From an uncultured Planctomycetaceae bacterium (lineage in GTDB: Bacteria; Planctomycetota; Planctomycetia; Planctomycetales; Planctomycetaceae): a stretch of 64,000 bases of DNA. The stretch covers positions 26,819 through 90,818 of the forward strand of contig CAWFAK010000004.1 of the NCBI GenBank assembly GCA_963813715.1, given 5' to 3'. How positions within the stretch are numbered: the first letter of the stretch is position 1; every line of letters begins with the position of its first letter. A model generated the notes under the pieces. That model was not told the origin of the DNA, did no database searches, and saw only the letters and a list, made by a program, of their open reading frames with translations. Made by a program: the position numbers and the translations under genes. This document shows positions 1 to 64,000 of this stretch, piece by piece.

Positions 1-51
1 TGAGTGACAGAAAGGGAAGGACACTTCTACTGATCCTGACCGGCTTGGCGA

Positions 52-2481
52 TCATGCGATCCCGAGCCGTCGGAAGACCGGCCCTTTGGCCGCGTCCACG
101 ACGAATGCGAAGACAAACGTCGCGACAAATGTGCCGGCGACGACCGATATCGGTAGAGGCGTCATCACGATCCCGCAGATCGCCAACGTCGTCGCGATCA
201 AGATGTCGGCCACGGATGACCCGATGACCCAATAGCTCGGCCAAGAAGACCACAGGCGCCGGCGCTCGCGGATGGCATAGGTCGCCGCCTGATTGCCAAA
301 CACGATGACGATAAAGGCCAGAGTTCTCAGCGCATCCATTTCGAGCTTCAGCCCAAACTCGCCGATCGCCAAAACTGCGCTGCAAAAGCCCAGTTCGAAG
401 ATCCCCATAAAAACGCCCGCGATCGTCAGTTTGCCGATGCGCCAGGCGTTGGGCAGCGGGGACGGTCGCACGTTGTCGGTGGTCAAGGACATTCCCAGGA
501 AGTCCCCAGTGATCATGACGATGACCATCAGCATGGGCGTCAGGATGGCGTCGCCGGTCATGATCAGACCGACGGCCAGGAAGAGCACTTGGACGACTTT
601 CTTGTTCACGGAGTTCAGCGTGTAAGTCAGGATGCGCTGGAACGTCACTCTCCCTTCCCGGACTGCGGCAACGATGCCGTCGAGTCCAGGCTTGGTCAGC
701 ACGATCCCCGCCGCCGACTTGGCGACGTCTGTCGCAGTCGACACCGCGATTCCCATTTGCGCCTGGCGCAGTGCCGGCGCGTCGTTGGCGCCGTCGCCGC
801 ACATTCCGACGGCGTGACCCTCCTTTTGGAAGGCCTTGACCAGGCGATACTTGTCTTCCGGCAGAACGGCGGCGAACCCCGCGAAGTCTTGCGGACGCAC
901 ACTGTCGACGATCGGCCCAGGTGGACAGACGCCCCCCTCAAGTCCGACCGCGCGAGCTACGATTGCCGCCGTCGCCGGCGCGTCGCCGGTCACCATCACA
1001 GTGCGCACACCCAACGTCTTTAGCTCCGTGATCAGCGCTGCCGAGTCCGTCCGAGGTGGGTCACTGAGTGCAATGAGGCCAGCTAGCCGCAGCGCGGCCG
1101 GCGGACCGATGGCGACGGCCAGGACTCTGAAACCTTGCGATTCAAACTCGCTTGCCGCCGTGGAAGCCGCTGGCGACGGTTGCGTGAGACGGACGATGAC
1201 AGCGAAGGCCCCCTTCACGATGCGCAGATTGCCGCCGCTCGGATCCACGACCGTCGCCTCGGACATTTTCGTCGCCGGATCGAACGGTACGAACGCGATC
1301 CGTTTCGGCAAATCGGACGGACCGTTGTGCGTGGCGGCAGAGCGAATGGCAGCATCGACGGGATCCTGTCCACCATCCGAGCCTGCGAGGGCAGCGAACC
1401 CCAGGAGGTGAGCCTCGTCGAAGCCGGATAACGGGCGGACGGTGGTCACGGTCAGTTCATTGCGCGTCAACGTGCCCGTTTTATCCGCGCACAGAACGTC
1501 GATGGAGGCCGCCTCGTCGACGGCGGAGAGTCGCGTCGGCAGAACGCCCAGGCGTGCCAGGGACTGTGCGCCAACCGCTGCCGCCAGAGTAAAGGTGGCC
1601 GGCAGCGCGACCGGGATTGACGCAAGAACCGCCGTGAGCACGAGGGAAATGATTTCCCCAAGCGGCATGGCGTGAAGCCAGGCGTACGCCACCAGGATGA
1701 CGATGAGCGTGCCGTTGAATAAGGCCAGGTTGCGCACCACGCGCAGCACAGCCTTCTGCTGAGAACTTACGACACGCGCAGTGAGAACGAGCTCCGCAGT
1801 TCGACCAAACTTCGTGCGAGCCCCGGTCGCCGTCACCACTGCGACGGCCTCGCCGCGCCGCACCAGCGCCCCAGCATAAGTTTGGAACGCGGGGCCAGAC
1901 TCGATGGGAATGGATTCGCCGGTGAGCATCGATTGATCGAGCAGAACTGATCCTTCGACCAAGCGCACGTCGGCGGGAACCACGGCGCCCAACGACAGCT
2001 TCACGATGTCGCCAGGGACCAAATCGGCTGCGGGCAGATTCGTCCAGGCGGCGTTGCGCCGCGCCGTCGCGGTCAGCGCCAGCCGTGACCTCAGCGCGGC
2101 CAGGGTTGCCTGGGCGCGCCCCTCCTGAAAAAAACCGAGAGCCGCGTTGAAGACCAGGAGAGCCGCGATGATCGCCGCCTCGACATACTCGCCGAGCGCA
2201 ATTTGAAGCGCAATCGCAGCTTCGAGCATCCAAGGCACAGGTGCCCAGAATTTGTCGAGTGCCAGCCGAAATGGATTCAGAGTCGTGTCAGAGACCGCGT
2301 TTGGGCCGAACTGCTTCAGCCGGCGGGCGGCCTCTTCGTTTGTGAGACCTGTGTCGAGGTTGGCAGGCAGCGTCTCGCGTGTGTCGAGACCTGGCGCCGC
2401 ACGGGCGATATCATCTCTGTCCCCGCTCGAACGCGGGAGCTCCGTGCCCAATTTGTCTATTGCCGTTGGCACATCGACCAA
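52..2481 (-). CDS. P-type ATPase, plasma-membrane H+-ATPase-like (type IIIA)
   Basis: DKTGTLT phosphorylation motif, TGES, MVTGD and GDGANDAPAL. N-terminal GLTNEEAARRLKQFGPN, IPVALP and late TM pattern resemble PMA-type pumps. Exact start uncertain. Confidence 0.9.
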   Translation of the reverse strand: MVDVPTAIDKLGTELPRSSGDRDDIARAAPGLDTRETLPANLDTGLTNEEAARRLKQFGPNAVSDTTLNPFRLALDKFWAPVPWMLEAAIALQIALGEYVEAAIIAALLVFNAALGFFQEGRAQATLAALRSRLALTATARRNAAWTNLPAADLVPGDIVKLSLGAVVPADVRLVEGSVLLDQSMLTGESIPIESGPAFQTYAGALVRRGEAVAVVTATGARTKFGRTAELVLTARVVSSQQKAVLRVVRNLALFNGTLIVILVAYAWLHAMPLGEIISLVLTAVLASIPVALPATFTLAAAVGAQSLARLGVLPTRLSAVDEAASIDVLCADKTGTLTRNELTVTTVRPLSGFDEAHLLGFAALAGSDGGQDPVDAAIRSAATHNGPSDLPKRIAFVPFDPATKMSEATVVDPSGGNLRIVKGAFAVIVRLTQPSPAASTAASEFESQGFRVLAVAIGPPAALRLAGLIALSDPPRTDSAALITELKTLGVRTVMVTGDAPATAAIVARAVGLEGGVCPPGPIVDSVRPQDFAGFAAVLPEDKYRLVKAFQKEGHAVGMCGDGANDAPALRQAQMGIAVSTATDVAKSAAGIVLTKPGLDGIVAAVREGRVTFQRILTYTLNSVNKKVVQVLFLAVGLIMTGDAILTPMLMVIVMITGDFLGMSLTTDNVRPSPLPNAWRIGKLTIAGVFMGIFELGFCSAVLAIGEFGLKLEMDALRTLAFIVIVFGNQAATYAIRERRRLWSSWPSYWVIGSSVADILIATTLAICGIVMTPLPISVVAGTFVATFVFAFVVDAAKGPVFRRLGIA

Positions 2482-2559
2482 TCCCTCAACCCCGTAGCTG
2501 GACTTGCTTCGCCGGCTCGCTTTGTCTCGTAGGCCCGTCGCTGGAATGAGCTTGTCGAG

Positions 2560-3048
2560 TTAAGTCGGGACCACCAAATAGACCGTTTGCCCACCGTAGA
2601 TATAGGGCTGGTAATACACGCCGTCGCACACATCGTAGGTAATGCCATTCGCTAAGACCGTTTGGCAGCCGTCCGGCAGGGTGTCGTACAGGTAATACTG
2701 CGCACCGCCGAGCATGATGGAGCGGTACCCGGGACGAAAGTGCCGGGCATAGTCGCTGTGGTAGGGATTGCGAGCGGCGCCCCCTAACTCCCGGCCCCGC
2801 TGGACGGCCGGGCCTACAGGGTCACGACCTGCACGTTCGCCAAAGTGGATCGACCCGACGCGAGCAACCGCTTGTCCGCCCCCGACACGACCGCCGCCGA
2901 CATGAGCTCCGCCGCCTCCGCCTCGAGCGCCGCCGCCTCCACCACCTCCCCCGCGGCCACCTTGATACGCGCCGATCGGAGCCGTCGCCCACACCAACGC
3001 GGCCAGACCCAGAGTCAAAGTACCGGTCCAAAAAATGATTCGCCTCAT
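2560..3048 (-). CDS. Secreted Gly-rich hypothetical protein with a Tyr-rich C-terminal domain
   Basis: Signal-like MRRIIFWTGTLTLGLAALVWA, GGRGGG tract, C-terminal YDVCDGVYYQPY. Co-oriented downstream of DUF2092. Confidence 0.7.
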   Translation of the reverse strand: MRRIIFWTGTLTLGLAALVWATAPIGAYQGGRGGGGGGGGARGGGGGAHVGGGRVGGGQAVARVGSIHFGERAGRDPVGPAVQRGRELGGAARNPYHSDYARHFRPGYRSIMLGGAQYYLYDTLPDGCQTVLANGITYDVCDGVYYQPYIYGGQTVYLVVPT

Positions 3049-3230
3049 GATCGTTGCTCCTTTATCACTGCAAGAAGAATCCCAAGTCGAGCCGTCTGTG
3101 CAAGGAGTCCGGGGCTTGTCACGCCACAACAGGCTCCTCAGAACGCGACTCGATTTAATCCAGCGCGGAATGCTGCCGTTTCCCCCGAACGTGAACACAT
3201 TCACGATGTCGGAATCAGCTCATTACCCCT

Positions 3231-4019
3231 TTACCCGCTCGCCGCATCCTTCGCGGGTTTGGGCTCGGCATGCCGGTTCAGGAAATCGACCTTCCGCAAA
3301 CCCTCCGGCGGCTGGAACTGAAACATCTCATCGCTCAGCTTGGGGTTCACGTCCCAGCGGTGGATGAGAGCGGTGAATTGCGGCTGGTCGGCCTGCTGCT
3401 TGAACGTGATCACGAGCTTGCGCGGCAGCGGTTCGTCGCCCGCGTCGATCCAGATTTGCCAGTCCACAGCCTTCTGCCGGAACGCGAGGTGATGGCACTT
3501 CACCTTGCCCACGTAATGCAGGCCGACATACTCGCCGCTCTGCACGTTTTCCGTGAACTGCTTGTAGGGGTCGGCAAACAGAAAATCGGCCAGGGGCTGG
3601 TCCGTCTCGAAACGCTCGTGCAGATCGTCGAGCATCCCATCGATGGTGCCGGGCACCTTCTCGACAGCGTAGGTCTTTTGAGCGCGGTCGAAGACGGTGA
3701 CCGTCTTGCCGTCGTAATAGAATCGGGAGTTGGCCGTGTCCCCCTCGCTCTCGCCGAAGATCTTGTCGGGCCGACTCACGGACATGTGGCGCTGGTTGCT
3801 GAGCTGCAATTTCTGACCGTCGTCCTGCGTCTCGTCGAAGAATTCCTCGACCTGGAACGAATACGTGTGGAGGCCGGCCAGGTAGTTCGACATGGCCTTC
3901 AGATACTGTTCCGCCTTGGGCTCGATCTTGGGGGCCTCTTGTTGAGGATCGCCTGCGAAGGCGACTCCCCAAAAAATGGCCGCGACCGCCAATCCGACTG
4001 TCGCCATTCGCTTTTTCAT
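3231..4019 (-). CDS. DUF2092-family periplasmic protein
   Basis: Signal peptide; LKAMSNYL, VSRPDK, CHHLAFRQ..VDWQIWI..G..PLPRKLVIT signature. Confidence 0.85.
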   Translation of the reverse strand: MKKRMATVGLAVAAIFWGVAFAGDPQQEAPKIEPKAEQYLKAMSNYLAGLHTYSFQVEEFFDETQDDGQKLQLSNQRHMSVSRPDKIFGESEGDTANSRFYYDGKTVTVFDRAQKTYAVEKVPGTIDGMLDDLHERFETDQPLADFLFADPYKQFTENVQSGEYVGLHYVGKVKCHHLAFRQKAVDWQIWIDAGDEPLPRKLVITFKQQADQPQFTALIHRWDVNPKLSDEMFQFQPPEGLRKVDFLNRHAEPKPAKDAASG

Positions 4020-4246
4020 GATCAGATTCTCCGTCATTTGCCCGAAACACAGCCGCCGCACCATCGGGACACGCACCGACGCGCAGAACTGTCAGTTACT
4101 TGCCGCTGTCATTGACCCGCGATCGGCGCGCGGCCCGATTTTCTGGTGCGAGGGCCGGCGGGAATCGCGCCGAGGCAGACAAGAATCAAGCCCACAACGA
4201 GGGTCGTCGGACGCACTACTGGTCGTCGTTTGGAAAAAACGCGAAC

Positions 4247-5140
4247 CTAAAAACGATTTCCGCCCCGGAACTGCGACTGGGAAACCACTTTCGCGCGCCG
4301 GAAGATTCGGCGGGACGATGACTTTTCCGGACGGTCACACGCTTTCGCGCCCGCGTCTGGGACTCGTGGAGTCGATGCGAGAGGAAGGCGGACGACAAAC
4401 TCACTTCCGCGACCCAGTCCAGGGCTGTTCGCACTTACGCTGCCGCCGTGCATCTCCACCAACTTCCGCACCAGCGCCAGACCGATGCCCAGACCCCCCT
4501 CCGAATGATCTCGCGTGCGCTCCACCTGCCAGAAGGACTCGAAGACATGTGGGAGCATTTCCCGATCGATGCCAATCCCGGTATCGCGAACTCGTAGAAC
4601 GACATCGCTCGCTCGGGCCTCGGCCGTCAGCCAGATGCGGCCGCCTGGCTCCGTATACTTGGCCGCATTGTTCAGGAGATTCTTCAGCACCTGTTCCAGC
4701 CGGCCGGAATCAGCGTTGACGGATACGGGCCCCGGCGGGAGGGTGACTTCGAACTGGTGGCCGCGCTCGTCAAAGGACGAGCGCACGGTTTCGACCGCGC
4801 GGGCGACACACGCCGCCAGATCCACGGGCTCCTGACGCAAATGGATTTTGCCGTGCTCGATGCGGGAGACTTCCATCATGCCGTCGATCAGGCGGCCCAT
4901 GCATTGTGTTTGCCGCTCCATCAAGCCCCGGACGCTGTCCCGTGTGGCGGCGTCTTCCCCATCGAAGGCAAGCACCTGAAGCGCACTACAGATCGCGGCC
5001 AGAGGGGAGCGCAACTCATGCCCCAACTCGGCGAGGAACTCGTTCGTGTGCCGATCGGCGTCGCGGAGTCGACGGTCGGGAGGGGCGTTGCCGATCGTAC
5101 GCTGGAAGTCGCTCCCTGCCCGGATCAGTTGTTGAGCCAT
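4247..5140 (-). CDS. Histidine kinase (HisKA + HATPase_c), no evident sensor domain
   Basis: H-box LGHELRSPL, N-box NLLNNAAKY, DTGIGI and GGLGIGL boxes. Start taken at MAQQLIR. Confidence 0.85.
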   Translation of the reverse strand: MAQQLIRAGSDFQRTIGNAPPDRRLRDADRHTNEFLAELGHELRSPLAAICSALQVLAFDGEDAATRDSVRGLMERQTQCMGRLIDGMMEVSRIEHGKIHLRQEPVDLAACVARAVETVRSSFDERGHQFEVTLPPGPVSVNADSGRLEQVLKNLLNNAAKYTEPGGRIWLTAEARASDVVLRVRDTGIGIDREMLPHVFESFWQVERTRDHSEGGLGIGLALVRKLVEMHGGSVSANSPGLGRGSEFVVRLPLASTPRVPDAGAKACDRPEKSSSRRIFRRAKVVSQSQFRGGNRF

Positions 5141-5210
5141 AGTCGAAGTGGGCCTTTCCAGCGATTCGGCGGCCGTTCCGGTCGCGAATTGCCGTCCTGC
5201 ACCACGGAAT

Positions 5211-5260
5211 AAAAAAACCGACGTGGCTGAGCCCCCTGAGGGACTCGACCACGTCGGTTT
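5211..5260 (-). terminator. Intrinsic terminator upstream of the histidine kinase gene
   Basis: AAACCGACGTGG...CCACGTCGGTTT stem running into a 7-T tract on the minus strand. Confidence 0.8.
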
Positions 5261-5316
5261 ACTCGTCAACGGACTCCCCAGCCCGGCTGGGTCGCCCTTT
5301 TTCTAGTCATCCGACA
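5211..5316 (-). promoter_or_regulatory. Putative structured leader/attenuator RNA, copy 1
   Basis: Minus strand TGTCGGATGACTAGAAAAAGGGCGACCCAGCCGGGCTGGGGAGTCCGTTGACGAGTAAACCGAC overlaps a terminator; homologous to 19457-19563. Confidence 0.75.
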
Positions 5317-5520
5317 ATGCCGAGAGCGAATTGCAAACGCACGCTTACGCTCCGACATCGTCCATACTAACGCGGATCGCCCGAAAGCACAATGAGCCTG
5401 TGGTCCTTCGCTGGCGATTGGTATCATCATGCAGACAAGTTTGGCAAAAACGCCGAACGCGGCTGCTCTTTCTGAAACGGTGTGTTGATCCGTGATCGGC
5501 TCGCTCAAGTGGCTCGGATC

Positions 5521-5901
5521 ATGAAAACCCAGGGCGAAATCGAAGCCGAGATTTGCGAAGGGATCTCGCGCTTTGAACAGGACTTCATGGGTCGGGGTCC
5601 CAAGGACATCCGCACGCATCTGATCGGTGACCTGCTGATCGTCCGTCTTCAAGGCGTGTTGACCGCAGCCGAACAACAACTGGTCAAAGTGCTCCCGGCC
5701 GAGAAGGGGAGGGATCTGCTGAAGCAGGTGCGGACCCAACTGGTCGAAACGGCGCGGCCGCTGCTGGAAGCCATGGTGCAGGAGACGACGGGTGTCAAGG
5801 TGCTGGCACTGCACCACGACATCAGCACGGTGACGGGCGAAGAAGTCGTGCTCTTCACGCTCTCCGAGTCGCCGCTATTCCGGCAAGCCAAGAAGAAATA
5901 G
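5521..5901 (+). CDS. DUF2294 / MpsC-like family protein
   Basis: MKTQGEIEAEIC...FEQDFMGRGPKDI, GVLTAAEQQL, HHDISTVTGEEVVLFTL are typical of DUF2294. Confidence 0.88.
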   Translation: MKTQGEIEAEICEGISRFEQDFMGRGPKDIRTHLIGDLLIVRLQGVLTAAEQQLVKVLPAEKGRDLLKQVRTQLVETARPLLEAMVQETTGVKVLALHHDISTVTGEEVVLFTLSESPLFRQAKKK

Positions 5902-5962
5902 CCAGCGCTTTTCTCCCTCGCCCGTCCGCTTCGGATTGACTTCGGCGCGTTCGCTTCGGGCC

Positions 5963-6051
5963 CGACTTCGGCGAGCTCAGTCGAGCCGAGCCTCAGGGTC
6001 GAAGACAGTCGAGCGGGAGAGGGCCGACCTGCGACGAGCTCAGTCGGGTCG
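5963..6051. repeat. Short REP-like direct repeats
   Basis: CGAGCTCAGTCG at 5972 and 6035 within related flanks, directly after the DUF2294 stop. Confidence 0.45.
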
Positions 6052-6067
6052 GGTGAGAGCGAAATTT

Positions 6068-6875
6068 CTCCGGGCATTCTTCGGTGAAACAACGTGTCCC
6101 GTCCCGATCCCGTCCCAATGTCCCTCGACGACTCGCGACGGCGGCGGGTCAACTACTTTGGTGGGTCATGTTCCTGGTGAAACAAAGTGTCCCGACCCAC
6201 CGGCCAATGCCTTTCCACCTGCCGACCCCCGCGCGTCCCGCCTCGGAAGTCCTCGCTGGGCCAGAAACTCCGGGCTTTTCTCGGTAAAACAACTTGTCCC
6301 GTCCCGTGTCCCGCCCGCGCCGGCCTTTCGGGGACCTAGGACCCCGCGCCCACGCCCGACCTCCATCCGGCCCGCGCGGTGGGTCCAGTTTCGCATCCCC
6401 CCCTTATATTAAATGAGAGGGACCCGTCCCGCCGGGTCCAGTTTTTATGAGTCCCGCCGGGACAACCTGTCCCACCGGAAACTTTCTTTCCGCGTATCCC
6501 GTCCCATCGAGTCCCGCGCTTTCGTGTCCCGTCCCACGGTAGGACCGGGTCACCAATTCGGTGGGTCACGTCATGAGTAGAAAATTGTGACCCAACCCCC
6601 CCGTGAAAGTACTTAGCCCCCGATTGGCGAAAGTGTCCGGACCGGAGGTCGACCGGCAAACGAAAGGCACCGGCTTACTGCGTGCGCGGCTCCTAAAAGG
6701 CTGACGGGGATCTTTTTCTCCCATCCGTATAAAAAAAGGATCCCCACCCCGCCGGGGATCCTCTTTCGTTTCTCCGCGGGCGCCTCCACCGCGCACAAAA
6801 CCGCTCGCGCCGAGATCCGCTCTCTCCATTCAGCCATAAAAACGAGCTTCGTCCAAGATCAGTTTGCTGGAATTC
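6068..6875. repeat. Repeat-rich non-coding element, copy A (origin-like or mobile-element relic)
   Basis: GGT(G/A)AAACAANNTGTCCCG at 6083, 6176 and 6283; many GTCCC units; inverted repeats. Collinear homology to 22575-23975. Confidence 0.65.
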
Positions 6876-7277
6876 CTCGCCGAGCGCGACCTCGATCTTG
6901 GCCTTGAACCTGCGACAGCCTGTTCGGCTGACCCTGAATTTTGGACCGAGCCGAAGGCGATCACGAATGCCCGGTTTGCCCAAGATCGGTTCTCAGTCGA
7001 AGCGACCGGCGCCGGCAACAGGCGCGGGTGCCGGCCGCGTCGATCGATGTGACCGACGGGCGCCCCGGGAGACAACTCAAGTAGTCGATCAGGTCGCTAT
7101 TTCACTCGCTTTTTCCAAATCCTCGGTGCGTTTCTTGCATGATCTGGAACATCTTGAGCGCTTTCTCTCGTCGAATTACCTGCAGTATGATTGCCGTACC
7201 CGGTTTATTAAATGCGTCTATCGGCGTGCCGAATCTTGGTGCACGCCGCGATGCGGTCAGTTCACATGCGAGGTGGC

Positions 7278-8760
7278 ATGCGAGTCGCGACAAATCAAAC
7301 GTTGGTGCGCCATTCGGCGGCCGGCTGTTGCGCTGCCTGGGTTGCCTTCGCCGCGCTGTTCCTGACGGCGGCAATCGCTCACGCGGCCGACGCCGGGCGA
7401 CGGCCGAACGTTGTCTTGGTGATGACGGATAACCACGGCGCGTGGACCTTGGGCTGCTACGGCAATCGCGAGATCAAAACGCCAAACATCGATCGGCTGG
7501 CAGCCGAGGGAATGCTGTTCACGCGGGCGTACTGCACGCACTCCCTTTGTTCGCCGAGCCGGGCGACATTCTTGACAGGACTCATTCCGTCGCAGCACGG
7601 GCTGCACTACACCGTAACGGAAGCCAGCGACGCCGATCCCGCGGGATCAGACCAATCCTGTGCGATCCGAGAGTTCGAGACGCTGCCCAAATCTCTTGCG
7701 CGTGCGGGGTACGTCTGCGGATTGTCGGGCAAATGGCATCTGGGCGGTTTCACTCGGCCACAGGAGGGATTTCAGTACTGGTTCACGATGCCGGGCGGCC
7801 ATACCATGACTTACTACGGCGCCCAGGTTTTCTGGCAGGGAAAGATACAGAAGGAGCCAGGGTACCTCATCGATGCCATGACGGATCATGCCGTCGATTT
7901 CATCCGCCAGAACCGCGACAAGCCGTTCTTCCTGTTCTTGACGTACGACGCTCCCTACGGGGTCAGCAGCTGCTTCACGCGGCCTCACGAAAACCGCCAC
8001 ACCGCCTACTACGCGGACAAGCCCCTCACGTCCTTCCCGCGCGAAAAGGTCCATCCGTCGCAGAAGTACCGTTTGGAGCTGATTAACAATCCCGTGGCAA
8101 TTCGCGGCTACGCGGCCGCCGTCAGCGGCGTCGACGACGGTGTCGGAACGATCCTGAAGACGCTGGCGGATCTCGGTATCGACAAGGATACGATCGTGAT
8201 CTTCACGGCCGATCAAGGCTTTAACGGCGGACACGGCGGAATGTGGGGTCTCGGCGAACATACCGAGCCCCCGAACACGCGCGAGCCGGTCGTCCGCATC
8301 CCTCTGATCGTCCGCCATCCGAGCCGGATTGCGCCCCATGCCGTCTGCGATCGAATGATTGCGTCTTATGACCTGCTGCCGACTGTCCTCGCCTATTTAG
8401 GGTTGTCCGACCGCATTCCGTCGAGGCCTTCGCTGCCGGGACGAGATTTCTCTCCACTGCTGCTGGGGCGCACGATGGCGTGGGACGATGTGATCTTTCA
8501 CGAGTTCGACCGGACGCGAATGATCCGCACGCCCCGCTGGAAGCTGACGCGGCGCTATCCGCACGGTCCGGACGAACTCTACGACATGCAATCCGACCCC
8601 GAAGAACGCCGAGACCTGCACGCAGACGCGGCGAGCGCTCAGGACGCTCCGCGACTTGACCGCGCGGCTTGAACAGTTCTTCGATCGCTACGCCGATCCA
8701 AAATATGACCGGACCCGCAACGGCAAGTCAAAGTTCGAGCGGGATTTCAATTTCAGGTGA
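7278..8760 (+). CDS. Sulfatase (formylglycine-dependent), frameshift near 8640
   Basis: RPNVVLVMTD, CSPSRATFLTG, GKWHLG. C-terminus continues in another frame (LEQFFDRYADPKYD...FNFR*, stop 8758-8760). Confidence 0.88.
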
Positions 8761-8844
8761 CGGCTTCAATCAGATGACGAGTGCGCGAGCCGCCGAACGC
8801 CGGGCCGCAATTTCGAGTCGCACATTGGTGCCCGCAAATTCAAT

Positions 8845-9039
8845 TCAGAGGCGAACGCGGGGCCACAATCGACGGACGAAGAGACCTGCTCTCGCGCCTC
8901 GACGTTCAATCAACCGCGGGGGATCGAGCGGCACTTGAAGCACGAACGAATGGCCACAGGTGCACTTGATTGCTTTGCCGACCAGTTCCTCCGCAGCCTT
9001 TAAAGGCTGGGAGTATTGCGGACAGGACGTGGTGACCAT
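8845..9039 (-). CDS. Small degenerate zinc-ribbon-like ORF (possible remnant)
   Basis: CPQY...LVGKAIKCTCGHSF resembles planctomycete N-terminal zinc ribbons with one Cys lost. Confidence 0.35.
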   Translation of the reverse strand: MVTTSCPQYSQPLKAAEELVGKAIKCTCGHSFVLQVPLDPPRLIERRGARAGLFVRRLWPRVRL

Positions 9040-9090
9040 GGCTCGGCGCTCCGGCTGTCAGCAGGGGCGACATCGCGCGTCCCCAGCTGC

Positions 9091-9124
9091 CCGACGAAGG
9101 CAGTCCGTCACGAACCCGTCGACG
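9091..9124. repeat. 34-bp duplicated hairpin element, copy 1
   Basis: CCGACGAAGGCAGTCCGTCACGAACCCGTCGACG, one mismatch versus 13524-13557. Confidence 0.8.
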
Positions 9125-10438
9125 CTCGCGCTGCCAGGAGAGCGGTCTCAGCAACCGTCGGGGCTGCTTGGGGACCCGTCCGGTGCTGAATGTTTGGTCC
9201 GTCCGGTTTCGGCACGGCCGCGAGCTCGACGGCCAGGATGGAGCTGTCGTCTTGAGGTCTCTCGGCTCCCTGCCACTGCGAGATCTCCCCCAGCAGGCTC
9301 CCGAGCCCGACTCGCAGCGGTTCGGCTCGATATCGCTCGATTGCTTCCCGGAGCCGGGCCTCGCCGAAGCGTTCGCCGTCGGCGTTCATCGCATCGGGCA
9401 AGCCATCGGAGTACAGATACATCCGGTCCCCCGCGCCAGATGGACCCGTCGTTCAGCGTACGCTTCCTCCGCCAAACCGATTGGAAACCCTGGGCTTTCG
9501 AGGATCACCGGGGGCCCATCGGCGGGAAGTAGCAGTGGGCCGGGATGGCCCGCGGAAACATGACGGAAATCCCCGTTCGCGACGTCCAGGACGCCGTACA
9601 TCAGCGTCGCGAATTGCTCCGTCGCCATGTCAAAGGGAAAGAGCCGATTGAGGCAGTCGGCGACCTCGGCTGGGGGCGTGATCTCGAGTCGATCGAGGGC
9701 GGCTCGATCACGGATCAGGATCGAGGACGGTTCTGACGGGGGCGAGAGGAGACGGCAGAGTGTCACCGACAGCAGGGCCGATGACACGCCATGGCCGCTC
9801 ACATCCAGAATACAGAGGCCAACCTTGCCGTCGCCGAGCGGAATGATGTTCAGCCCATCGCCAGCCAGTTCGTCGCAAGGCTGGTAGCACCAGGCGAACT
9901 CGGTGCCGGGGACCCGAGGCGCCGCGCAAGGTAGAAATGTCTTCTGGATCCTTGCGGCCGCCTCCAGATCGCGAGCCATTCGGCCGTTGACCCTCTCCAG
10001 TCGCGAGTTGGTCTCCTCCAGCTCGACGTGCAGGCGGCGGAGTTTCAGATGCGTCTCGACGCGCGCGTGCAATTCCTCCATTTGAAATGGCTTGGTGATG
10101 TAATCGACGCCGCCGACGGCAAACGCCTTCACCTTGTCGAGATTGTCGTTGAGGGCGCTGATGAAGATGATAGGAATTCCCCGCAGAGTCTCATCAGCTT
10201 TCAAGCACTGGCAGACCTCGTAGCCGTTCATTTCCGGCATATTGATGTCCAACAGGATCAGATCGGGAGGGTCCTTCCGCGCTGCCAGGAGCGCCAGTTT
10301 GCCGCTCGGAACGGGACGGGTTTTATAGCCGCGGTCCTTGAGCATGCCGGTGAGTACCTGGAGATTGGCCGCGGCGTCATCCACCACCAGGATGCTGGCT
10401 GTTTGGCCGATATCGGTTTCAGGCTTTTCCGCCTTCAT
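9108..10438 (-). CDS. Response-regulator receiver + SpoIIE/PP2C phosphatase, frameshift near 9430
   Basis: REC (ILVVDD, LLDINMP, KPF); PP2C motifs DVSGHG and SAGH; LYSDGL..GERFG..QDD in the second frame. Confidence 0.88.
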
Positions 10439-13400
10439 GGCAGGCTCTCGACAGGACTCAATGAACTTTCCGCAGGTTCTCCCTGGTCGAAGAGATCGAG
10501 CAGCTTCTGGTATTCAAAGCTTTCCGCCAGGCGGCGCAGCTTCTGGGCGAGTCGGGGATTGCAGTCTTCAACGCTGCGGATTTGTTCCAGCAGATCGTCC
10601 AGATCGGCCCGGATGATGGCTTCACGCATCTGGTGAATGAAGTCGTGCGGCAACTCCGCCAGGGACTCGGGAGTGATCTCGACCGTTTCCTCGGGGTCCG
10701 GTGCGGCAGGCGGCTCGGCGTAAACGAACTCTACGCCCAATTGGGCGTGAATCTTCTGGAAGAGGTCGATTTCCCGGAATGGCTTGCTGATGAAATCGTC
10801 GGCGCCGATCTTCAGCAGCTCCTGTCGGTTCTCGTCCATCGCACTGGCCGTCACGGCAATGATCTTGATCTCCCCGCCGCCGGCCATGGCCCGGATCTGC
10901 CGAATCGCCTCATGGCCGTCCATCACCGGCATGCGAAAATCCATCAAAATCAGATGGGGTCGCCATTTCTCAAACTCCCGGACGGCTTCGGCTCCATTGG
11001 TCGCCAGCCCGATCTCGAAACCGACGGGACCGAGAAGCTGGGCCAGCAGCTGGCGGTTATCCTCGACGTCGTCGGCAATCAGCACCCGGCAGTTTGCCTG
11101 CCCGGGCTGCAGCCTCAGGACCTGTCGGGGCGTCTCCTTCACTTGAACTGCCTGGGCCTCTCCCTCCTTCAATGGCAGGTGAACCACGAAAACGCTGCCT
11201 TTGCCAACCTGGCTTTTCACCGTGATGTCGCCAGCCATGAGACGAACAAACTCGCGGCTGATGGCCAGGCCGAGCCCCGTTCCGGTCGCCGCTTGTTGCC
11301 CCGACTTGGTTTGCTCGAAATGCCGGAACAACTTCTCTTGATCTTCGGGCGAAATGCCCGAGCCCGTGTCCTCAATTTCGACCACGAGAATGGGTCGCGT
11401 TGTGTCATTGCGGTCCGCGCGCACGCGCAACGCGATCCCCCCTTGCTCGGTAAACTTGACTGCGTTGCCCAGCACGTTAATGAAGACCTGCCGCAGCTTG
11501 TTGATATCGGTCACGATGTATTGGGGCACGCTGCCGACCATCTCGACCGAGAACGATAGCTTTTTCTCATTCGTGCGGAGGCGGAACATCATCTCCACGT
11601 CTTTGAGCAGCGCGAACAGGTCGAACGTGGTGAGATTCAGGGTCGTGCGGCCGGCCTCGATCTTGGACATTTCCAGGATGTCATTGATCAGGGCCAGGAG
11701 ATGCTCGCCGCTGCGATTGATGGTTCCCAGGTACTGGTTTTGTCGCGGCGTGAGATCCTGGTCGCGGAGCATCAACTGGGAGAACCCGAGGATGGCGTTC
11801 ATGGGCGTGCGGATTTCGTGCGACATGTTCGCCAAGAAGACGCTCTTGGCGCGGTTGGCTTGCTGCAACGACTGCTCGTAGCGTTTGCGTTCGGTGACAT
11901 CGCGGGCCGCGGCGAACACCCCCTGAAGCTTTCGGTCGCGATCGTGGAAGGTGGATGCGTTATAGGACACCACGGTTTCCTTGCCGTCCCTGGCGCGCGG
12001 TGAGTTCGTAGTCGGTGACCTTGCCTTCGCCCAGCACCAGCTTGATGCCCGCTTCGGCCCGATCGGAGTCGGTGAAGTAACCCTTGAACGGCGCGCCGAT
12101 GAGCTCGTCGCGCGTGCATCCGGTGAGCGCCTCCATCTGCTTGTTCACGTCGGTGATGATGCCGCGCGGATCGGTGGTGATCAGGGCATCAATGTTCGAT
12201 TCAATCAGCGAGCGGGTGTAGAACTGTTGATCGCGCACGCGCTGATCCAGCAGCATTCGCTCGGCTTCCACCTGCTTTCGTTCGGTATTGTCGGTGCCAA
12301 TCAAGAGATAACCGATAATTCCGCCTTCCGCGTCACGCAGCGCCGTCACCGACACGATGGCCGGAAAGCGGCTGCCATCCTTGCGGATGTAGGTCAATTC
12401 GTAGATGTCCTCGATCCCGCGCGAGGCCTTGAAAACCAACGCCTCGAAGCCCGGAGTGATCGTGGTCCCTAGCTGGGCGCTCAAGGCTTTGGCGCGCGTA
12501 ATCACTTCCTGCGGATCGGAAATGTCGGCCGGCGTAATCTTGTTCATCACGTCCGCGGCCGTGTACCCCAACATGGCCTCGGCGCCGACGTTGAAGATTT
12601 GGATGACGCCCTTCTCGTCGGTGGCGATGCTGGAGAAGTTGGGGCTGTTGAAGATCGCGTTCTGCAACGCGCCGGCTTTGAGCAGCGCTTCTTCCGCCCG
12701 CTTGCGCGGTCACGTCCTCCATCGCCAGAACGAGCAGTTCCCCGTGATGCCCCGCCTGAAGCTTGCGGGCGTTGAGCAGCATCACCCGGCGTCCGATGAC
12801 CGGGAACGTGTGCTCGAGCTCGAAGTCGTCGAAGACGGAGCTTTTGGGCACAACATCCTCGAGCAGCGTCCGCAGATCGGGAATGTCCCATTGGCCGTTG
12901 CCCAATTCATAGATCAGGCGGTCCTCAGTCTCCGCGGACGAAACGTGAAAGGCCTGATAGAAGGCGCGATTGGCGGACCGGACGCGCAAGGTGGCATCGA
13001 GGATCAGCAGCGGCTCGCGTACCGTGTCAACAATATTCTGGGCGTAGGTTTCGATCGCCTTCAGATCGGCCTCGGAGCGCCGCCGCTCCGTTACGTCCTC
13101 CATCGCCAGCACGAGCAGTTCCCCGTGATGGCCCGCTTGAAGCTTGCGGGCGTTGAGCAGCATCACCCGGCGTCCGATGACCGGGAACGTGTGCTCGAGT
13201 TCGAAGTCGTCGAAGACCGAACTCTTGGGGACAATGTCCTCGAGCAGCGTCCGCAAGTCGGGGATGTCCCACTGGCCGTTGCCCAGCTCGTAGATCAGAC
13301 GGCCCTCGGTCTCCTTGGGCGAGACGTGGAAGGCCTGGTAGAAGGCGCGATTGGCGGACTGAACGCGCAAGGTGGTGTCGAGGATCAACAGCGGCTCGCG

Positions 13401-13463
13401 CACCGTGTCGACAATGTTCTGGGCGTAGGTTTGGATATCCTCGACCAGTGGTTCTTGTGTCAT
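10435..13463 (-). CDS. Multi-PAS hybrid histidine kinase (PAS repeats, HisKA, HATPase, REC), two frameshifts
   Basis: ORFs 12333-13544, 11960-12667 and 10435-11973 join at ~12700 and ~11995. SHEIRTPMN, NAVKFT, GTGLGL and REC domain present. Confidence 0.85.
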
Positions 13464-13523
13464 GGGCGTTCCTTTATGTGCTTCGAGGTTCTCACGGGCG
13501 GCCGCGCGCCCCAAGTGCACGCG

Positions 13524-13557
13524 CCGACGAAGGCAGTCCGTCACGAACCTGTCGACG
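13524..13557. repeat. 34-bp duplicated hairpin element, copy 2
   Basis: CCGACGAAGGCAGTCCGTCACGAACCTGTCGACG. Confidence 0.8.
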
Positions 13558-13807
13558 GTCTGCCCGCCGGCAAGGGAAACACTTGCGTTGCCGCCGAACC
13601 GTCTTCAGAGGTCTCCACGACCGAGAACCTGATCCCGGCGTCCGTGAACACTCGCGGCATCTTGGTGATCGCGTCCATGGCATCCTCCAGTGTCGAAAGA
13701 ACATCGGCGTGGGAGCGCTGCGCGATTTCGCGAAGGCCCTCTTTACCGGGCCGCGTGATCCATCTCACAACGCCCGAACTTGATACTGCTTTTACAAGGT
13801 AAGGCAT
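13541..13807 (-). CDS. Small hypothetical protein (MP[FY][IL]xK family, member 1)
   Basis: 88 aa MPYLVKAV...RWI...ADVLSTLEDAMDAITK...IRFSVVE; aligns with 23026-23226 and 23236-23442. Confidence 0.7.
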   Translation of the reverse strand: MPYLVKAVSSSGVVRWITRPGKEGLREIAQRSHADVLSTLEDAMDAITKMPRVFTDAGIRFSVVETSEDGSAATQVFPLPAGRPSTGS

Positions 13808-13911
13808 GAGCTCAGCACTCCTCGCAGAACTGCGACGGGCATTGACCGCGAATGGCAGGGGTGTCTCGCCATTGAGCCAGTCGCCCGTAAATCCAATCAA
13901 AGACACGAGAG

Positions 13912-15468
13912 TTAGGGCGCCGGTCGCCCAACCGTTTTGAACAGTTCGCGCAGCTTCGTCACGTCCACGGGCTTGACGTAGTAATGGTTAAATCCGGTTT
14001 CCTGTTGACGCTCGCGGTCGGCTTCGCTCGGCGTATAGCCGGTCAAGGCACACATCATCACGTCCTTGAATCCCGGCAGCTGTCGCAAACGCTTGGCGAC
14101 CTGATAACCGTCTATTCCCGGAAGGCCAATATCCAACAGCACGACGTCGGGCCGACAAGCCGCGGCCAGCTCCAGGGCTGCCGGGCCAGAGCGAGCCACT
14201 TGGACTTCGTGCCCGTACAGACGCAGCAACAGGCTCAGGCTATCCGCCGTATCGACGTTATCTTCCACCACCAACACCCGCAGCGACCGTTCCGGGTGGT
14301 CCAGTTCGAGCACGGTTCTCGTTTCCGGCACCGGCGCACGTGTCAGCACCGGCAACTTGATCGTAAATTCGCATCCCTTTCCCAATCCGGCACTGGACGC
14401 CTGCAACCTGCCTTCGTGCATCTCGACCAGGTTGCGAGCGAGAGCCAGGCCGATCCCCAATCCGCCGTACGAGCGACCGAGCGAGCCGTCGACCTGTGTA
14501 AACAGCTCGAAGACGTGAGGCAGCAGTTCCGGGGTGATCCCGACTCCGTTATCCCGCACTTGGATCACGGCTTCGTTACCTTCCTGACTGACGGCCATGC
14601 GGATCAGTCCGCCCGCTTCGGTGTACTTCGCCGCATTGTTGAGCAGGTTGACCACGACCTGCTCAATTCGAGTGGGGTCCGCCTCCACCCAGATCGGCGC
14701 GGTGGGGAGAGAGACCGAGAAATCGTGTTTCCGCGCGTCCATGAAGGGCCGGACCGACTCGGCGGCGTCGTTGACGACGCCCCGCAGTTCGACTTGCTCC
14801 TTGGTCAGCCGCAATTTCCCTTTGGTGATCCGGCCGATGTCCAAAAGGTCGTCGACCAGTCGCACCATCACGCCCACTTGCCGGTCGATGATGTTTCCGG
14901 CTTGCGCGATGATCGGGTCGTTCGTCTTCATCTGTCGCAGGATGCTCAAAGCATTGCGAATCGGCGAGAGGGGACTGCGGAGTTCATGGGAGAGCAGCGC
15001 CATAAACTCTTCTTTGCTCCGGTTGGCTTCAGCCAGTCCGTCGGCCCGCTTCCGTTGAGCCAGCGCCGCTTCGCTTTCGGTGAGGTCGTGCATCACTCGA
15101 GCGAATGACCGGGCCTGCTTGTCCTCATTGAGCAAAGGCGTCACGGTCGCGTGACACCAAAACCGTGTTCCATCTTTGCGGAGCTGCCAGCAGTTGTTGT
15201 GAGCCCGCCCCTCAGCCAGCGCCGTCTGGAGTTCATGCTCGGGTGCGCCGCTGCGAATTTCTTCGGGGGCAAAGAAACAGGAAAAGTGCTGCCCCACGAT
15301 TTCGTTGGACAGATAGCCGAAGAGTTGTTCCGCCCCTGGGTTCCAACAAATGACATGTCCTCCCAGGTCGACCAGGAAGACGGCGTATTCCTTTGCGTCG
15401 GTCGCCAGCAGGTCGAAGCGCTCTCCGATTTCTTGCGACGAGAGATGGCCTGAGCTTTCTGAAGACAT
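13912..15468 (-). CDS. Hybrid histidine kinase PAS-HisKA-HATPase-REC
   Basis: WNPGAEQLFGY PAS, SHELRSPL, NAAKYT, GGLGIGL, VLLDIGLPG. Confidence 0.92.
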   Translation of the reverse strand: MSSESSGHLSSQEIGERFDLLATDAKEYAVFLVDLGGHVICWNPGAEQLFGYLSNEIVGQHFSCFFAPEEIRSGAPEHELQTALAEGRAHNNCWQLRKDGTRFWCHATVTPLLNEDKQARSFARVMHDLTESEAALAQRKRADGLAEANRSKEEFMALLSHELRSPLSPIRNALSILRQMKTNDPIIAQAGNIIDRQVGVMVRLVDDLLDIGRITKGKLRLTKEQVELRGVVNDAAESVRPFMDARKHDFSVSLPTAPIWVEADPTRIEQVVVNLLNNAAKYTEAGGLIRMAVSQEGNEAVIQVRDNGVGITPELLPHVFELFTQVDGSLGRSYGGLGIGLALARNLVEMHEGRLQASSAGLGKGCEFTIKLPVLTRAPVPETRTVLELDHPERSLRVLVVEDNVDTADSLSLLLRLYGHEVQVARSGPAALELAAACRPDVVLLDIGLPGIDGYQVAKRLRQLPGFKDVMMCALTGYTPSEADRERQQETGFNHYYVKPVDVTKLRELFKTVGRPAP

Positions 15469-15550
15469 TCGGCCCGCCTTTCGAGACTCGCCCTGTCGGA
15501 TCTTCGGACAAATGACGTGTGGCTTTCGACCCTTGCGGAACGAATGGGGA

Positions 15551-16561
15551 TTAGTTCTCGATTGGCAAGGCCAGCCTCATGTGTTTTCTCTCGCGCGGCT
15601 CGGGACAATCTCGCAGGTAGTCGAGAAGGTCAGAGAGTTGCGCCGTGGCCAAGGCCAGGCAAGTGTCCGCGCCGCCGTAGTAGATGCGAATCGTGCCGTT
15701 GGGACCCAAAATCCAACCGCACGGAAAGACGACACCGTTGACGTCTCCGTGACGTTCGTAGGCCGTTTCCGGCGCGAAGATCCACTCGTCGCTGCGGCGA
15801 ATGACGCGACGAGGGTCCTCCAAATCGAGCAGAGCCAACCCCAGTCGATAGAGGCAGCCTCCGGCCGTGACGCGGACGCCGTGATACATCAGCAGCCAGC
15901 CCTCCGGGGTTTCGAGCGGAGGGGGGCTCAAGCCGATCTTGTTCGCATCCCACCAGGCTCCGCGGCGTGCCGGCAACAGGATGTGATGATCGCCCCAGTG
16001 AGTCAGGTCGGGTGAGAAAGACAGCCAAATATGCGCCCCCGAGCTCCCCGCGGAAACCGGTCGATGGATCATCGCGTAGCGATTGCCAAAGCGAACGGGA
16101 AACACGGCCGCGTCCTTGTCCTCGGGGGGCATGACGGGGCCGAGCCGGGTAAACGAGTTGAAGTCTTTGGTGGTCATTAGTGAGACGAGCGGTCCACTGG
16201 GCGAATAAGCCGTGTAGGCGATGACCCATTCGCCGCGCTCGGCGACCCACGTCAACCGCGGGTCTTCGACGCCCCACTCTTCTTCCGGGAAGTTCGCCGG
16301 TTCGGGGGCGAAGCTGGGCTTGGAATCGATGTGCCAGTTCGACACGCCGTTGTTACTGCGGGCCACAGTCAGATGCGAATGGCCGCGCCGATCCTCCACG
16401 CGGACAAGCAACACCGTTTCGTCACCGACCTGGCACGCGCCGGCATTAAACACGGCATGGGCCGGATAGGGCCAATCGCGAGCCGTCAGGATCGGATTGG
16501 ACGGATTGCGCTTCAGAAGTTCTGTATAAAGACCAGATGGCTTCGATTCTCGCAGCATCAC
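15551..16561 (-). CDS. GH130-family glycosidase/phosphorylase
   Basis: NPIL, VFNAGA, GVEDPRL, EDKDAAVFP, HRP, YHGV, VVFPCG and YYGGAD motifs. Confidence 0.88.
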   Translation of the reverse strand: MMLRESKPSGLYTELLKRNPSNPILTARDWPYPAHAVFNAGACQVGDETVLLVRVEDRRGHSHLTVARSNNGVSNWHIDSKPSFAPEPANFPEEEWGVEDPRLTWVAERGEWVIAYTAYSPSGPLVSLMTTKDFNSFTRLGPVMPPEDKDAAVFPVRFGNRYAMIHRPVSAGSSGAHIWLSFSPDLTHWGDHHILLPARRGAWWDANKIGLSPPPLETPEGWLLMYHGVRVTAGGCLYRLGLALLDLEDPRRVIRRSDEWIFAPETAYERHGDVNGVVFPCGWILGPNGTIRIYYGGADTCLALATAQLSDLLDYLRDCPEPRERKHMRLALPIEN

Positions 16562-16600
16562 GGCTTTCTTATTGAGTCAGTTGATCGCGTTCGCGCGATT

Positions 16601-17707
16601 TCAGACGACGTCGCAGTGTTCTTGCGCAACGTGCGCTGAGGTTTCCGCCCCGCATATTTCCGCACTGCGCAATTCGGTCCATAAATACGCCAAAGTCGAT
16701 TCGGCTCCCTGGTTCCGATTCAGGCCCGAGGCCTGTAATCCGTCGCAGCAAGCGCCGTCCGACGCGTCGACGAGTGGTTGCCTCAAGCTGTTTTCGCCGT
16801 AGAACCAGGCGCGCGCCCTGCGGAAGGTCGAGCGGTACCTCTCATCGCCCAGCAGGTCTAAGCCGGCGAGTGCCGCGTCGGCCATTGTGGAGGCTTCCAC
16901 CGGCTGCTGATCGTAGAGCGCCTTGTCTTCTCCGTGCGGGTACCAGTCGTCATTTCCAACGGGCCAGAAAATTCCGTCGCTCGTCGTCTCCGCTTCGAGA
17001 AATGCAAACGCGGATGCGGCGACATCGAGAAACCCGTTCCCCTGCCAAAGCTGGGCGGCGACGAACAGGGCGTGTGGCAACACCGCATTGGCATAAGTCA
17101 TCCGCGATTCGAACCACGGCCAGTCACTCCGCATCGAGCGGTTGTAACACTCGACCAGTCGCAGAGCCGCCGACCGCGCGACGCTTTCGATCGCGCTAAT
17201 CTCCTTTGCCCCCTGTCCCCACAGATGGCCCCAAGCCAGGATCACGTAGGCCTGAGCGCGGAAGCTGCGCAGCTCGGCTAGAGCCGGGAGAACCGCTTCG
17301 ATCAACTCCCGCGCCAAGAGCCGGTAGCCCTCCGGCAGAGAGCTGCCGGCGACCTCGGCGAGCGCGATGACCGCCTGACCCTGGCAATCGCCGGTGCCTT
17401 CCGCATCGAGCCAATCTCGCTGGTAACTCAGGAAGTTGTGGAATCCGCGAACCGGGCAGCGGGCGTGTTCCAGAAAACTCAGGTAGCGCGTCACGCGACC
17501 GAGCATTTGCTCGTTCGGATCGCGGGCCCAGAGTCGAGTGCACAGCCGCAGGGCGCGGGCGTTGTCGTCCGTCGTGTAACCACTTTCGCGTCGCGGAATG
17601 CTGTAAATCGCATGTTGAATCAACCCGGTTGAGTCGGTCATCCGGTCCAAGTGACACAACGGGATGCGATGAGAGATCCCTTGCGGGATGACATGGCCGT
17701 CGGACAT
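16601..17707 (-). CDS. Glycosyltransferase-associated (alpha/alpha)6-like protein
   Basis: HLDRMTDSTGLIQHA, GYTTDDNARAL, DQQPVE, NRNQGAESTL; this domain is often fused C-terminal to GT4. Start overlaps the GT4 stop. Confidence 0.82.
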   Translation of the reverse strand: MSDGHVIPQGISHRIPLCHLDRMTDSTGLIQHAIYSIPRRESGYTTDDNARALRLCTRLWARDPNEQMLGRVTRYLSFLEHARCPVRGFHNFLSYQRDWLDAEGTGDCQGQAVIALAEVAGSSLPEGYRLLARELIEAVLPALAELRSFRAQAYVILAWGHLWGQGAKEISAIESVARSAALRLVECYNRSMRSDWPWFESRMTYANAVLPHALFVAAQLWQGNGFLDVAASAFAFLEAETTSDGIFWPVGNDDWYPHGEDKALYDQQPVEASTMADAALAGLDLLGDERYRSTFRRARAWFYGENSLRQPLVDASDGACCDGLQASGLNRNQGAESTLAYLWTELRSAEICGAETSAHVAQEHCDVV

Positions 17708-18957
17708 CAGAGACCTCCCCCCAAAAGTTTAGCGCATCGCGCCTTGCCGCTCGATTTCGTCAGGGCGCTGCGAACAGCACGCCGCGGGGCTGCATCGTTT
17801 GCGGAGGCAGCGTTTGCAAAGGCAGCGCTTCTAAAACAGTCCAAATACTGACGGCCCACGTTCGGCCAAAACATGAGCTTCGCGTAGCTGTGGGCGCGGT
17901 GTCCGGTCTCCGCCCGAAACTCGGGGTTGTCCAGAAATCGCAAAGTCGCGTCGGCCAGAGCATCGCTTTGTGCGAAGGGCACGATCAGGCCGCGACCCTC
18001 GGCCAGGACCTCTTCGGCGTACAGGTAGGGCGTGCTCACGACCGCTCTTCCCGCCGCCAGGGCATAGGCCAAAGTGCCGCTTGAAATCTGATCTTTTCCG
18101 GGGTAGGGCGTCACGTAAACGTCGCAGGCTTGCAAGTGTTCCATGAGTTCGTCGAGCGCAAGGAATTTGTTCACGAAGTGCACATGCGCGCCAACACCGA
18201 GCGCGTCCGCCCGCGCGGCCAGGCTCTCCCGATAGACTTCTCCCTCGCGTCGCTTCACTAACGGATGTGTGACTCCGACCACCAGATATTGGGCTTGCGG
18301 ATGGGCCTGCACGATGCGGGGCATGGCCTCGATCATGTATTCAAGGCCTTTCCCGCGGTTAATCAGGCCAAAGGTACAGATCACCTGACGATTGGCGAGT
18401 CCCAGCCGGGCCTTCTGTGTGTCGTCTCGCGCGGACGCGACCACCGGGACGCCATGCGGAATGATTTGCACCTTTGCTCCGGCGACGCCGTAAACCTGAT
18501 CGAGGAGCCTGGCAGCCACTTTCGTCATCACGATCAGGCTTTGGCTCTTGGCCGCCAACTCCCGAATGATGAGCCAAGGAGCCGGAGCCGGCTTGGTCAT
18601 CAGCGTGTGGAACGTCGTGACAATCGGCTTACGGCACGCACGCACAAAGTCCAGCACGTCGCCGCCCCAATCACCGGGGTAGAGGCCGAACTCGTGCTGC
18701 AGACTCACCACATCGCACGGACCGTCGTTCGCCACGTCTGCCGCAAGGGTGTAGGCTTCGTCGCAACTGTTATCGATCACGTGGACGACGCGCGGATCGT
18801 CATAACTGAGCGACGGGGTCTTCAGGATCGCAGCCGACGAGGAAATTGGCTCGCCTGCCGCAAGATCCACCGCATCGGCGGTGTCCTTGGTGAAGGTCGC
18901 CAGCCCACACTCTTCAGGCGGGTAGGTCGACACAAACAGCGGTCGAACGAGATCCAC
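17707..18957 (-). CDS. GT4 glycosyltransferase
   Basis: [46 protein letters not shown]. Confidence 0.9.
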
Positions 18958-18984
18958 AAGGCGCTCCGTGAAAAAGTGTGCGTT

Positions 18985-19347
18985 CTAGACCATCGACCGC
19001 TGATGAACGCCATGATTGCGGTTTCGAGAGTCACGATTGCGCGTCCGGATGAATTGCGTGCCGAAGTTGTACTCGGCCCCGATGATGAGGCTCTTGGAGG
19101 AGCAGGAGACACAATGACGTTTGGCGGTCGGCGCCGTGTTCCAACTTCCGCAGGCTCCGCAGAAATAAGCCACGAGCGCGCTCGCGCCGCACGTGCATCG
19201 CCCGGGACGAAGCCGACTGGTGGAGACGATTCTCTTGCAATGACGGCAAGACCAACGATAGAGAGGCAGCCGCAGCCAGGCGTAGGTCCCTCCCGCTAGA
19301 GCTAAAACGCAGCCACCGGCCACGACCATCCACGTCTGAGGATTCAT
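18985..19347 (-). CDS. Small membrane-anchored Cys-rich (zinc-finger-like) protein
   Basis: N-terminal hydrophobic helix followed by CRHC, CTCG, CGAC and CVSC; GAAGGAG-like RBS upstream. Confidence 0.7.
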   Translation of the reverse strand: MNPQTWMVVAGGCVLALAGGTYAWLRLPLYRWSCRHCKRIVSTSRLRPGRCTCGASALVAYFCGACGSWNTAPTAKRHCVSCSSKSLIIGAEYNFGTQFIRTRNRDSRNRNHGVHQRSMV

Positions 19348-19456
19348 TCCAACCGACTCCTTCTTCCGTCACATTTGCAGGATCCGGCGATAACTGCCCA
19401 AGGCACTCGTTGCCGCAAACGAACGCGAACTGGCTCGCCCACGCGGGCACGGCAAC

Positions 19457-19507
19457 AAAAAAAGCCGACGCGGCAGAACACGTGAGAGTGTTCTGCCGCG
19501 TCGGCTT
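19457..19507 (-). terminator. Intrinsic terminator upstream of the GT4/GH130 cluster
   Basis: Perfect 20-bp stem AAGCCGACGCGGCAGAACAC/GTGTTCTGCCGCGTCGGCTT running into a T tract. Confidence 0.85.
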
Positions 19508-19563
19508 ACTCAGCAACGAGCCCCCCGAATCGGCCGGGTTGCCCCTTCTTTAGTCATCCGACA
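19457..19563 (-). promoter_or_regulatory. Putative structured leader/attenuator RNA, copy 2
   Basis: Minus strand TGTCGGATGACTAAAGAAGGGGCAACCCGGCCGATTCGGGGGGCTCGTTGCTGAGTAAGCCGAC overlaps a terminator. Confidence 0.75.
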
Positions 19564-20159
19564 GCGATCGCTGAAGGCGATCTCGATGTCTCAACAGGAT
19601 CAAGTGTAGCTCAAAGAGCCGTGGATGCATAGGAGCGTGCGCCGCCGGTTGCCCAAAGTCAGTCTTCTTGCGGAGAGGCGATGCTGCAGAAATACAGCGA
19701 AGCCGTCCACGAAGGGGGGCAAAACGACCCCGCCCAGCTTAAAGGGAATCGCGACGGGCCGGGCCGGCAAAAACTGACGCGTACGATGAATAACAGCCGG
19801 CACCAGCCGTTTGCCGCACTATCACTTGTGGGCATCGGTCAATCGTCTCAATGGTTATTTGAGTCGCATCATAGTTTCGAGGGCGCTCGTGGCTTCACAT
19901 TCTTGCTCGGCCGGTTACGGTGCCAATCTCAAGCTCCCCTCGCCCGCGCAAATATGTTCTTCAAATGGAACGTACCGGATTCGACGAGTTTCCAGGAATC
20001 CGACTTCGATCACCGCCTTGATCGGTGGTCGAATTCGGACAGTGCGCGCGGTAATGATGCGCCAGACCCCGGGGCAGTCCATTCTCGGAAAAGGCTTGAT
20101 GTTCCGGAATTCGACAGCCGACCTTGTCCGATTTGAATTGCCCAAAGAGGTCGGAGTGT

Positions 20160-20606
20160 TCACTTCGCCTTGGTCAGCCAGCGATCGAATTGGTCGGCGA
20201 ATGCTTGCCGGTGTCGTGCGCTGAAATTCGCTGGTCCGCCAGTGATCAGGCCTTCGCCGCGCAGTCCATCTAACAAATTTCGGGCGGCAAGTCGCTCGCC
20301 AACATTCGCATCGGTGTACAGTTCGCCGTGGGGATCGAGGGCTTGGCCCCCTTTCGACACCACTTGCGCAGCGAGCGGAATGTCAGCCGTGACCACCAGA
20401 TCTCCGGGTGCGACCAAGCCGACAATGTATTGGTCCGCGACGTTGACGCCCTCGCGGACGCAAACGCTGCTGATGAACGGCGACGCTGGAGTACGCAGGG
20501 GTCGATTGGCGACAAGTGTCACCTTGATCTTGCGCCTCTTTGCGGCGCGATACAGCAACTCCTTGATTTCGCCGGGACACCCGTCAGCGTCGACCCAAAT
20601 CTGCAT
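20160..20606 (-). CDS. YaiI/YqxD (UPF0178) family protein
   Basis: MQIWVDADGCP, VANR, GDLVVTADIPLA, GGP motifs. Confidence 0.9.
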   Translation of the reverse strand: MQIWVDADGCPGEIKELLYRAAKRRKIKVTLVANRPLRTPASPFISSVCVREGVNVADQYIVGLVAPGDLVVTADIPLAAQVVSKGGQALDPHGELYTDANVGERLAARNLLDGLRGEGLITGGPANFSARHRQAFADQFDRWLTKAK

Positions 20607-20848
20607 GTCGCAGGTCCGTATGCCCTCTCTCACATTTGCGAACTCAATGGTCCATTCCTCGACACTTCGGCGCGTGCTCTCGGCAATGGGCAGAGTGCCG
20701 CCTCAAGGGCCCGACCGCCCTGATACGTCTCTAACGACTGCGCGACTGAACGGCCAGCAGGCGTCGGATCTAACGGCGTTTTCCTCTCACCATGCGATCT
20801 TCAGATCATCATACGTCGTTGTCCGGTGTCGCTCCCGAGCAACCCGGC

Positions 20849-21415
20849 CTAGGACGCCTCATAGGCCTTCTTCAGCCATCCCAGAAGTTCCTTATTTATT
20901 TCCGCAGTCTTGGAGAGACGCACGCGGTGGCTGACCATGGCATTGAAACTGCCAGACGCCTCAAGCCGCCCCATCGGATCTGTGCCCTTCAGATTGATGC
21001 CTACATCCAGGCGGGTCGCCGTGGAAGGCTGGAGTATGGCAAACTGCTTGTTTCGGCGCAGGCTGACATAAGCCTTCTTGGGAGAAACCTCGATGTCGTT
21101 GCCGAACCCCTGAATCTTGGTCAGCAACTGGTCGTAAAGCGGACGCAGCCCCGCCTTGGCCCCGGCATACTGAGCGTCCACAAGAGCACCGGTGTCGCTG
21201 GCTGTGTGGCTGTCCGACTGCAAGGCTTGCAAGGCAATCATGTTGGCAAAGCCGTGTGTCAGGCCGTGTTCTTCCTTGAGCAGCTTCATGAATTCCTTGT
21301 GTTTGGATAGCTTGCTGCCGCGGACGATCGCCAGCCATTCTTCGAGTGATTTCCCAGTTTTCTCGGCCATTCCCGCAATCATGGCTGCTTTCATTGCTTC
21401 CGGCGATTTGGCCAT
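20849..21415 (-). CDS. DUF4287/DUF5655-type protein
   Basis: EKTGKSLEEW, LKEEHGLTHGFAN, SPKKAYVSLRRNKQFA, SHRVRL. Confidence 0.85.
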   Translation of the reverse strand: MAKSPEAMKAAMIAGMAEKTGKSLEEWLAIVRGSKLSKHKEFMKLLKEEHGLTHGFANMIALQALQSDSHTASDTGALVDAQYAGAKAGLRPLYDQLLTKIQGFGNDIEVSPKKAYVSLRRNKQFAILQPSTATRLDVGINLKGTDPMGRLEASGSFNAMVSHRVRLSKTAEINKELLGWLKKAYEAS

Positions 21416-21994
21416 CGGTGGATTCTCCTAGAGGACTGGGTTGATATTTCTCTGATCTATGATCCCACTCGGCGCTGACTGCTTCCGGCGAAGCGGCGGA
21501 AGACGAACGAATCCAACAGGCTCTTTTATTCTCAGGGTCAATCAACGGCAACTTCGTGAGATTTGCCTGTCACGGCGGCGCTTATCGTTCCTCAAACGGA
21601 GCGTCCCGGATTCCACGAGTTTCTGAGACTCACGTGCCGCCGACATGATGGCTGTCCGAAACCGGACAGGCGCAACGAAGTGACGCGCCATTCCCGCAAT
21701 TGGGTCGCCTTCCGGATTGGAAAGGAAAAGGAATGAGTTTTTGAAAAAAAGGCGCGCTGGTGCTCGTATTTGTAAATCATCGTCTCACCAGAACTTGCGA
21801 CAACATCGACGATCGCGTAACAGGCTCAAAACGGTCGAGTAAACCCAAAACACCGGGGAAATCGATAGGTCGCTCTACCCGCTGGGATAACGCACCTCGT
21901 CAGTGATGATGAGGTTTTTTGTTGCGCTGACCCTTAGCGAAGGGCAGTCAATGAACAAGACACGAACTTCACGGTAAAGGATGCCTTCAACCTT

Positions 21995-22477
21995 TTGGTC
22001 GCCTCGTTCCTTATCCTGATAGGAATGCACGTTGTTGAACTCAGTTGGCTTTGGTCGGTTGCGGCGTTGGCGGCATTCTGGTTTGGAATGATGGCTGCGG
22101 TCTCGCTCATGGTTTGCCAATGGGATTTGGCTCAGTGTCTGGGTGTTTGGCAATTCGTTCTTTTCGAGGGTCCCTATCGTTTGTTCCGGGAGAGATTCAC
22201 AAGGCCTCTGAAAACCGATCCAGAATTGCAAGCGAAGCGACTCTCAGACGTGCTGCAGATCCCGCTCGTGGATGCGGAACTCGCACTGGAATTGAGCGAA
22301 GCTTTCTTTCGTCCGACCGACAAACCTGAGTTGAACGGCGAAGCGCTGGATCTCTTCTTGACCCCCGCTCCCCATAACGAGACCTGGCGAACACGAGCGG
22401 CTGAGTGCTGTAAAAAGTTGCGAGCGCTTGAAACAAAACGGCCCGCTCTGGTGCATTCAACGCCACAGCGGGCCTAA
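21995..22477 (+). CDS. Hypothetical membrane protein
   Basis: Hydrophobic N-terminal half, lower GC than flanks; no family recognised and start uncertain. Confidence 0.4.
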   Translation: MVASFLILIGMHVVELSWLWSVAALAAFWFGMMAAVSLMVCQWDLAQCLGVWQFVLFEGPYRLFRERFTRPLKTDPELQAKRLSDVLQIPLVDAELALELSEAFFRPTDKPELNGEALDLFLTPAPHNETWRTRAAECCKKLRALETKRPALVHSTPQRA

Positions 22478-23025
22478 CCATCAAGGCCGAATGCTGACGT
22501 ACCCACCTGCCTCGCGTCCTATGGCTCAACTCGCTATTGGAGAACGCGATCCGCTCCGGTTTCTCCCGATCTGCGATGTGTCCCGTCCCGCCGATCGAAA
22601 TGTTGTCCCGTCCCATTCGTGTCCGGTGCCCCGGGGGCCGGCGGGAGGGGTGGTCACCTACTTTGGTGGGTCGACAACCTAGTGAAACAAAGTGTCCCGA
22701 CCCACCGGCCAATCTCTTTCCGCCTCTTCCTGGTCCCACGCCACCCCACCCGGTACTTCGGCAATTGAATCGGCGGGGAGTTCAATTTCCCGGGTTTTCT
22801 CGGTGAAACAATGTGTCCCGTCCCGTGGGACCTTGGATTTCGGACCTTGGACCCGGCCTGGCGAAACATGTCCGGACCGGGACTCGAACGTCGGAATTCG
22901 GGTCGCCGAGGTTGCCGGGGATCTTTTCGCTCTCTAGTGAAAAAGGATCCCCACCACCAGCAGGGCGTTTTGCTTTTGGTGCGGCCCCGTTCTCGGCCGT
23001 CCCCCGCTCCCGGTACAATCGCGGC

Positions 23026-23226
23026 ATGCCATTCATCGTAAAGGGAACCGGAAGAGACTTTGGCGTCCACTGGATTGTGCCAGGAGGTGCGGGATCCAGT
23101 ACCTTCGGCGAACGCTCGAGCGCGACCATCTTTCCGACGCAGGCAAAGGCGCAGGCTGCGGCCGAAAAGGCGGCGAAGTCTTACAGCGGGCTCGACATCA
23201 ACTTCACTGTCGAATCAGCCCCTTAG
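23026..23226 (+). CDS. Small hypothetical protein (MP[FY][IL]xK family, member 2), probably leaderless
   Basis: MPFIVKG...HWI...ATIFPTQAKAQAAAEK...INFTVE; TACAAT 6 nt before the ATG. Confidence 0.7.
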   Translation: MPFIVKGTGRDFGVHWIVPGGAGSSTFGERSSATIFPTQAKAQAAAEKAAKSYSGLDINFTVESAP

Positions 23227-23235
23227 GTAGCTGTC

Positions 23236-23442
23236 ATGCCATTCATCGCCAAACTGACCAAAGCCACACTTTGGCTAAGCACCGCAAACGCAGCCGGAGT
23301 GCGGACGCTTACCGATCACGACGGCGCGGCCGTCTTCCAAACAATCGCCGACGCGCGGGTCGCGATCGCCAAATTGCCGGAAGTGTACCAGCACTTCGAG
23401 CTGACCTTCCTGGTCGAGCCGATGGGGCTCTCTGAGTTTTGA
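23236..23442 (+). CDS. Small hypothetical protein (MP[FY][IL]xK family, member 3)
   Basis: MPFIAK...LWL...AAVFQTIADARVAIAK...LTFLVE; tandem with member 2. Confidence 0.7.
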   Translation: MPFIAKLTKATLWLSTANAAGVRTLTDHDGAAVFQTIADARVAIAKLPEVYQHFELTFLVEPMGLSEF

Positions 23443-23498
23443 GGCACAAACGGCCAACCGGTTAGCGCGGTTCTTTGGGTGCCCGCTACAATGGCTGT

Positions 23499-23707
23499 AT
23501 GAGCCAACCCAAGCGCCTTCCGGTTCCGCTTCCATTCGGGGACGGCTGGGTCCTCGTGAAGCTTTCACAGCATCCAGCGGCCCCAGACCATTACTGGTCG
23601 CACGAGTCAGGATGGGTGCTGAACGCCGGGGCGGCAAAGTCGTTCGCGCTCAGTGGAGACGGCGCGACTACATGCAAGCGAATTCGCCCCGGATGGACCA
23701 GGACTAG
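23499..23707 (+). CDS. Small hypothetical protein, probably leaderless, possible frameshift near 23660
   Basis: TACAAT-N6-ATG; MSQPKR...WVLVK...YWSHESGW...AAKSF; plausible continuation RDYMQANSPRMDQD* in a shifted frame. Confidence 0.4.
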
Positions 23708-24017
23708 ATTGGCCGCCCGTGGACTTTTTGTACAGCCGGCCGGCCTTCAGTTGTGCAGCCGGGCGTTCTGTTGTGCAAAACGGTTTCGTTGTGCAAAGCC
23801 ACGTGTCCCGTCCCAGTCCCACTCGCCGGCCCTATTGATGACGTTTCGCTAACCTGCCCGCGCCTCGCGCACGCTTGCCGCCACGAGCGCGCACGCAACC
23901 GCTCGCAACCGAAGCCGCTTCTTCCATTCAGCCACAAAATCCCGATTCATCCAAGATCAGTTTTCGTGGAATTCGGGATTTGACGCCAGTCTTATTGCTT
24001 TGCTGGATGACTGGGCG

Positions 24018-25139
24018 TCACTTACCGCTCTGAGCGGTCGTCGACGTCAGGGGCCGAACGTCGTTGGCGAGGAGTTTCATGTAGACCTCAATCCCTGGGG
24101 CGTTGAGGTGGAGGTTGTCGTAGCAAAGCTCCCAGTCGTACCAAAGGAGAATCGGCAATCCGAAATGCAGACGAGGGTAGGCATCCTGCAGGTCGTGCGC
24201 CCATTCCTCGACCGGAGTGAAGTCTTTCTCCTGCGATAAATCTCGCGGCATCGGCGAAAAACGAATCAAGAGCGGGATGTCGAGACTTTCACACCTTTCT
24301 TCCAGCAGGCGCACGCTGCGATCCCAGGTCGCATCGATCCGAACCGGCCGACCCGGCGTATCGAGTTGGATCCGCTTGCCGTGCAGTCCCGGCAGTGGAT
24401 CAAAGCCACGGGAATCTTGCAGTTTACGTTGGGCTGTGCGAAACGAGTCGCCACCGCGGCCAACCATGGGGAGGTCGCGCACGTCCACCCGCGGCTGCGC
24501 ATCTAACGCCCAAACGTCGCTCCAGAGACTCAGTGAGCCACGCTTGATGAAATACCGCAAACTCTCTTGAAGCGGCATCAGATCCGGCACCTCGGGTCCA
24601 TAGTTGGCCTCGAGTCGCAACGGCAAGTCCGAGCGAATCCTCTCCGCGAGCTCGACTCCGTCGTATTCGAATGCCACCGGCGTCACACAGAGCACCACGA
24701 CTTGTGGCCGCGGATGCCGCAAAAGATACGCCTCGGCCGTAATGAGCAGCCCGCTGGGCCCGACGCTCCCCAAGCTTCCCAGGTTGTACGCGCGCAACCC
24801 GGAGACGTGGCCGAACTGGATCGGATCGACATCGCAGCGGCAGGTACTGTCCCCCACAAAAATGACGTCGTTCTTCTCATTCGACCGCAGTGCATACTCC
24901 ACGGGGTAGGCGACGATGGCTTCATCGTTTGTCGGCGGGCGCCGAGGCTCCAAGAATCGCAGATCCGAATCGATCTCCCTACCGGCTCGGTATCCCACGA
25001 CGAAGAGCGCGCCGAGGGTCGCCGTGACCACGAACAACGGAACCAGCGTCGGTGCAATTCTCGCCCAACTGATGCCGGACCCCTTCGATCTGGCCCCCGC
25101 CGACGATGTGCAGACGGGCGAATCAAGCGCAGTGTTCAT
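24018..25139 (-). CDS. Membrane-anchored SGNH/GDSL-like protein
   Basis: TM helix, IFVGDSTC, YNLGS and C-terminal DNLHLN (DxxH). Confidence 0.7.
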   Translation of the reverse strand: MNTALDSPVCTSSAGARSKGSGISWARIAPTLVPLFVVTATLGALFVVGYRAGREIDSDLRFLEPRRPPTNDEAIVAYPVEYALRSNEKNDVIFVGDSTCRCDVDPIQFGHVSGLRAYNLGSLGSVGPSGLLITAEAYLLRHPRPQVVVLCVTPVAFEYDGVELAERIRSDLPLRLEANYGPEVPDLMPLQESLRYFIKRGSLSLWSDVWALDAQPRVDVRDLPMVGRGGDSFRTAQRKLQDSRGFDPLPGLHGKRIQLDTPGRPVRIDATWDRSVRLLEERCESLDIPLLIRFSPMPRDLSQEKDFTPVEEWAHDLQDAYPRLHFGLPILLWYDWELCYDNLHLNAPGIEVYMKLLANDVRPLTSTTAQSGK

Positions 25140-25510
25140 GCTTATGATTTTGACGACTGGAGGCGAATTCCGCAGCGCGCATTCTGAGGAGCGCACTTGG
25201 CGGCCGCACCGGAGTGGTGTTCACGGGCAATCAAACTTATGCACTTCCAAACGTCCGTTGCGCTCCTCGATGAAGCCATGAATGGACTGACCGGATCGCG
25301 CAAAAACTCGGACTGGGGTCCACCCTCCGCCCCCGTGGCCGACCTCGGCTCCATCAATCCGCCGACAATCGTTGGAATTCTCCCCTTCACCCGGATTCTG
25401 ACACCGCTTGCGACCCAATAGATGCGCCTGTCCCCTTTTATGGCATCTGGCTGCGCGCCAGCGATTCGAGTGCGACGCTCCCTAGCTGGCTGGGGAGCGA
25501 TTCCGAATCA

Positions 25511-26549
25511 CTAACGGCCTCGCGGTTCCTTGCGCAGGGCTTCTTGGACGTCTTTGGCGACAATGGGCATGAAGGCCTCAGTGCCTTTGCGGTTCATGTG
25601 CATGTTGTCCCACATGGCGTCCAAGTCGTAGAGCGTGATGATCGGACGATAAACGCTCACGTTCGCGTGCCTGCTGCTGATCTCTCGCCCAGGTTTCGAG
25701 TTGGGTCCAATCGCGGGCGTCAGCATCCTCGCGAGAGATTGGGGTGAACTGAATCAGCAGGCGAGTTGGGGCACACGATTCGGCAAGGAATTGAACCCAA
25801 CCATCCCAGTCCGGTTTGACAATGGTTTCCGGTCCAGGGCGCTCGGTGCTAGGCCTCGGTCGGCGGGCACCCGGGAGCTCCATGTACCCTCGCGAGGCGA
25901 GCATTTTCGCCTGAAGCGAATGGAACGTGTCTCGCTCGTATCCATCCAACGGTACATCGAGGACGTTCTGACCCTCTTCACAAATACTGACCGCGCCACG
26001 ACGAGCAAAGTAGGAAATGCCGTCGAGTTCGGAGACGACACCAGAAACTTCCGGGCCGTAATTGGCGGCGAACCGTGCGGGAAAGGCGCCGCCGATCGTT
26101 CCAGCATCCCTCTCAAAGCAAAACGGAGACACGCACATCACGAGTGCGCGTGGCTTGGGATGCAGAGTCAGGTATGCCATCACAGTGACTGCCATTCCGT
26201 TTCCACCCAGCTTGCCACTGCTCCCCAAGTTGAACGCCTTCAGCCCAGTGATTCGCTGGAATTCAAGCGGATCAATGCCAACTCTGCAGGTGCTGTCGCC
26301 GAAAAACACCACATCGTTGCGTTCGTCGGAATTCAGCGCGTAAGCGATCGGGTAAGCAGCGAAAGCTTCATCGATCGTGGGCCGGCGTCTCGGATCGAGC
26401 AAGCGGAGATCAGGTGGGATGCGGCGGCCGATGGCGTAGCACGCGCTAGCGAGAATCGCAAGCGTGGCGCCGAGGGATGCTACTGCTATGCACCCGGAGC
26501 TGACCCGAGAATTGCGAAAGCATAGCGGCATAATTTGGCCCTCATCCAC
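25511..26549 (-). CDS. SGNH/GDSL-like paralogue, frameshift near 25670
   Basis: VFFGDSTC, FNLGS; DNMHMN lies in ORF 25511-25726. Clearly similar to 24018-25139. Confidence 0.65.
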
Positions 26550-27041
26550 TTATCGTCCCCGTTCCCCCGTTTGAAAGAACCGCAATTCGCGGTTGACCTG
26601 GGCGCCGATGCCGGAAGTGGGCTGGCGGCCTGGCGAGAGATACCGCAGCTCGGGATCCACGCCCACGCCGGCGGCGAATCCCAGTCCAAACATGGTCGCG
26701 AACGTAAACCCAGCCGCGCAGACCGAGTGCACTGTCGCCTTCTGGCGTGGCGAGAGGTTTCGATAGAGCGTCCAGTTGATGACTCGTATCACGCTGCTTG
26801 CATCATCGCGCCCGTAGACCGCATCCACAAGGGGCGCCGGGCCGGCAATCGCTCGATGTTGTGGCGATTCTTGCCGGAATCCCTGTCCTGGATCGATGCC
26901 GTCTACTTTGCGATGGCGGGGATGAAGTAGCCGCAATCTCACCTCGCCCGCGCCCACTCGCATCGATACCGCTAGAATGGCTGGCAGGTCCGAAGTCTCA
27001 CGGAGGGGAGCACGATGCCGCACGCGATAGAGCCGCCGCAA
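26550..27041 (-). CDS. Hypothetical protein; C-terminal part resembles the N-terminus of the SGNH paralogues
   Basis: TM segment then DPELRYLSPGRQPT, compared with SDLRFLEPRRPPT and PDLRLLDPRRRPT. Real start probably internal. Confidence 0.4.
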   Translation of the reverse strand: MRRLYRVRHRAPLRETSDLPAILAVSMRVGAGEVRLRLLHPRHRKVDGIDPGQGFRQESPQHRAIAGPAPLVDAVYGRDDASSVIRVINWTLYRNLSPRQKATVHSVCAAGFTFATMFGLGFAAGVGVDPELRYLSPGRQPTSGIGAQVNRELRFFQTGERGR

Positions 27042-27221
27042 CTGGTCGAGTTACCGCAGCCTGTTTGCCGAACTGGAAATCGCCAGCCCCAATGCCCCCA
27101 TGGTCGGGATCCACTTCGCTGTAAATCGGTTGCGGTACCCGTGGCGCGACTTTCGGGCCGCGGACCCGTTCCGCGAGACGGCGTTCGGCGGGCCCCGGCT
27201 GTCGCGGCGAGAGGTCGGCCT

Positions 27222-27776
27222 ATGCTGACGCGCATGCTCCCTCTTATTCTGTGCGTCGCGTCGATCTCATGCGCCGACGATCCGCCGCCTGCTCCTCCTC
27301 CAGATACGCACGCTCAAGAAGCCGCCGCACGGTTGAACGCGGCGTCAACGGCCGTCAAAAAAGAAGAGAGAAAGCTTTACTTGCTCAAGCGGGACTTGGA
27401 GCCGCAGGAACAGGCTGCCGCCTATCACGTCTTTTCCACGACGCTGCCGCCGGGGCTGACAATCAAAGGGCTGCGCACAGTTTATCTCGACCCTCGCAAG
27501 GGCGGCGACAGCATCAACTTCGAGGAACCCGACGACCGCACAGACGCCGAACAGGACAATCTGCAAAAAGTGCGTGACTTCGCCAACAAGTTCGCGGCGG
27601 AATGCCGGCAACCCGATTCGCCCACGGCGAAGAAGGTCGCCGCGGAGATCGACGCACTTCCGCTCACGAAAGAGTTGCACCAGCAACAGGAGCTCGTGGA
27701 AAAACTCCGCCTCGAGCGTAACGAGGCGCAGGCTGCGATGCCGACGGAGGAGCCTCGCCCATCGTCGGCAGACTGA
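27222..27776 (+). CDS. Secreted hypothetical protein
   Basis: GAGG RBS, signal peptide MLTRMLPLILCVASISCA, Pro linker, helical body. Confidence 0.65.
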   Translation: MLTRMLPLILCVASISCADDPPPAPPPDTHAQEAAARLNAASTAVKKEERKLYLLKRDLEPQEQAAAYHVFSTTLPPGLTIKGLRTVYLDPRKGGDSINFEEPDDRTDAEQDNLQKVRDFANKFAAECRQPDSPTAKKVAAEIDALPLTKELHQQQELVEKLRLERNEAQAAMPTEEPRPSSAD

Positions 27777-27914
27777 GTCCCCAGCCTGCCAAACGCTCGG
27801 GCGCTCCGCATCGCCCCGTCACCCTACGCTACGCGCCTTCGACTCGATCAGCCGGGACGTGCGACCGCTCCGCCGGCCGGGTATAAGTGGCTCGGCGCGT
27901 CAGGGAGATTAGCA

Positions 27915-29237
27915 ATGGTGGATGAGACTCTCAGCCGGCGGGATTTTCACAAAGCGGGTGCCGCTTCTTTGACCGGCGCGGTGAGCGTTGCCGCTTCTGG
28001 TGCGTCCCTCCGGGCGACAGCTCCCTCAAATCAAAAACGGCTTGGGTTCATCGGCGTCGGGAATCGGGGCAAGCAGCTGCTCAGCGCTTTCCTCGACCAT
28101 CCCGATGCCAAGGTTGTCGCGCTCTGCGACATCTACGAGCCCTATTGGCAACGCGCGCAGAAGCAAGTCGGCGGCAAGGTGGAAACCTATGACGACTTTC
28201 GCCGCGTGCTCGACCGCAAAGACATCGACGCCGTCGTGATCGCCACACCCGATCATTGGCACGCCGTCCAAATGATGCTGGCCTGCCAGGCAGGGAAAGA
28301 TGTCTACGTCGAAAAGCCACTCTCGGTCACGATCCGCGAAGGGCGGCGGATGGTCGACGCGGCCCGCAAGCACAATCGCGTGGTGCAGGTCGGCACGCAT
28401 CGACGTTCGTCACGCTTGTACGCCGACCTGGTGAGTCGCGTCTCCGGCGGCGCCCTCGGCAAAGTGACCGTCGCTCGGACCTATCGGCTCAGCAACATGT
28501 TTCCCAAGGGCATCGGCAAAGCTCCGCCCAGTGATCCGCCGGCTGGCCTCAATTGGGACATGTGGCTCGGCCCCCGCGCCGCCCGACCGTTTCAAGTCAC
28601 GATCGCCCCGTACAAGTTTCGCTGGTGGGACGCGTACTCCTCGCAGATCGCCAACTGGGGCGTGCACTACCTCGACGCCATCCGCTGGGCACTGGGAGAA
28701 GAGGCCCCGGCCAGCATCTCGGCGCACGGGGGCCGCTTTGCCATCGACGATGACCGCACCATCCCCGACACGCTCGAGGCCGTCTTCGAGTTCGCGTCCG
28801 GCCGGCTCGCCGTCTTCGGACAATACGAGGCCAGCAGCAATCCCGCGATTCGCAGCGGCGAAATAGAATTTCGCGGCACGCTCGGCACCGCCTACAGCGC
28901 GGAACGCAGCTTCGAGTTCATCGCCGAGCGGTCCGGACAGTTTCAAAAGGAGATACCCCGCACGACGCCGGTCCGCGTGAACAGTCAAGACGGCGATCTC
29001 ACGTGGGAACACGCACGGAACTTCCTCGACTGCATCGTCTCGCGAAGCCGGCCGAATGCGGACGTGGAGACCGGCCATCGCTCAACGACGTTCGCCCACC
29101 TGGCCAATCTCGCACTGGCCACCCGCGCCCGCCTCGATTGGGACGCGAAGACCGAGCGCGTCACCAATCACCCGGCCGCCAACGAGCTGCTCGATTACGA
29201 ATATCGCGAGCCCTGGCGGTCGCTGCAGCAGGGCTGA
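27915..29237 (+). CDS. Gfo/Idh/MocA oxidoreductase, Tat-exported
   Basis: SRRDF Tat motif, GFIGVGNRG, ATPDHWH, YVEKP. Confidence 0.92.
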   Translation: MVDETLSRRDFHKAGAASLTGAVSVAASGASLRATAPSNQKRLGFIGVGNRGKQLLSAFLDHPDAKVVALCDIYEPYWQRAQKQVGGKVETYDDFRRVLDRKDIDAVVIATPDHWHAVQMMLACQAGKDVYVEKPLSVTIREGRRMVDAARKHNRVVQVGTHRRSSRLYADLVSRVSGGALGKVTVARTYRLSNMFPKGIGKAPPSDPPAGLNWDMWLGPRAARPFQVTIAPYKFRWWDAYSSQIANWGVHYLDAIRWALGEEAPASISAHGGRFAIDDDRTIPDTLEAVFEFASGRLAVFGQYEASSNPAIRSGEIEFRGTLGTAYSAERSFEFIAERSGQFQKEIPRTTPVRVNSQDGDLTWEHARNFLDCIVSRSRPNADVETGHRSTTFAHLANLALATRARLDWDAKTERVTNHPAANELLDYEYREPWRSLQQG

Positions 29238-29491
29238 AAGCCGCCGGATTAATACTCAATTCACCGACCTGAGCTCGGGGCTGCGGCGCGGTCGTCCCTT
29301 TTCCGTGAGCCCCGCTTTCCTTGAGCCCCGCCAGACGTGTGGCGATACTGTGTCGGGATTGATTCCCTCCCGGTTGGGCTTCCGGGATTCCGAGACGGTT
29401 TTTCCAAAGACTCGGCAAGCGTGATCCGTCGGCACGACGCCGGATCGGTGCGCGCAGCGACCAGTCCACTGAGGAAACGCGGAAGCCTCCC

Positions 29492-32400
29492 GTGTCGCGA
29501 ATCGCCGCCCTAGAAAACGAAAAGAGCGCTGCGCTGCCGGGCGGTTTTCGACTGGCCGTGACCGGGCCTGCGCATCGCAATCCCAGCATCCACGTCGTCA
29601 ACCTGCCGTTCGTGCTGATCGGCCGGGCACGGGCCGCCGGTCTGCGTCTCGATCATCCCGAGGTCAGTCGTCGTCACCTTTATCTGCAAGTGCTCTTCGG
29701 GCGGGTTTACTGCCTCGATCTGAGCGACGGGGAATCGCCAACCGCCGATACGCCAATGTCCGGGCGTTGGCTGGAGCCGGACGAAGTCATCTCCGTTGGT
29801 CCCTACCAGGTGCGACTCGTCGACGTCGCCGAGACGGCCGCCCCCAGCGAACCACTGCCGGCCGGCTTCAGTCCGCTCGAGCGATACGCGGGGCAGCTCG
29901 GGGCGGTGCCGAAGGTCGAGATCGAATTCTTCACCAGCGTCGCCTACCAAGCCAACTCGACAATCACGCGGCTCATCGTTCTGGGGGGAACGTCCGATCG
30001 CTGCAAGTTAAGACTTCAGAACAAAAGCATCTCCGCAATTCACTTCGCCTTGGTGCTGATGCACGACGGCTTGTGGGTGGCCGATCTCGCGGGCAAGACG
30101 GGTGCCTTCGTCAACAATCGGACGGCCCACTTCGCCCGGATCGGCGACGGCGACGAACTTCAGGTCGGCACCTTCCGGCTCCGCGCGGTACACGGGCGAG
30201 AACCTGGGCGGTTCGGCGTCGGTCATCGAAATACCGGAGAGCGAGCGGCCGCCGAGCGTTCCGGCTCCGCCGGCGCCCACTTGCCGGTCGAGACCTTCCT
30301 CAGCGAAGAACGCTCCCTGATCGACCAGCGGCTGCACGAACTCGACACCGAACGAACGCAACTCGAGGGCCAACGAACGGAGCTCGCGGTCCAGCGCGAT
30401 GAGCTCAAGGCCCAGCGGACGCAGCTGGCAGCCCAAGCCGACCAAATCGGCGAGGAGCAGCGGGCCGTCGAGACGGCGCCGCCGGGAACTCGAGGATTCG
30501 CGAGGGCAAGCCGAGCAAGAGCGCCAGAGCGAAATCGACAGGCTGCGAGAGGAGTCACGGCGGGCAGAGGAATCTCGCGTCAAACTCCATGAGGAACTCG
30601 AAGAGAACCGCAGGGAAGTCGCAGCCCAACGCTCGGAACTCGAGGCGGATCGCTCGGAACTCGAGGCGAAACGAGCGGCTCTCGACGAAGAGCAGCAAAG
30701 CCTGGCTGCCGCCCAGAAACGACTCGACGACGTCGCTCAAGCAGAACAGCAGCTCGCCTTGGCCCAGGCGGAGCTCGAGCAAGTTCGGCAGGATAATGAG
30801 CAGGAACGGCAACGACTTGGGGAGGAGCGCGACGCGCTCGAACAATCACGCCGCCAGTTCGCGGCGGATTCCACTCAGCTCGAATCGCAACGAACGGACT
30901 TGCAAGCTGCTCAGGCACAAATCGAGTCGGCCGGGACTCAACTGGAGCGAGAACGAACGGAGCTGGCGCGGCAGAGCGACGCCTTGCGTGCCGAGCGGCA
31001 AGATCACGATCAACGTCACGAGACGCTGCAGGTGGCCGAATCTCGGCTCACGCTCCTGGGCGATCAGCATGAGGCGAAGCAACGAACGCTGCTCACGTTG
31101 CGGGCCGACCTGGAGGCCCAACAGGCGGCCGTCGAAACCATGCGCCGCGAGAGCGCGGCCGAGCAGACACGACTCGCCGACGTGCAGAGCGCCCTCTCGC
31201 GACTCAGCGAAGCACTCGATCGCGATCGGGCGACGTTGAACTCGGATCGAGCCGCCCTCAAGAAAGAAGATACCGAGCAGGCCACGAACTCGCGGCGGCT
31301 GGCAAACGACGCGCAACGACTGGCGGCTCGCCAGCGCGAAGTCGACGAACTCGCGCGACGGGCTTCGGCAGAGCGCACCAAGATCGAGGGCGAGCGGACC
31401 AAAATCGACTCCGGGCGAACGACACTGGAGGCCGAGCGGACCAAGCTCGCAGCCGAGCGCGCCGCAGCTCGGCGCCGACCGGACCAAATTTGACGCGGAT
31501 CGTAAGCAGGTCGACTCCGACCGCAAGTCCCTCGAAGCCACGAAAGTCAAACTTAAGTCCGACCGCGCCAGCGTCGAGCAGGAGCGCTCCCAGCTCGAAT
31601 CCGCTCGCTCCGGACTGCTCCTGCAGAGTTCCGAAGTCGACGCGCAGCGCAAGAAGCTTGACGCCGATCACGTGCAGCTCGAATCGGAGCGCAACCAGGT
31701 CGAAGGCACGCGCCGCCAGCTCGATGCGGATCGCAACGCCCTGGAAGCCGAGCGTGCCAAACACAAGACCGAGCGTGCGAAAGTCAAAACGGAGCGCGAC
31801 GAGCTGGAATCGCAACGCGCCGCAGTCGAAGCCCGCCGCTCCCAGGTCGACGCAGATCGTAAAACAGTCGAGTCGGATCGCGCCTCGTTCGACTCCGAGC
31901 GCACCCAGGTTGCCGCTGCACGTTGCCAGATCGACACGGAGCGGACGGCCCTGGAAGCATCCCAGGCGCGACTGACGCAGGATCAAAACGACCTCGCGAC
32001 CGGTCGGGCTAAGCTCATTTCCGAGCGGAATGCGCATCAGACGGCGGTGACCTCGCTGGCAAAACAGCAGGAAAAACTCCAGTCCGCGCGGGCGGCCCAC
32101 TTCGACGATCAGCGTGAGCTCGCCACGCTACGTCAATCGGTCGAAGCCGAACAAAGCGCACTCGAGGCCGAGCGGACGACCCTCGCTGCCGATCGGAAGC
32201 AATTGACCAGCTCCGAAGCCGGTCTGCGGCAGCAGGAGCGGGAATTGAACGCGGCCAAACAAGCAGTGGAAGCCGAGCGTCGGGCGCTTGTCGAGCAGAA
32301 AAAGGAAACGGCGCGAAAGCAAACCGACGTGGCCGATCAGCAAGCGCAAATCGACCGCGCGCGTGCACAAATCGAGGAAACCCAGCAGGCGCTCCAAACT

Positions 32401-33804
32401 AAGCAGAGCGAACTGGCGGCCGGGACGACAGCGCTGGCCGCCGGCCGCGCAGAGCTTGAAGACCGTCGGGTGGACATCGAGTCAGAACGGCAACGCCTGG
32501 CAGACACAAGGGGCGAGCTGGCCAATCTGAACCAGGCTCGCGAAGAGCTGGACGAGAAGACGCGAGCTGTCGGCGAAGAAAGCGAGTCGCTCGCGCAGGA
32601 GCGGGCCCAGTTGGCAATCGCTCAGGCACAGCTCGCGGCGCGCCAAGCGGGCCTAACGACTGCCCAAGAGCAGATCGAGCTCCAAAGAACAGAACTCGAG
32701 CGACAATTGGAGTCGGCCCGGCAAGCCGAGCAGGAGAGCCACTCCAACCACGCAACACGGCTGGCCGAGTTGGCGGCGCGGCAAAAGCAAATCGACGAGA
32801 CGGCCGCCCGTGCGGACGCCGAACGGACCTCGCTCGACGGCGCGCAGCGAGAATTGGCAGCAGAGCGCGAGGCCATGCAGACGGCACACGCCGAGTTGGC
32901 CCGCAGGCAGTCGCAACTCGACTCCGAGCGGGCGGCTTTGCAAACCGAGCGCGAAGCCCACGTCACAGTCGACGCCACGCTCGCGCACGAGCGTGCGGAG
33001 TGCGAGCAGCTGCAACACGCGCTCGCCGCCGATCAACTGGCCCTCGACACGCTGCGTCAAACTCTGGAGGCACAACGCGGCGCCCTCATCGCCGATCGTC
33101 ACACCCTAGAGATCGAACGGCAGCAACTGGCCGACGCTCAATCGAACGTCGCTGCCCGGACCCAACAACTGGCTGCCGAGCAAACGGCGCTCGCCAGTCA
33201 GCGGACTGCGCTCGACGAAGCCGCTCGGCAAGTTTCCCGGCAGATGACCGAGCTTGATCGCCAGCGCGAGCAAATCGAGAGAGACCGCGCCCAGCAGGCG
33301 GCCACACAAAGGGTCTGGCAAGCCGAGCAGGCTGCTCGAGCCGCGGCACAAACGCAAGAGGCCGGACGGCAACGGCCAGAATCCGACTCGACGCGCGCGT
33401 CGGTGCCATCGGAAGCGGACCGCAATCGGAGGGAACTGCAGACAATTCAGGGCACTTGGACGCTGGTCGCAGTCGAAGCCGACGGTTGGGAGCTGCCCCA
33501 GGCACTCATCAAGCAGCCCAAGTTTGTCTGGGTGATCGAAGGGGACAAGATCACCCATCGGCCGGAAATCGGCGTGAAACGAGAATCGCTCTTCGAGCTC
33601 GACCTGTCGCAGTCGCCCAATCAAATCGCCTTCCGTCCGCTCAACGGGGGTGCCAACGGCCGGTGGAAACGGGCAATCTTCGCGCTCGACGGCGACTCCC
33701 TGAAAGTCTGCCTGAGCAAGGACGGCAACGAGCTGCCTAGTCGCTTCGCCACCAAGGCGCGCGACGGGCTGCGGATTCTCGTGTTCAAGCGACAGGCACG
33801 CTGA
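29492..33804 (+). CDS. Tandem FHA domains + very long coiled coil + TIGR03067-type C-terminal domain, two frameshifts
   Basis: IGR...VSRRH and ISAIH FHA motifs; E/Q/R-rich heptads; IQGTWTLVAVE...IFALDGDSLKVC. Frames join at ~30478 and ~31475. Confidence 0.75.
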
Positions 33805-33919
33805 AGCAAGCAAGAGGCCGGCAGCAGGACGGGCAAACTGGGCGATCTGCAAAAGCGGTTGCCACCCCGGCTCCATTTCGGGCTGCATGCTTCCCGGCGG
33901 GACTGTCGATCTTAATTCA

Positions 33920-35360
33920 ATGAGACCGCGCGAATCTGCCACGGCCGGAACGCACAGCGCAGACGGTGCCGACCGTGCTTATCTCGACGGCGTCGCATGT
34001 GAACGCGCGGGCCGTCTGAGCGAGGCGCTCCGCATTATCGCTGGGCCGTGGCTCTGCGGCCCGATCACGCGGCGGCCTACAACAACATTGGCGTGCTCCG
34101 CCAGCAATGGGGCGAAACGGCTGACGCGGTCGCCGCCTATCAGCGGGCCGTCGAAAGCGATCCGCAATTGGGCCTGGCCTGGTTCAATCTGGGGAATTGC
34201 CTCCGAGAAGAAAATCGCCTGGACGAAGCAGTCGCCTGCTATGAGCGAGCGCGACGGCTCCTCCCGGCCGACAGCGAAATTCGGCTCAACCTCGCCACCA
34301 CCCTCAGAGACCTGCGCAGGTTCGACGAAGCCTGGGCGATTCTCGCCGAAATTCCCCAGACGTCACCCGACCGCGCCAAGGCCGAATTGAATCGTGCTTT
34401 GATTCACCTGCTCCGCGGCGACCTGGCGCGCGGCTGGGACGCTTACGACAGCCGGCTCACGATCTCCCCGACCGCGGAGCCTTCGGCGCAGCGCGCTGGG
34501 ACGGAGCGCCATTGAGCGGGCGATCAATCCTGCTGCTTTCCGAGCAGGGAATCGGCGACCAGGTGATGTTCGCCTCCTGCCTGCCCGATTTGCTGGCGAC
34601 GGCTGGACCGACCTTCGTCGAGTGCGATGCGCGGCTGGTACCGCTTTACGCCCGATCGTTTCCTCATGTCACCGCGATTCCCAAAACCACGGCCGAAACT
34701 GCTCTGTCTTCGGTTGGGGATTGCGACGTCGTCGATTCGCTTGGTTCGCTGCCGCGATTCCTCCGGCGGCGCATCGAAGATTTTCCCGCGCGAGTCGGCT
34801 ACCTTCGCGCCGATCCCGAGCGTTGCTCCCACTGGCGCTCGAGCCTTGGCCGCTCGGGAAGCGCCCTCAAGGTGGGACTCTCGTGGCACGGCGGGAAGGA
34901 CGCTGAGACCCGGCGAAGGCGTTCGGTGGCGCTCGAACTCTGGGGCCCGATCTTGCAGGTGCCCGGCGTCCGCTTCTTCAACATTCAGTATGGAGCCGCG
35001 GCCGCGGAGGCTGTGCGGGGCGGCCGCGATTTTCAGATTCCCCTCGACGACGGTTCCGACTGCGATCCGCTGCAGGATCTCGACGACTTCGCGGCCAAGC
35101 TGTCCGCGCTGGACCTCATTCTGACTGTCGACAATTCGACAGGCCACCTGGCGGCCGCGCTCGGTAAACCGGTTTGGACACTGCTGCCGTTCGCAGCCGA
35201 TTGGCGCTGGATGCTCGATCGGGAAACCACGCCCTGGTACCCGACGATGCGCCTGCTCCGCTGCCGGGCGGCCGACCAATGGAACGAGTTACTCCACCGG
35301 ACGGCCCGCCGTCTAACCTCGGCGGTCTTCACGCGCGAGCTGCTGCCCTCGGCCGCTTGA
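33920..35360 (+). CDS. TPR + glycosyltransferase (GT9-like) protein, two frameshifts
   Basis: TPR (AYNNIG, AWFNLGN), EQGIGDQVMF, VGLSWHG, VDNSTGHLAAALG, DWRW..TPWYP. Confidence 0.8.
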
Positions 35361-35617
35361 GCCGCTCGACGGCCTTACCGCAAATTCATGCGCCAAGGCG
35401 TCCTCGAGCAGCATTGCCAGCCGTCACGGCAGGAGAAGCCGAAAACTCCGCGCAGACAGTCGGGCGGATGTTGCCGAAAGCCAACGCCCGCGCACGACCT
35501 TTTAACCATCGACAAGTCGCGCGTTTCGCCGCCGGACGTATGTTTGAGACGAACCCGACGCCGCGCGGGTCTGTTTCGTGAAAACTAGGGCGAACGATAG
35601 AGGCTTTTCCCATGAAC

Positions 35618-35791
35618 ATGAAGAATCTCACCAACAGCATCAAACGTTTTCTGGGTTCCGAAGATGGTCCGACCGCCGTCGAGTACGCGGTCATGCTGGC
35701 GTTGATCGTCGTGGTCTGCTTGACGGCGATTCAGGCCGTCGGCACCAACGCCAACACCAAGTTCAACGCAGTGGCGAATTCCTTGACGTAA
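35618..35791 (+). CDS. flp: Flp/Fap family type IVb pilin
   Basis: Below the ORF-track cut-off; translates as MKNLTNSIKRFLGSEDGPTAVEYAVMLALIVVVCLTAIQAVGTNANTKFNAVANSLT*. Confidence 0.92.
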   Translation: MKNLTNSIKRFLGSEDGPTAVEYAVMLALIVVVCLTAIQAVGTNANTKFNAVANSLT

Positions 35792-35834
35792 TCGCGGAGG
35801 AAGCAATTCCCCTGCCCAAAACAGCGACTGTGGC

Positions 35835-35888
35835 AGCCCCGCGTCGATGGTGACGATACGCCCCATCGATGCGGGGCTATCGCGTTTT
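35835..35888 (+). terminator. Hairpin/terminator after the Flp pilin
   Basis: AGCCCCGCGTCGATGG...CCATCGATGCGGGGCT inverted repeat with a weak T tract. Confidence 0.55.
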
Positions 35889-35993
35889 ACGTCGGGATGA
35901 CGCAACGCCTCAGTTGACGGCACGACGGTTCGTGGAGATGCTCAAAAGGTCCAACCGAACCTTTGAGATACTCCTCCCGTTTAGGTGCAATCG

Positions 35994-38186
35994 ATGCGCG
36001 GGCTGCGTCGGCAACTCATATTGATCGCGGCCGCCGTCGGGCTCGTCGCCGCGTCCGTTCGTGCCGGTGATGACAAGCGGGACGCTCTTTGGTCCGCCAT
36101 CCGCGCCGGCGACCTCAAGGCCGTCCAGAGTGCGCTCGACCACGGCGCCCGCCTCGAGGCCAAGAACGAGATCGGCGTGTCCGCGCTTTGGATCGCCGCC
36201 AGCAAGGGGAAAGTCGATGTCATCGACCTTCTGGTCCGTAAAGGCGCGGACGTCAACGTTCGCGACGCTATCTGGTATCAAACGCCCCTCAGCATGTCTT
36301 CGATGGAAAAGACGGTGGACGCGGCCCGGTTGCTGATCAAGTCCGGCGCCAAAGACGTCGACAACGCCCTCTTCTCGGCGGTCGGCGCGGGCAACGAGAA
36401 GATGGTCGACATGATTCTCCATGAGGGCAAAGTGAGTCAGGACGCCTTGGACGCCGGCCTGTACGCGGCAGTCACTCTAAAGAAAGCGAAGATTCAGCCA
36501 CTGTTGACCAAGGCCGGCGCAAAGCCGTTGCCCCCGGCGTCGGAGCACGATCGCCAGGCCTGGGCAAAGCTCGTCGGCACTTATGAAAGCGATGGTGGCG
36601 CCCCGCTCACGATCGCGCTCAAGCCCGTGGGCTTAGTCGCGGCCGGCCGGTGGCTCAAGCCCACCGGGCCCGACACGTTCACTCCTCTGGGCTCCGAGGG
36701 TTCGCAGCTTCACGTCGAATGGCGCGGCGGCGAAGTGGCCCGCATCACGATGACGCGGTTCACGGCCGAGTACAGCTTTTACAAGTTCACGAAGCCGGTC
36801 GTGAAAGCGACCGCGCCGGCCGAGCCCGGCAGCGACGCCGTCGTCGAACCGCTCAACTGGCCCTCCTTTCGCGGGCCCGACGGCACCGGCGTGGCCGACG
36901 GCCAGCGACCGCCCGTCGCTTGGGATCTGAAAGCCGGGGAAAACGTCCGCTGGAAGACGCCGATCCCCGGCCTGGGCCACTCTGCTCCCGTCGTCTGGGG
37001 AAACCGTATTTTTCTCACCACGGCGATCAGCAGCGATCCGAACGCGAAGATTCGCGTCGGCAACTACGGCGATCCCGGCTCCGTCAGCGACAAGACGAAA
37101 CACACCTGGCAGGTACTGTGTCTGGATCGCGACAGCGGCAAGATCCTTTGGACCCGCACGGCCTACGAAGGCGTGCCCAAGATCAAACGCCACTTGAAGG
37201 GCAGCCAGGCCAACTGCACGCCGGCGACGGACGGTCGGCACGTCGTCGTCTGCTTCGGCTCCGAGGGACTGTACTGCTACGACTTCGCCGGCAAACAGCT
37301 CTGGAAGCGCGACCTGAGCACGCTCGACTCGGCCTTTGCCATCGACGAAGAATACGAGTGGGGCTTCGCCAATTCGCCCCTCATTCACGACGGGCTCGCC
37401 ATCTTGCAGTGCGACCTGAGCCACGATTCGTTCATTGCCGCGTTCAGCCTGGCGGACGGCGGCAAGGTCTGGTCCACGCCCCGCGACGAAATTCCTTCGT
37501 GGAGTTCGCCGGTCATTTGGCACAACAGCCAGCGCGAAGAGATCGTCACCAACGCGGCCCAGTACGCCCGCGGCTACGACCCGAAAACCGGTGCGGAACT
37601 CTGGCGGCTCGCCAAAAAATCGGACGTGACAATTCCCACGCCGGTCTGCGGCAAAGAGCTGGTCTATATCACCAGCGGCAATCGCCCCATTCAGCCGATT
37701 TTTGCCATCAAGCCGGGGGCGACCGGCGACATCTCGCTCAAAGAACAAGAACACACAAACTCCCATGTCGCCTGGAGCAAGCTGCGCGGCGGCCCCTACA
37801 TGCCGACGCCCATTCTCTACGGGCCCTACCTTTACACCTGCTCGAATTCGGGCGTGGTGACGTGCTACGAGGCGAAAACGGGCAAAGAGCTGTACAAAAC
37901 GCGGATGGGTACGGGGAGCTATACCGCGTCGCCCGTCGCTGCCGACGGACGGCTCTACTTCTTTTCGGAGCAGGGAGAAGTCCGCGTGGTCAAGGCCGGC
38001 CCGACGTTCGAGCTGCTGGCAGTCAACCCGCTGGACGACTACGTGATGGCCTCGCCCGCCATCTCGAACGGCTGCCTCTTCGTCCGCAGCCAGCACTATT
38101 TGATCGCGCTGGGAAAGAACGCCGGCACCAAAAAGATCAACGCCGTAGAAAACGACGCCAAAAAGACCGCGGACATCAAGCAGTGA
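35994..38186 (+). CDS. Secreted ankyrin-repeat + PQQ-like beta-propeller protein
   Basis: Signal peptide, ankyrin repeats, NWPSFRGPDGTG, WKTPIPGLGHSAPVVWG, ASPVAADG. Confidence 0.88.
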   Translation: MRGLRRQLILIAAAVGLVAASVRAGDDKRDALWSAIRAGDLKAVQSALDHGARLEAKNEIGVSALWIAASKGKVDVIDLLVRKGADVNVRDAIWYQTPLSMSSMEKTVDAARLLIKSGAKDVDNALFSAVGAGNEKMVDMILHEGKVSQDALDAGLYAAVTLKKAKIQPLLTKAGAKPLPPASEHDRQAWAKLVGTYESDGGAPLTIALKPVGLVAAGRWLKPTGPDTFTPLGSEGSQLHVEWRGGEVARITMTRFTAEYSFYKFTKPVVKATAPAEPGSDAVVEPLNWPSFRGPDGTGVADGQRPPVAWDLKAGENVRWKTPIPGLGHSAPVVWGNRIFLTTAISSDPNAKIRVGNYGDPGSVSDKTKHTWQVLCLDRDSGKILWTRTAYEGVPKIKRHLKGSQANCTPATDGRHVVVCFGSEGLYCYDFAGKQLWKRDLSTLDSAFAIDEEYEWGFANSPLIHDGLAILQCDLSHDSFIAAFSLADGGKVWSTPRDEIPSWSSPVIWHNSQREEIVTNAAQYARGYDPKTGAELWRLAKKSDVTIPTPVCGKELVYITSGNRPIQPIFAIKPGATGDISLKEQEHTNSHVAWSKLRGGPYMPTPILYGPYLYTCSNSGVVTCYEAKTGKELYKTRMGTGSYTASPVAADGRLYFFSEQGEVRVVKAGPTFELLAVNPLDDYVMASPAISNGCLFVRSQHYLIALGKNAGTKKINAVENDAKKTADIKQ

Positions 38187-38335
38187 CGCGCCCGCGCATG
38201 ATTTGACGCCGAATGCATGCGGGTGCGCGACGGCGCGCCGCCAATCGGCGCTCGCCCCTTGAGCCTTGGCCGAGCGCTAGGTGATACTGGTCCCGAAGTT
38301 CGAATCATCACTCGGGAGCTCGGGAGGCGCAACCT

Positions 38336-38653
38336 ATGAAGATCAATCCAGACGAAGTGATCACGTGGCTCATCGTCGGTGCGCTCGCCGGGTCGCTGGC
38401 GGGGATGATCGTCAAACATCAACGCGCCGGGTTTGGCCGCGTTCTCAATCTGGCGATCGGACTCATCGGCTCCTTGATCGGGGGCGTGTTGTCCAAGCTC
38501 TTCCACATCGACCTGGGCGTGGTCGGACAAATCACGGTCACTTCCGAAGAGGTGGTGATCGCCTTCATCGGCGCCCTGATCTTCCTGGTGATCCTCTGGT
38601 TCATTCGCAAGTTGCGGGCGGCCAAAAGCACCACGATCGGCGGCCCGGCTTGA
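38336..38653 (+). CDS. GlsB/YeaQ/YmgE (transglycosylase-associated) membrane protein
   Basis: WLIVGALAGSLA, NLAIGLIGSLIGG, AFIGALIFL. Confidence 0.82.
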   Translation: MKINPDEVITWLIVGALAGSLAGMIVKHQRAGFGRVLNLAIGLIGSLIGGVLSKLFHIDLGVVGQITVTSEEVVIAFIGALIFLVILWFIRKLRAAKSTTIGGPA

Positions 38654-38667
38654 AGAGCGCCAGTCCG

Positions 38668-40332
38668 ATGGGTCTGCGGTGCGCGATGATCGCCGCTGTG
38701 CTCTGGTCAGCCGTGACGGCCCGCGCGGGCGACATTCTCGTCGAAGACATCTTCGGCCGCCGCCTCAACGAACACGGACTCACCCTGGTCGACTGGGAAG
38801 GGCCGATCGCCAATCCGGCTATTAAGGTGTTCGTCGTGCCGCCGGAGGGAGTCGCTCTTCCGGCCAGTGCCGTGCTCACGTCGACGCAGCCGCGCGGTCT
38901 ACTTCAACCTGCCCAGCAAGATCGGTCCGCGCGGCCCCAGCAAGACCCTCACCTTCAACACGCGGGAGAAGCAGCCGGTTTTCGTCTCGATCTTCCCGGA
39001 TCGAGAGGCGAAGAACCTCGACTTCACCCTGCAGCTCAACTTCAAGGACGCCGCGGGCAAAAAGCGCACGCTCAAGATCCCCTGCCATGTCATCGACCAG
39101 GACAAGCTGCCGGGGGACGACGCGACCACCAGCACCTTCCCCATAGACGTCGATTTCTCACGGGACCGCACCGGCTTCTTCGACGACGAAAAGAAACGCC
39201 GCGTGGTCCAGCAGGCTGTCCACGATTGGGCTTATTTCTTGGCGCCCGTCGCCCGCGATCCCGTTCGCCTCGGTGCGGAAAAGACCTTCGTCTGGGATCC
39301 GGACGGCTTTAAGCACGGGCACGACGTCACGAACGCGCAGGAATACTCGGGGTACCTGCTCTACGCTTACGGCATTCATGGCCCCGAGGTACGTTCCGGC
39401 GGCGAGGCCTCGCTTCACGGCGGCTTCCAGCGGGAAAACGGAAAGGACCAGGCTGTCCGGCGTTCGGGCGGTTACGAGGCCGAGACACGCGGCAACTACA
39501 ACACGCTCGGCTGGTTGATCGGCGCAGCCGGCGGCGACTACTGGAAGGCCACCAATCTCCGCAAGGTTCCGAACGACCTGCTTTCGATCGCTCATCACGA
39601 AATCGGCCACGCTCTGTTTTTCAGCTCCGGCAATACGCGATTCGCAGAGGCCCAGCGCCGGCCGGCTCGACGACGCCGCGGTCCGCGACTATCTCGGCGT
39701 CGATCCGAAAATCGACAAGTCGGCTCATTTCGCCGGTTCGATCGATCCGGCGAGCCGTTGCGGTGCGTTCGGCAACGAGTACCACGGCGACGTTCCCTTC
39801 ATGCGATGGCAGATCACCAAGCTCGATCTGCTTTGCGCAAGCGGTCGGCTACAAGCTCCGCGAGACCTCGGCCTTTGTGCGGCTGACAATTACGAGCGTC
39901 TCCTTGCCCGGCGGGACCGTCGGTAAAGCGTACAAAGGCAAGATCGACGCCGTCGGAGGCATTCCGTTTTACCGGTGGGACGTCGCCACGGGCGCGCTCC
40001 CGGCCGGCTTGGAGCTGGACTCCTTCGCGGGCGCACTCCGCGGCACGCCGAAATCAGCCGGCGTCTCCGAGTTCACGATTCGCGTGCGCGACTACGACGA
40101 GAGAAGTCGCGGGCAGACGCGAAAGCTGCGAATCGAGATTGCGCCGCCGAAGTTGGGCGGTGAACGGGTGTTGGCCCTGTGCCAAAGCGTGGACGCCCTG
40201 CCGTCTCCTCGTCTGGTTGGAAGGACGGGCGCGGCAGGAGTATGCTGTCAGATGCCGGCCGTTTGTCAGGGTGTCCGCGCGGTGCCCGTGCCGGCCCAAC
40301 ACGTAGGATTTGACCCATGTCCAAGCAGGTGA
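38668..40332 (+). CDS. Secreted HExxH metallopeptidase-like protein with a C-terminal putative Ig domain, multiple frameshifts
   Basis: Signal peptide; HHEIGHAL; SLPGGTVGKAY..GGIPFYRW..LPAGLELD..GTP Ig repeat. Pieces lie in several frames; 3' end uncertain. Confidence 0.6.
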
Positions 40333-41604
40333 AGAAAATTCATCGCCGCGGGTTTTTGCAGACGGCCGGCTCGGCCGCCGCCACGGCTTTGGCTCCCATG
40401 ATTATCCCCGCCTCCGCCCTCGGCAAAAACGGCGCGGTGCCTCCGAGCGAGCGAATTGTGATGGGGGGCATCGGGATCGGCAATCGGGGTACCTACGACC
40501 TCGGCTGCTTCCTGGAGCAGAAAGATGCCCAGTTCGTGGCAGTCTGCGACGTCAAGGAAGTCCGCCGCATCGCCGCGAAGAAGCGAATCGACGAGCGCAA
40601 CGGCAATCAGAATTGCGTGATGATTCGCGACTTTCGCGAGCTGCTCGACCGCCCCGATATCGACGCGGTCCTGATCGCTACCGGTCCCAATTGGCATGCG
40701 ACGGCCGCCATGACCGCGGCCCGCGCCGGCAAGGACATGTATTGCGAGAAGCCGTGCACCAAGAACATTTCGCAAAGCTTGCAGCTCGCCGACACCATGC
40801 GTCGCACAGCCCGCGTCTTTCAAGCCGGAACGCAACGGCGGAACTTGCCCCACTTTGCGTTCGCCTGCTGGCTGGCCCGCACCGGCAAGCTTGGCAAGCT
40901 CAAGCGCGTCTACGCGCATCCGGCCGGCATGCAGGCGCAGAACCAGCAGCTGGATGACAGCGGAGAAAGAGCCGCCCAAGGAACAAGTCGACTGGAACAT
41001 GTATCTCGGTCCGGCGGCCTGGCGCCCGTTCAACGCCAAGCTGCTCGACGGCTTCAACTTCGAGAAGGGTGGCGGCCTGGTCGGCGGCGGCGTTCTCGAA
41101 TGGGGCTCGCACTGTGTCGATCTGTGTCAGTGGGCCGTCGGCAACGACCGCTGGGCTCCTGTCGAATACAACCCGCCCAAGGACGGACAGATCGTCAACC
41201 GTTATGAGAACGGCGTCGAACTCATCTTCCGCGAGAAGGACTGGCTGCCGCTTGGCTCGTGCCCGGTGCGCTTCGAAGGCGAGACCGGCTGGGTCGAAAC
41301 GGGCGACAGTGGCAAGTTCGTCCTCAGCTCGCCCGAGTTGCTCGCCGGTCGCACGATTCCCGAAATCGGCGGCTACCCGGCAACGTTCCACGTCCGCGAT
41401 TTCCTCGACGCGGTGAAGGCCCGCAGCCAGCCGAAAGGTAACGCCGACACGGCCTGCTTCGCGCACATTGCCTGTCACGCCACGAACGTCGCGCTTTACC
41501 TGAACCGTCCTCTCAAATACGACTTGAAAAAGCACGAATTCATCGGGGACGAACAGGCCAACCGCCTGCGTTCCGAGGCGTTGCGCGAACCGTGGCGAAT
41601 CTGA
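40317..41604 (+). CDS. Gfo/Idh/MocA oxidoreductase, Tat-exported, frameshift near 40950
   Basis: HRRGFL, GIGIGNRG, YCEKP; second frame VDWNMYLGPA...REPWRI. Confidence 0.88.
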
Positions 41605-41704
41605 CGGCTCGCACTCTTCCTACCGGCCGCCAACCGGCCCCCACCTGTCGTAGCGCTTACCGGCTTTATTGACCTCCCACATCCGGAACTCCACCGTGCA
41701 TCCG

Positions 41705-43868
41705 ATGCGAAAGTTTGCTGGCCTGGGCCTGTTGTTGCTGGCGTCCGTCACTACGGTCCAAGCCGGCGGTTGGAATATGGAAGGCGGGCGAATCCCTTCG
41801 CCCAAGAAAGAGCAGGACCTGATTGCGGTCCTCCATTCCGACGCGCCGAAGGCGAAAAAGGCCGACGCGTGCAAGGATCTGGCGGTTTACGGCTCCGAGA
41901 AAGCAGTGCCCGAACTGGGCAAGCTGCTGGCCGACGATCAGCTGGCCTCTTGGGCGCGGATCGCGCTCGAGGCGATTCCCGGCGCCGCCTCGGACCAGGC
42001 GCTGCGAACGTCACTCGATTCGTTGCACGGACTTTTGGCCGTCGGCGCGATGAACTCGATCGGAGTCCGCCGCGACGTGGCCGCCGTCAAGCCGCTCACC
42101 GGCAGGTTGCACGACCAGGACGAAATCGTCGCGTCGGCGGCCGCTGTCGCACTGGGCAGAATTGGCAACGCGGAAGCCGCCGCAGCGCTCGAGCCGCTCT
42201 TAGCCTCGGCGCCCGCCAAAGTCCGTTCGGCCGTGGCCGAGGGACTGGTGCTCTGTGCCGAGCGATCTCTCAAAGAGGGTCAGGCAGAGCAGGCCGTGGC
42301 TCTTTACGACGCCGTCCGCAAAGCGAAAGTCCCTCATCAACGGATGCTCGAAGCGACGCGCGGTGCCATCGTCGCGCGGAAAGATCAGGGCATCCCGCTG
42401 CTGCTCGAACAGCTACACTCGCCCGATAAGAAACTGTTTCAAATGGCTCTCGGCACGGCCCGTGAGTTTCCGGGGAACCAGGTCGATCAGGCTTTGGCTC
42501 ACGAGATTGCCCACGCGGAACCCGAGCGGGCCGCGCTCGTGATTGGAGCCATGGCCGACCGACCGCAGACGGTCGTGTTGAGCGCCTTGCAGCGGGCGGC
42601 CGAGTCGGGTCCGCAGCCGGTGCGGGTCGCGGCCGTCACCGCGATGGGAAAGGCGGGCAATGAGTCGTGCACGGATCTGTTGCTGCACATCGCCCTCGAT
42701 CCGGATGCCGATCTCGCCAAGACGGCCCGGTCGTCGCTGGTCGACTTGCCGGGCCAGGCGGTCGATCAAGAATCTCGTCACGCGGCTGCACGGCGCGCAA
42801 GGCAAGATCCTCCCCCTCTTGATCGACCTGGTTGGCGAGCGGCGAATCAAGGCCGTCGATGACCTGGTCAGCGCCCTCGAGAATTCCGACGATGCCGTCC
42901 GCGTGGCCGCCCTCAAGGCCCTGGGTACGACCGTTCCAGCCGACAAACTTTCCGTGCTGATCACTCAAGTGGTCACGCCGAAGCATGAAGAAGACGCGGC
43001 CGAGGCCGAGCGGGCTCTGAAGGCAGCCTGCGTGCGAATGCCCGACCGTGACGCGTGTGCCAAGCAACTGACGGCGGCCATCGAGGGAGCACCGACGGCG
43101 ACGAAGATCGCTCTACTAAAGATCGTGGGTGCGGTCGGCGGCACCGAGGCGCTCGCCTCACTCGGCGCGTCGGCCAAGGCCAACGATGCCGAGGTTCAGG
43201 ACGCCAGCAGCCGTCTGCTCGGCGAATGGATGACGGTCGACGCCGCGCCGGTGCTGCTCGATCTCGCCAAGACCGCGCCGGGCGACAAATACCGCGTACG
43301 AGCCCTCCGCGGCTACATCCGGATTGCCCGCCAATTCGCGCTGCCCGAGCCGCAGCGTTTGGAGATGTGCCAAAACGCGATGGCCGTCGCCGTGCAGCCG
43401 GCCGAGCAAAAACTCGTGCTCGACATTCTCAAGCTCAAGAAGTACGAAAGCCCGGCCACGTTGCAGCTGGCAGTCAAGTTCATGAAGGACTTCCCAAAAA
43501 TGAACCACGAGGCGTGCCAGACCGCCCTGTTCATCGGCCGGGAACTCGGCGACGAAAAGCACAGCACCACCGCAGACGAAGCGCGAGAAATCCTGTCGCA
43601 CGTCAAACTGGAAAAGGTGAAGCTCGAAATCGTGAGCGCCGAATACGGGGCGACCGGGAAACAAAAGGACGTAACCAAGACCCTGAAGAAAGTCGCCAGC
43701 GACGTGCAGCTGGTCTCGCTTCCCTCTCCCAGCTACGTCGCAGCGTTCGGCGGTGACCCGGCTCCGGGCACGACCAAGCAATTGCACGTCAATTACCGCA
43801 TCAACGGCAAGGCCGACGAGGCGACCTTCGGGGAGAACGCCATCATCATTCTCCCCATGCCTCGTTAA
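41705..43868 (+). CDS. Secreted HEAT-repeat protein, frameshift near 42770
   Basis: Signal peptide, PBS/HEAT repeats, RVRALRGYIR, C-terminal SAEYG...GGDPAPG domain. Confidence 0.8.
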
Positions 43869-43888
43869 CGGCGGCCCGGCCGTGTGCC

Positions 43889-44296
43889 CTATTTCTTGGT
43901 TTTAAACACCAGCAAATACGGCAACGCTGGGTGTCCTTCTTCGTCCTTGAAGTTTCCGAATTTCTGGCTGTTGATCCAGATTGCGTACGTCTTGCCCGCC
44001 TCGAGTTTGACCGGAAGGACGCACGTGCGTTTATCGGACTGGTATTTCGGCTTGCCGTCGACCGTGGGGAATGTCGGCTTCGACGCCTGAGCCCAGGACC
44101 ACGAACGATCGTGCATCGGTTTGCTGAACGTGACGAGGATCTCGGTTAGCTTCGGGTCGACGTCGGCAGCTCCCGCCTCCGGAACCGTCCTTACAACCAC
44201 GGGACGCGCCCCTTCCAGGGTGACGTCCTCCGCTTGCGTGGCCGGGCTTGCCAGACTGCATAACACCAGAATCGGGACCATTCCAATCGCCTTCAT
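43889..44296 (-). CDS. Secreted Ig-like (Big_5-type) domain protein
   Basis: PVVVRTVP..GAADVDP..EILVTFSKPM..SWSW..PYLLVFKT. Confidence 0.8.
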   Translation of the reverse strand: MKAIGMVPILVLCSLASPATQAEDVTLEGARPVVVRTVPEAGAADVDPKLTEILVTFSKPMHDRSWSWAQASKPTFPTVDGKPKYQSDKRTCVLPVKLEAGKTYAIWINSQKFGNFKDEEGHPALPYLLVFKTKK

Positions 44297-44451
44297 GGTT
44301 GATCTCACGATAAAGGGGCCAGTGGATCGATCGGCGCGGCCTTGCCGCTCCCTCGGACCAATTCAGGCGTCGATCGTGCACGGTTTCTAAGACGAATGCA
44401 ACATATTTTCCGCACGTCGAAATCTCCGAGTGACCGCAACTGGAAGCCGCG

Positions 44452-44952
44452 ATGACCGGCGCACAAGCTTGGATCGACCGCCTCGAACTGCGGCCGCACC
44501 CGGAAGGGGGCTGGTTCCGAGAAACCTACCGCTCTGACGAAGTCGTGGGCCGCGCAGCGCTGCCACCGCGGTTTAGCGGCGATCGCGCTTTCTCCACGGC
44601 GATCTACTTTCTGCTCGACGGCGAAGAGTTTTCAGCCCTGCACCGGATCGAGCAGGATGAAGTCTTTCATTTCTATGACGGCGGCGGCCTGACCCTGCAT
44701 TGGATCGATCCCGTTGGAACGTATGCGGCCATTAAGCTCGGAAGAAATCTGGCGGCGGGCGAGCTGCCGCAGGCGGTCGTCAAAGCCGGCTGCGTGTTTG
44801 GCGCGTCGGTGACACATCCGGGCTCGTTCGCCTTGGTCGGCTGCACCGTGGCACCGGGCTTCGATTTCGCCGACTTCGCCCTGCCCGGCCGCGACGAACT
44901 GTGCCGGCAGTTTCCCCAGCATCGGCAGCTGATCGAGCGGCTAACTCGGTAG
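44452..44952 (+). CDS. Cupin_5 (DUF985) protein
   Basis: LRPHPEGGWFRETYRS, TAIYFLL, GCTVAPGFDFADF. Confidence 0.92.
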   Translation: MTGAQAWIDRLELRPHPEGGWFRETYRSDEVVGRAALPPRFSGDRAFSTAIYFLLDGEEFSALHRIEQDEVFHFYDGGGLTLHWIDPVGTYAAIKLGRNLAAGELPQAVVKAGCVFGASVTHPGSFALVGCTVAPGFDFADFALPGRDELCRQFPQHRQLIERLTR

Positions 44953-45106
44953 TCGGCCGCGGACGAGAGTTGCCAGGTTCGCGAAATCTCGCGTGGCACT
45001 CCGATCAGACCGCCAAGATTCTTACCGGCCGAATTTCGTGGTGCGCGGTTAATTTCTCATTGGAGGTCCCGTTCGCCGCGGCGCGAGCCCGCGGGAACCG
45101 AGATCA

Positions 45107-46596
45107 CTAAGCCGCGCGACGCGTCGCCCCGGACGCCTGCGATTGCGCCGCATCCTCCGCGATTGCGCGTCCGCGTTGCAAAACCGCCGCGACCAAGAGC
45201 GCGAGATCGTCCGACGTCGTGCGGTGGTTGGTGATTGCCGCGCGGATGGCCATTTTGCCGCCGATCCGCGCGGTCGAAGTGACGGCAGTGCCGCTTAGTT
45301 GCAGCTCGGTTACGATCTGCGTATTGAGCGCGTCGAGCGCCTCATCCGTCAGCCCGGTCGCCACGAACCGGAAGCAGACGATATTGAGCGCGACCTTCGC
45401 CAACAACTCCAATTCTGCGTGCGACTCGATGACGGCCGCCAGCTGCCGAGCCTGGCGCAGTTGCGAGAGATCAGTTCGCCGTAGCGCTCCACGCCATACG
45501 CCTTGAGGCTGAACCAGACTTTGAGCGCCCGAAATCCGCGCGACAGCTCCGGTCCGAAGTCACAGTACCAGGGATCGCCGGCCGCCAGTCCCTCGGCGTG
45601 GCCTGCCAGGTAACTGGGCCTCGCAGCAAACGCACTGCGATGGGCGCTCGCATCGCGGACCAGCACGCAGCCGGCGTCGTAGGGAACATGCAGCCACTTG
45701 TGGAAATCGAAAGCGACCGAATCGGCCTGGGCGATGGCCGCCAATTGCGGGCGGAATTCGGGCGTCAACACGGCCAACCCGCCGAACGCACCGTCGACGT
45801 GCAGCCACAAATCGTTTTCGCGACAAAACTCGGTGACGCGATCGAGATCGTCGATGGCGCCGGTGTTGGCGGACCCGGCCGTCGCGATCACGGCAAACGG
45901 TCGGTAGCCATGGGCGCGGTCGGCCGTCACCATTTGGGCCATCCGATTGACTTGCAAGCGGCAGTCGCCGTCGACCGGCACCAGGCGCAGCGCGTCGGTG
46001 CCGAGCCCCAGCAAATCGAAGGCTTTGATCACCGAGCGATGGGCCTCGGCCGACGCGTAGGCGACGAGCGGGCTGGCGGCGGCGACGCCCAGCTTTTGCA
46101 CAGGCGCGTCGGCCCGAGAGTCCCGCGCGACGGCCAGCGCGATCAGCGTGGCCATCGATGTCCCTGTTGTGAGGATGCCGCTGGACGTCGCGGGGAATCC
46201 GAAGATCTCCTTCGACCAATCGATGACTTGTCGCTCGACGTAGGTCGCAACGTGATCGCGGCCGCCGGCATTACAGTTCATGAACCCGGCCAGCATTTCG
46301 CCGAGCGCCCCGGCCACGTTGCCGCTGCCATGCACCCAGCCCCAAAACCTCGGATGCACGTTGCCCGTGCCGTAGGGCAGGACCGTTTCCTCGAAGCGGG
46401 CCAGCAGCTCCTCGAGCGGTTGTCCGACGCTTGGCAGCGGCTCGCGGAACCGGGCCTTGATGGTCTCCGGCGTCGGCTGCCAGACGGGCCGCTCGCGCAC
46501 GTCGCGCGTGTGGGACAAGCAGCCCTCGATCGCGCGCTGGAAGACCCGCTGAATCTCGTCCCAATCGTTCGGATCCAGCGTACCTTCGTCAGGCAT
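45107..46596 (-). CDS. PLP-dependent group II decarboxylase, frameshift near 45460
   Basis: HPRFWGWV, AHRSV, WLHVDGAFG, DFHKWL; C-terminal LNIVCFRF...NHRT in the second frame. Confidence 0.88.
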
Positions 46597-48091
46597 ATGC
46601 GACCGCCTGCACGCCGGCCCGCTCGAAGACCATGCCGCGGGCCGCATCGAGCGCCCGGCCAATCGTCTCGCGGCGATAATCCCATTGCTCTCCGGGCTTC
46701 GGGGGGCGAATGAGCATCGTGGCGTTAGCCTCGAAGAGCAGGACGTCGCCGCCGGGTCCGATCGCAAAATCCATCCCGCCGTAGTCGAGGCCGAGCGCGG
46801 TGCTAATGCCTTCCAGCGAACGCATCACCTTTGGACCTAGCACTCCGGGCATGTCGTCGAGGAAAGCGGCCTCCTCGGCCTGATGCGCGGCGTTGCCGGC
46901 CATTTCGGCGCTGAAATAGTGCACCTTCCAGTGATCGGAGATCGCCAGGTGCAGCGGGTAGAGCTTGCCGCCGATCGTCATCACGCGATACTTGCGGGCC
47001 TTTCCGTCCGGGCCGCGGGCGTTGAGATACTCGATGACGAGCGCATCGTCGCCGGACAGTTCGGACGCGGCCGGTGCGAGCCCCTCGGCCGACTCGACGC
47101 AGACAAATTGCTGTCCCGTGTGAAACCCCGGCCGCCGCAACAGCAGCGGGAACGTGAGATTGTAATTGGCGACAACGGCCGCACCGTCGGCACCCGTCAG
47201 CGTCGTTCGCGGCAGGCGCACAATCCGCGGCGTCACCACGCCGGGCAGTGTTCCCAGTCGCGTCGAATTATCCATGCGGCCCGTACTCAGTACCACCTCG
47301 GGCGAATTGATGATGGGAGCGGTGCTTTTCGCGACGAGGGCGGCGGCCGCCTCGAGCGCTGTCCGGCTCACGTCGGCATCGCCGATCGAATTGAAGATCA
47401 GTCGGTGCTCCGGCAGCGGTTTCGAGCGATCGTAGAATTCGGTGGCGATCGTAATGATCAGGAATACCCGATTGTCGATCAGATCGTGCCAGGGCAAATT
47501 GCCCCGATTGGCCGACATCAAAACGATCAAAGGTGTCGGCTCGCCCGTTCCGAGAAAAGGAAACGTGGCGACCGGCCGGTTGTGAAAGCGGATCGCCAGG
47601 TGCTCGAGCGCTCGTTGTTCGTCTCCCAATTCCCAGAAGATACCGGCCAGACCGCGATGAGCATTGAGGTGGCTCGGGTCGATCCGCAGCGCCGTTTCGT
47701 AGCGTTCGCGGGCGGCCTCGAAATTCCGTTCGCTGGCCAACAGGTCGCCAAAATTCGTGTGTCCCTTTGGATTGTTCGGGTGATAGGTGATGGCCGCCGT
47801 GTAGGCGACTCGCGCCGCTGACGAATAGCCGGTTTGCAGAAGCAGGTCGGCAAAGTTGACCAGCGAGCCGAAGTGCGTTTGGTCGCGCTCCAGAATCTCG
47901 AGGTACTGCTGTTTCGCCTCGTCGACTTGCCCCAGCTCGGAGAGCAATCGAGCGCGGTCGGCGCGGAGATCGAGCGAATCACACTCGGCTGCTGAAAGCA
48001 GACGTGACTCGATCGAGACGAGAGCCGCTTCCAAATTTCGCCGCGTCACCACGCGCAGATCGCGGCAGGGAACGGTCGGCAGTCTATCCAT
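46589..48091 (-). CDS. TPR + ATP-grasp-like protein
   Basis: TPR N-terminus; FPLLLRRPGFHTG, RKYRV, LGLDYGGMDF, LFEANATM. Stop overlaps the decarboxylase start. Confidence 0.8.
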   Translation of the reverse strand: MDRLPTVPCRDLRVVTRRNLEAALVSIESRLLSAAECDSLDLRADRARLLSELGQVDEAKQQYLEILERDQTHFGSLVNFADLLLQTGYSSAARVAYTAAITYHPNNPKGHTNFGDLLASERNFEAARERYETALRIDPSHLNAHRGLAGIFWELGDEQRALEHLAIRFHNRPVATFPFLGTGEPTPLIVLMSANRGNLPWHDLIDNRVFLIITIATEFYDRSKPLPEHRLIFNSIGDADVSRTALEAAAALVAKSTAPIINSPEVVLSTGRMDNSTRLGTLPGVVTPRIVRLPRTTLTGADGAAVVANYNLTFPLLLRRPGFHTGQQFVCVESAEGLAPAASELSGDDALVIEYLNARGPDGKARKYRVMTIGGKLYPLHLAISDHWKVHYFSAEMAGNAAHQAEEAAFLDDMPGVLGPKVMRSLEGISTALGLDYGGMDFAIGPGGDVLLFEANATMLIRPPKPGEQWDYRRETIGRALDAARGMVFERAGVQAVAYA

Positions 48092-48409
48092 GCGTACACT
48101 GCGAGCCCGTGGGGAAGGGAGACGGGGAGGTGCGGCAAAACGGTATTTCGTTGGTTTCGCCTTGCGCGCGAAGGTCAGTTTGCGCACAGCCGCGGTCGAC
48201 GGGAAAATGTTACGAAAGACCAAGGCAACGCGGCTTGACGGTCGCGGCCCGAAACTGAGCCAACAGGTTCGCTGCGGGGATTGGCCACCGCCGCAGAACT
48301 GTCTCGACCTCGCTGCCCGCTTTGGCGAATATCCCGACTTCGATTGGCGTGATGGACCACGTCGTGCATGGCACTCGGGCCCTTCGCGCGACGCCTGCGG
48401 AGCGGCGGA

Positions 48410-50809
48410 ATGACCGACGGAGCGGTTTGCGAAGTGTACGAGCGGGCGCTCGCGCACCATCGCGCGGGTCGCGTGCACGATGCCGAGCGACTGTATCGCC
48501 AAGTGGTGCAGGGCCAGGCCGATCACGCGGGCGCGCTCCACTTGTTGGGCGTCGCGGCCCTGACCGGAGGCCGCCTTCCGGAGGCACTCGATTGGCTTCG
48601 CCGCGCGATCGCCGTCGCCCCGCACGTCGCCGTTTACTACCTCAGCCTGGGGCAGGTATTGACGGCCCTGGGTCGCCTGGACGAAGCGATCGCGTCGAAC
48701 CAACGCGCGACCGAATTGTCTCCCGAGATGGTCGAGGGTTGGTTCGCGCTGGGAATCAGCCTGCAATCGGCCGGGCGACTGCGGGAAGCGGTGCAGGCTT
48801 ACCGCCGCGCGCTCGAACTTGCTCCCGATCACGCCGACGCGGCCAACAATCTCGGCGGGGCCCTCGATCAGTTGGGGGACTTGGACGAGGCAATCGTCGC
48901 CTATCGACGGGCCCTCGAACACGACCCCGAACGGGTGACGACGCTCACCAACTTGGGGAGCGGACTGTCACGCGCAGGGCGCCACGAGGAAGCGATTGCC
49001 GTTTGCCGACGGGCGACGGCACTTTCTCCCGGCTTCGCGGCCGCTTTCAATAACCTCGGGCTCGCCCTGACCGCCAACCGACAACTCGACGAAGCCGTTG
49101 AGGCCCTGTGTGAAGCGGTTCGCCTTCGTCCCGATTTCGCCGAAGCGTGGTTCAACCTGGCCAACGCGCGGCACAAACGAGGCGACCTGAATGACGCGCT
49201 GGCCGCCTTTCGCCGCGCGCTCGAGCTGCGCCCCGATTGGCCCGAGGCGCAGATCAACCTGGGCAACACGCTGCTTGCGCTGCGGCAGTTTGAGGAAGCT
49301 GCCAGTTCGTACCGCGAAGCGTTCGTTTTGCAGCCGGATAACGTCGACGCGCTCAACAATCTAGGAAGCGCTGAGCGTGACTTGGGACACGCGGATCAAG
49401 CGATCGCCGCGTTCCGCCGCTGCATCGCGCTACGTCCCGATTTTCACATCGCGTACTGCAACCTGGGCAACGTGCTCCGCGATTCCGGCCAGATCGAGGA
49501 GGCTGTCGAGGCGTACCGCAAAGCGGTGGAGATTTGTCCGCACGACATCATCTCTCACAGCAATCTAGCCTACGCGGTCCATTTTCATCCGGATTACGAC
49601 GCCGCGGACATCTTACGGGAGAACCACAGTTGGAATGCGGTGCACGCGGCCGGCCTTCGTGGCGAGTGGCGCCGACACACGAACGATCGCGACCCCGAGC
49701 GGCGCTTGCGGATCGGCTACATCGGGGCCGACTTTCGCGACCATTGCCAGTCGCTGTTCACGATTCCGCTCATGTCGCATCACGATCACGAGCGGTTCGA
49801 GATCACCTGCTACGCGAACCTGCCTCGCCCCGATTCCGTCACCCGGCGGATCATGCAGTATGCCAACCGCTGGCAAGTGGTTGCCGGCCGCAGCGACGAG
49901 GAAGTCGCCGAGGAAATCAGGGCCGACCAGATCGACATTTTGGTCGATCTGACCATGCACATGTCGAACGGACGGCCGTTGGTCGTAGCGCGCAAGCCGG
50001 CCCCGGTTCAGGTCGCGTATCTGGCTTATCCCGGGACGACCGGGCTCGCCGCGGTCGACTATCGCCTCACGGATCCGTATCTCGATCCTCCCGGCGAGAG
50101 CGACGGCGATTACTCGGAGATTTCGTTCCGCTTGCCCGAGACGTTCTGGTGTTACGATCCACTGACCGATCAGCCGTCGCCTGGCCCCTTGCCGGCGGTC
50201 GATGCGGGCCGAGCGACCTTCGGCTGCCTGAACAACTTCAGCAAAGTGAACGCGGTAACGGTCTCACTGTGGGTGGGCGTGCTCAAAGCCGTTGCCGGCT
50301 CTCGGTTGCTGTTGTTGTCGCCGCGCGGCAGGCATCGCGAGCGGGTGCTGGAGCAGTTCGCCCACGCGGGAATCGAGGCGAGCCGCATCGAATTCGTCGA
50401 ATATCGGCCACGGCCAGAGTATTTGGAGCTGTATCGGCGGATCGATTTGGGGCTCGACACCATTCCGTATAACGGACACACGACCAGCCTCGATTCGCTG
50501 TGGATGGGTGTGCCCGTGGTGACGCGCGTCGGCCGTACGGCGGTGGGACGTGCCGGCTGGAGCCAGCTTTCAAACCTGGGTTTGACCGAGTTGGCCGCCC
50601 GGAGCGACGAAGAATTCGTCTCAATCGCCTCGGGCCTGGCGCGCGACCTGCCGCGCCTTGCCCAGCTGCGAAGCACTCTTCGAGCCCGCATGCAGCGGTC
50701 GCCATTGATGGACGCGACCGGCTTCGCGCGTCAGGTCGAATTGGCCTATCGCCAGATGTGGCGAGAATGGTGCCGCCGCGGCTTATCGCGCTCGACCACA
50801 GAGCGCTGA
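48410..50809 (+). CDS. TPR-containing O-GlcNAc transferase (SPINDLY/GT41-like)
   Basis: About 10 TPRs; RLRIGY..DFRDH, DILVDL, PAPVQV.YLAYPGTTG, DTIPYNGHTTSLDSLWMGVPVVT. Confidence 0.92.
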   Translation: MTDGAVCEVYERALAHHRAGRVHDAERLYRQVVQGQADHAGALHLLGVAALTGGRLPEALDWLRRAIAVAPHVAVYYLSLGQVLTALGRLDEAIASNQRATELSPEMVEGWFALGISLQSAGRLREAVQAYRRALELAPDHADAANNLGGALDQLGDLDEAIVAYRRALEHDPERVTTLTNLGSGLSRAGRHEEAIAVCRRATALSPGFAAAFNNLGLALTANRQLDEAVEALCEAVRLRPDFAEAWFNLANARHKRGDLNDALAAFRRALELRPDWPEAQINLGNTLLALRQFEEAASSYREAFVLQPDNVDALNNLGSAERDLGHADQAIAAFRRCIALRPDFHIAYCNLGNVLRDSGQIEEAVEAYRKAVEICPHDIISHSNLAYAVHFHPDYDAADILRENHSWNAVHAAGLRGEWRRHTNDRDPERRLRIGYIGADFRDHCQSLFTIPLMSHHDHERFEITCYANLPRPDSVTRRIMQYANRWQVVAGRSDEEVAEEIRADQIDILVDLTMHMSNGRPLVVARKPAPVQVAYLAYPGTTGLAAVDYRLTDPYLDPPGESDGDYSEISFRLPETFWCYDPLTDQPSPGPLPAVDAGRATFGCLNNFSKVNAVTVSLWVGVLKAVAGSRLLLLSPRGRHRERVLEQFAHAGIEASRIEFVEYRPRPEYLELYRRIDLGLDTIPYNGHTTSLDSLWMGVPVVTRVGRTAVGRAGWSQLSNLGLTELAARSDEEFVSIASGLARDLPRLAQLRSTLRARMQRSPLMDATGFARQVELAYRQMWREWCRRGLSRSTTER

Positions 50810-50922
50810 AAATTTCTCAACCGTCCCCGCAAATACTTCACTGCGCTTGGTTTGCGGCTTCACGCGCTTTAGAATCAACGAGCCGCGCCGCGGGCCCCTA
50901 CAACCGGAGGGAGAGGCGACAG

Positions 50923-51834
50923 ATGCGGCGATATCAGGGATTCACACTCGTCGAGCTGATCGTCGTCATCTCGGTGATTACGGTCTTGGTCGGCCTGCTC
51001 ATGCCGGCCGTGCAACAGGCCCGCGAGGCGGCCCGCCGATCGACCTGCCGCAACAATCTCAAGCAGATCGGCCTGGCTCTTTGCGACTACGAGAACGTCA
51101 ACCGCGTTCTCCCGCCGAGTTGCACCGGCGACATGGCGTACGGCGTCTGGTACCCCGACCCCGCTCTGTTTCGCCTGCAGAGCTGGACCTCGATGCTGTT
51201 GCCCTTCTTGGAGCAAAAGAGTCTCTGGAACGAGATCGACTTCAGCCTCTCGGCGCTCGACCCGCGGAACTTGGATGCCGCCACGCATATTCTGCCGGTG
51301 TTCCGCTGTCCCACGTTCAGCGGGCCGGACTACAGCCAATCGCCGCTCTACACGAGGCTCTCCGATCACTATGCGCTGCGAAACTACGTGGCGCTGGGAG
51401 CCACGACTATCGGCAAGCTGTGGCATAAGCCGAACGGGGTTTTTTACGCCTCGTCGTCAACGCGGATCACCGACATCAAAGACGGGATCTCGATGACGAT
51501 CTTCGTCGCCGAAACGCGCGAGACGAATTTCGCCGTCTGGATTGACGGCACGACTGCGTCATTGGCCGGACATCCGTACAACGAAGATGCGCCCCCCGAC
51601 TATGCGTTTCCGCAAACGGCGCTCAACTACTCGCCGTTTTTCATCAGCACGCTCGGCGCGGGGAGCCTGGTCGAGTGCCAATACGGCCCGTCGAGCATGC
51701 ACCCGGGAGGAATCCACCACCTGTTCGGCGACGGATCGGTGCATTTCCTTTCGCCGGAAATCCGCCCGACGGTCTACGACGCCCTGATCACGACCAATGG
51801 CGGCGAGGTCGTCGAGAAGAACGACTTCGAGTAA
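50923..51834 (+). CDS. DUF1559 prepilin-type protein
   Basis: GFTLVEL..PAVQQAREAARR..C.NNLKQIGLA; SMHPGG...FGDGSVHF. Confidence 0.93.
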   Translation: MRRYQGFTLVELIVVISVITVLVGLLMPAVQQAREAARRSTCRNNLKQIGLALCDYENVNRVLPPSCTGDMAYGVWYPDPALFRLQSWTSMLLPFLEQKSLWNEIDFSLSALDPRNLDAATHILPVFRCPTFSGPDYSQSPLYTRLSDHYALRNYVALGATTIGKLWHKPNGVFYASSSTRITDIKDGISMTIFVAETRETNFAVWIDGTTASLAGHPYNEDAPPDYAFPQTALNYSPFFISTLGAGSLVECQYGPSSMHPGGIHHLFGDGSVHFLSPEIRPTVYDALITTNGGEVVEKNDFE

Positions 51835-51837
51835 GGG

Positions 51838-52398
51838 TCACTGCGGACGAACCTCGGTGAGCGCCCTGGGTCCCGGAGTTTGCGACCCCTGCTGGCCGGA
51901 AACTTTCAAATCGAAGACGTAGTCGGTCTTGCCCGGCGCCTGGTGGTCGATGTGGAAATCGGGATTGTTGGCGTTCTTCTCCGGGTCGTTGTACAGATTA
52001 TTGAGCTGATCCGGCCCCAGCAGTCCCCGATTGGTGACCTCCAGGACGGCGAAGGCCACGATGAATTTTCCGGCCGGGATCCCGTCGCCCTTCGTATAGG
52101 TCCCGAAGGCGAAGGTGCCTTCCGCGCTGACGTCCTTGCAGGGCCGCTTGAACGGCGGAAGATCCGGTTTCGTCGGATCGTAAAGCATCATCACCAGCCG
52201 CTGCGGCTTGACGTAGAGCGCCGGCTCACCGTCGATAGTAACTCGGCCCGCCAAGGGGTAGAGGCTGGCCCGGTTATCCCCCGACTGCTTGAGCAGTGCG
52301 TGCAGCGACTGATCATTGCCTGACTTGCTGCAGCCGGCGGCCGCAAGCATCGCGCAAACGCCAACCAGTCTGATCGCCTTAGTCGCCCGACGACGCAT
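51838..52398 (-). CDS. Lipoprotein of the DUF1559-partner type
   Basis: Lipobox AAAGC; PLAGRVTIDGEP, GDGIPAGKFIVAF. Confidence 0.75.
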   Translation of the reverse strand: MRRRATKAIRLVGVCAMLAAAGCSKSGNDQSLHALLKQSGDNRASLYPLAGRVTIDGEPALYVKPQRLVMMLYDPTKPDLPPFKRPCKDVSAEGTFAFGTYTKGDGIPAGKFIVAFAVLEVTNRGLLGPDQLNNLYNDPEKNANNPDFHIDHQAPGKTDYVFDLKVSGQQGSQTPGPRALTEVRPQ

Positions 52399-52438
52399 GC
52401 TGCTCTCCAGACGCCGCGCGGCGGCCCTGTCCGGCCGC

Positions 52439-52897
52439 TTATTTCTTGGGTTCTGCAGGGCTCTTTTCAAACCCCTTTTTGAAGGCCTTGTCGTTAAAAA
52501 CCAGGGTAATCCGCTCGTCCTCGGTCTTGGCGAGGCGGACTTCGTTCTTGCAACCCTTGCAGCAGAACAGAACCTTCACGCCCCCCACTTCCATCGCCGT
52601 GATGGGATTGAGCGTGTAGCCTTCGAGCGGGCACTTCACCAATTTGAACTGGCCGCTCTGGACCAGTTGGAGATTGGCCTTAGCGGCAAACTCGTCCGAT
52701 TTGGCAGCGAACGCCTTGGCACACTTGTCCGAGCAAAAATAGACTCCGCCCCCGTTGTGCTGGGCGACGTGCTCTTTGCTGGCCGCATGCCCCGACACCG
52801 GGCACTTGAGCTCGGGCGCATCGGCCGCAAAAGCCCCCGCAGAATCGCAGATGCCCACGAGCATCGTCAGACCGGCCAAAAATATCCTTCTATGCAT
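52439..52897 (-). CDS. Secreted YHS/TRASH-like Cys-motif protein
   Basis: KCPVSG..VYFCSDKC and KCPL..VLFCCKGC. Confidence 0.78.
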   Translation of the reverse strand: MHRRIFLAGLTMLVGICDSAGAFAADAPELKCPVSGHAASKEHVAQHNGGGVYFCSDKCAKAFAAKSDEFAAKANLQLVQSGQFKLVKCPLEGYTLNPITAMEVGGVKVLFCCKGCKNEVRLAKTEDERITLVFNDKAFKKGFEKSPAEPKK

Positions 52898-52977
52898 GAC
52901 TCCCATCCCTTCGAGTGAATCAGGCCGGCCCGCGAACAAAACTCCAGGCCCTCGATTCTAACGTAGGCTCGTTCCGC

Positions 52978-53760
52978 CTATGTACTCAAGGCGATCCTCG
53001 CGAGGGCCTTGGCCGCCCCCTTGCGAACCCAGCGGTCCTTGTCTCTTAGGGCGTGGATCAGCGCCGGTCGCGCAACTTCTGCGGATGGGCCGATTCGCGA
53101 CAGACCGTCGACGGCTCCCCGCCGCAAGGGTGCGCTTTCACCGTTCAAAACGTCGAGCAGAGCGGGAACGGCCAAGTCTGGCTTTTGCTCAATTTTCCAA
53201 AGGGCAACCGCGACACACGTCTCGCAATTGCCCGTTCCAGCACGCAGGTGCTCAATCAGGAGGGGCACAGCCGCTTTGGCGTCTGGGCCGATTCCTCGCA
53301 GAGCGAAAACCGCCGGGAACGGCCCCTCTTTAAGCATTTCGATCAGAGCGGGAATCGCCTCTTTTGCGCCCGGTCCTATCGCGCCCAACGCCTCGCAAGC
53401 ATGAGATTGGATCAACCAGTCCGAATGCGCAAGCAACATGATCAGCTCTGGAACAATCGGCGCACAGTCGGGCCCCACTGATCTTAAGACGTTGGCCGCG
53501 CGCCATCGCACCGATCGACGGCGATCATCGAGCCTCTCCAGTTGCCTGCGGGCATTTGCGAGGTCGATTCGCTTGGCCGGAGCGACCGCCCAGCGGGACC
53601 AACGCTGGTAGGAAACGATGATGGCCAGATACGCGAAGAGGATGACTGCCATTGCCCCGACAACGCCGTAAACGGCTGCGACGACAGCAAACGCAATGAG
53701 CAACGACATCGCCAAGATGACAAAGGGGTTCGTCGCAGGGGGAAGGTTGTGCTTAGGCAT
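52978..53760 (-). CDS. Membrane-anchored HEAT-repeat protein
   Basis: ALGAIGPGAKEAIPALIEML-type repeats after a TM hairpin. Confidence 0.82.
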   Translation of the reverse strand: MPKHNLPPATNPFVILAMSLLIAFAVVAAVYGVVGAMAVILFAYLAIIVSYQRWSRWAVAPAKRIDLANARRQLERLDDRRRSVRWRAANVLRSVGPDCAPIVPELIMLLAHSDWLIQSHACEALGAIGPGAKEAIPALIEMLKEGPFPAVFALRGIGPDAKAAVPLLIEHLRAGTGNCETCVAVALWKIEQKPDLAVPALLDVLNGESAPLRRGAVDGLSRIGPSAEVARPALIHALRDKDRWVRKGAAKALARIALST

Positions 53761-53842
53761 CGTTGAGGAAGGACCTGCGGCGGTTCTTAATGCTTGCTCT
53801 GTTTGCGTACCCAGACTGCGACCTCGTTGCGAAATTCGGGTT

Positions 53843-56152
53843 TCAAAAGAGTTCGTGGCCTTTCCGCTTAGAACTTCGCGACCGCCGCGTTAGCGTGTCA
53901 GGGTGGTCGGGGCCGAGCTTGGTCCGTCGGAGCGCGAGCGTCTCCTCGCGGAGCTTGAGCGCCTCGGCATAGCGGCCGAGTTGCGAATAGTTGTTTGCGA
54001 GATTGTTCATCGTCACGAGGGTGAAAGGGTCGTCGGGTCCGAGGCTGGCCGTCTCAAGCGCCAGCGTTTCCTCTCGGAGCTTCAGCGCGTCACGCAGCCG
54101 GCCGAGCACCATGTAGCCGACGGCAATGTTGCCCATAGTCACAAGGGTGTCGGGGTGGGCAGGTCCAAGCCTGCTTTTCTGCAGGGCCAGCGTCTCTTCG
54201 CGGAGCTTGACTGCCTCGGAATGCCGGCCCAGCGCCGTGTAGCTGGCTGCCAGGTTGTTCATGCTGGCGAGCGTCTCGGCGTGGAAAGGGCCCAGCCTGT
54301 CCTTTTGCAGCGCAAGCGTTTGCTCGGCGGAGCTTGAGCGCGTCGTCCAAGCGACCGAGGGCCGCGTAACTGCTGGCGAGGCTCGCAATGCTTCTGAGCG
54401 TGTGGGGATCGCCGGGTCCGAGGTGCGAGCGTAAAGCGCCAGGGCGCCTCGTCTTGCTCGGCCGCTCTTGCGCATCGACCGAGCAGATAAAGCGATTGGC
54501 CGAGCGTCAGGCGCAAGCGGGCCTCGATCAGCGGCTGATTCGCAAACCCCGGGTTCACGAGATGGTAGCGCCGACTCGATCGCTTTGCGCAGCGTGACGT
54601 CGTGCCCCAGTCCGCCCGCCACATTTTCGGGCCGCGCCGCCGCGAACACCCGGTTCTCCAGGAAGCCGAGCACGGCATTGGTCTCGGTCTCGCGCCAGGG
54701 CGTCGTTCTTTGCTGCTCTCTCGGAAAGTGCCGCGACGAGGGCGTCGTCTTTGGCCTTCCGCTCGGCGTGGGCCGCGACGAGGGTAGCCGCTTCGGCGTG
54801 CGTGGCCCGAATCGCTTGCCACGTCGACACCGCCGTGCCTAGCAGCAGAGCCGCAGCTACGGCCGAAACCGTCACCACCGCAGCCCGGTTCCGCTGGGCG
54901 AACTTCTTCATGCGGTAGACACTCGATTGCGGCCGGGCCGAGATCGCTTCATTGCGCAAGTAACGCTCAATGTCCTCGGCAAAGTTCCCGGGCGTGTCGT
55001 AGCGGCGGTTGCGGTCTTTCTCGAGCGCCTTCATCACCACCCAATCGAGCTCGCCCGTCAACAGCTGCTGGAGGCGTTTGACGTCCAGTCCGCGTTTGCC
55101 GGCGGCCACCGTCGCCGTGCCCCCGAGCGACGTTAAGCGCGTGCTCGGCCGCGGCGGATCTTCTTCACGGATCAGCCGCTGCACCTCCGCGTACCCTGCC
55201 TCACGCAACCGGGCGGTTTCGAGCGGAGTGGTCCCGGTCAGCAGCTCGTAGAGCAGCACTCCCAGCGAGTAAACGTCGCTGCGAGTGTCGATGTCGAGGC
55301 CGCTCATCTCCGCCTGCTCGGGACTCATGTAGGCCGGCGTGCCCAGCATTTGGCCATAGGCAGTGAACAGTGTCTTCTCTGTCAGCTTCTGGACCGTCGC
55401 CTTCGCCACGCCGAAGTCGATGACCTTCACGACTGGGACACCGTCGTGCAACGTCACCATCACGTTCGACGGCTTGATGTCGCGATGAATTATTCCCTTG
55501 TGGTGGGCGTGCTGGATGGCGCGGCAGACGTCGAGGAACAGCTGTAGCCGCGCTTTGGGCTGCACGTGATTCTTGTCGCAAAACTCGGTGATCGGCACCC
55601 CTTTGACCAGCTCCATCACGAAGTAAGGATGGCCGGACCGCGTGGCGCCGGCATCGATCACCCGGGCGATATTAGGGTGGTCCATCAGGGCCAGGGCCTG
55701 GCGTTCCGATTCGAAGCGCCGATCACCTGGGCCGTATCCATGCCGGGCTTGATGATCTTGAGCGCCACCAGCCGGCGAACCGGCTGCTCCTGCTCGGCCA
55801 TGTAGACGATGCCGAATCCGCCTTCGCCGATCTGCTGCAGGAGCTTGTAGGGGCCGATCTCGCTGCCGATCTGTTCACTCGGCCCCGCGCGACGCAGTCA
55901 CCCCCAGCGTCGGCGGCGGTTCGGGCGCTTGTTGCGCGTCGCTCAAAAGGAATCTCCCCAGATCTGCGCCTCCGCGAGATGGCGGCAATCAGGGCGCACG
56001 TTTCTTGCGCGACCGGCGCGTTGCTTGGGCAAGTTCGACCGCTATCGCCGACCGATTTGCCGCTGTGTCTCGATGGTACCAAGAGATTTTCGTTTCGTGA
56101 CAATCGAGAACGCCCGGTCGAAGACGTCTGCGACTGAGACGGCGGTCCTCAT
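53843..56152 (-). pseudogene. Ser/Thr protein kinase with TPR repeats, heavily frameshifted and truncated
   Basis: [40 protein letters not shown] repeats. At least four frame breaks plus degraded ends. Confidence 0.75.
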
Positions 56153-56344
56153 GTCGACAGCCGCTCGATTTTACCCGCGCCGGGTTCGCCGTCACCTCCT
56201 CTATCCGTGCCCGGGGACCTGCGATAGATTCCGGCATCCGCGGCCAAAGGAGGATTCGGCAACCGGCGGATCAGACCACTGATTTCGGTGCAAGATTCGG
56301 TTATGCTGAAGGGGCGTTCGCGCAGAGCGCCAGGAGTGGTTGCG

Positions 56345-58052
56345 ATGCCCACCATCGTCTGCCCCGGTTGCCAGACCAAGCTCAAAGTCGATGAGAAGGT
56401 CGGCAACAAACTGCGGTGCCCGCAGTGTCAGACCCGAATTCGCGTGGATGAAAAAGGCGAGGTTTCCTTCGTCTCGGAGACCGTCCGCCGCCCCGCGCCC
56501 CCACCGCGAAAGTCGGCAGGGGCGTCCGCGGGCTGGGTCGTTTATGGCTTGGGAGCCGCGCTGGTCAGCGTCCTGCTCGTTGTGGTCTGGCAGGCGACGT
56601 CCCGCACCACGCCGAAAAAATCCGAGCCGCCCGGAGGCACGTTGGTCGCCGAGCAAAGACCCCGACGTCGTGCCCCTTTCCCACGGCGAGAAAGAGCCAT
56701 CCCCGGCAGATGACGTCGCAGCCGAGGCCCGGAAACAGCTGCAATCGCTCGCTCACTCGAAAGTGAAACGCGATTCGTCACAGACGAAATCGTCAGAGGC
56801 GGCGTCCTCCTCGTCGCTGGCCAAGGGGCCAGCGGTCGCCAAAACGGAAGGCCCGACCGAGAAATCTCCAAAGACTTCCCCGCAATCCGCTGTCCCAACG
56901 AAGGAGGACGCGGCGACTCAACAGGATCAGCCGAAGACTGCCGCCGACGCTCAGCCCACGATCAACCTCGAGTTGGCCGATGCCATCACCGGCAAGCTCG
57001 ACGAGGACGTCGCCAGAATCGTCGGTCAATGGCAGCAGGCGTCGACCGCGTTCTTGGCGGACAAGGCGAAAACGACCGACTCCGCAAAGCTGAAATCGCT
57101 GGCCGCGAACGATCCCGCGAAGACATTCGGCTCGCAGTTGCTGGAGTTGGGCGAAAAAGCCCCAAAATCGCCGGCCGCGTTTCAGGCATTCGTGGCCGCA
57201 CTTTATGTCCTGCGAGACTCGAACTTCGATCTCACCGGCGACCTGGTCGGGCGAGCCGCCAAGCATCTCACCGATCACGCCACGGACCAGGAGATGGGGC
57301 GAGTCGCCTTGCTCGCGGCACCCCTCTGTCACCCCTCGGTGCACCGCCTGCTGCAGTCCATCCTTGATAAGACTGAGCAGCGCGACGATCGCGGTCGCGC
57401 TTGTTTCGCGCTGATCAAGAACCTGAAACTCCAGCGCGAACAAGTCAGCGAGGCGTCGGCCCTCAAGCGCATCGACAAGCAGGTCACGACCCTCGTCCGC
57501 CGGATCGAAAAGGAAGAATTTGGCGACGTGACGATCGAGAACCAGCCCATCGCCGCCGCGCTCAAAGCGCTCGCCGAGTCTGTGGTGCAAACGCTTGCCC
57601 TCGGCAGTGTGGCTCCTGAAATTGTCGGCAAGGATCTCGAGGGCAAGCGCCTCAAGCTGAGCGACTATCGAGGCAAAGTGGTCATGCTCGAATTCTGGGC
57701 CGGCTGGTGTCCCCATTGCCGCAAGCTCATTCCCGATGAGCGGGCGCTGGTCACCAAACTCAAAGATCGGCCGTTCGTGCTGCTCGGTGTGAACGTCGAC
57801 AAGAAATCGGATGCGGCCCTGATCCAGCGAAAGAAGGTCACGAACTGGCGCTCGTGGCAAGACGGCCCGTCCGGACCGATCGGCATCAAGTATCAAATCA
57901 AAGGCTATCCGACCATCTTCCTGCTCGATCGCCAGGGGAAGATCCGCTACGCCGGCTCAGCGTCGAACTGGCCGTTCTACGACGCGGTCATCAAGAACCT
58001 GCTCGCCGAAACCGAAGACGGCAAGGACTCCAAGTCGGCCAGCCGCGAGTAG
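56345..58052 (+). CDS. Zinc-ribbon + TM + TlpA-like thioredoxin protein, frameshift near 56655
   Basis: CPGC..CPQC N-terminus, TM helix, C-terminal FWAGWCPHC and YPT. Confidence 0.8.
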
Positions 58053-58067
58053 GCGATCGCTCCGGCT

Positions 58068-59087
58068 TCACGACTTGGCCGGCGTGCTCTCCAGCACTTC
58101 TGTCAGCAGCGTCGACTCCTTCCGGCTGCCGACCACAAACGGCGTCCGCTGGTGCAGGCTGGTCGGCTGAATCTCGAGAATACGACGGCGCCCGTCGGTC
58201 GCCACTCCCCCGGATTGTTCGGCCAGGAAGGCGATCGGATTCGCTTCGTACATCAAGCGTAGCTTGCCCTCGCCGTACAGGCCCGTGGGCGGATAGAGAA
58301 AGATGCCTCCTTTCACCAGCGTGCGGTGGAAGTCGGCCACAAGCGAGCCGACGTAGCGCGAGGAGTAGACGCGGCCTCCTTGCCCTTCTCGCAGCATCTG
58401 TAAGTACCGCTGGTAACCAGACGGAAAACTGGCTGAGTTGGCCTCGTTGACGGAATAGTAGGGGCCGGTCTCGGGCATCCTGAGGTTGGGGTGCGTTAAC
58501 ACGTAAGCGCCGATCAGCGGATCGAGAGTGAAGCCGTGCACGCCGTGTCCGGTGCTGTAGACAAAGAGCGTCGCTGCGCCGTAAAGGACGTATCCCGCCG
58601 CCACCTGTTTCGTGCCGGGCTGCAATACGTCCATCTCGGGCGCGCGTTCGGCGTGGCCGTCCATGTCACGGCGCAAAATGGAGAAGATGGTGCCGACGCT
58701 GACGTTGACGTCGATATTGCTGGACCCGTCGAGCGGATCGAAGATGACTACGTACTTGCCGTAACGCGGATCGCGGAGAGTCACGACCGGCTCCTCGTTC
58801 TCTTCCGAGGCCAGCACGCCGACGTTGCCGCGATTGCCCAGGCAGGTGAGCAAAGCCTGGTTTGCGAGGATGTCGAGCTTCTGCACCGACTCGCCCTGGA
58901 CGTTGGTCGTGCCCGCACTGCCGATCACGTCGACAAGCCCTGCCCGGCGAATCTGGGCGGCGACGATTTTCGTGGCCAGCGTGATCCCCGAGAGCAGCCA
59001 GGAAAACTCGCCGCTGGAATGCGGGTTGATCCGTTTCTGCTCCTCCTGGATGTGCTGCTGAACGGTAAGAAAAGCGTCGCGCTGCAT
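58068..59087 (-). CDS. fbp: Fructose-1,6-bisphosphatase class 1
   Basis: GESVQKLD, SEE, FDPLDGSSNIDVNVSVGTIF, RYVGSLVADFHR, GKLRLMYE. Confidence 0.96.
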   Translation of the reverse strand: MQRDAFLTVQQHIQEEQKRINPHSSGEFSWLLSGITLATKIVAAQIRRAGLVDVIGSAGTTNVQGESVQKLDILANQALLTCLGNRGNVGVLASEENEEPVVTLRDPRYGKYVVIFDPLDGSSNIDVNVSVGTIFSILRRDMDGHAERAPEMDVLQPGTKQVAAGYVLYGAATLFVYSTGHGVHGFTLDPLIGAYVLTHPNLRMPETGPYYSVNEANSASFPSGYQRYLQMLREGQGGRVYSSRYVGSLVADFHRTLVKGGIFLYPPTGLYGEGKLRLMYEANPIAFLAEQSGGVATDGRRRILEIQPTSLHQRTPFVVGSRKESTLLTEVLESTPAKS

Positions 59088-59452
59088 GGGGGGCGCCTGA
59101 AAAAAATGAATTATGACTGTGAACGGCGATCGGAGATTTGCGTAACTGATGTAGGGCAGAACTGCCCGCGGGGGGCATGGTACGCGCACCGGGAGGCCGA
59201 CCGCAAGCCGGAGCGAAACGCGGCGTGGAGGCGTCCCGGCGGCCGCGCGCGAACTGCGAAAATTTTGACAGAATTGTACGCTTCCGCACATCGCCGCCGG
59301 GATCGGGCTGTTATCATTTCCGATGCAGGGTGAGGACGCCGAGGTTTCCATGACGCAGTTCCCACGACGCGTTCGCCTCGTTCCCGGATCGACTCCGCTC
59401 CCTGCAATTTGAAGACGCACTGCGCGGGCCCTCAACGCAGAAGGAACGTCGG

Positions 59453-60358
59453 ATGCGGCGCGTGCGCGGATTCACCTTGGTCGAACTGCTGGTGGTGATC
59501 GGCGTGATCTGCGTGCTGATCGCGCTGTTGCTGCCGGCCGTGCAGCAGGTGCGCGAGGCGGCCCGCCGCACGACGTGCCGGAACAATCTCAAACAGCTCG
59601 GCCTGGCGTTTCATAACTATGAGAGCATCAATCGCGTGCTCCCTCCCAGCTCGACCAGCCGGATCGATCTGGGAGTCTGGAGTCCCGAGCCGACCCAATA
59701 CGCCCTGCACAGTTGGGCCGGCATGCTGCTGCCATTTGTCGAGCTGACGACAGTCGAGTCGCAAGTGAATTACGATGTGTCGGCCCTCGACCCGCTCAAC
59801 TACCAGGCGGGCGCCCAGGTGCTGGCCGTCTATCGCTGTCCGTCCTACGCGGGGCCGGCCTACAGCCAGTCGCCCCTGTACTTGCCCCTCTCCAACAAGT
59901 ACGCGATTCGCAATTACGCGGCCATGGGTGCCACGACCATCGGCAAGATGTATCTACATCCTAACGGCGTATTTTACGCCATGTCCTCGACGCGAATGGC
60001 TGACATTAAAGACGGCACGTCGAACACCATCTTCCTCGCCGAAACGCGCGAGCCGAACGCCGCGGTTTGGATCGACGGGGGCACGGGGTCGCTGACGTCG
60101 CATCCGTACGACCCGACAAGCCCGCCCGACTATGCCCTGCCCCAAATTGGCCTCAATTATTCCCCCTACTTCGCGCCGCAAAACAGCCAGGGCATCGACT
60201 GCGAGTGGGGCCCCTCGAGCATGCACCCCACGACCGTACTGCACCTCTTTGGCGACGGCTCGGTGCACTTCCTCTCGCCGCTGATTCTGCCCTACGTCTA
60301 CGACGCGCTTGTCACTCCCGACGGCGGCGAAACGATCACGGGCTTTAAGCCCGATTGA
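59453..60358 (+). CDS. DUF1559 prepilin-type protein (paralogue of 50923-51834)
   Basis: GFTLVELL..REAARR..CRNNLKQ; SMHP...FGDGSVHF. Confidence 0.93.
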   Translation: MRRVRGFTLVELLVVIGVICVLIALLLPAVQQVREAARRTTCRNNLKQLGLAFHNYESINRVLPPSSTSRIDLGVWSPEPTQYALHSWAGMLLPFVELTTVESQVNYDVSALDPLNYQAGAQVLAVYRCPSYAGPAYSQSPLYLPLSNKYAIRNYAAMGATTIGKMYLHPNGVFYAMSSTRMADIKDGTSNTIFLAETREPNAAVWIDGGTGSLTSHPYDPTSPPDYALPQIGLNYSPYFAPQNSQGIDCEWGPSSMHPTTVLHLFGDGSVHFLSPLILPYVYDALVTPDGGETITGFKPD

Positions 60359-62463
60359 TGCCCGGAGGCCTGCGCGCGTACAGCTTGCCGGCTCCGAGTG
60401 CCCGGACCGTTTCCTCGATCGCGGCGACACCCGCGACCGGTGGTCGACACGTGCCGCGCTCGCAGACGTACAGCGTCGACTCCCCGTTGAGCGATTTCTT
60501 GCCGGCCAAAGTTGCGGCCAGAATCGGCGCGATCGACTTGTCCTCGTGGCTGTGGCCGCGACGGGCGACAACCACGTTCGGCAAATAACCGGCTTCGATC
60601 GATTGCCATGCGGCGGCCGACTCCTCGGGCGACCGGCCGTCGACCAGGACCAATTCGTACGCCGGCCCGAGCAGATCGTCGAGCGCCATGAGGGCCTGTC
60701 CGACCCCCATCGTCGCGCGGGCCATTTCGCCCGACAGCATCTCGAGAGTCCGCCGGCCGGCCGAATCGAATTCTTCGCGTCCCGCAAGGCGCGCCAGCCG
60801 CAAGAGCGCGTAGGCTGCGATCCCGTTGCCCGACGGCGTGGCGTTATCGTGCAGATCCTTGCTGCGGGCAATGAGCGGTTCGTGATCGTGGGCTGTATAA
60901 AAGAATCCGCCAGTCGACTCGTCGGTAAACCGCTCGATCAAGTCATCCGACAGCTCACGCGCGAACTCCAGGTAGCGCGGCTCGCCGGTCGACTGATAAA
61001 CTTCGGCCAAGGCGTCGATCGCGCAGGCATAATCGTCGAGGTAGGCGGCCAGCCGCGCGACGCCGTCTTTAAAGACGTGCAGCAGCCGCCCTTCCGGCGT
61101 CCGCAGCTTCGTGATCAGGAAATCGGCAGCCCGCGCGGCGGCAGTCGTGAATCGCGCTTCGTCCAGTACGCGGCCCGCACGCGCCATGGCGGCGATCATC
61201 AACCCGTTCCATCCCGCGAGGATTTTTTCGTCGCGCCCCGGATGAACGCGCCCTTCCCGACGGGCGAAGAGCTTTTGGCGACTGGCGGCGAGCGATCGTT
61301 CGAGATCGGCCTCCGACAGCCCGAGCACACGCGCGGCCTCGGCGGGCGTCTTCGGGCGATTCAAGATCGTGTGCCCCTCCCAGTTCCCCTCGGGCGTCAC
61401 GTCGTAGCAGTAACAAAAGAGGCGGCTCGCCTCGGCACCAAGCACCGATTCGATTTCCGCCGTCGTCCAGACGAAGAATTTGCCCTCTTCGCCCTCGCTG
61501 TCGGCGTCTTGCGTGCTGTAGAAGCCGCCGTCCGGATGGGTCATCTCCCGCAGGACGTACTCCATCGTCTCGCGAACGACCTGCGCGAAGCGGACCTCGC
61601 CGGTCGCCTGCAGCGCATCGAGATAAGCCGACCCGAGCAGCGCATTGTCGTAGAGCATTTTCTCGAAGTGGGGGACGAGCCAGCGGGCGTCGGTCGAGTA
61701 GCGATGAAACCCGCCCCCCAGGTGATCGTAAATCCCGCCGTTCGCCATCTTGTTGAGCGTCAACACGGCCACGTCGCGTGCGTCGGCGTGGCCGAACCGC
61801 TTCCAGGTCCGCAGCAACAACCGCAGATCCATCGGGTGCGGAAACTTCGGCGCCTGGCCGAAACCGCCGTGGACCGGGTCGGCAATCCGCACGCGCGTTT
61901 CTTCGGCCAACTCGAGCAGCGAGACCTCGAGTGTCTCCGGAGCGGCGTGCGTCTGGCTGATCTGTGAGACCGCTTCGGTCAGCTCGGCCGCTCCGCGCTC
62001 GACATCGGCCCGACGCTCGTCCCAGGCTTCGTGAACGCGTTCGAGCACGTCGCGAAAACCGGGCATGCCCATCCGCGGTTCCGGAGGCCAATAGGTGCCG
62101 CCATAAAACGGCTCGAGCTGCGGCGTCAGGAAGACGGACATCGGCCAGCCGCCGCGACCGGTGAGTGCCTGTCACCGCCGACATATAGATCTGATCGAGA
62201 TCGGGCCGCTCCTCGCGATCGACCTTGATGTTGATGTAGTGCTCATTCATCACCCCGGCGATCGCCGGGTTCTCGAAGCTCTCGTGCTCCATCACGTGGC
62301 ACCAATGGCAGGCGCTATAGCCGATGGAGAGAAAGATCGGCCGATCGAGGGTCCGGGCCGCCTCGAGCGCCTCCGGCCCCCACGGGTACCAATCGACGGG
62401 ATTGTGCGCGTGCTGCTGCAGATAGGGGCTGGATTCGCGGGCCAGTCGGTTCGGCTTACTCAT
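60345..62463 (-). CDS. YyaL/SSP411 (DUF255) thioredoxin-domain protein, frameshift near 62170
   Basis: [52 protein letters not shown]. Confidence 0.92.
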
Positions 62464-62565
62464 GCGGGCATCCTCAAGGAATTCGGACGACGAATTATTC
62501 GTCCGCCCGCAGGGCAAAGTCCAAGGCCGTCGGTTTTAAAAGCTCGATTCCGCCTCTGCCCGGCT

Positions 62566-63540
62566 CTAGCTGCCGGCGTAGAACTGCTTCATCTGCACGA
62601 TTCTGCCGCGAACGAGGGCCGACTTCATCGGCTCGTAGGCAAAAACTTCCTTGTCGTTATTACGCACCGTGATGCGATAGGGCTGCTTGAGCACCTCGGT
62701 CAGGTGGTACACGGTGGCATACTCGGCCAGGTCGTCCAGCCAGTTGCGACTGCCATAGAGTGAGACGAACGGCGTGCGGCTGAGGTAGCGATAGACATCG
62801 GGAGCCCGATCGACGGGGATCGTGTCGTCGCCGTTCGTAATGAAACGAACGTGGGCCCGCAGCGGGTCACGGTAGGCGGCGACGGGCAGCGAGAGCTCGT
62901 TCCACACGCCGTTGGTGAACGTCGAGGGCGTCCTCTTGCCGATTAGGGCCGGCGTAACTTGCCCAGCCGCGTCGACGACATGCGTCGCCTCATGAAGCAG
63001 CACGTAAACCAGAGCGTCGACCTTGGTCCCGGCATCGATGTAGACGCGGAGCGGCGAGCCGGTCACGTCGTAGCATGTTTGCTCTTTCTGCGTGAGCCAT
63101 TGCGAAACGTTCTGCCGCAGGATGGCTGCGTTGACTGTAATGTCGAGCAGCCGGAAGGGCTCCTTCGGATTGATCATCGAGGTGAGGGCCGTGTTCGGCA
63201 TCCCATCGAGAAAACTCAACTCCCGCAAGTGAGCACTCAACACCCGCCGATGAACGGGAGGCAGTGTCTGCACGGCAATTTTCAGCTGCCCGCGCTCGGC
63301 CTCGGTGAGCGTGTGGACCTTCGGATCCGGACGGCCCGGCTCTTTTAACAGGGCAAGCACTGATGCCGGGGCAGGTCCGACCCGCGCCTCCAGCGGCTTC
63401 GTTGGATCGAGCCCGTGCCGGCGCTGGGCCTCAGCTCCTGGGCTGTCGGCAGCGGGCGTTTTGAGGACGCAAGCGAGTAGTGCGGCCGCGACCGTGGCAG
63501 TGAAAACAAATCGAAAGTGAAATTCCCGTCGCGCAGCCAT
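62566..63540 (-). CDS. Secreted hypothetical protein with HExxH motif
   Basis: Signal peptide; LLHEATHVVD; SLYG....DDLAE. Confidence 0.72.
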   Translation of the reverse strand: MAARREFHFRFVFTATVAAALLACVLKTPAADSPGAEAQRRHGLDPTKPLEARVGPAPASVLALLKEPGRPDPKVHTLTEAERGQLKIAVQTLPPVHRRVLSAHLRELSFLDGMPNTALTSMINPKEPFRLLDITVNAAILRQNVSQWLTQKEQTCYDVTGSPLRVYIDAGTKVDALVYVLLHEATHVVDAAGQVTPALIGKRTPSTFTNGVWNELSLPVAAYRDPLRAHVRFITNGDDTIPVDRAPDVYRYLSRTPFVSLYGSRNWLDDLAEYATVYHLTEVLKQPYRITVRNNDKEVFAYEPMKSALVRGRIVQMKQFYAGS

Positions 63541-63689
63541 CCGGGCGTCTCCTCCAAAGTCCCAAGGCCGCAGCCATGATCGATTGTGCGGCCGGAGGTG
63601 TCAAATTGGTTCGTCAGACCTTGGAAGTTGGAGCGCGAACTTGGCACCCCGGACTAATGGCCGCCTCGGTTGGGAGCTACAATCGCCGT

Positions 63690-64000
63690 ATGGGAAGCGT
63701 TCGCTCGCTCGCGTTCCGGGCTCTGGCCGCCGTCGCACTGCTGTGGGGTGCGGCGGATCGAGCCCTGGCAGGCGACGCGTTGGTTCGGGTTCGCTTTGGC
63801 GATCCGGCCTCTCCCACGACGATCGAGGGGAAGCTCGTTGTCGAGGCGGCCGACGGCGGGGTGCTGCTGCTGGGTCGGGACGGGCGGCTGCACACGATCG
63901 GGCACGCCAAGGCTCCGAAGGTCGAGCGGCTCGATCAGCCCTTTGTCCGCTTCAATTCGTCAGAGCTGGCGCGGGCCCTCTGCGATGAGCTGGGCCCCGA
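63690..64000 (+). CDS. Secreted protein, probable DUF1570 family N-terminus (runs off the window)
   Basis: MGSVRSLAFRALAAVALLWG...IEGKLVVEAADGGVLLLGRDGRL; TACAAT-N6-ATG. Confidence 0.65.
   Translation, partial: MGSVRSLAFRALAAVALLWGAADRALAGDALVRVRFGDPASPTTIEGKLVVEAADGGVLLLGRDGRLHTIGHAKAPKVERLDQPFVRFNSSELARALCDELGP

Follow-up and report, generated by a model that had tools for sequence, protein, structure and literature searches.

A family of terminator-coupled leader RNAs upstream of stress genes in Planctomycetota

Two copies of the element in one window

The window, a stretch of 64 kb from an uncultured Planctomycetaceae bacterium, carries on its minus strand two copies of a conserved 63-nt module (5315-5253 and 19562-19500), each followed by an intrinsic terminator with a U7 tail and by a run of co-oriented genes (Table 1). 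The next co-oriented ATG lies 70 nt from the U-run in copy 1 (ATG at 5140) and 109 nt from it in copy 2 (ATG at 19347), in agreement with the first-pass annotation of this DNA, which had placed both elements ~70-110 nt 5' of such a run. Some of these genes recur with the element: DUF2092 is also the first gene after it in other genomes, and hybrid kinases similar to gene 5 of the copy 2 run directly follow it elsewhere. The first ORF behind copy 2 has a Shine-Dalgarno-like GAAGGAG ahead of its ATG; we considered it as a homologue of the Transgly_assoc ORF found at the equivalent place in relatives and rejected this, the two having no similarity. The DNA between the two copies encodes RsbK/RsbY-like signalling proteins.

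Table 1. Features around the two copies of the element; coordinates refer to the window.
Feature	Coordinates	Strand	Description
Copy 1 operon gene 4	52..2481	-	P-type cation ATPase, nearest type IIIA proton-efflux pumps; TIGR01647 598.9 bits, just below cut-off 615.5
Copy 1 operon gene 3	2560..3204	-	214 aa, no clear family; weak DUF6515 match below cut-off only
Copy 1 operon gene 2	3231..4076	-	DUF2092 periplasmic protein, 252 bits
Copy 1 operon gene 1	4247..5140	-	Soluble histidine kinase: HisKA + HATPase_c, no sensor domain
Copy 1 intrinsic terminator	5211..5257	-	Stem starts with CCGAC of P1; U7 at 5217-5211; -33.4 kcal/mol; full-length minimum-energy fold
Copy 1 conserved 63-nt module	5253..5315	-	P1a GUCGG/CCGAC, 3x3 loop, P1b ACU/AGU, 7x7 loop, P2, 2x2 loop, P3; covariance-model score 93.1 bits
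Copy 1 variable 5' leader	5316..5357	-	Putative; predicted hairpin P0 (CGGAGCG ... CGCUCUCG, ~5354-5321)
Copy 1 -10-like hexamer TAGTAT	5364..5369	-	Consensus match; ends 48 nt before module; transcription start predicted
Copy 1 -35-like hexamer TTGTGC	5387..5392	-	Consensus match only; 17 nt from -10
Canonical MpsC/DUF2294 gene, divergent from copy 1	5482..5901	+	PF10057, 126.7 bits
Copy 2 gene run, gene 5	13912..15468	-	PAS-HisKA-HATPase-REC hybrid kinase
Copy 2 operon gene 4	15551..16561	-	GH130 mannoside phosphorylase-like
Copy 2 operon gene 3	16601..17707	-	368 aa, no family
Copy 2 operon gene 2	17707..18957	-	GT4 glycosyltransferase; also behind element in relatives
Copy 2 operon gene 1	18985..19347	-	120-aa ORF, N-terminal hydrophobic stretch, Cys-rich body, no family
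Copy 2 intrinsic terminator	19457..19505	-	GCCGAC...GUCGGC; U7 at 19463-19457; -38.8 kcal/mol; full-length fold
Copy 2 conserved 63-nt module	19500..19562	-	Covariance-model score 81.9 bits
Copy 2 -10-like hexamer TACACT	19603..19608	-	Ends 40 nt before module
Copy 2 -35-like hexamer TATGCA	19626..19631	-	Consensus match only

The ungapped alignment of the two elements has 75 columns, 53 of which are invariant. Both had been described as minus-strand elements sharing a 5' module and one fold, and both are present, with folding of the module alone matching that description. The shared module, of 63 nt, stands, with the correction that it starts one base further inside (5315 and 19562 instead of 5316 and 19563). 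The flanks had been called unrelated, and here the description has to be amended, as the base of the terminator (GACGYGG...CCRCGUCGG) and a promoter-like TTG-N17-TAnnnT are also common to both copies. The helices and loops are all there as claimed: GUCGG/CCGAC, ACU/AGU, the 7x7 loop, a P2 that is GGGC/GUCC in copy 1 and GGGC/GCUC in copy 2, the 2x2 purine loop next to it, and a P3 in which CCCAG/CUGGG of copy 1 becomes CCCGG/UCGGG in copy 2 by a compensatory change from A-U to G-C. In isolation, the module folds with P1 closed and the other helices as described (-30.2 kcal/mol, z -3.8, in copy 1; -32.0 kcal/mol, z -2.9, in copy 2), whereas over the full length of 116 nt the terminator fold is preferred instead (z -5.5 and -6.7). 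The CCGAC of P1 is indeed also the 5' arm of the terminator in both copies.

The family across Planctomycetota

Both window elements are members of a large RNA family matched by no Rfam 15 model. A cmscan of the whole 64-kb window against Rfam 15 with gathering cut-offs gave no match, as the first-pass annotation, which did not recognise a named family, would have led one to expect; the same program matched only tmRNA and tRNA in 20 diverse loci, both outside the element. With the E-value limit raised to 10, only noise appeared: the module was best matched by Actinomyces-1 (16.6 bits against a cut-off of 39.1), and the best listed match at copy 2, mir-2147, has 21.7 bits against a cut-off of 80 and sits on the terminator hairpin. 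A literature search, with subscription journals outside its scope, found no description of this element, and the main texts of two RNA discovery papers (PMC11109978 and PMC8632094) contain no Planctomyc-, Pirellul-, Rhodopirellula or Gemmata. The Rhodopirellula-1 motif (Weinberg et al. 2010, PMC2864571) is, like the element, a candidate RNA of Planctomycetes that may act in cis as a regulator, and the table of that paper gives no Rfam accession for it. It is a different RNA. The first rows of its Stockholm file (PMC2864571, supplement file 4), compared by eye, have an unrelated sequence and another fold (AACNA..GAUGAAC...GUUAUC...CGUU), and the file flags the motif as overlapping a transposase-related one.

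The genome carries four copies of the element, and a covariance model built from them gives 82-95 bits (E ~1e-17 to 1e-21), well above chance, and also matches the module in many other genomes. The search of Planctomycetota found a phylum-wide family, with matches in 27 of 101 genomes of relatives (G070 was added afterwards) and, under stricter filters, in 5 of 151 genomes of an even sample of the phylum. An exact-pattern search gave at least 132 stretches, in records whose titles name Pirellulales, Planctomycetaceae, Gemmataceae, Isosphaeraceae, Thermoguttaceae, Tepidisphaeraceae and Phycisphaerae. Copies in relatives are often grouped in stress islands, and each of five distant genomes contains 7-16 matches, gathered in islands. 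One match is treated as false (L035, in G063: 29 bits, no U-run, a PP2C gene). Three pattern matches (L127, L167 and L169), from records with the labels Draconibacterium, Acidimicrobiia and Vicinamibacterales, found no confirmation with the model at E 1e-6.

P2, P3 and P1b have support from covariation. In a first set of 84 sequences, 93.5% of the cells are paired, 13 of the 18 pairs have changed on both sides, and covariation is 0.251, a value that none of 500 shuffles reached; shuffles have 0.120 and slid controls 0.02-0.09. Covariation in the second set, 97 distinct sequences, is 0.274, compared with 0.128. All ten pairs of P2 and P3 covary in both alignments, as do two of the three pairs of P1b in the first set. 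P1a is conserved without covariation: CGG/CCG never vary, 29 of 83 sequences lack the outermost pair, the full GUCGG/CCGAC is present in 89 of 180 copies only, and changes in CCGAC are matched more faithfully by the 3' arm of the terminator than by the 5' strand of P1. The conserved bases are those of the internal loops (conservation above 90%) and of P1, while the tip of P3 varies in length, the module ranging from 58 to 80 nt. Module positions 4-6 read GGA in 167 of 180 copies, position 6 not being invariant; a second GGA stands in the 3' half of 92 of 180, and a 3-bp mini-hairpin able to expose the first GGA could form in 101 of 180. Two further features were discarded: a longer P1 (GAC..GUC beyond GUCGG/CCGAC), which is possible in the genus of the window and is not kept in other families, and a UAA/GAN-type loop, UAA being found in only 88 of 180.

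The overlap with the terminator extends to the whole family. A strong terminator whose 5' arm starts at the 3' strand of P1 (CCGAC) follows 178 of 181 copies, and hairpins of -15 kcal/mol or lower with a U-run and a stem from CCGAC were found in 84 of 86 copies of one set and in 94 of 95 of the other. These terminators have a median stability of -31 kcal/mol, their stem is unusually conserved in sequence (GUGGUnGAA..CC after CCGAC), and the spacing from CCGAC to the U-run is 35-36 nt in 114 of 180. The putative mutual exclusion of P1 and terminator, claimed at the outset, would fit this overlap and the way the folds swap with length; its weaker part is the pairing of P1a, which involves invariant bases and no covariation. 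Upstream of most family members is a TTGnnn-N17-TAnnnT whose -10 mostly ends 41-50 nt before the module, a promoter assignment by consensus match only. The 42 nt upstream of the module fold better than shuffled sequences in 139 of 179 cases (mean -11.5 against -8.5 kcal/mol), and this putative 5' hairpin region has no sequence conservation across the family.

The orientation of the element to the genes is essentially always the same, 5' of genes on its own strand. Pfam matches were obtained for 90 of 210 downstream ORFs on the same strand versus 1 of 110 on the opposite strand, and 70 of 85 elements have a co-oriented, Pfam-supported ORF starting within 900 nt; outside the window, most of the first supported ORFs begin 40-150 nt past the module. 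The genes tabulated downstream form a stress set, with MpsC, CsrA, CsbD, YflT, BON, MscS, Dps/ferritin, PRC, Band 7, Transgly_assoc and DUF1328, and also Hsp20, Hsp70 (DnaK), Cpn60 (GroEL), KaiC, P-type ATPases and GT4. The same gene families follow the element across classes, with linkage in at least 17 genera. MpsC/DUF2294 is the most frequent family, often with CsrA next: an MpsC-family gene starts within 700 nt downstream of 39 of 179 elements, CsrA comes immediately after MpsC in 14 of the 25 cases with enough sequence, and CsrA is first at seven more elements. Copy 3 of this genome precedes mpsC2 and then csrA, and that csrA is the best of eight CsrA paralogues against the element-linked profile. 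All the relatives with a full-length MpsC2-type match (>=147 bits; 23 of 101 genomes) have the element; 22 of them came from the model search, and in the 23rd, G070, it was found where gene order predicted. As at copy 1, 34 of 135 elements, spread over both classes of the phylum, have a divergent canonical MpsC gene that starts no more than 700 nt upstream. The MpsC2 proteins have an acidic pI, mostly 4.8-6.8. A phmmer search of MpsC2 against the PDB gave no matches, Foldseek with its AlphaFold model (pLDDT 75.4) gave nothing at E <=0.001, and the best Z in VIA-align, 6.7, is within the noise range.

Proposed mechanism and candidate effectors

We regard the element as very probably a cis-acting ON-type transcription attenuator for a general-stress regulon, and the ligand- or protein-controlled attenuator first proposed from the sequence is supported. 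The switch that we infer would involve 1) a transcription start at the sigma-70-like promoter, ~35-45 nt upstream of the module; 2) transcription, in this order, of the variable 5' hairpin, the conserved 63-nt stem (P1a-P1b-P2-P3 with their conserved internal loops) and the strong terminator; 3) the double use of CCGAC, as 3' strand of P1a and as the first five bases of the terminator stem; 4) with P1 closed, a terminator lacking its base, whose remaining hairpin would be 5-6 nt from the U-run and would allow read-through into the genes; and 5) with P1 open, a complete terminator and the release of a short RNA of ~150 nt. By energy, termination would be the default, and therefore an effector that stabilises the P1-closed fold would turn the genes on. 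The regulon so controlled would be the general-stress and heat-shock set common to Planctomycetota.

The effector may be a small ligand or an ion signalling osmotic or general stress, a reading we slightly favour, with some hesitation, over a protein of the MpsC/CsrA module. It is suggested by the concentration of conserved bases in the internal loops and P1 while the tip of P3 varies in length, by the many copies per genome before varied genes, and by the cation pumps, channels and osmoprotection genes in the set. Riboswitches for Li+ (nhaA-I motif) and Na+ (DUF1646 motif) consist of a single hairpin with a terminator platform and ON logic, and both are in Rfam. The element resembles them in its short stem with conserved internal loops, in the P1 strand common to the terminator, in the ON logic, and in a regulon of cation pumps and osmotic-stress genes that takes its name from one small, poorly understood gene. 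It differs from them by its phylum, by a far wider regulon that includes chaperones and kinases, and by a terminator conserved in sequence; the nhaA-I and DUF1646 models have no match at E up to 10 around either window copy. Riboswitches for second messengers (c-di-GMP-I/GEMM, c-di-AMP ydaO, ppGpp ykkC subtype 2a) are the RNA end of a global signalling pathway. Like the element, they stand before functionally mixed genes and can number a dozen or more in one genome, but they are multi-stem or pseudoknotted, whereas the element is a simple three-helix stem that has no Rfam match; no cyclase or synthetase genes were seen beside it. Several observations weigh against such an effector: P1a, the helix whose closure the switch would require, is backed by conservation only; the terminator stem is conserved in sequence, unlike usual riboswitch expression platforms; the very mixed regulon of chaperones, kinases and transporters would fit a global protein regulator equally; and the most tightly linked genes encode small soluble MpsC-family proteins and the RNA-binding CsrA, not a transporter or enzyme that would indicate a ligand.

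A somewhat less probable alternative, which nevertheless deserves serious weight, keeps the same attenuator and makes the effector a protein, MpsC/DUF2294 or the CsrA paralogue of the core operon, which would bind the leader and set the choice between P1 and terminator. CsrA on the conserved GGA of the P1 5' strand, for example, could favour termination, and the acidic MpsC2 could act as its antagonist, by analogy with FliW in Bacillus. The linkage of MpsC-family genes and CsrA to the element, the csrA of copy 3, the co-occurrence in all 23 MpsC2-type genomes, the divergent canonical MpsC genes, the GGA in 167 of 180 copies and the acidity of MpsC2 all speak for it, as do a regulon that resembles a heat-shock and general-stress set, the RsbK/RsbY-like genes between the window copies, and a conserved terminator sequence that may be a protein contact. 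The FliW-CsrA switch and the targets of CsrA/RsmA share with the element a CsrA paralogue encoded after a small acidic protein in the core operon and a GGA in the switching strand. RNAs bound by CsrA/Rsm present two or more GGA motifs in loops, whereas here one GGA only is conserved, within the stem of the P1-closed fold instead of an exposed loop, the second being limited to 92 of 180 copies and position 6 of the first being variable. CsrA would need GGA sites only, yet the loops of the 63-nt stem are more than 90% conserved; no known RNA-binding fold resembles the MpsC2 model (pLDDT 75), and direct binding of RNA is rare among acidic proteins. The co-occurrence may also just reflect the age of mpsC2-csrA, as the regulon's oldest member, and counts over related genomes are not independent. 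We know of no established mechanism by which CsrA controls an intrinsic terminator. Protein-dependent antitermination is known from the RAT hairpins of BglG, LicT and SacY, where binding leads to read-through into sugar genes. The element shares with RAT a conserved stem with internal loops overlapping the 5' arm of the terminator, and would share with it a regulator whose own operon is among the targets, but its module is about twice as long and its targets are stress genes, not sugar genes; none of the ORFs scanned beside elements has a CAT/PRD antiterminator domain.

The other readings fare worse. That the leader senses temperature or bulk ionic strength directly, as a transcriptional RNA thermometer or ionic-strength sensor, would fit the Hsp20, Hsp70, Cpn60 and osmotic genes among the targets and a P1 so short (4-5 bp plus 3 bp) that it should be condition-sensitive; we find it improbable, since heat would melt P1 first and favour termination, which is opposite to what heat-shock genes need, since the terminators are highly stable, and since the strict conservation of the loops exceeds the needs of a thermometer. 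ROSE and FourU thermometers mask the Shine-Dalgarno sequence and act on the translation of hsp genes. The element would, like them, control hsp genes at the RNA level from their 5' untranslated region, but it does not mask the ribosome-binding site: it stops 40-150 nt short of the start codon and is terminator-coupled. Just as improbable are trans-acting small RNAs of ~150 nt with their own promoter and terminator, whose position before genes would be incidental, or a terminated leader that doubles as a small RNA. The sigma-70-like promoter, the strong sequence-conserved terminator, the many near-identical copies per genome and the copies seen in metatranscriptome contigs would suit them, but the near-constant orientation and short distance to the next gene are unexpected for free-standing sRNA genes, the same gene families lie behind the element across classes, and the conserved single-stranded stretches are in internal loops of a stem, with no exposed seed. 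The element is indeed multi-copy and contains hairpins, as would a repeated intergenic element or the plain terminator of an upstream gene devoid of any regulatory role, and this last explanation is very improbable in view of the covariation, the conservation across two classes, the linkage to the same genes in at least 17 genera and the fixed order of promoter, module, terminator and gene.

Wider meaning and metatranscriptome contigs

More speculatively, the general-stress and heat-shock response of Planctomycetota might be wired through RNA, with one leader family before a dozen or so operons per genome replacing the alternative sigma factor or repressor of other phyla and being set by MpsC/DUF2294 and a dedicated CsrA paralogue in a new kind of partner switch on an intrinsic terminator. 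We consider this doubtful as a whole; were it real, DUF2294 would receive a function for the first time, and CsrA would be seen to act in a new way. The family would be a new class of riboswitch-like attenuators, with a copy number per genome among the highest, and would span a whole phylum whose gene regulation has hardly been studied. It would also assign a testable role to two unexplained items, the DUF2294/MpsC family and the many CsrA paralogues of these bacteria. The stress regulon of Planctomycetota would be definable by sequence alone, with any gene that follows the leader as a candidate member. Such a leader would explain the co-induction of chaperone, Dps, osmoprotection and signalling genes and, as a 63-nt RNA whose read-out is a terminator, would give experiments a clear point of entry. 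A small molecule or ion as effector would make it a new sensor, with possible use as a tool.

Metatranscriptome contigs, which may contain DNA and show no ends, strand or level, include other copies of the element and have loose ends at 5208 and 5315; none of those listed crosses the terminator of copy 1. Their breaks at the element are normal for a repeat. One assembled contig, which may likewise contain DNA (X2, record 16), gives a weak hint of such an RNA by spanning from 19505 through the copy 2 terminator to 19053.

Structure and conservation of the element

The two intergenic elements on the minus strand of the window, which the first-pass annotation had described as sharing a 5' module, have in common a module of 63 nt that aligns without gaps (Table). 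Both copies share one layout, with the helices proposed at that stage: P1a (GUCGG/CCGAC), a 3x3 loop, P1b (ACU/AGU), a 7x7 loop, P2 (GGGC/GUCC in one copy and GGGC/GCUC in the other), a 2x2 purine loop, and P3, where an A-U pair is exchanged for G-C. ViennaRNA gives this structure for the module by itself (-30.2 and -32.0 kcal/mol). A long GC-rich hairpin lies between the module and a U7 run, starting in both copies with the CCGAC of P1, and the 116-nt full length takes this terminator fold, with z of -5.5 and -6.7 that no shuffle equalled. The next co-oriented ATG follows the U-run after 70 nt (copy 1) and 109 nt (copy 2), in agreement with the range of ~70-110 nt initially reported.

The sharing of CCGAC between P1 and the terminator extends to nearly all of the family. 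A hairpin of -15 kcal/mol or better, starting at CCGAC and followed by four or more U, was present in 84 of 86 cases in the first set (84 distinct sequences) and in 94 of 95 in the second (97 distinct sequences), with a median of -31 kcal/mol. The stem is unusually conserved in sequence, with GUGGUnGAA..CC after CCGAC across two classes of the phylum, and the distance from CCGAC to the U-run is 35-36 nt in 114 of 180; this conservation of sequence and length exceeds a terminator's needs. Most copies are preceded by a match to TTGnnn-N17-TAnnnT, and the gap between its -10 and the module is 41-50 nt. The stretch from promoter to module shows no sequence conservation; it folds better than its shuffles in 139 of 179 cases, an indication of a variable 5' hairpin. 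In two extracted loci of distant genomes the element is closely preceded by a tmRNA gene (L027:355-716, plus strand) and by a tRNA gene (L082:1270-1340, plus strand), respectively.

In the first set, 93.5% of the cells are in standard pairs and 13 of the 18 pairs changed on both sides. Its covariation score is 0.251, against 0.120 with shuffled partners (none of 500 shuffles as high) and 0.02-0.09 with slid partners; the second set, whose alignment was fitted to the model and whose sequences were in part chosen beforehand by a P1-fixing pattern, scores 0.274 against 0.128. Covariation was found in P2 and P3 (10 of 10 pairs, both sets) and in P1b (two of three pairs in the first set, with ACU/AGU replaced by ACA/UGU), and was absent from P1a, where CGG/CCG is invariant and U-A is sometimes U-G. 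In 29 of 83 sequences the outer pair of P1a is not formed, the full GUCGG/CCGAC occurs in only 89 of 180, and changes in CCGAC are matched more faithfully by the 3' arm of the terminator than by the 5' strand of P1. Conservation peaks at bases of P1 and of both lower loops. At the P3 tip, sequence and length differ between copies, giving modules of 58-80 nt.

Features of the element copies and their neighbourhoods (window positions unless a contig, G000:C, or an extracted locus, L, of the window's own genome is given)
Feature	Position	Strand	Remarks
Copy 1 module	5315-5253	minus	63 nt
Copy 1 promoter-like match	5392-5387/5369-5364	minus	
Copy 1 conserved terminator-stem stretch	5252-5241		
Copy 1 U7 run	5217-5211		
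Copy 1 downstream genes			soluble histidine kinase, DUF2092, unknown protein, P-type ATPase nearest proton-efflux pumps
Canonical MpsC/DUF2294 gene	5482-5901	plus	126.7 bits; divergent from copy 1
Signalling genes between copies 1 and 2	9386-13544	minus	REC-PP2C (SpoIIE-type) phosphatase, HisKA-HATPase-REC kinase, multi-PAS proteins
Copy 2 module	19562-19500	minus	63 nt
Copy 2 promoter-like match	19631-19626/19608-19603	minus	
Copy 2 conserved terminator-stem stretch	19499-19488		
Copy 2 U7 run	19463-19457		
Copy 2 downstream genes			small Cys-rich membrane ORF, GT4, unknown protein, GH130, PAS hybrid kinase
Copy 3 module	G000:C4:25974-26036 = L036:1501-1563	minus	~780 nt before window base 1
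Copy 3 operon, mpsC2	L036:993-1412	minus	
Copy 3 operon, csrA	L036:752-979	minus	75-aa CsrA paralogue
Copy 4 module	G000:C7:223788-223850 = L009:1501-1563	plus	different contig

Novelty and spread of the family

An Rfam 15 cmscan of the window gave no gathering-level match, at E up to 10 there was only noise around either copy, and 20 diverse related loci had no Rfam match on the element, in keeping with the early impression that it belongs to no named family. No description of it was found in the published literature that we searched, discovery papers included, although most subscription journals lay outside this search, which is hence no proof. Rhodopirellula-1, the one planctomycete RNA motif that we found in print, was ruled out as its identity, the Stockholm rows in the supplement of that paper having a different sequence (Weinberg 2010, PMC2864571). 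The family is new as far as Rfam 15 and these literature searches show, and the finding is real, widespread and biologically coherent. Its mechanism belongs to a known kind, the terminator-coupled leader RNA; what sets the element apart is that no described family is related to it, that its regulon is unusual and that it shows an intriguing linkage to proteins.

The covariance-model search of Planctomycetota proposed in the first-pass annotation did uncover a family. An exact 18-base pattern occurs four times in the window's own genome (twice in the window, once more on the same contig, once on another). A model built from these copies had matches (E of 0.01 or better) in 27 of the 101 related genomes, a count that includes this one; it matched 10 of 11 genomes of the genus and extended to three further families of the class. 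The match in one of the 27 (G063, locus L035) is regarded as false, and one more element-bearing genome (G070) was added after that search. Because the stem is nearly palindromic, per-genome match counts include weaker reverse-strand echoes; on-strand rows give 8 true copies for G003, a complete genome, and 12 for G005, an assembly of three contigs. A second model, from the 84 distinct sequences and run on the phylum with the stricter filters for large sets, matched 5 of 151 genomes of an even sample. An exact-pattern scan with each species represented by one genome returned at least 132 stretches, and five of the distant genomes found in this way have 7-16 model matches each, often in islands (e.g. 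nine copies in 70 kb). Record titles among the scan's listed stretches include Planctomycetaceae, Pirellulales/Pirellulaceae, Thermoguttaceae, Gemmataceae, Isosphaeraceae, Schlesneria, Planctomicrobium, Tepidisphaeraceae, Phycisphaerae and Kuenenia-labelled bins. Three strong copies in 5 kb (L160-L162, up to 88.7 bits) come from a metagenome bin with the label 'delta proteobacterium'; either this label is wrong or the element also occurs outside the phylum. Tandem module matches 182 nt apart precede one ice-binding-like gene (L044:323-385 and L044:505-567, plus strand), and in several genomes divergent pairs stand back to back at distances of about 250-1300 nt.

Genes behind the element

Pfam matches were found for 54 of 146 and 36 of 64 same-strand ORFs 3' of the element, against 1 of 110 opposite-strand ORFs (110 aa or more, first kilobase), the consistent 5' orientation anticipated for a leader. 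A supported co-oriented ORF starts within 900 nt of 70 of 85 elements, and Pfam matches were obtained for 63 of the 132 ORFs of the second set. The genes behind the element give a general-stress picture: 1) MpsC/DUF2294 and CsrA; 2) CsbD, YflT, BON/OsmY-like, MscS, ferritin/Dps, PRC-barrel, Band 7, Transgly_assoc, DUF1328 and DUF2092; 3) Hsp20, Hsp70, Cpn60 and KaiC; 4) PAS hybrid kinases, response regulators, PP2C/SpoIIE and SpoIIAA-like proteins; and 5) P-type cation ATPases, GT4 glycosyltransferases and ice-binding-like proteins. The signalling proteins encoded between the two window copies resemble RsbK/RsbY-type general-stress signalling. In Rhodopirellula baltica, a ferritin/Dps cluster and NifU are reported among the genes that respond in common to heat, cold and salt (Wecker 2009, PMC2754498); genes of these kinds are also found behind the element. 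Copy 4 lies before a pterin-4a-carbinolamine dehydratase gene, with an IS110-family transposase gene ~600 nt further on. A sulfatase gene (7212-8672, plus strand) lies between the stress operons of the window; abundant sulfatases are typical of Pirellulales-like genomes.

At 23 of 85 elements, MpsC/DUF2294 comes first among the supported genes. With profiles built from element-linked proteins, 39 of 179 elements have an MpsC-family gene that starts no more than 700 nt downstream, and this gene is immediately followed by CsrA in 14 of the 25 cases with 1200 nt or more of available sequence; CsrA is the first gene at seven further elements. The mpsC2-csrA pair of copy 3 has the appearance of a core operon for the family. 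The window's genome has eight CsrA-like ORFs, unusually many, only one of which is linked to an element, and the copy 3 paralogue is the best of the eight against the profile of element-linked CsrA. Of 135 elements, 34 show the divergent MpsC-element arrangement, with examples from both classes of the phylum. A full-length MpsC2-type match at 147 bits or more, a cut chosen after the list was seen, occurs in 23 of 101 related genomes, which are not independent samples; the first search had found the element in 22 of them, and in the 23rd (G070) it was predicted between a divergent MpsC pair and then found there by the model. Four genomes (G007, G018, G020, G068) have a convincing element and no full-length MpsC2-type match. 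MpsC2 proteins are acidic, and their predicted fold had no clear match among known structures.

Probable attenuation and its possible effector

The element combines a conserved structured leader, a terminator sharing five bases with the closing helix, an ordinary-looking promoter upstream and co-oriented stress genes downstream. With P1 closed, the terminator hairpin would be left without its base, 5-6 nt from the U-run, and the polymerase would read through; with P1 open, transcription would terminate. Since the full-length RNA prefers the terminator fold, an effector should stabilise the closed form, i.e. act with ON logic. We consider it highly probable that the element is a cis-acting attenuator of this P1/terminator kind.

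As to the effector, we lean tentatively towards a small ligand or ion, given the conserved loops, the many copies per genome, a regulon that includes ion pumps and osmotic genes, and a simple hairpin resembling the Li+ and Na+ riboswitch classes. A protein of the MpsC/CsrA module is a serious contender, if a still more tentative one: its genes are linked to the element, GGA is present in the switching strand of 167 of 180 copies, the regulon is mixed, and the terminator is conserved. Direct physical sensing by the leader and a small RNA acting purely in trans both seem improbable, and an inert repeat would be most surprising.

Parts of the locus occur in assembled contigs of 18 metatranscriptome runs from 16 studies of soil and rhizosphere. 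One contig (X2, record 16) covers 19505-19053, crossing the terminator of copy 2 and entering the ORF; since the libraries may contain DNA, it hints at read-through only weakly. Other contigs match the element alone and then diverge, which indicates that other element copies are present in the RNA libraries. Among the signalling genes between the two copies, at 11760-13511, contig depth reaches its maximum, to which PAS domains from other organisms may contribute.
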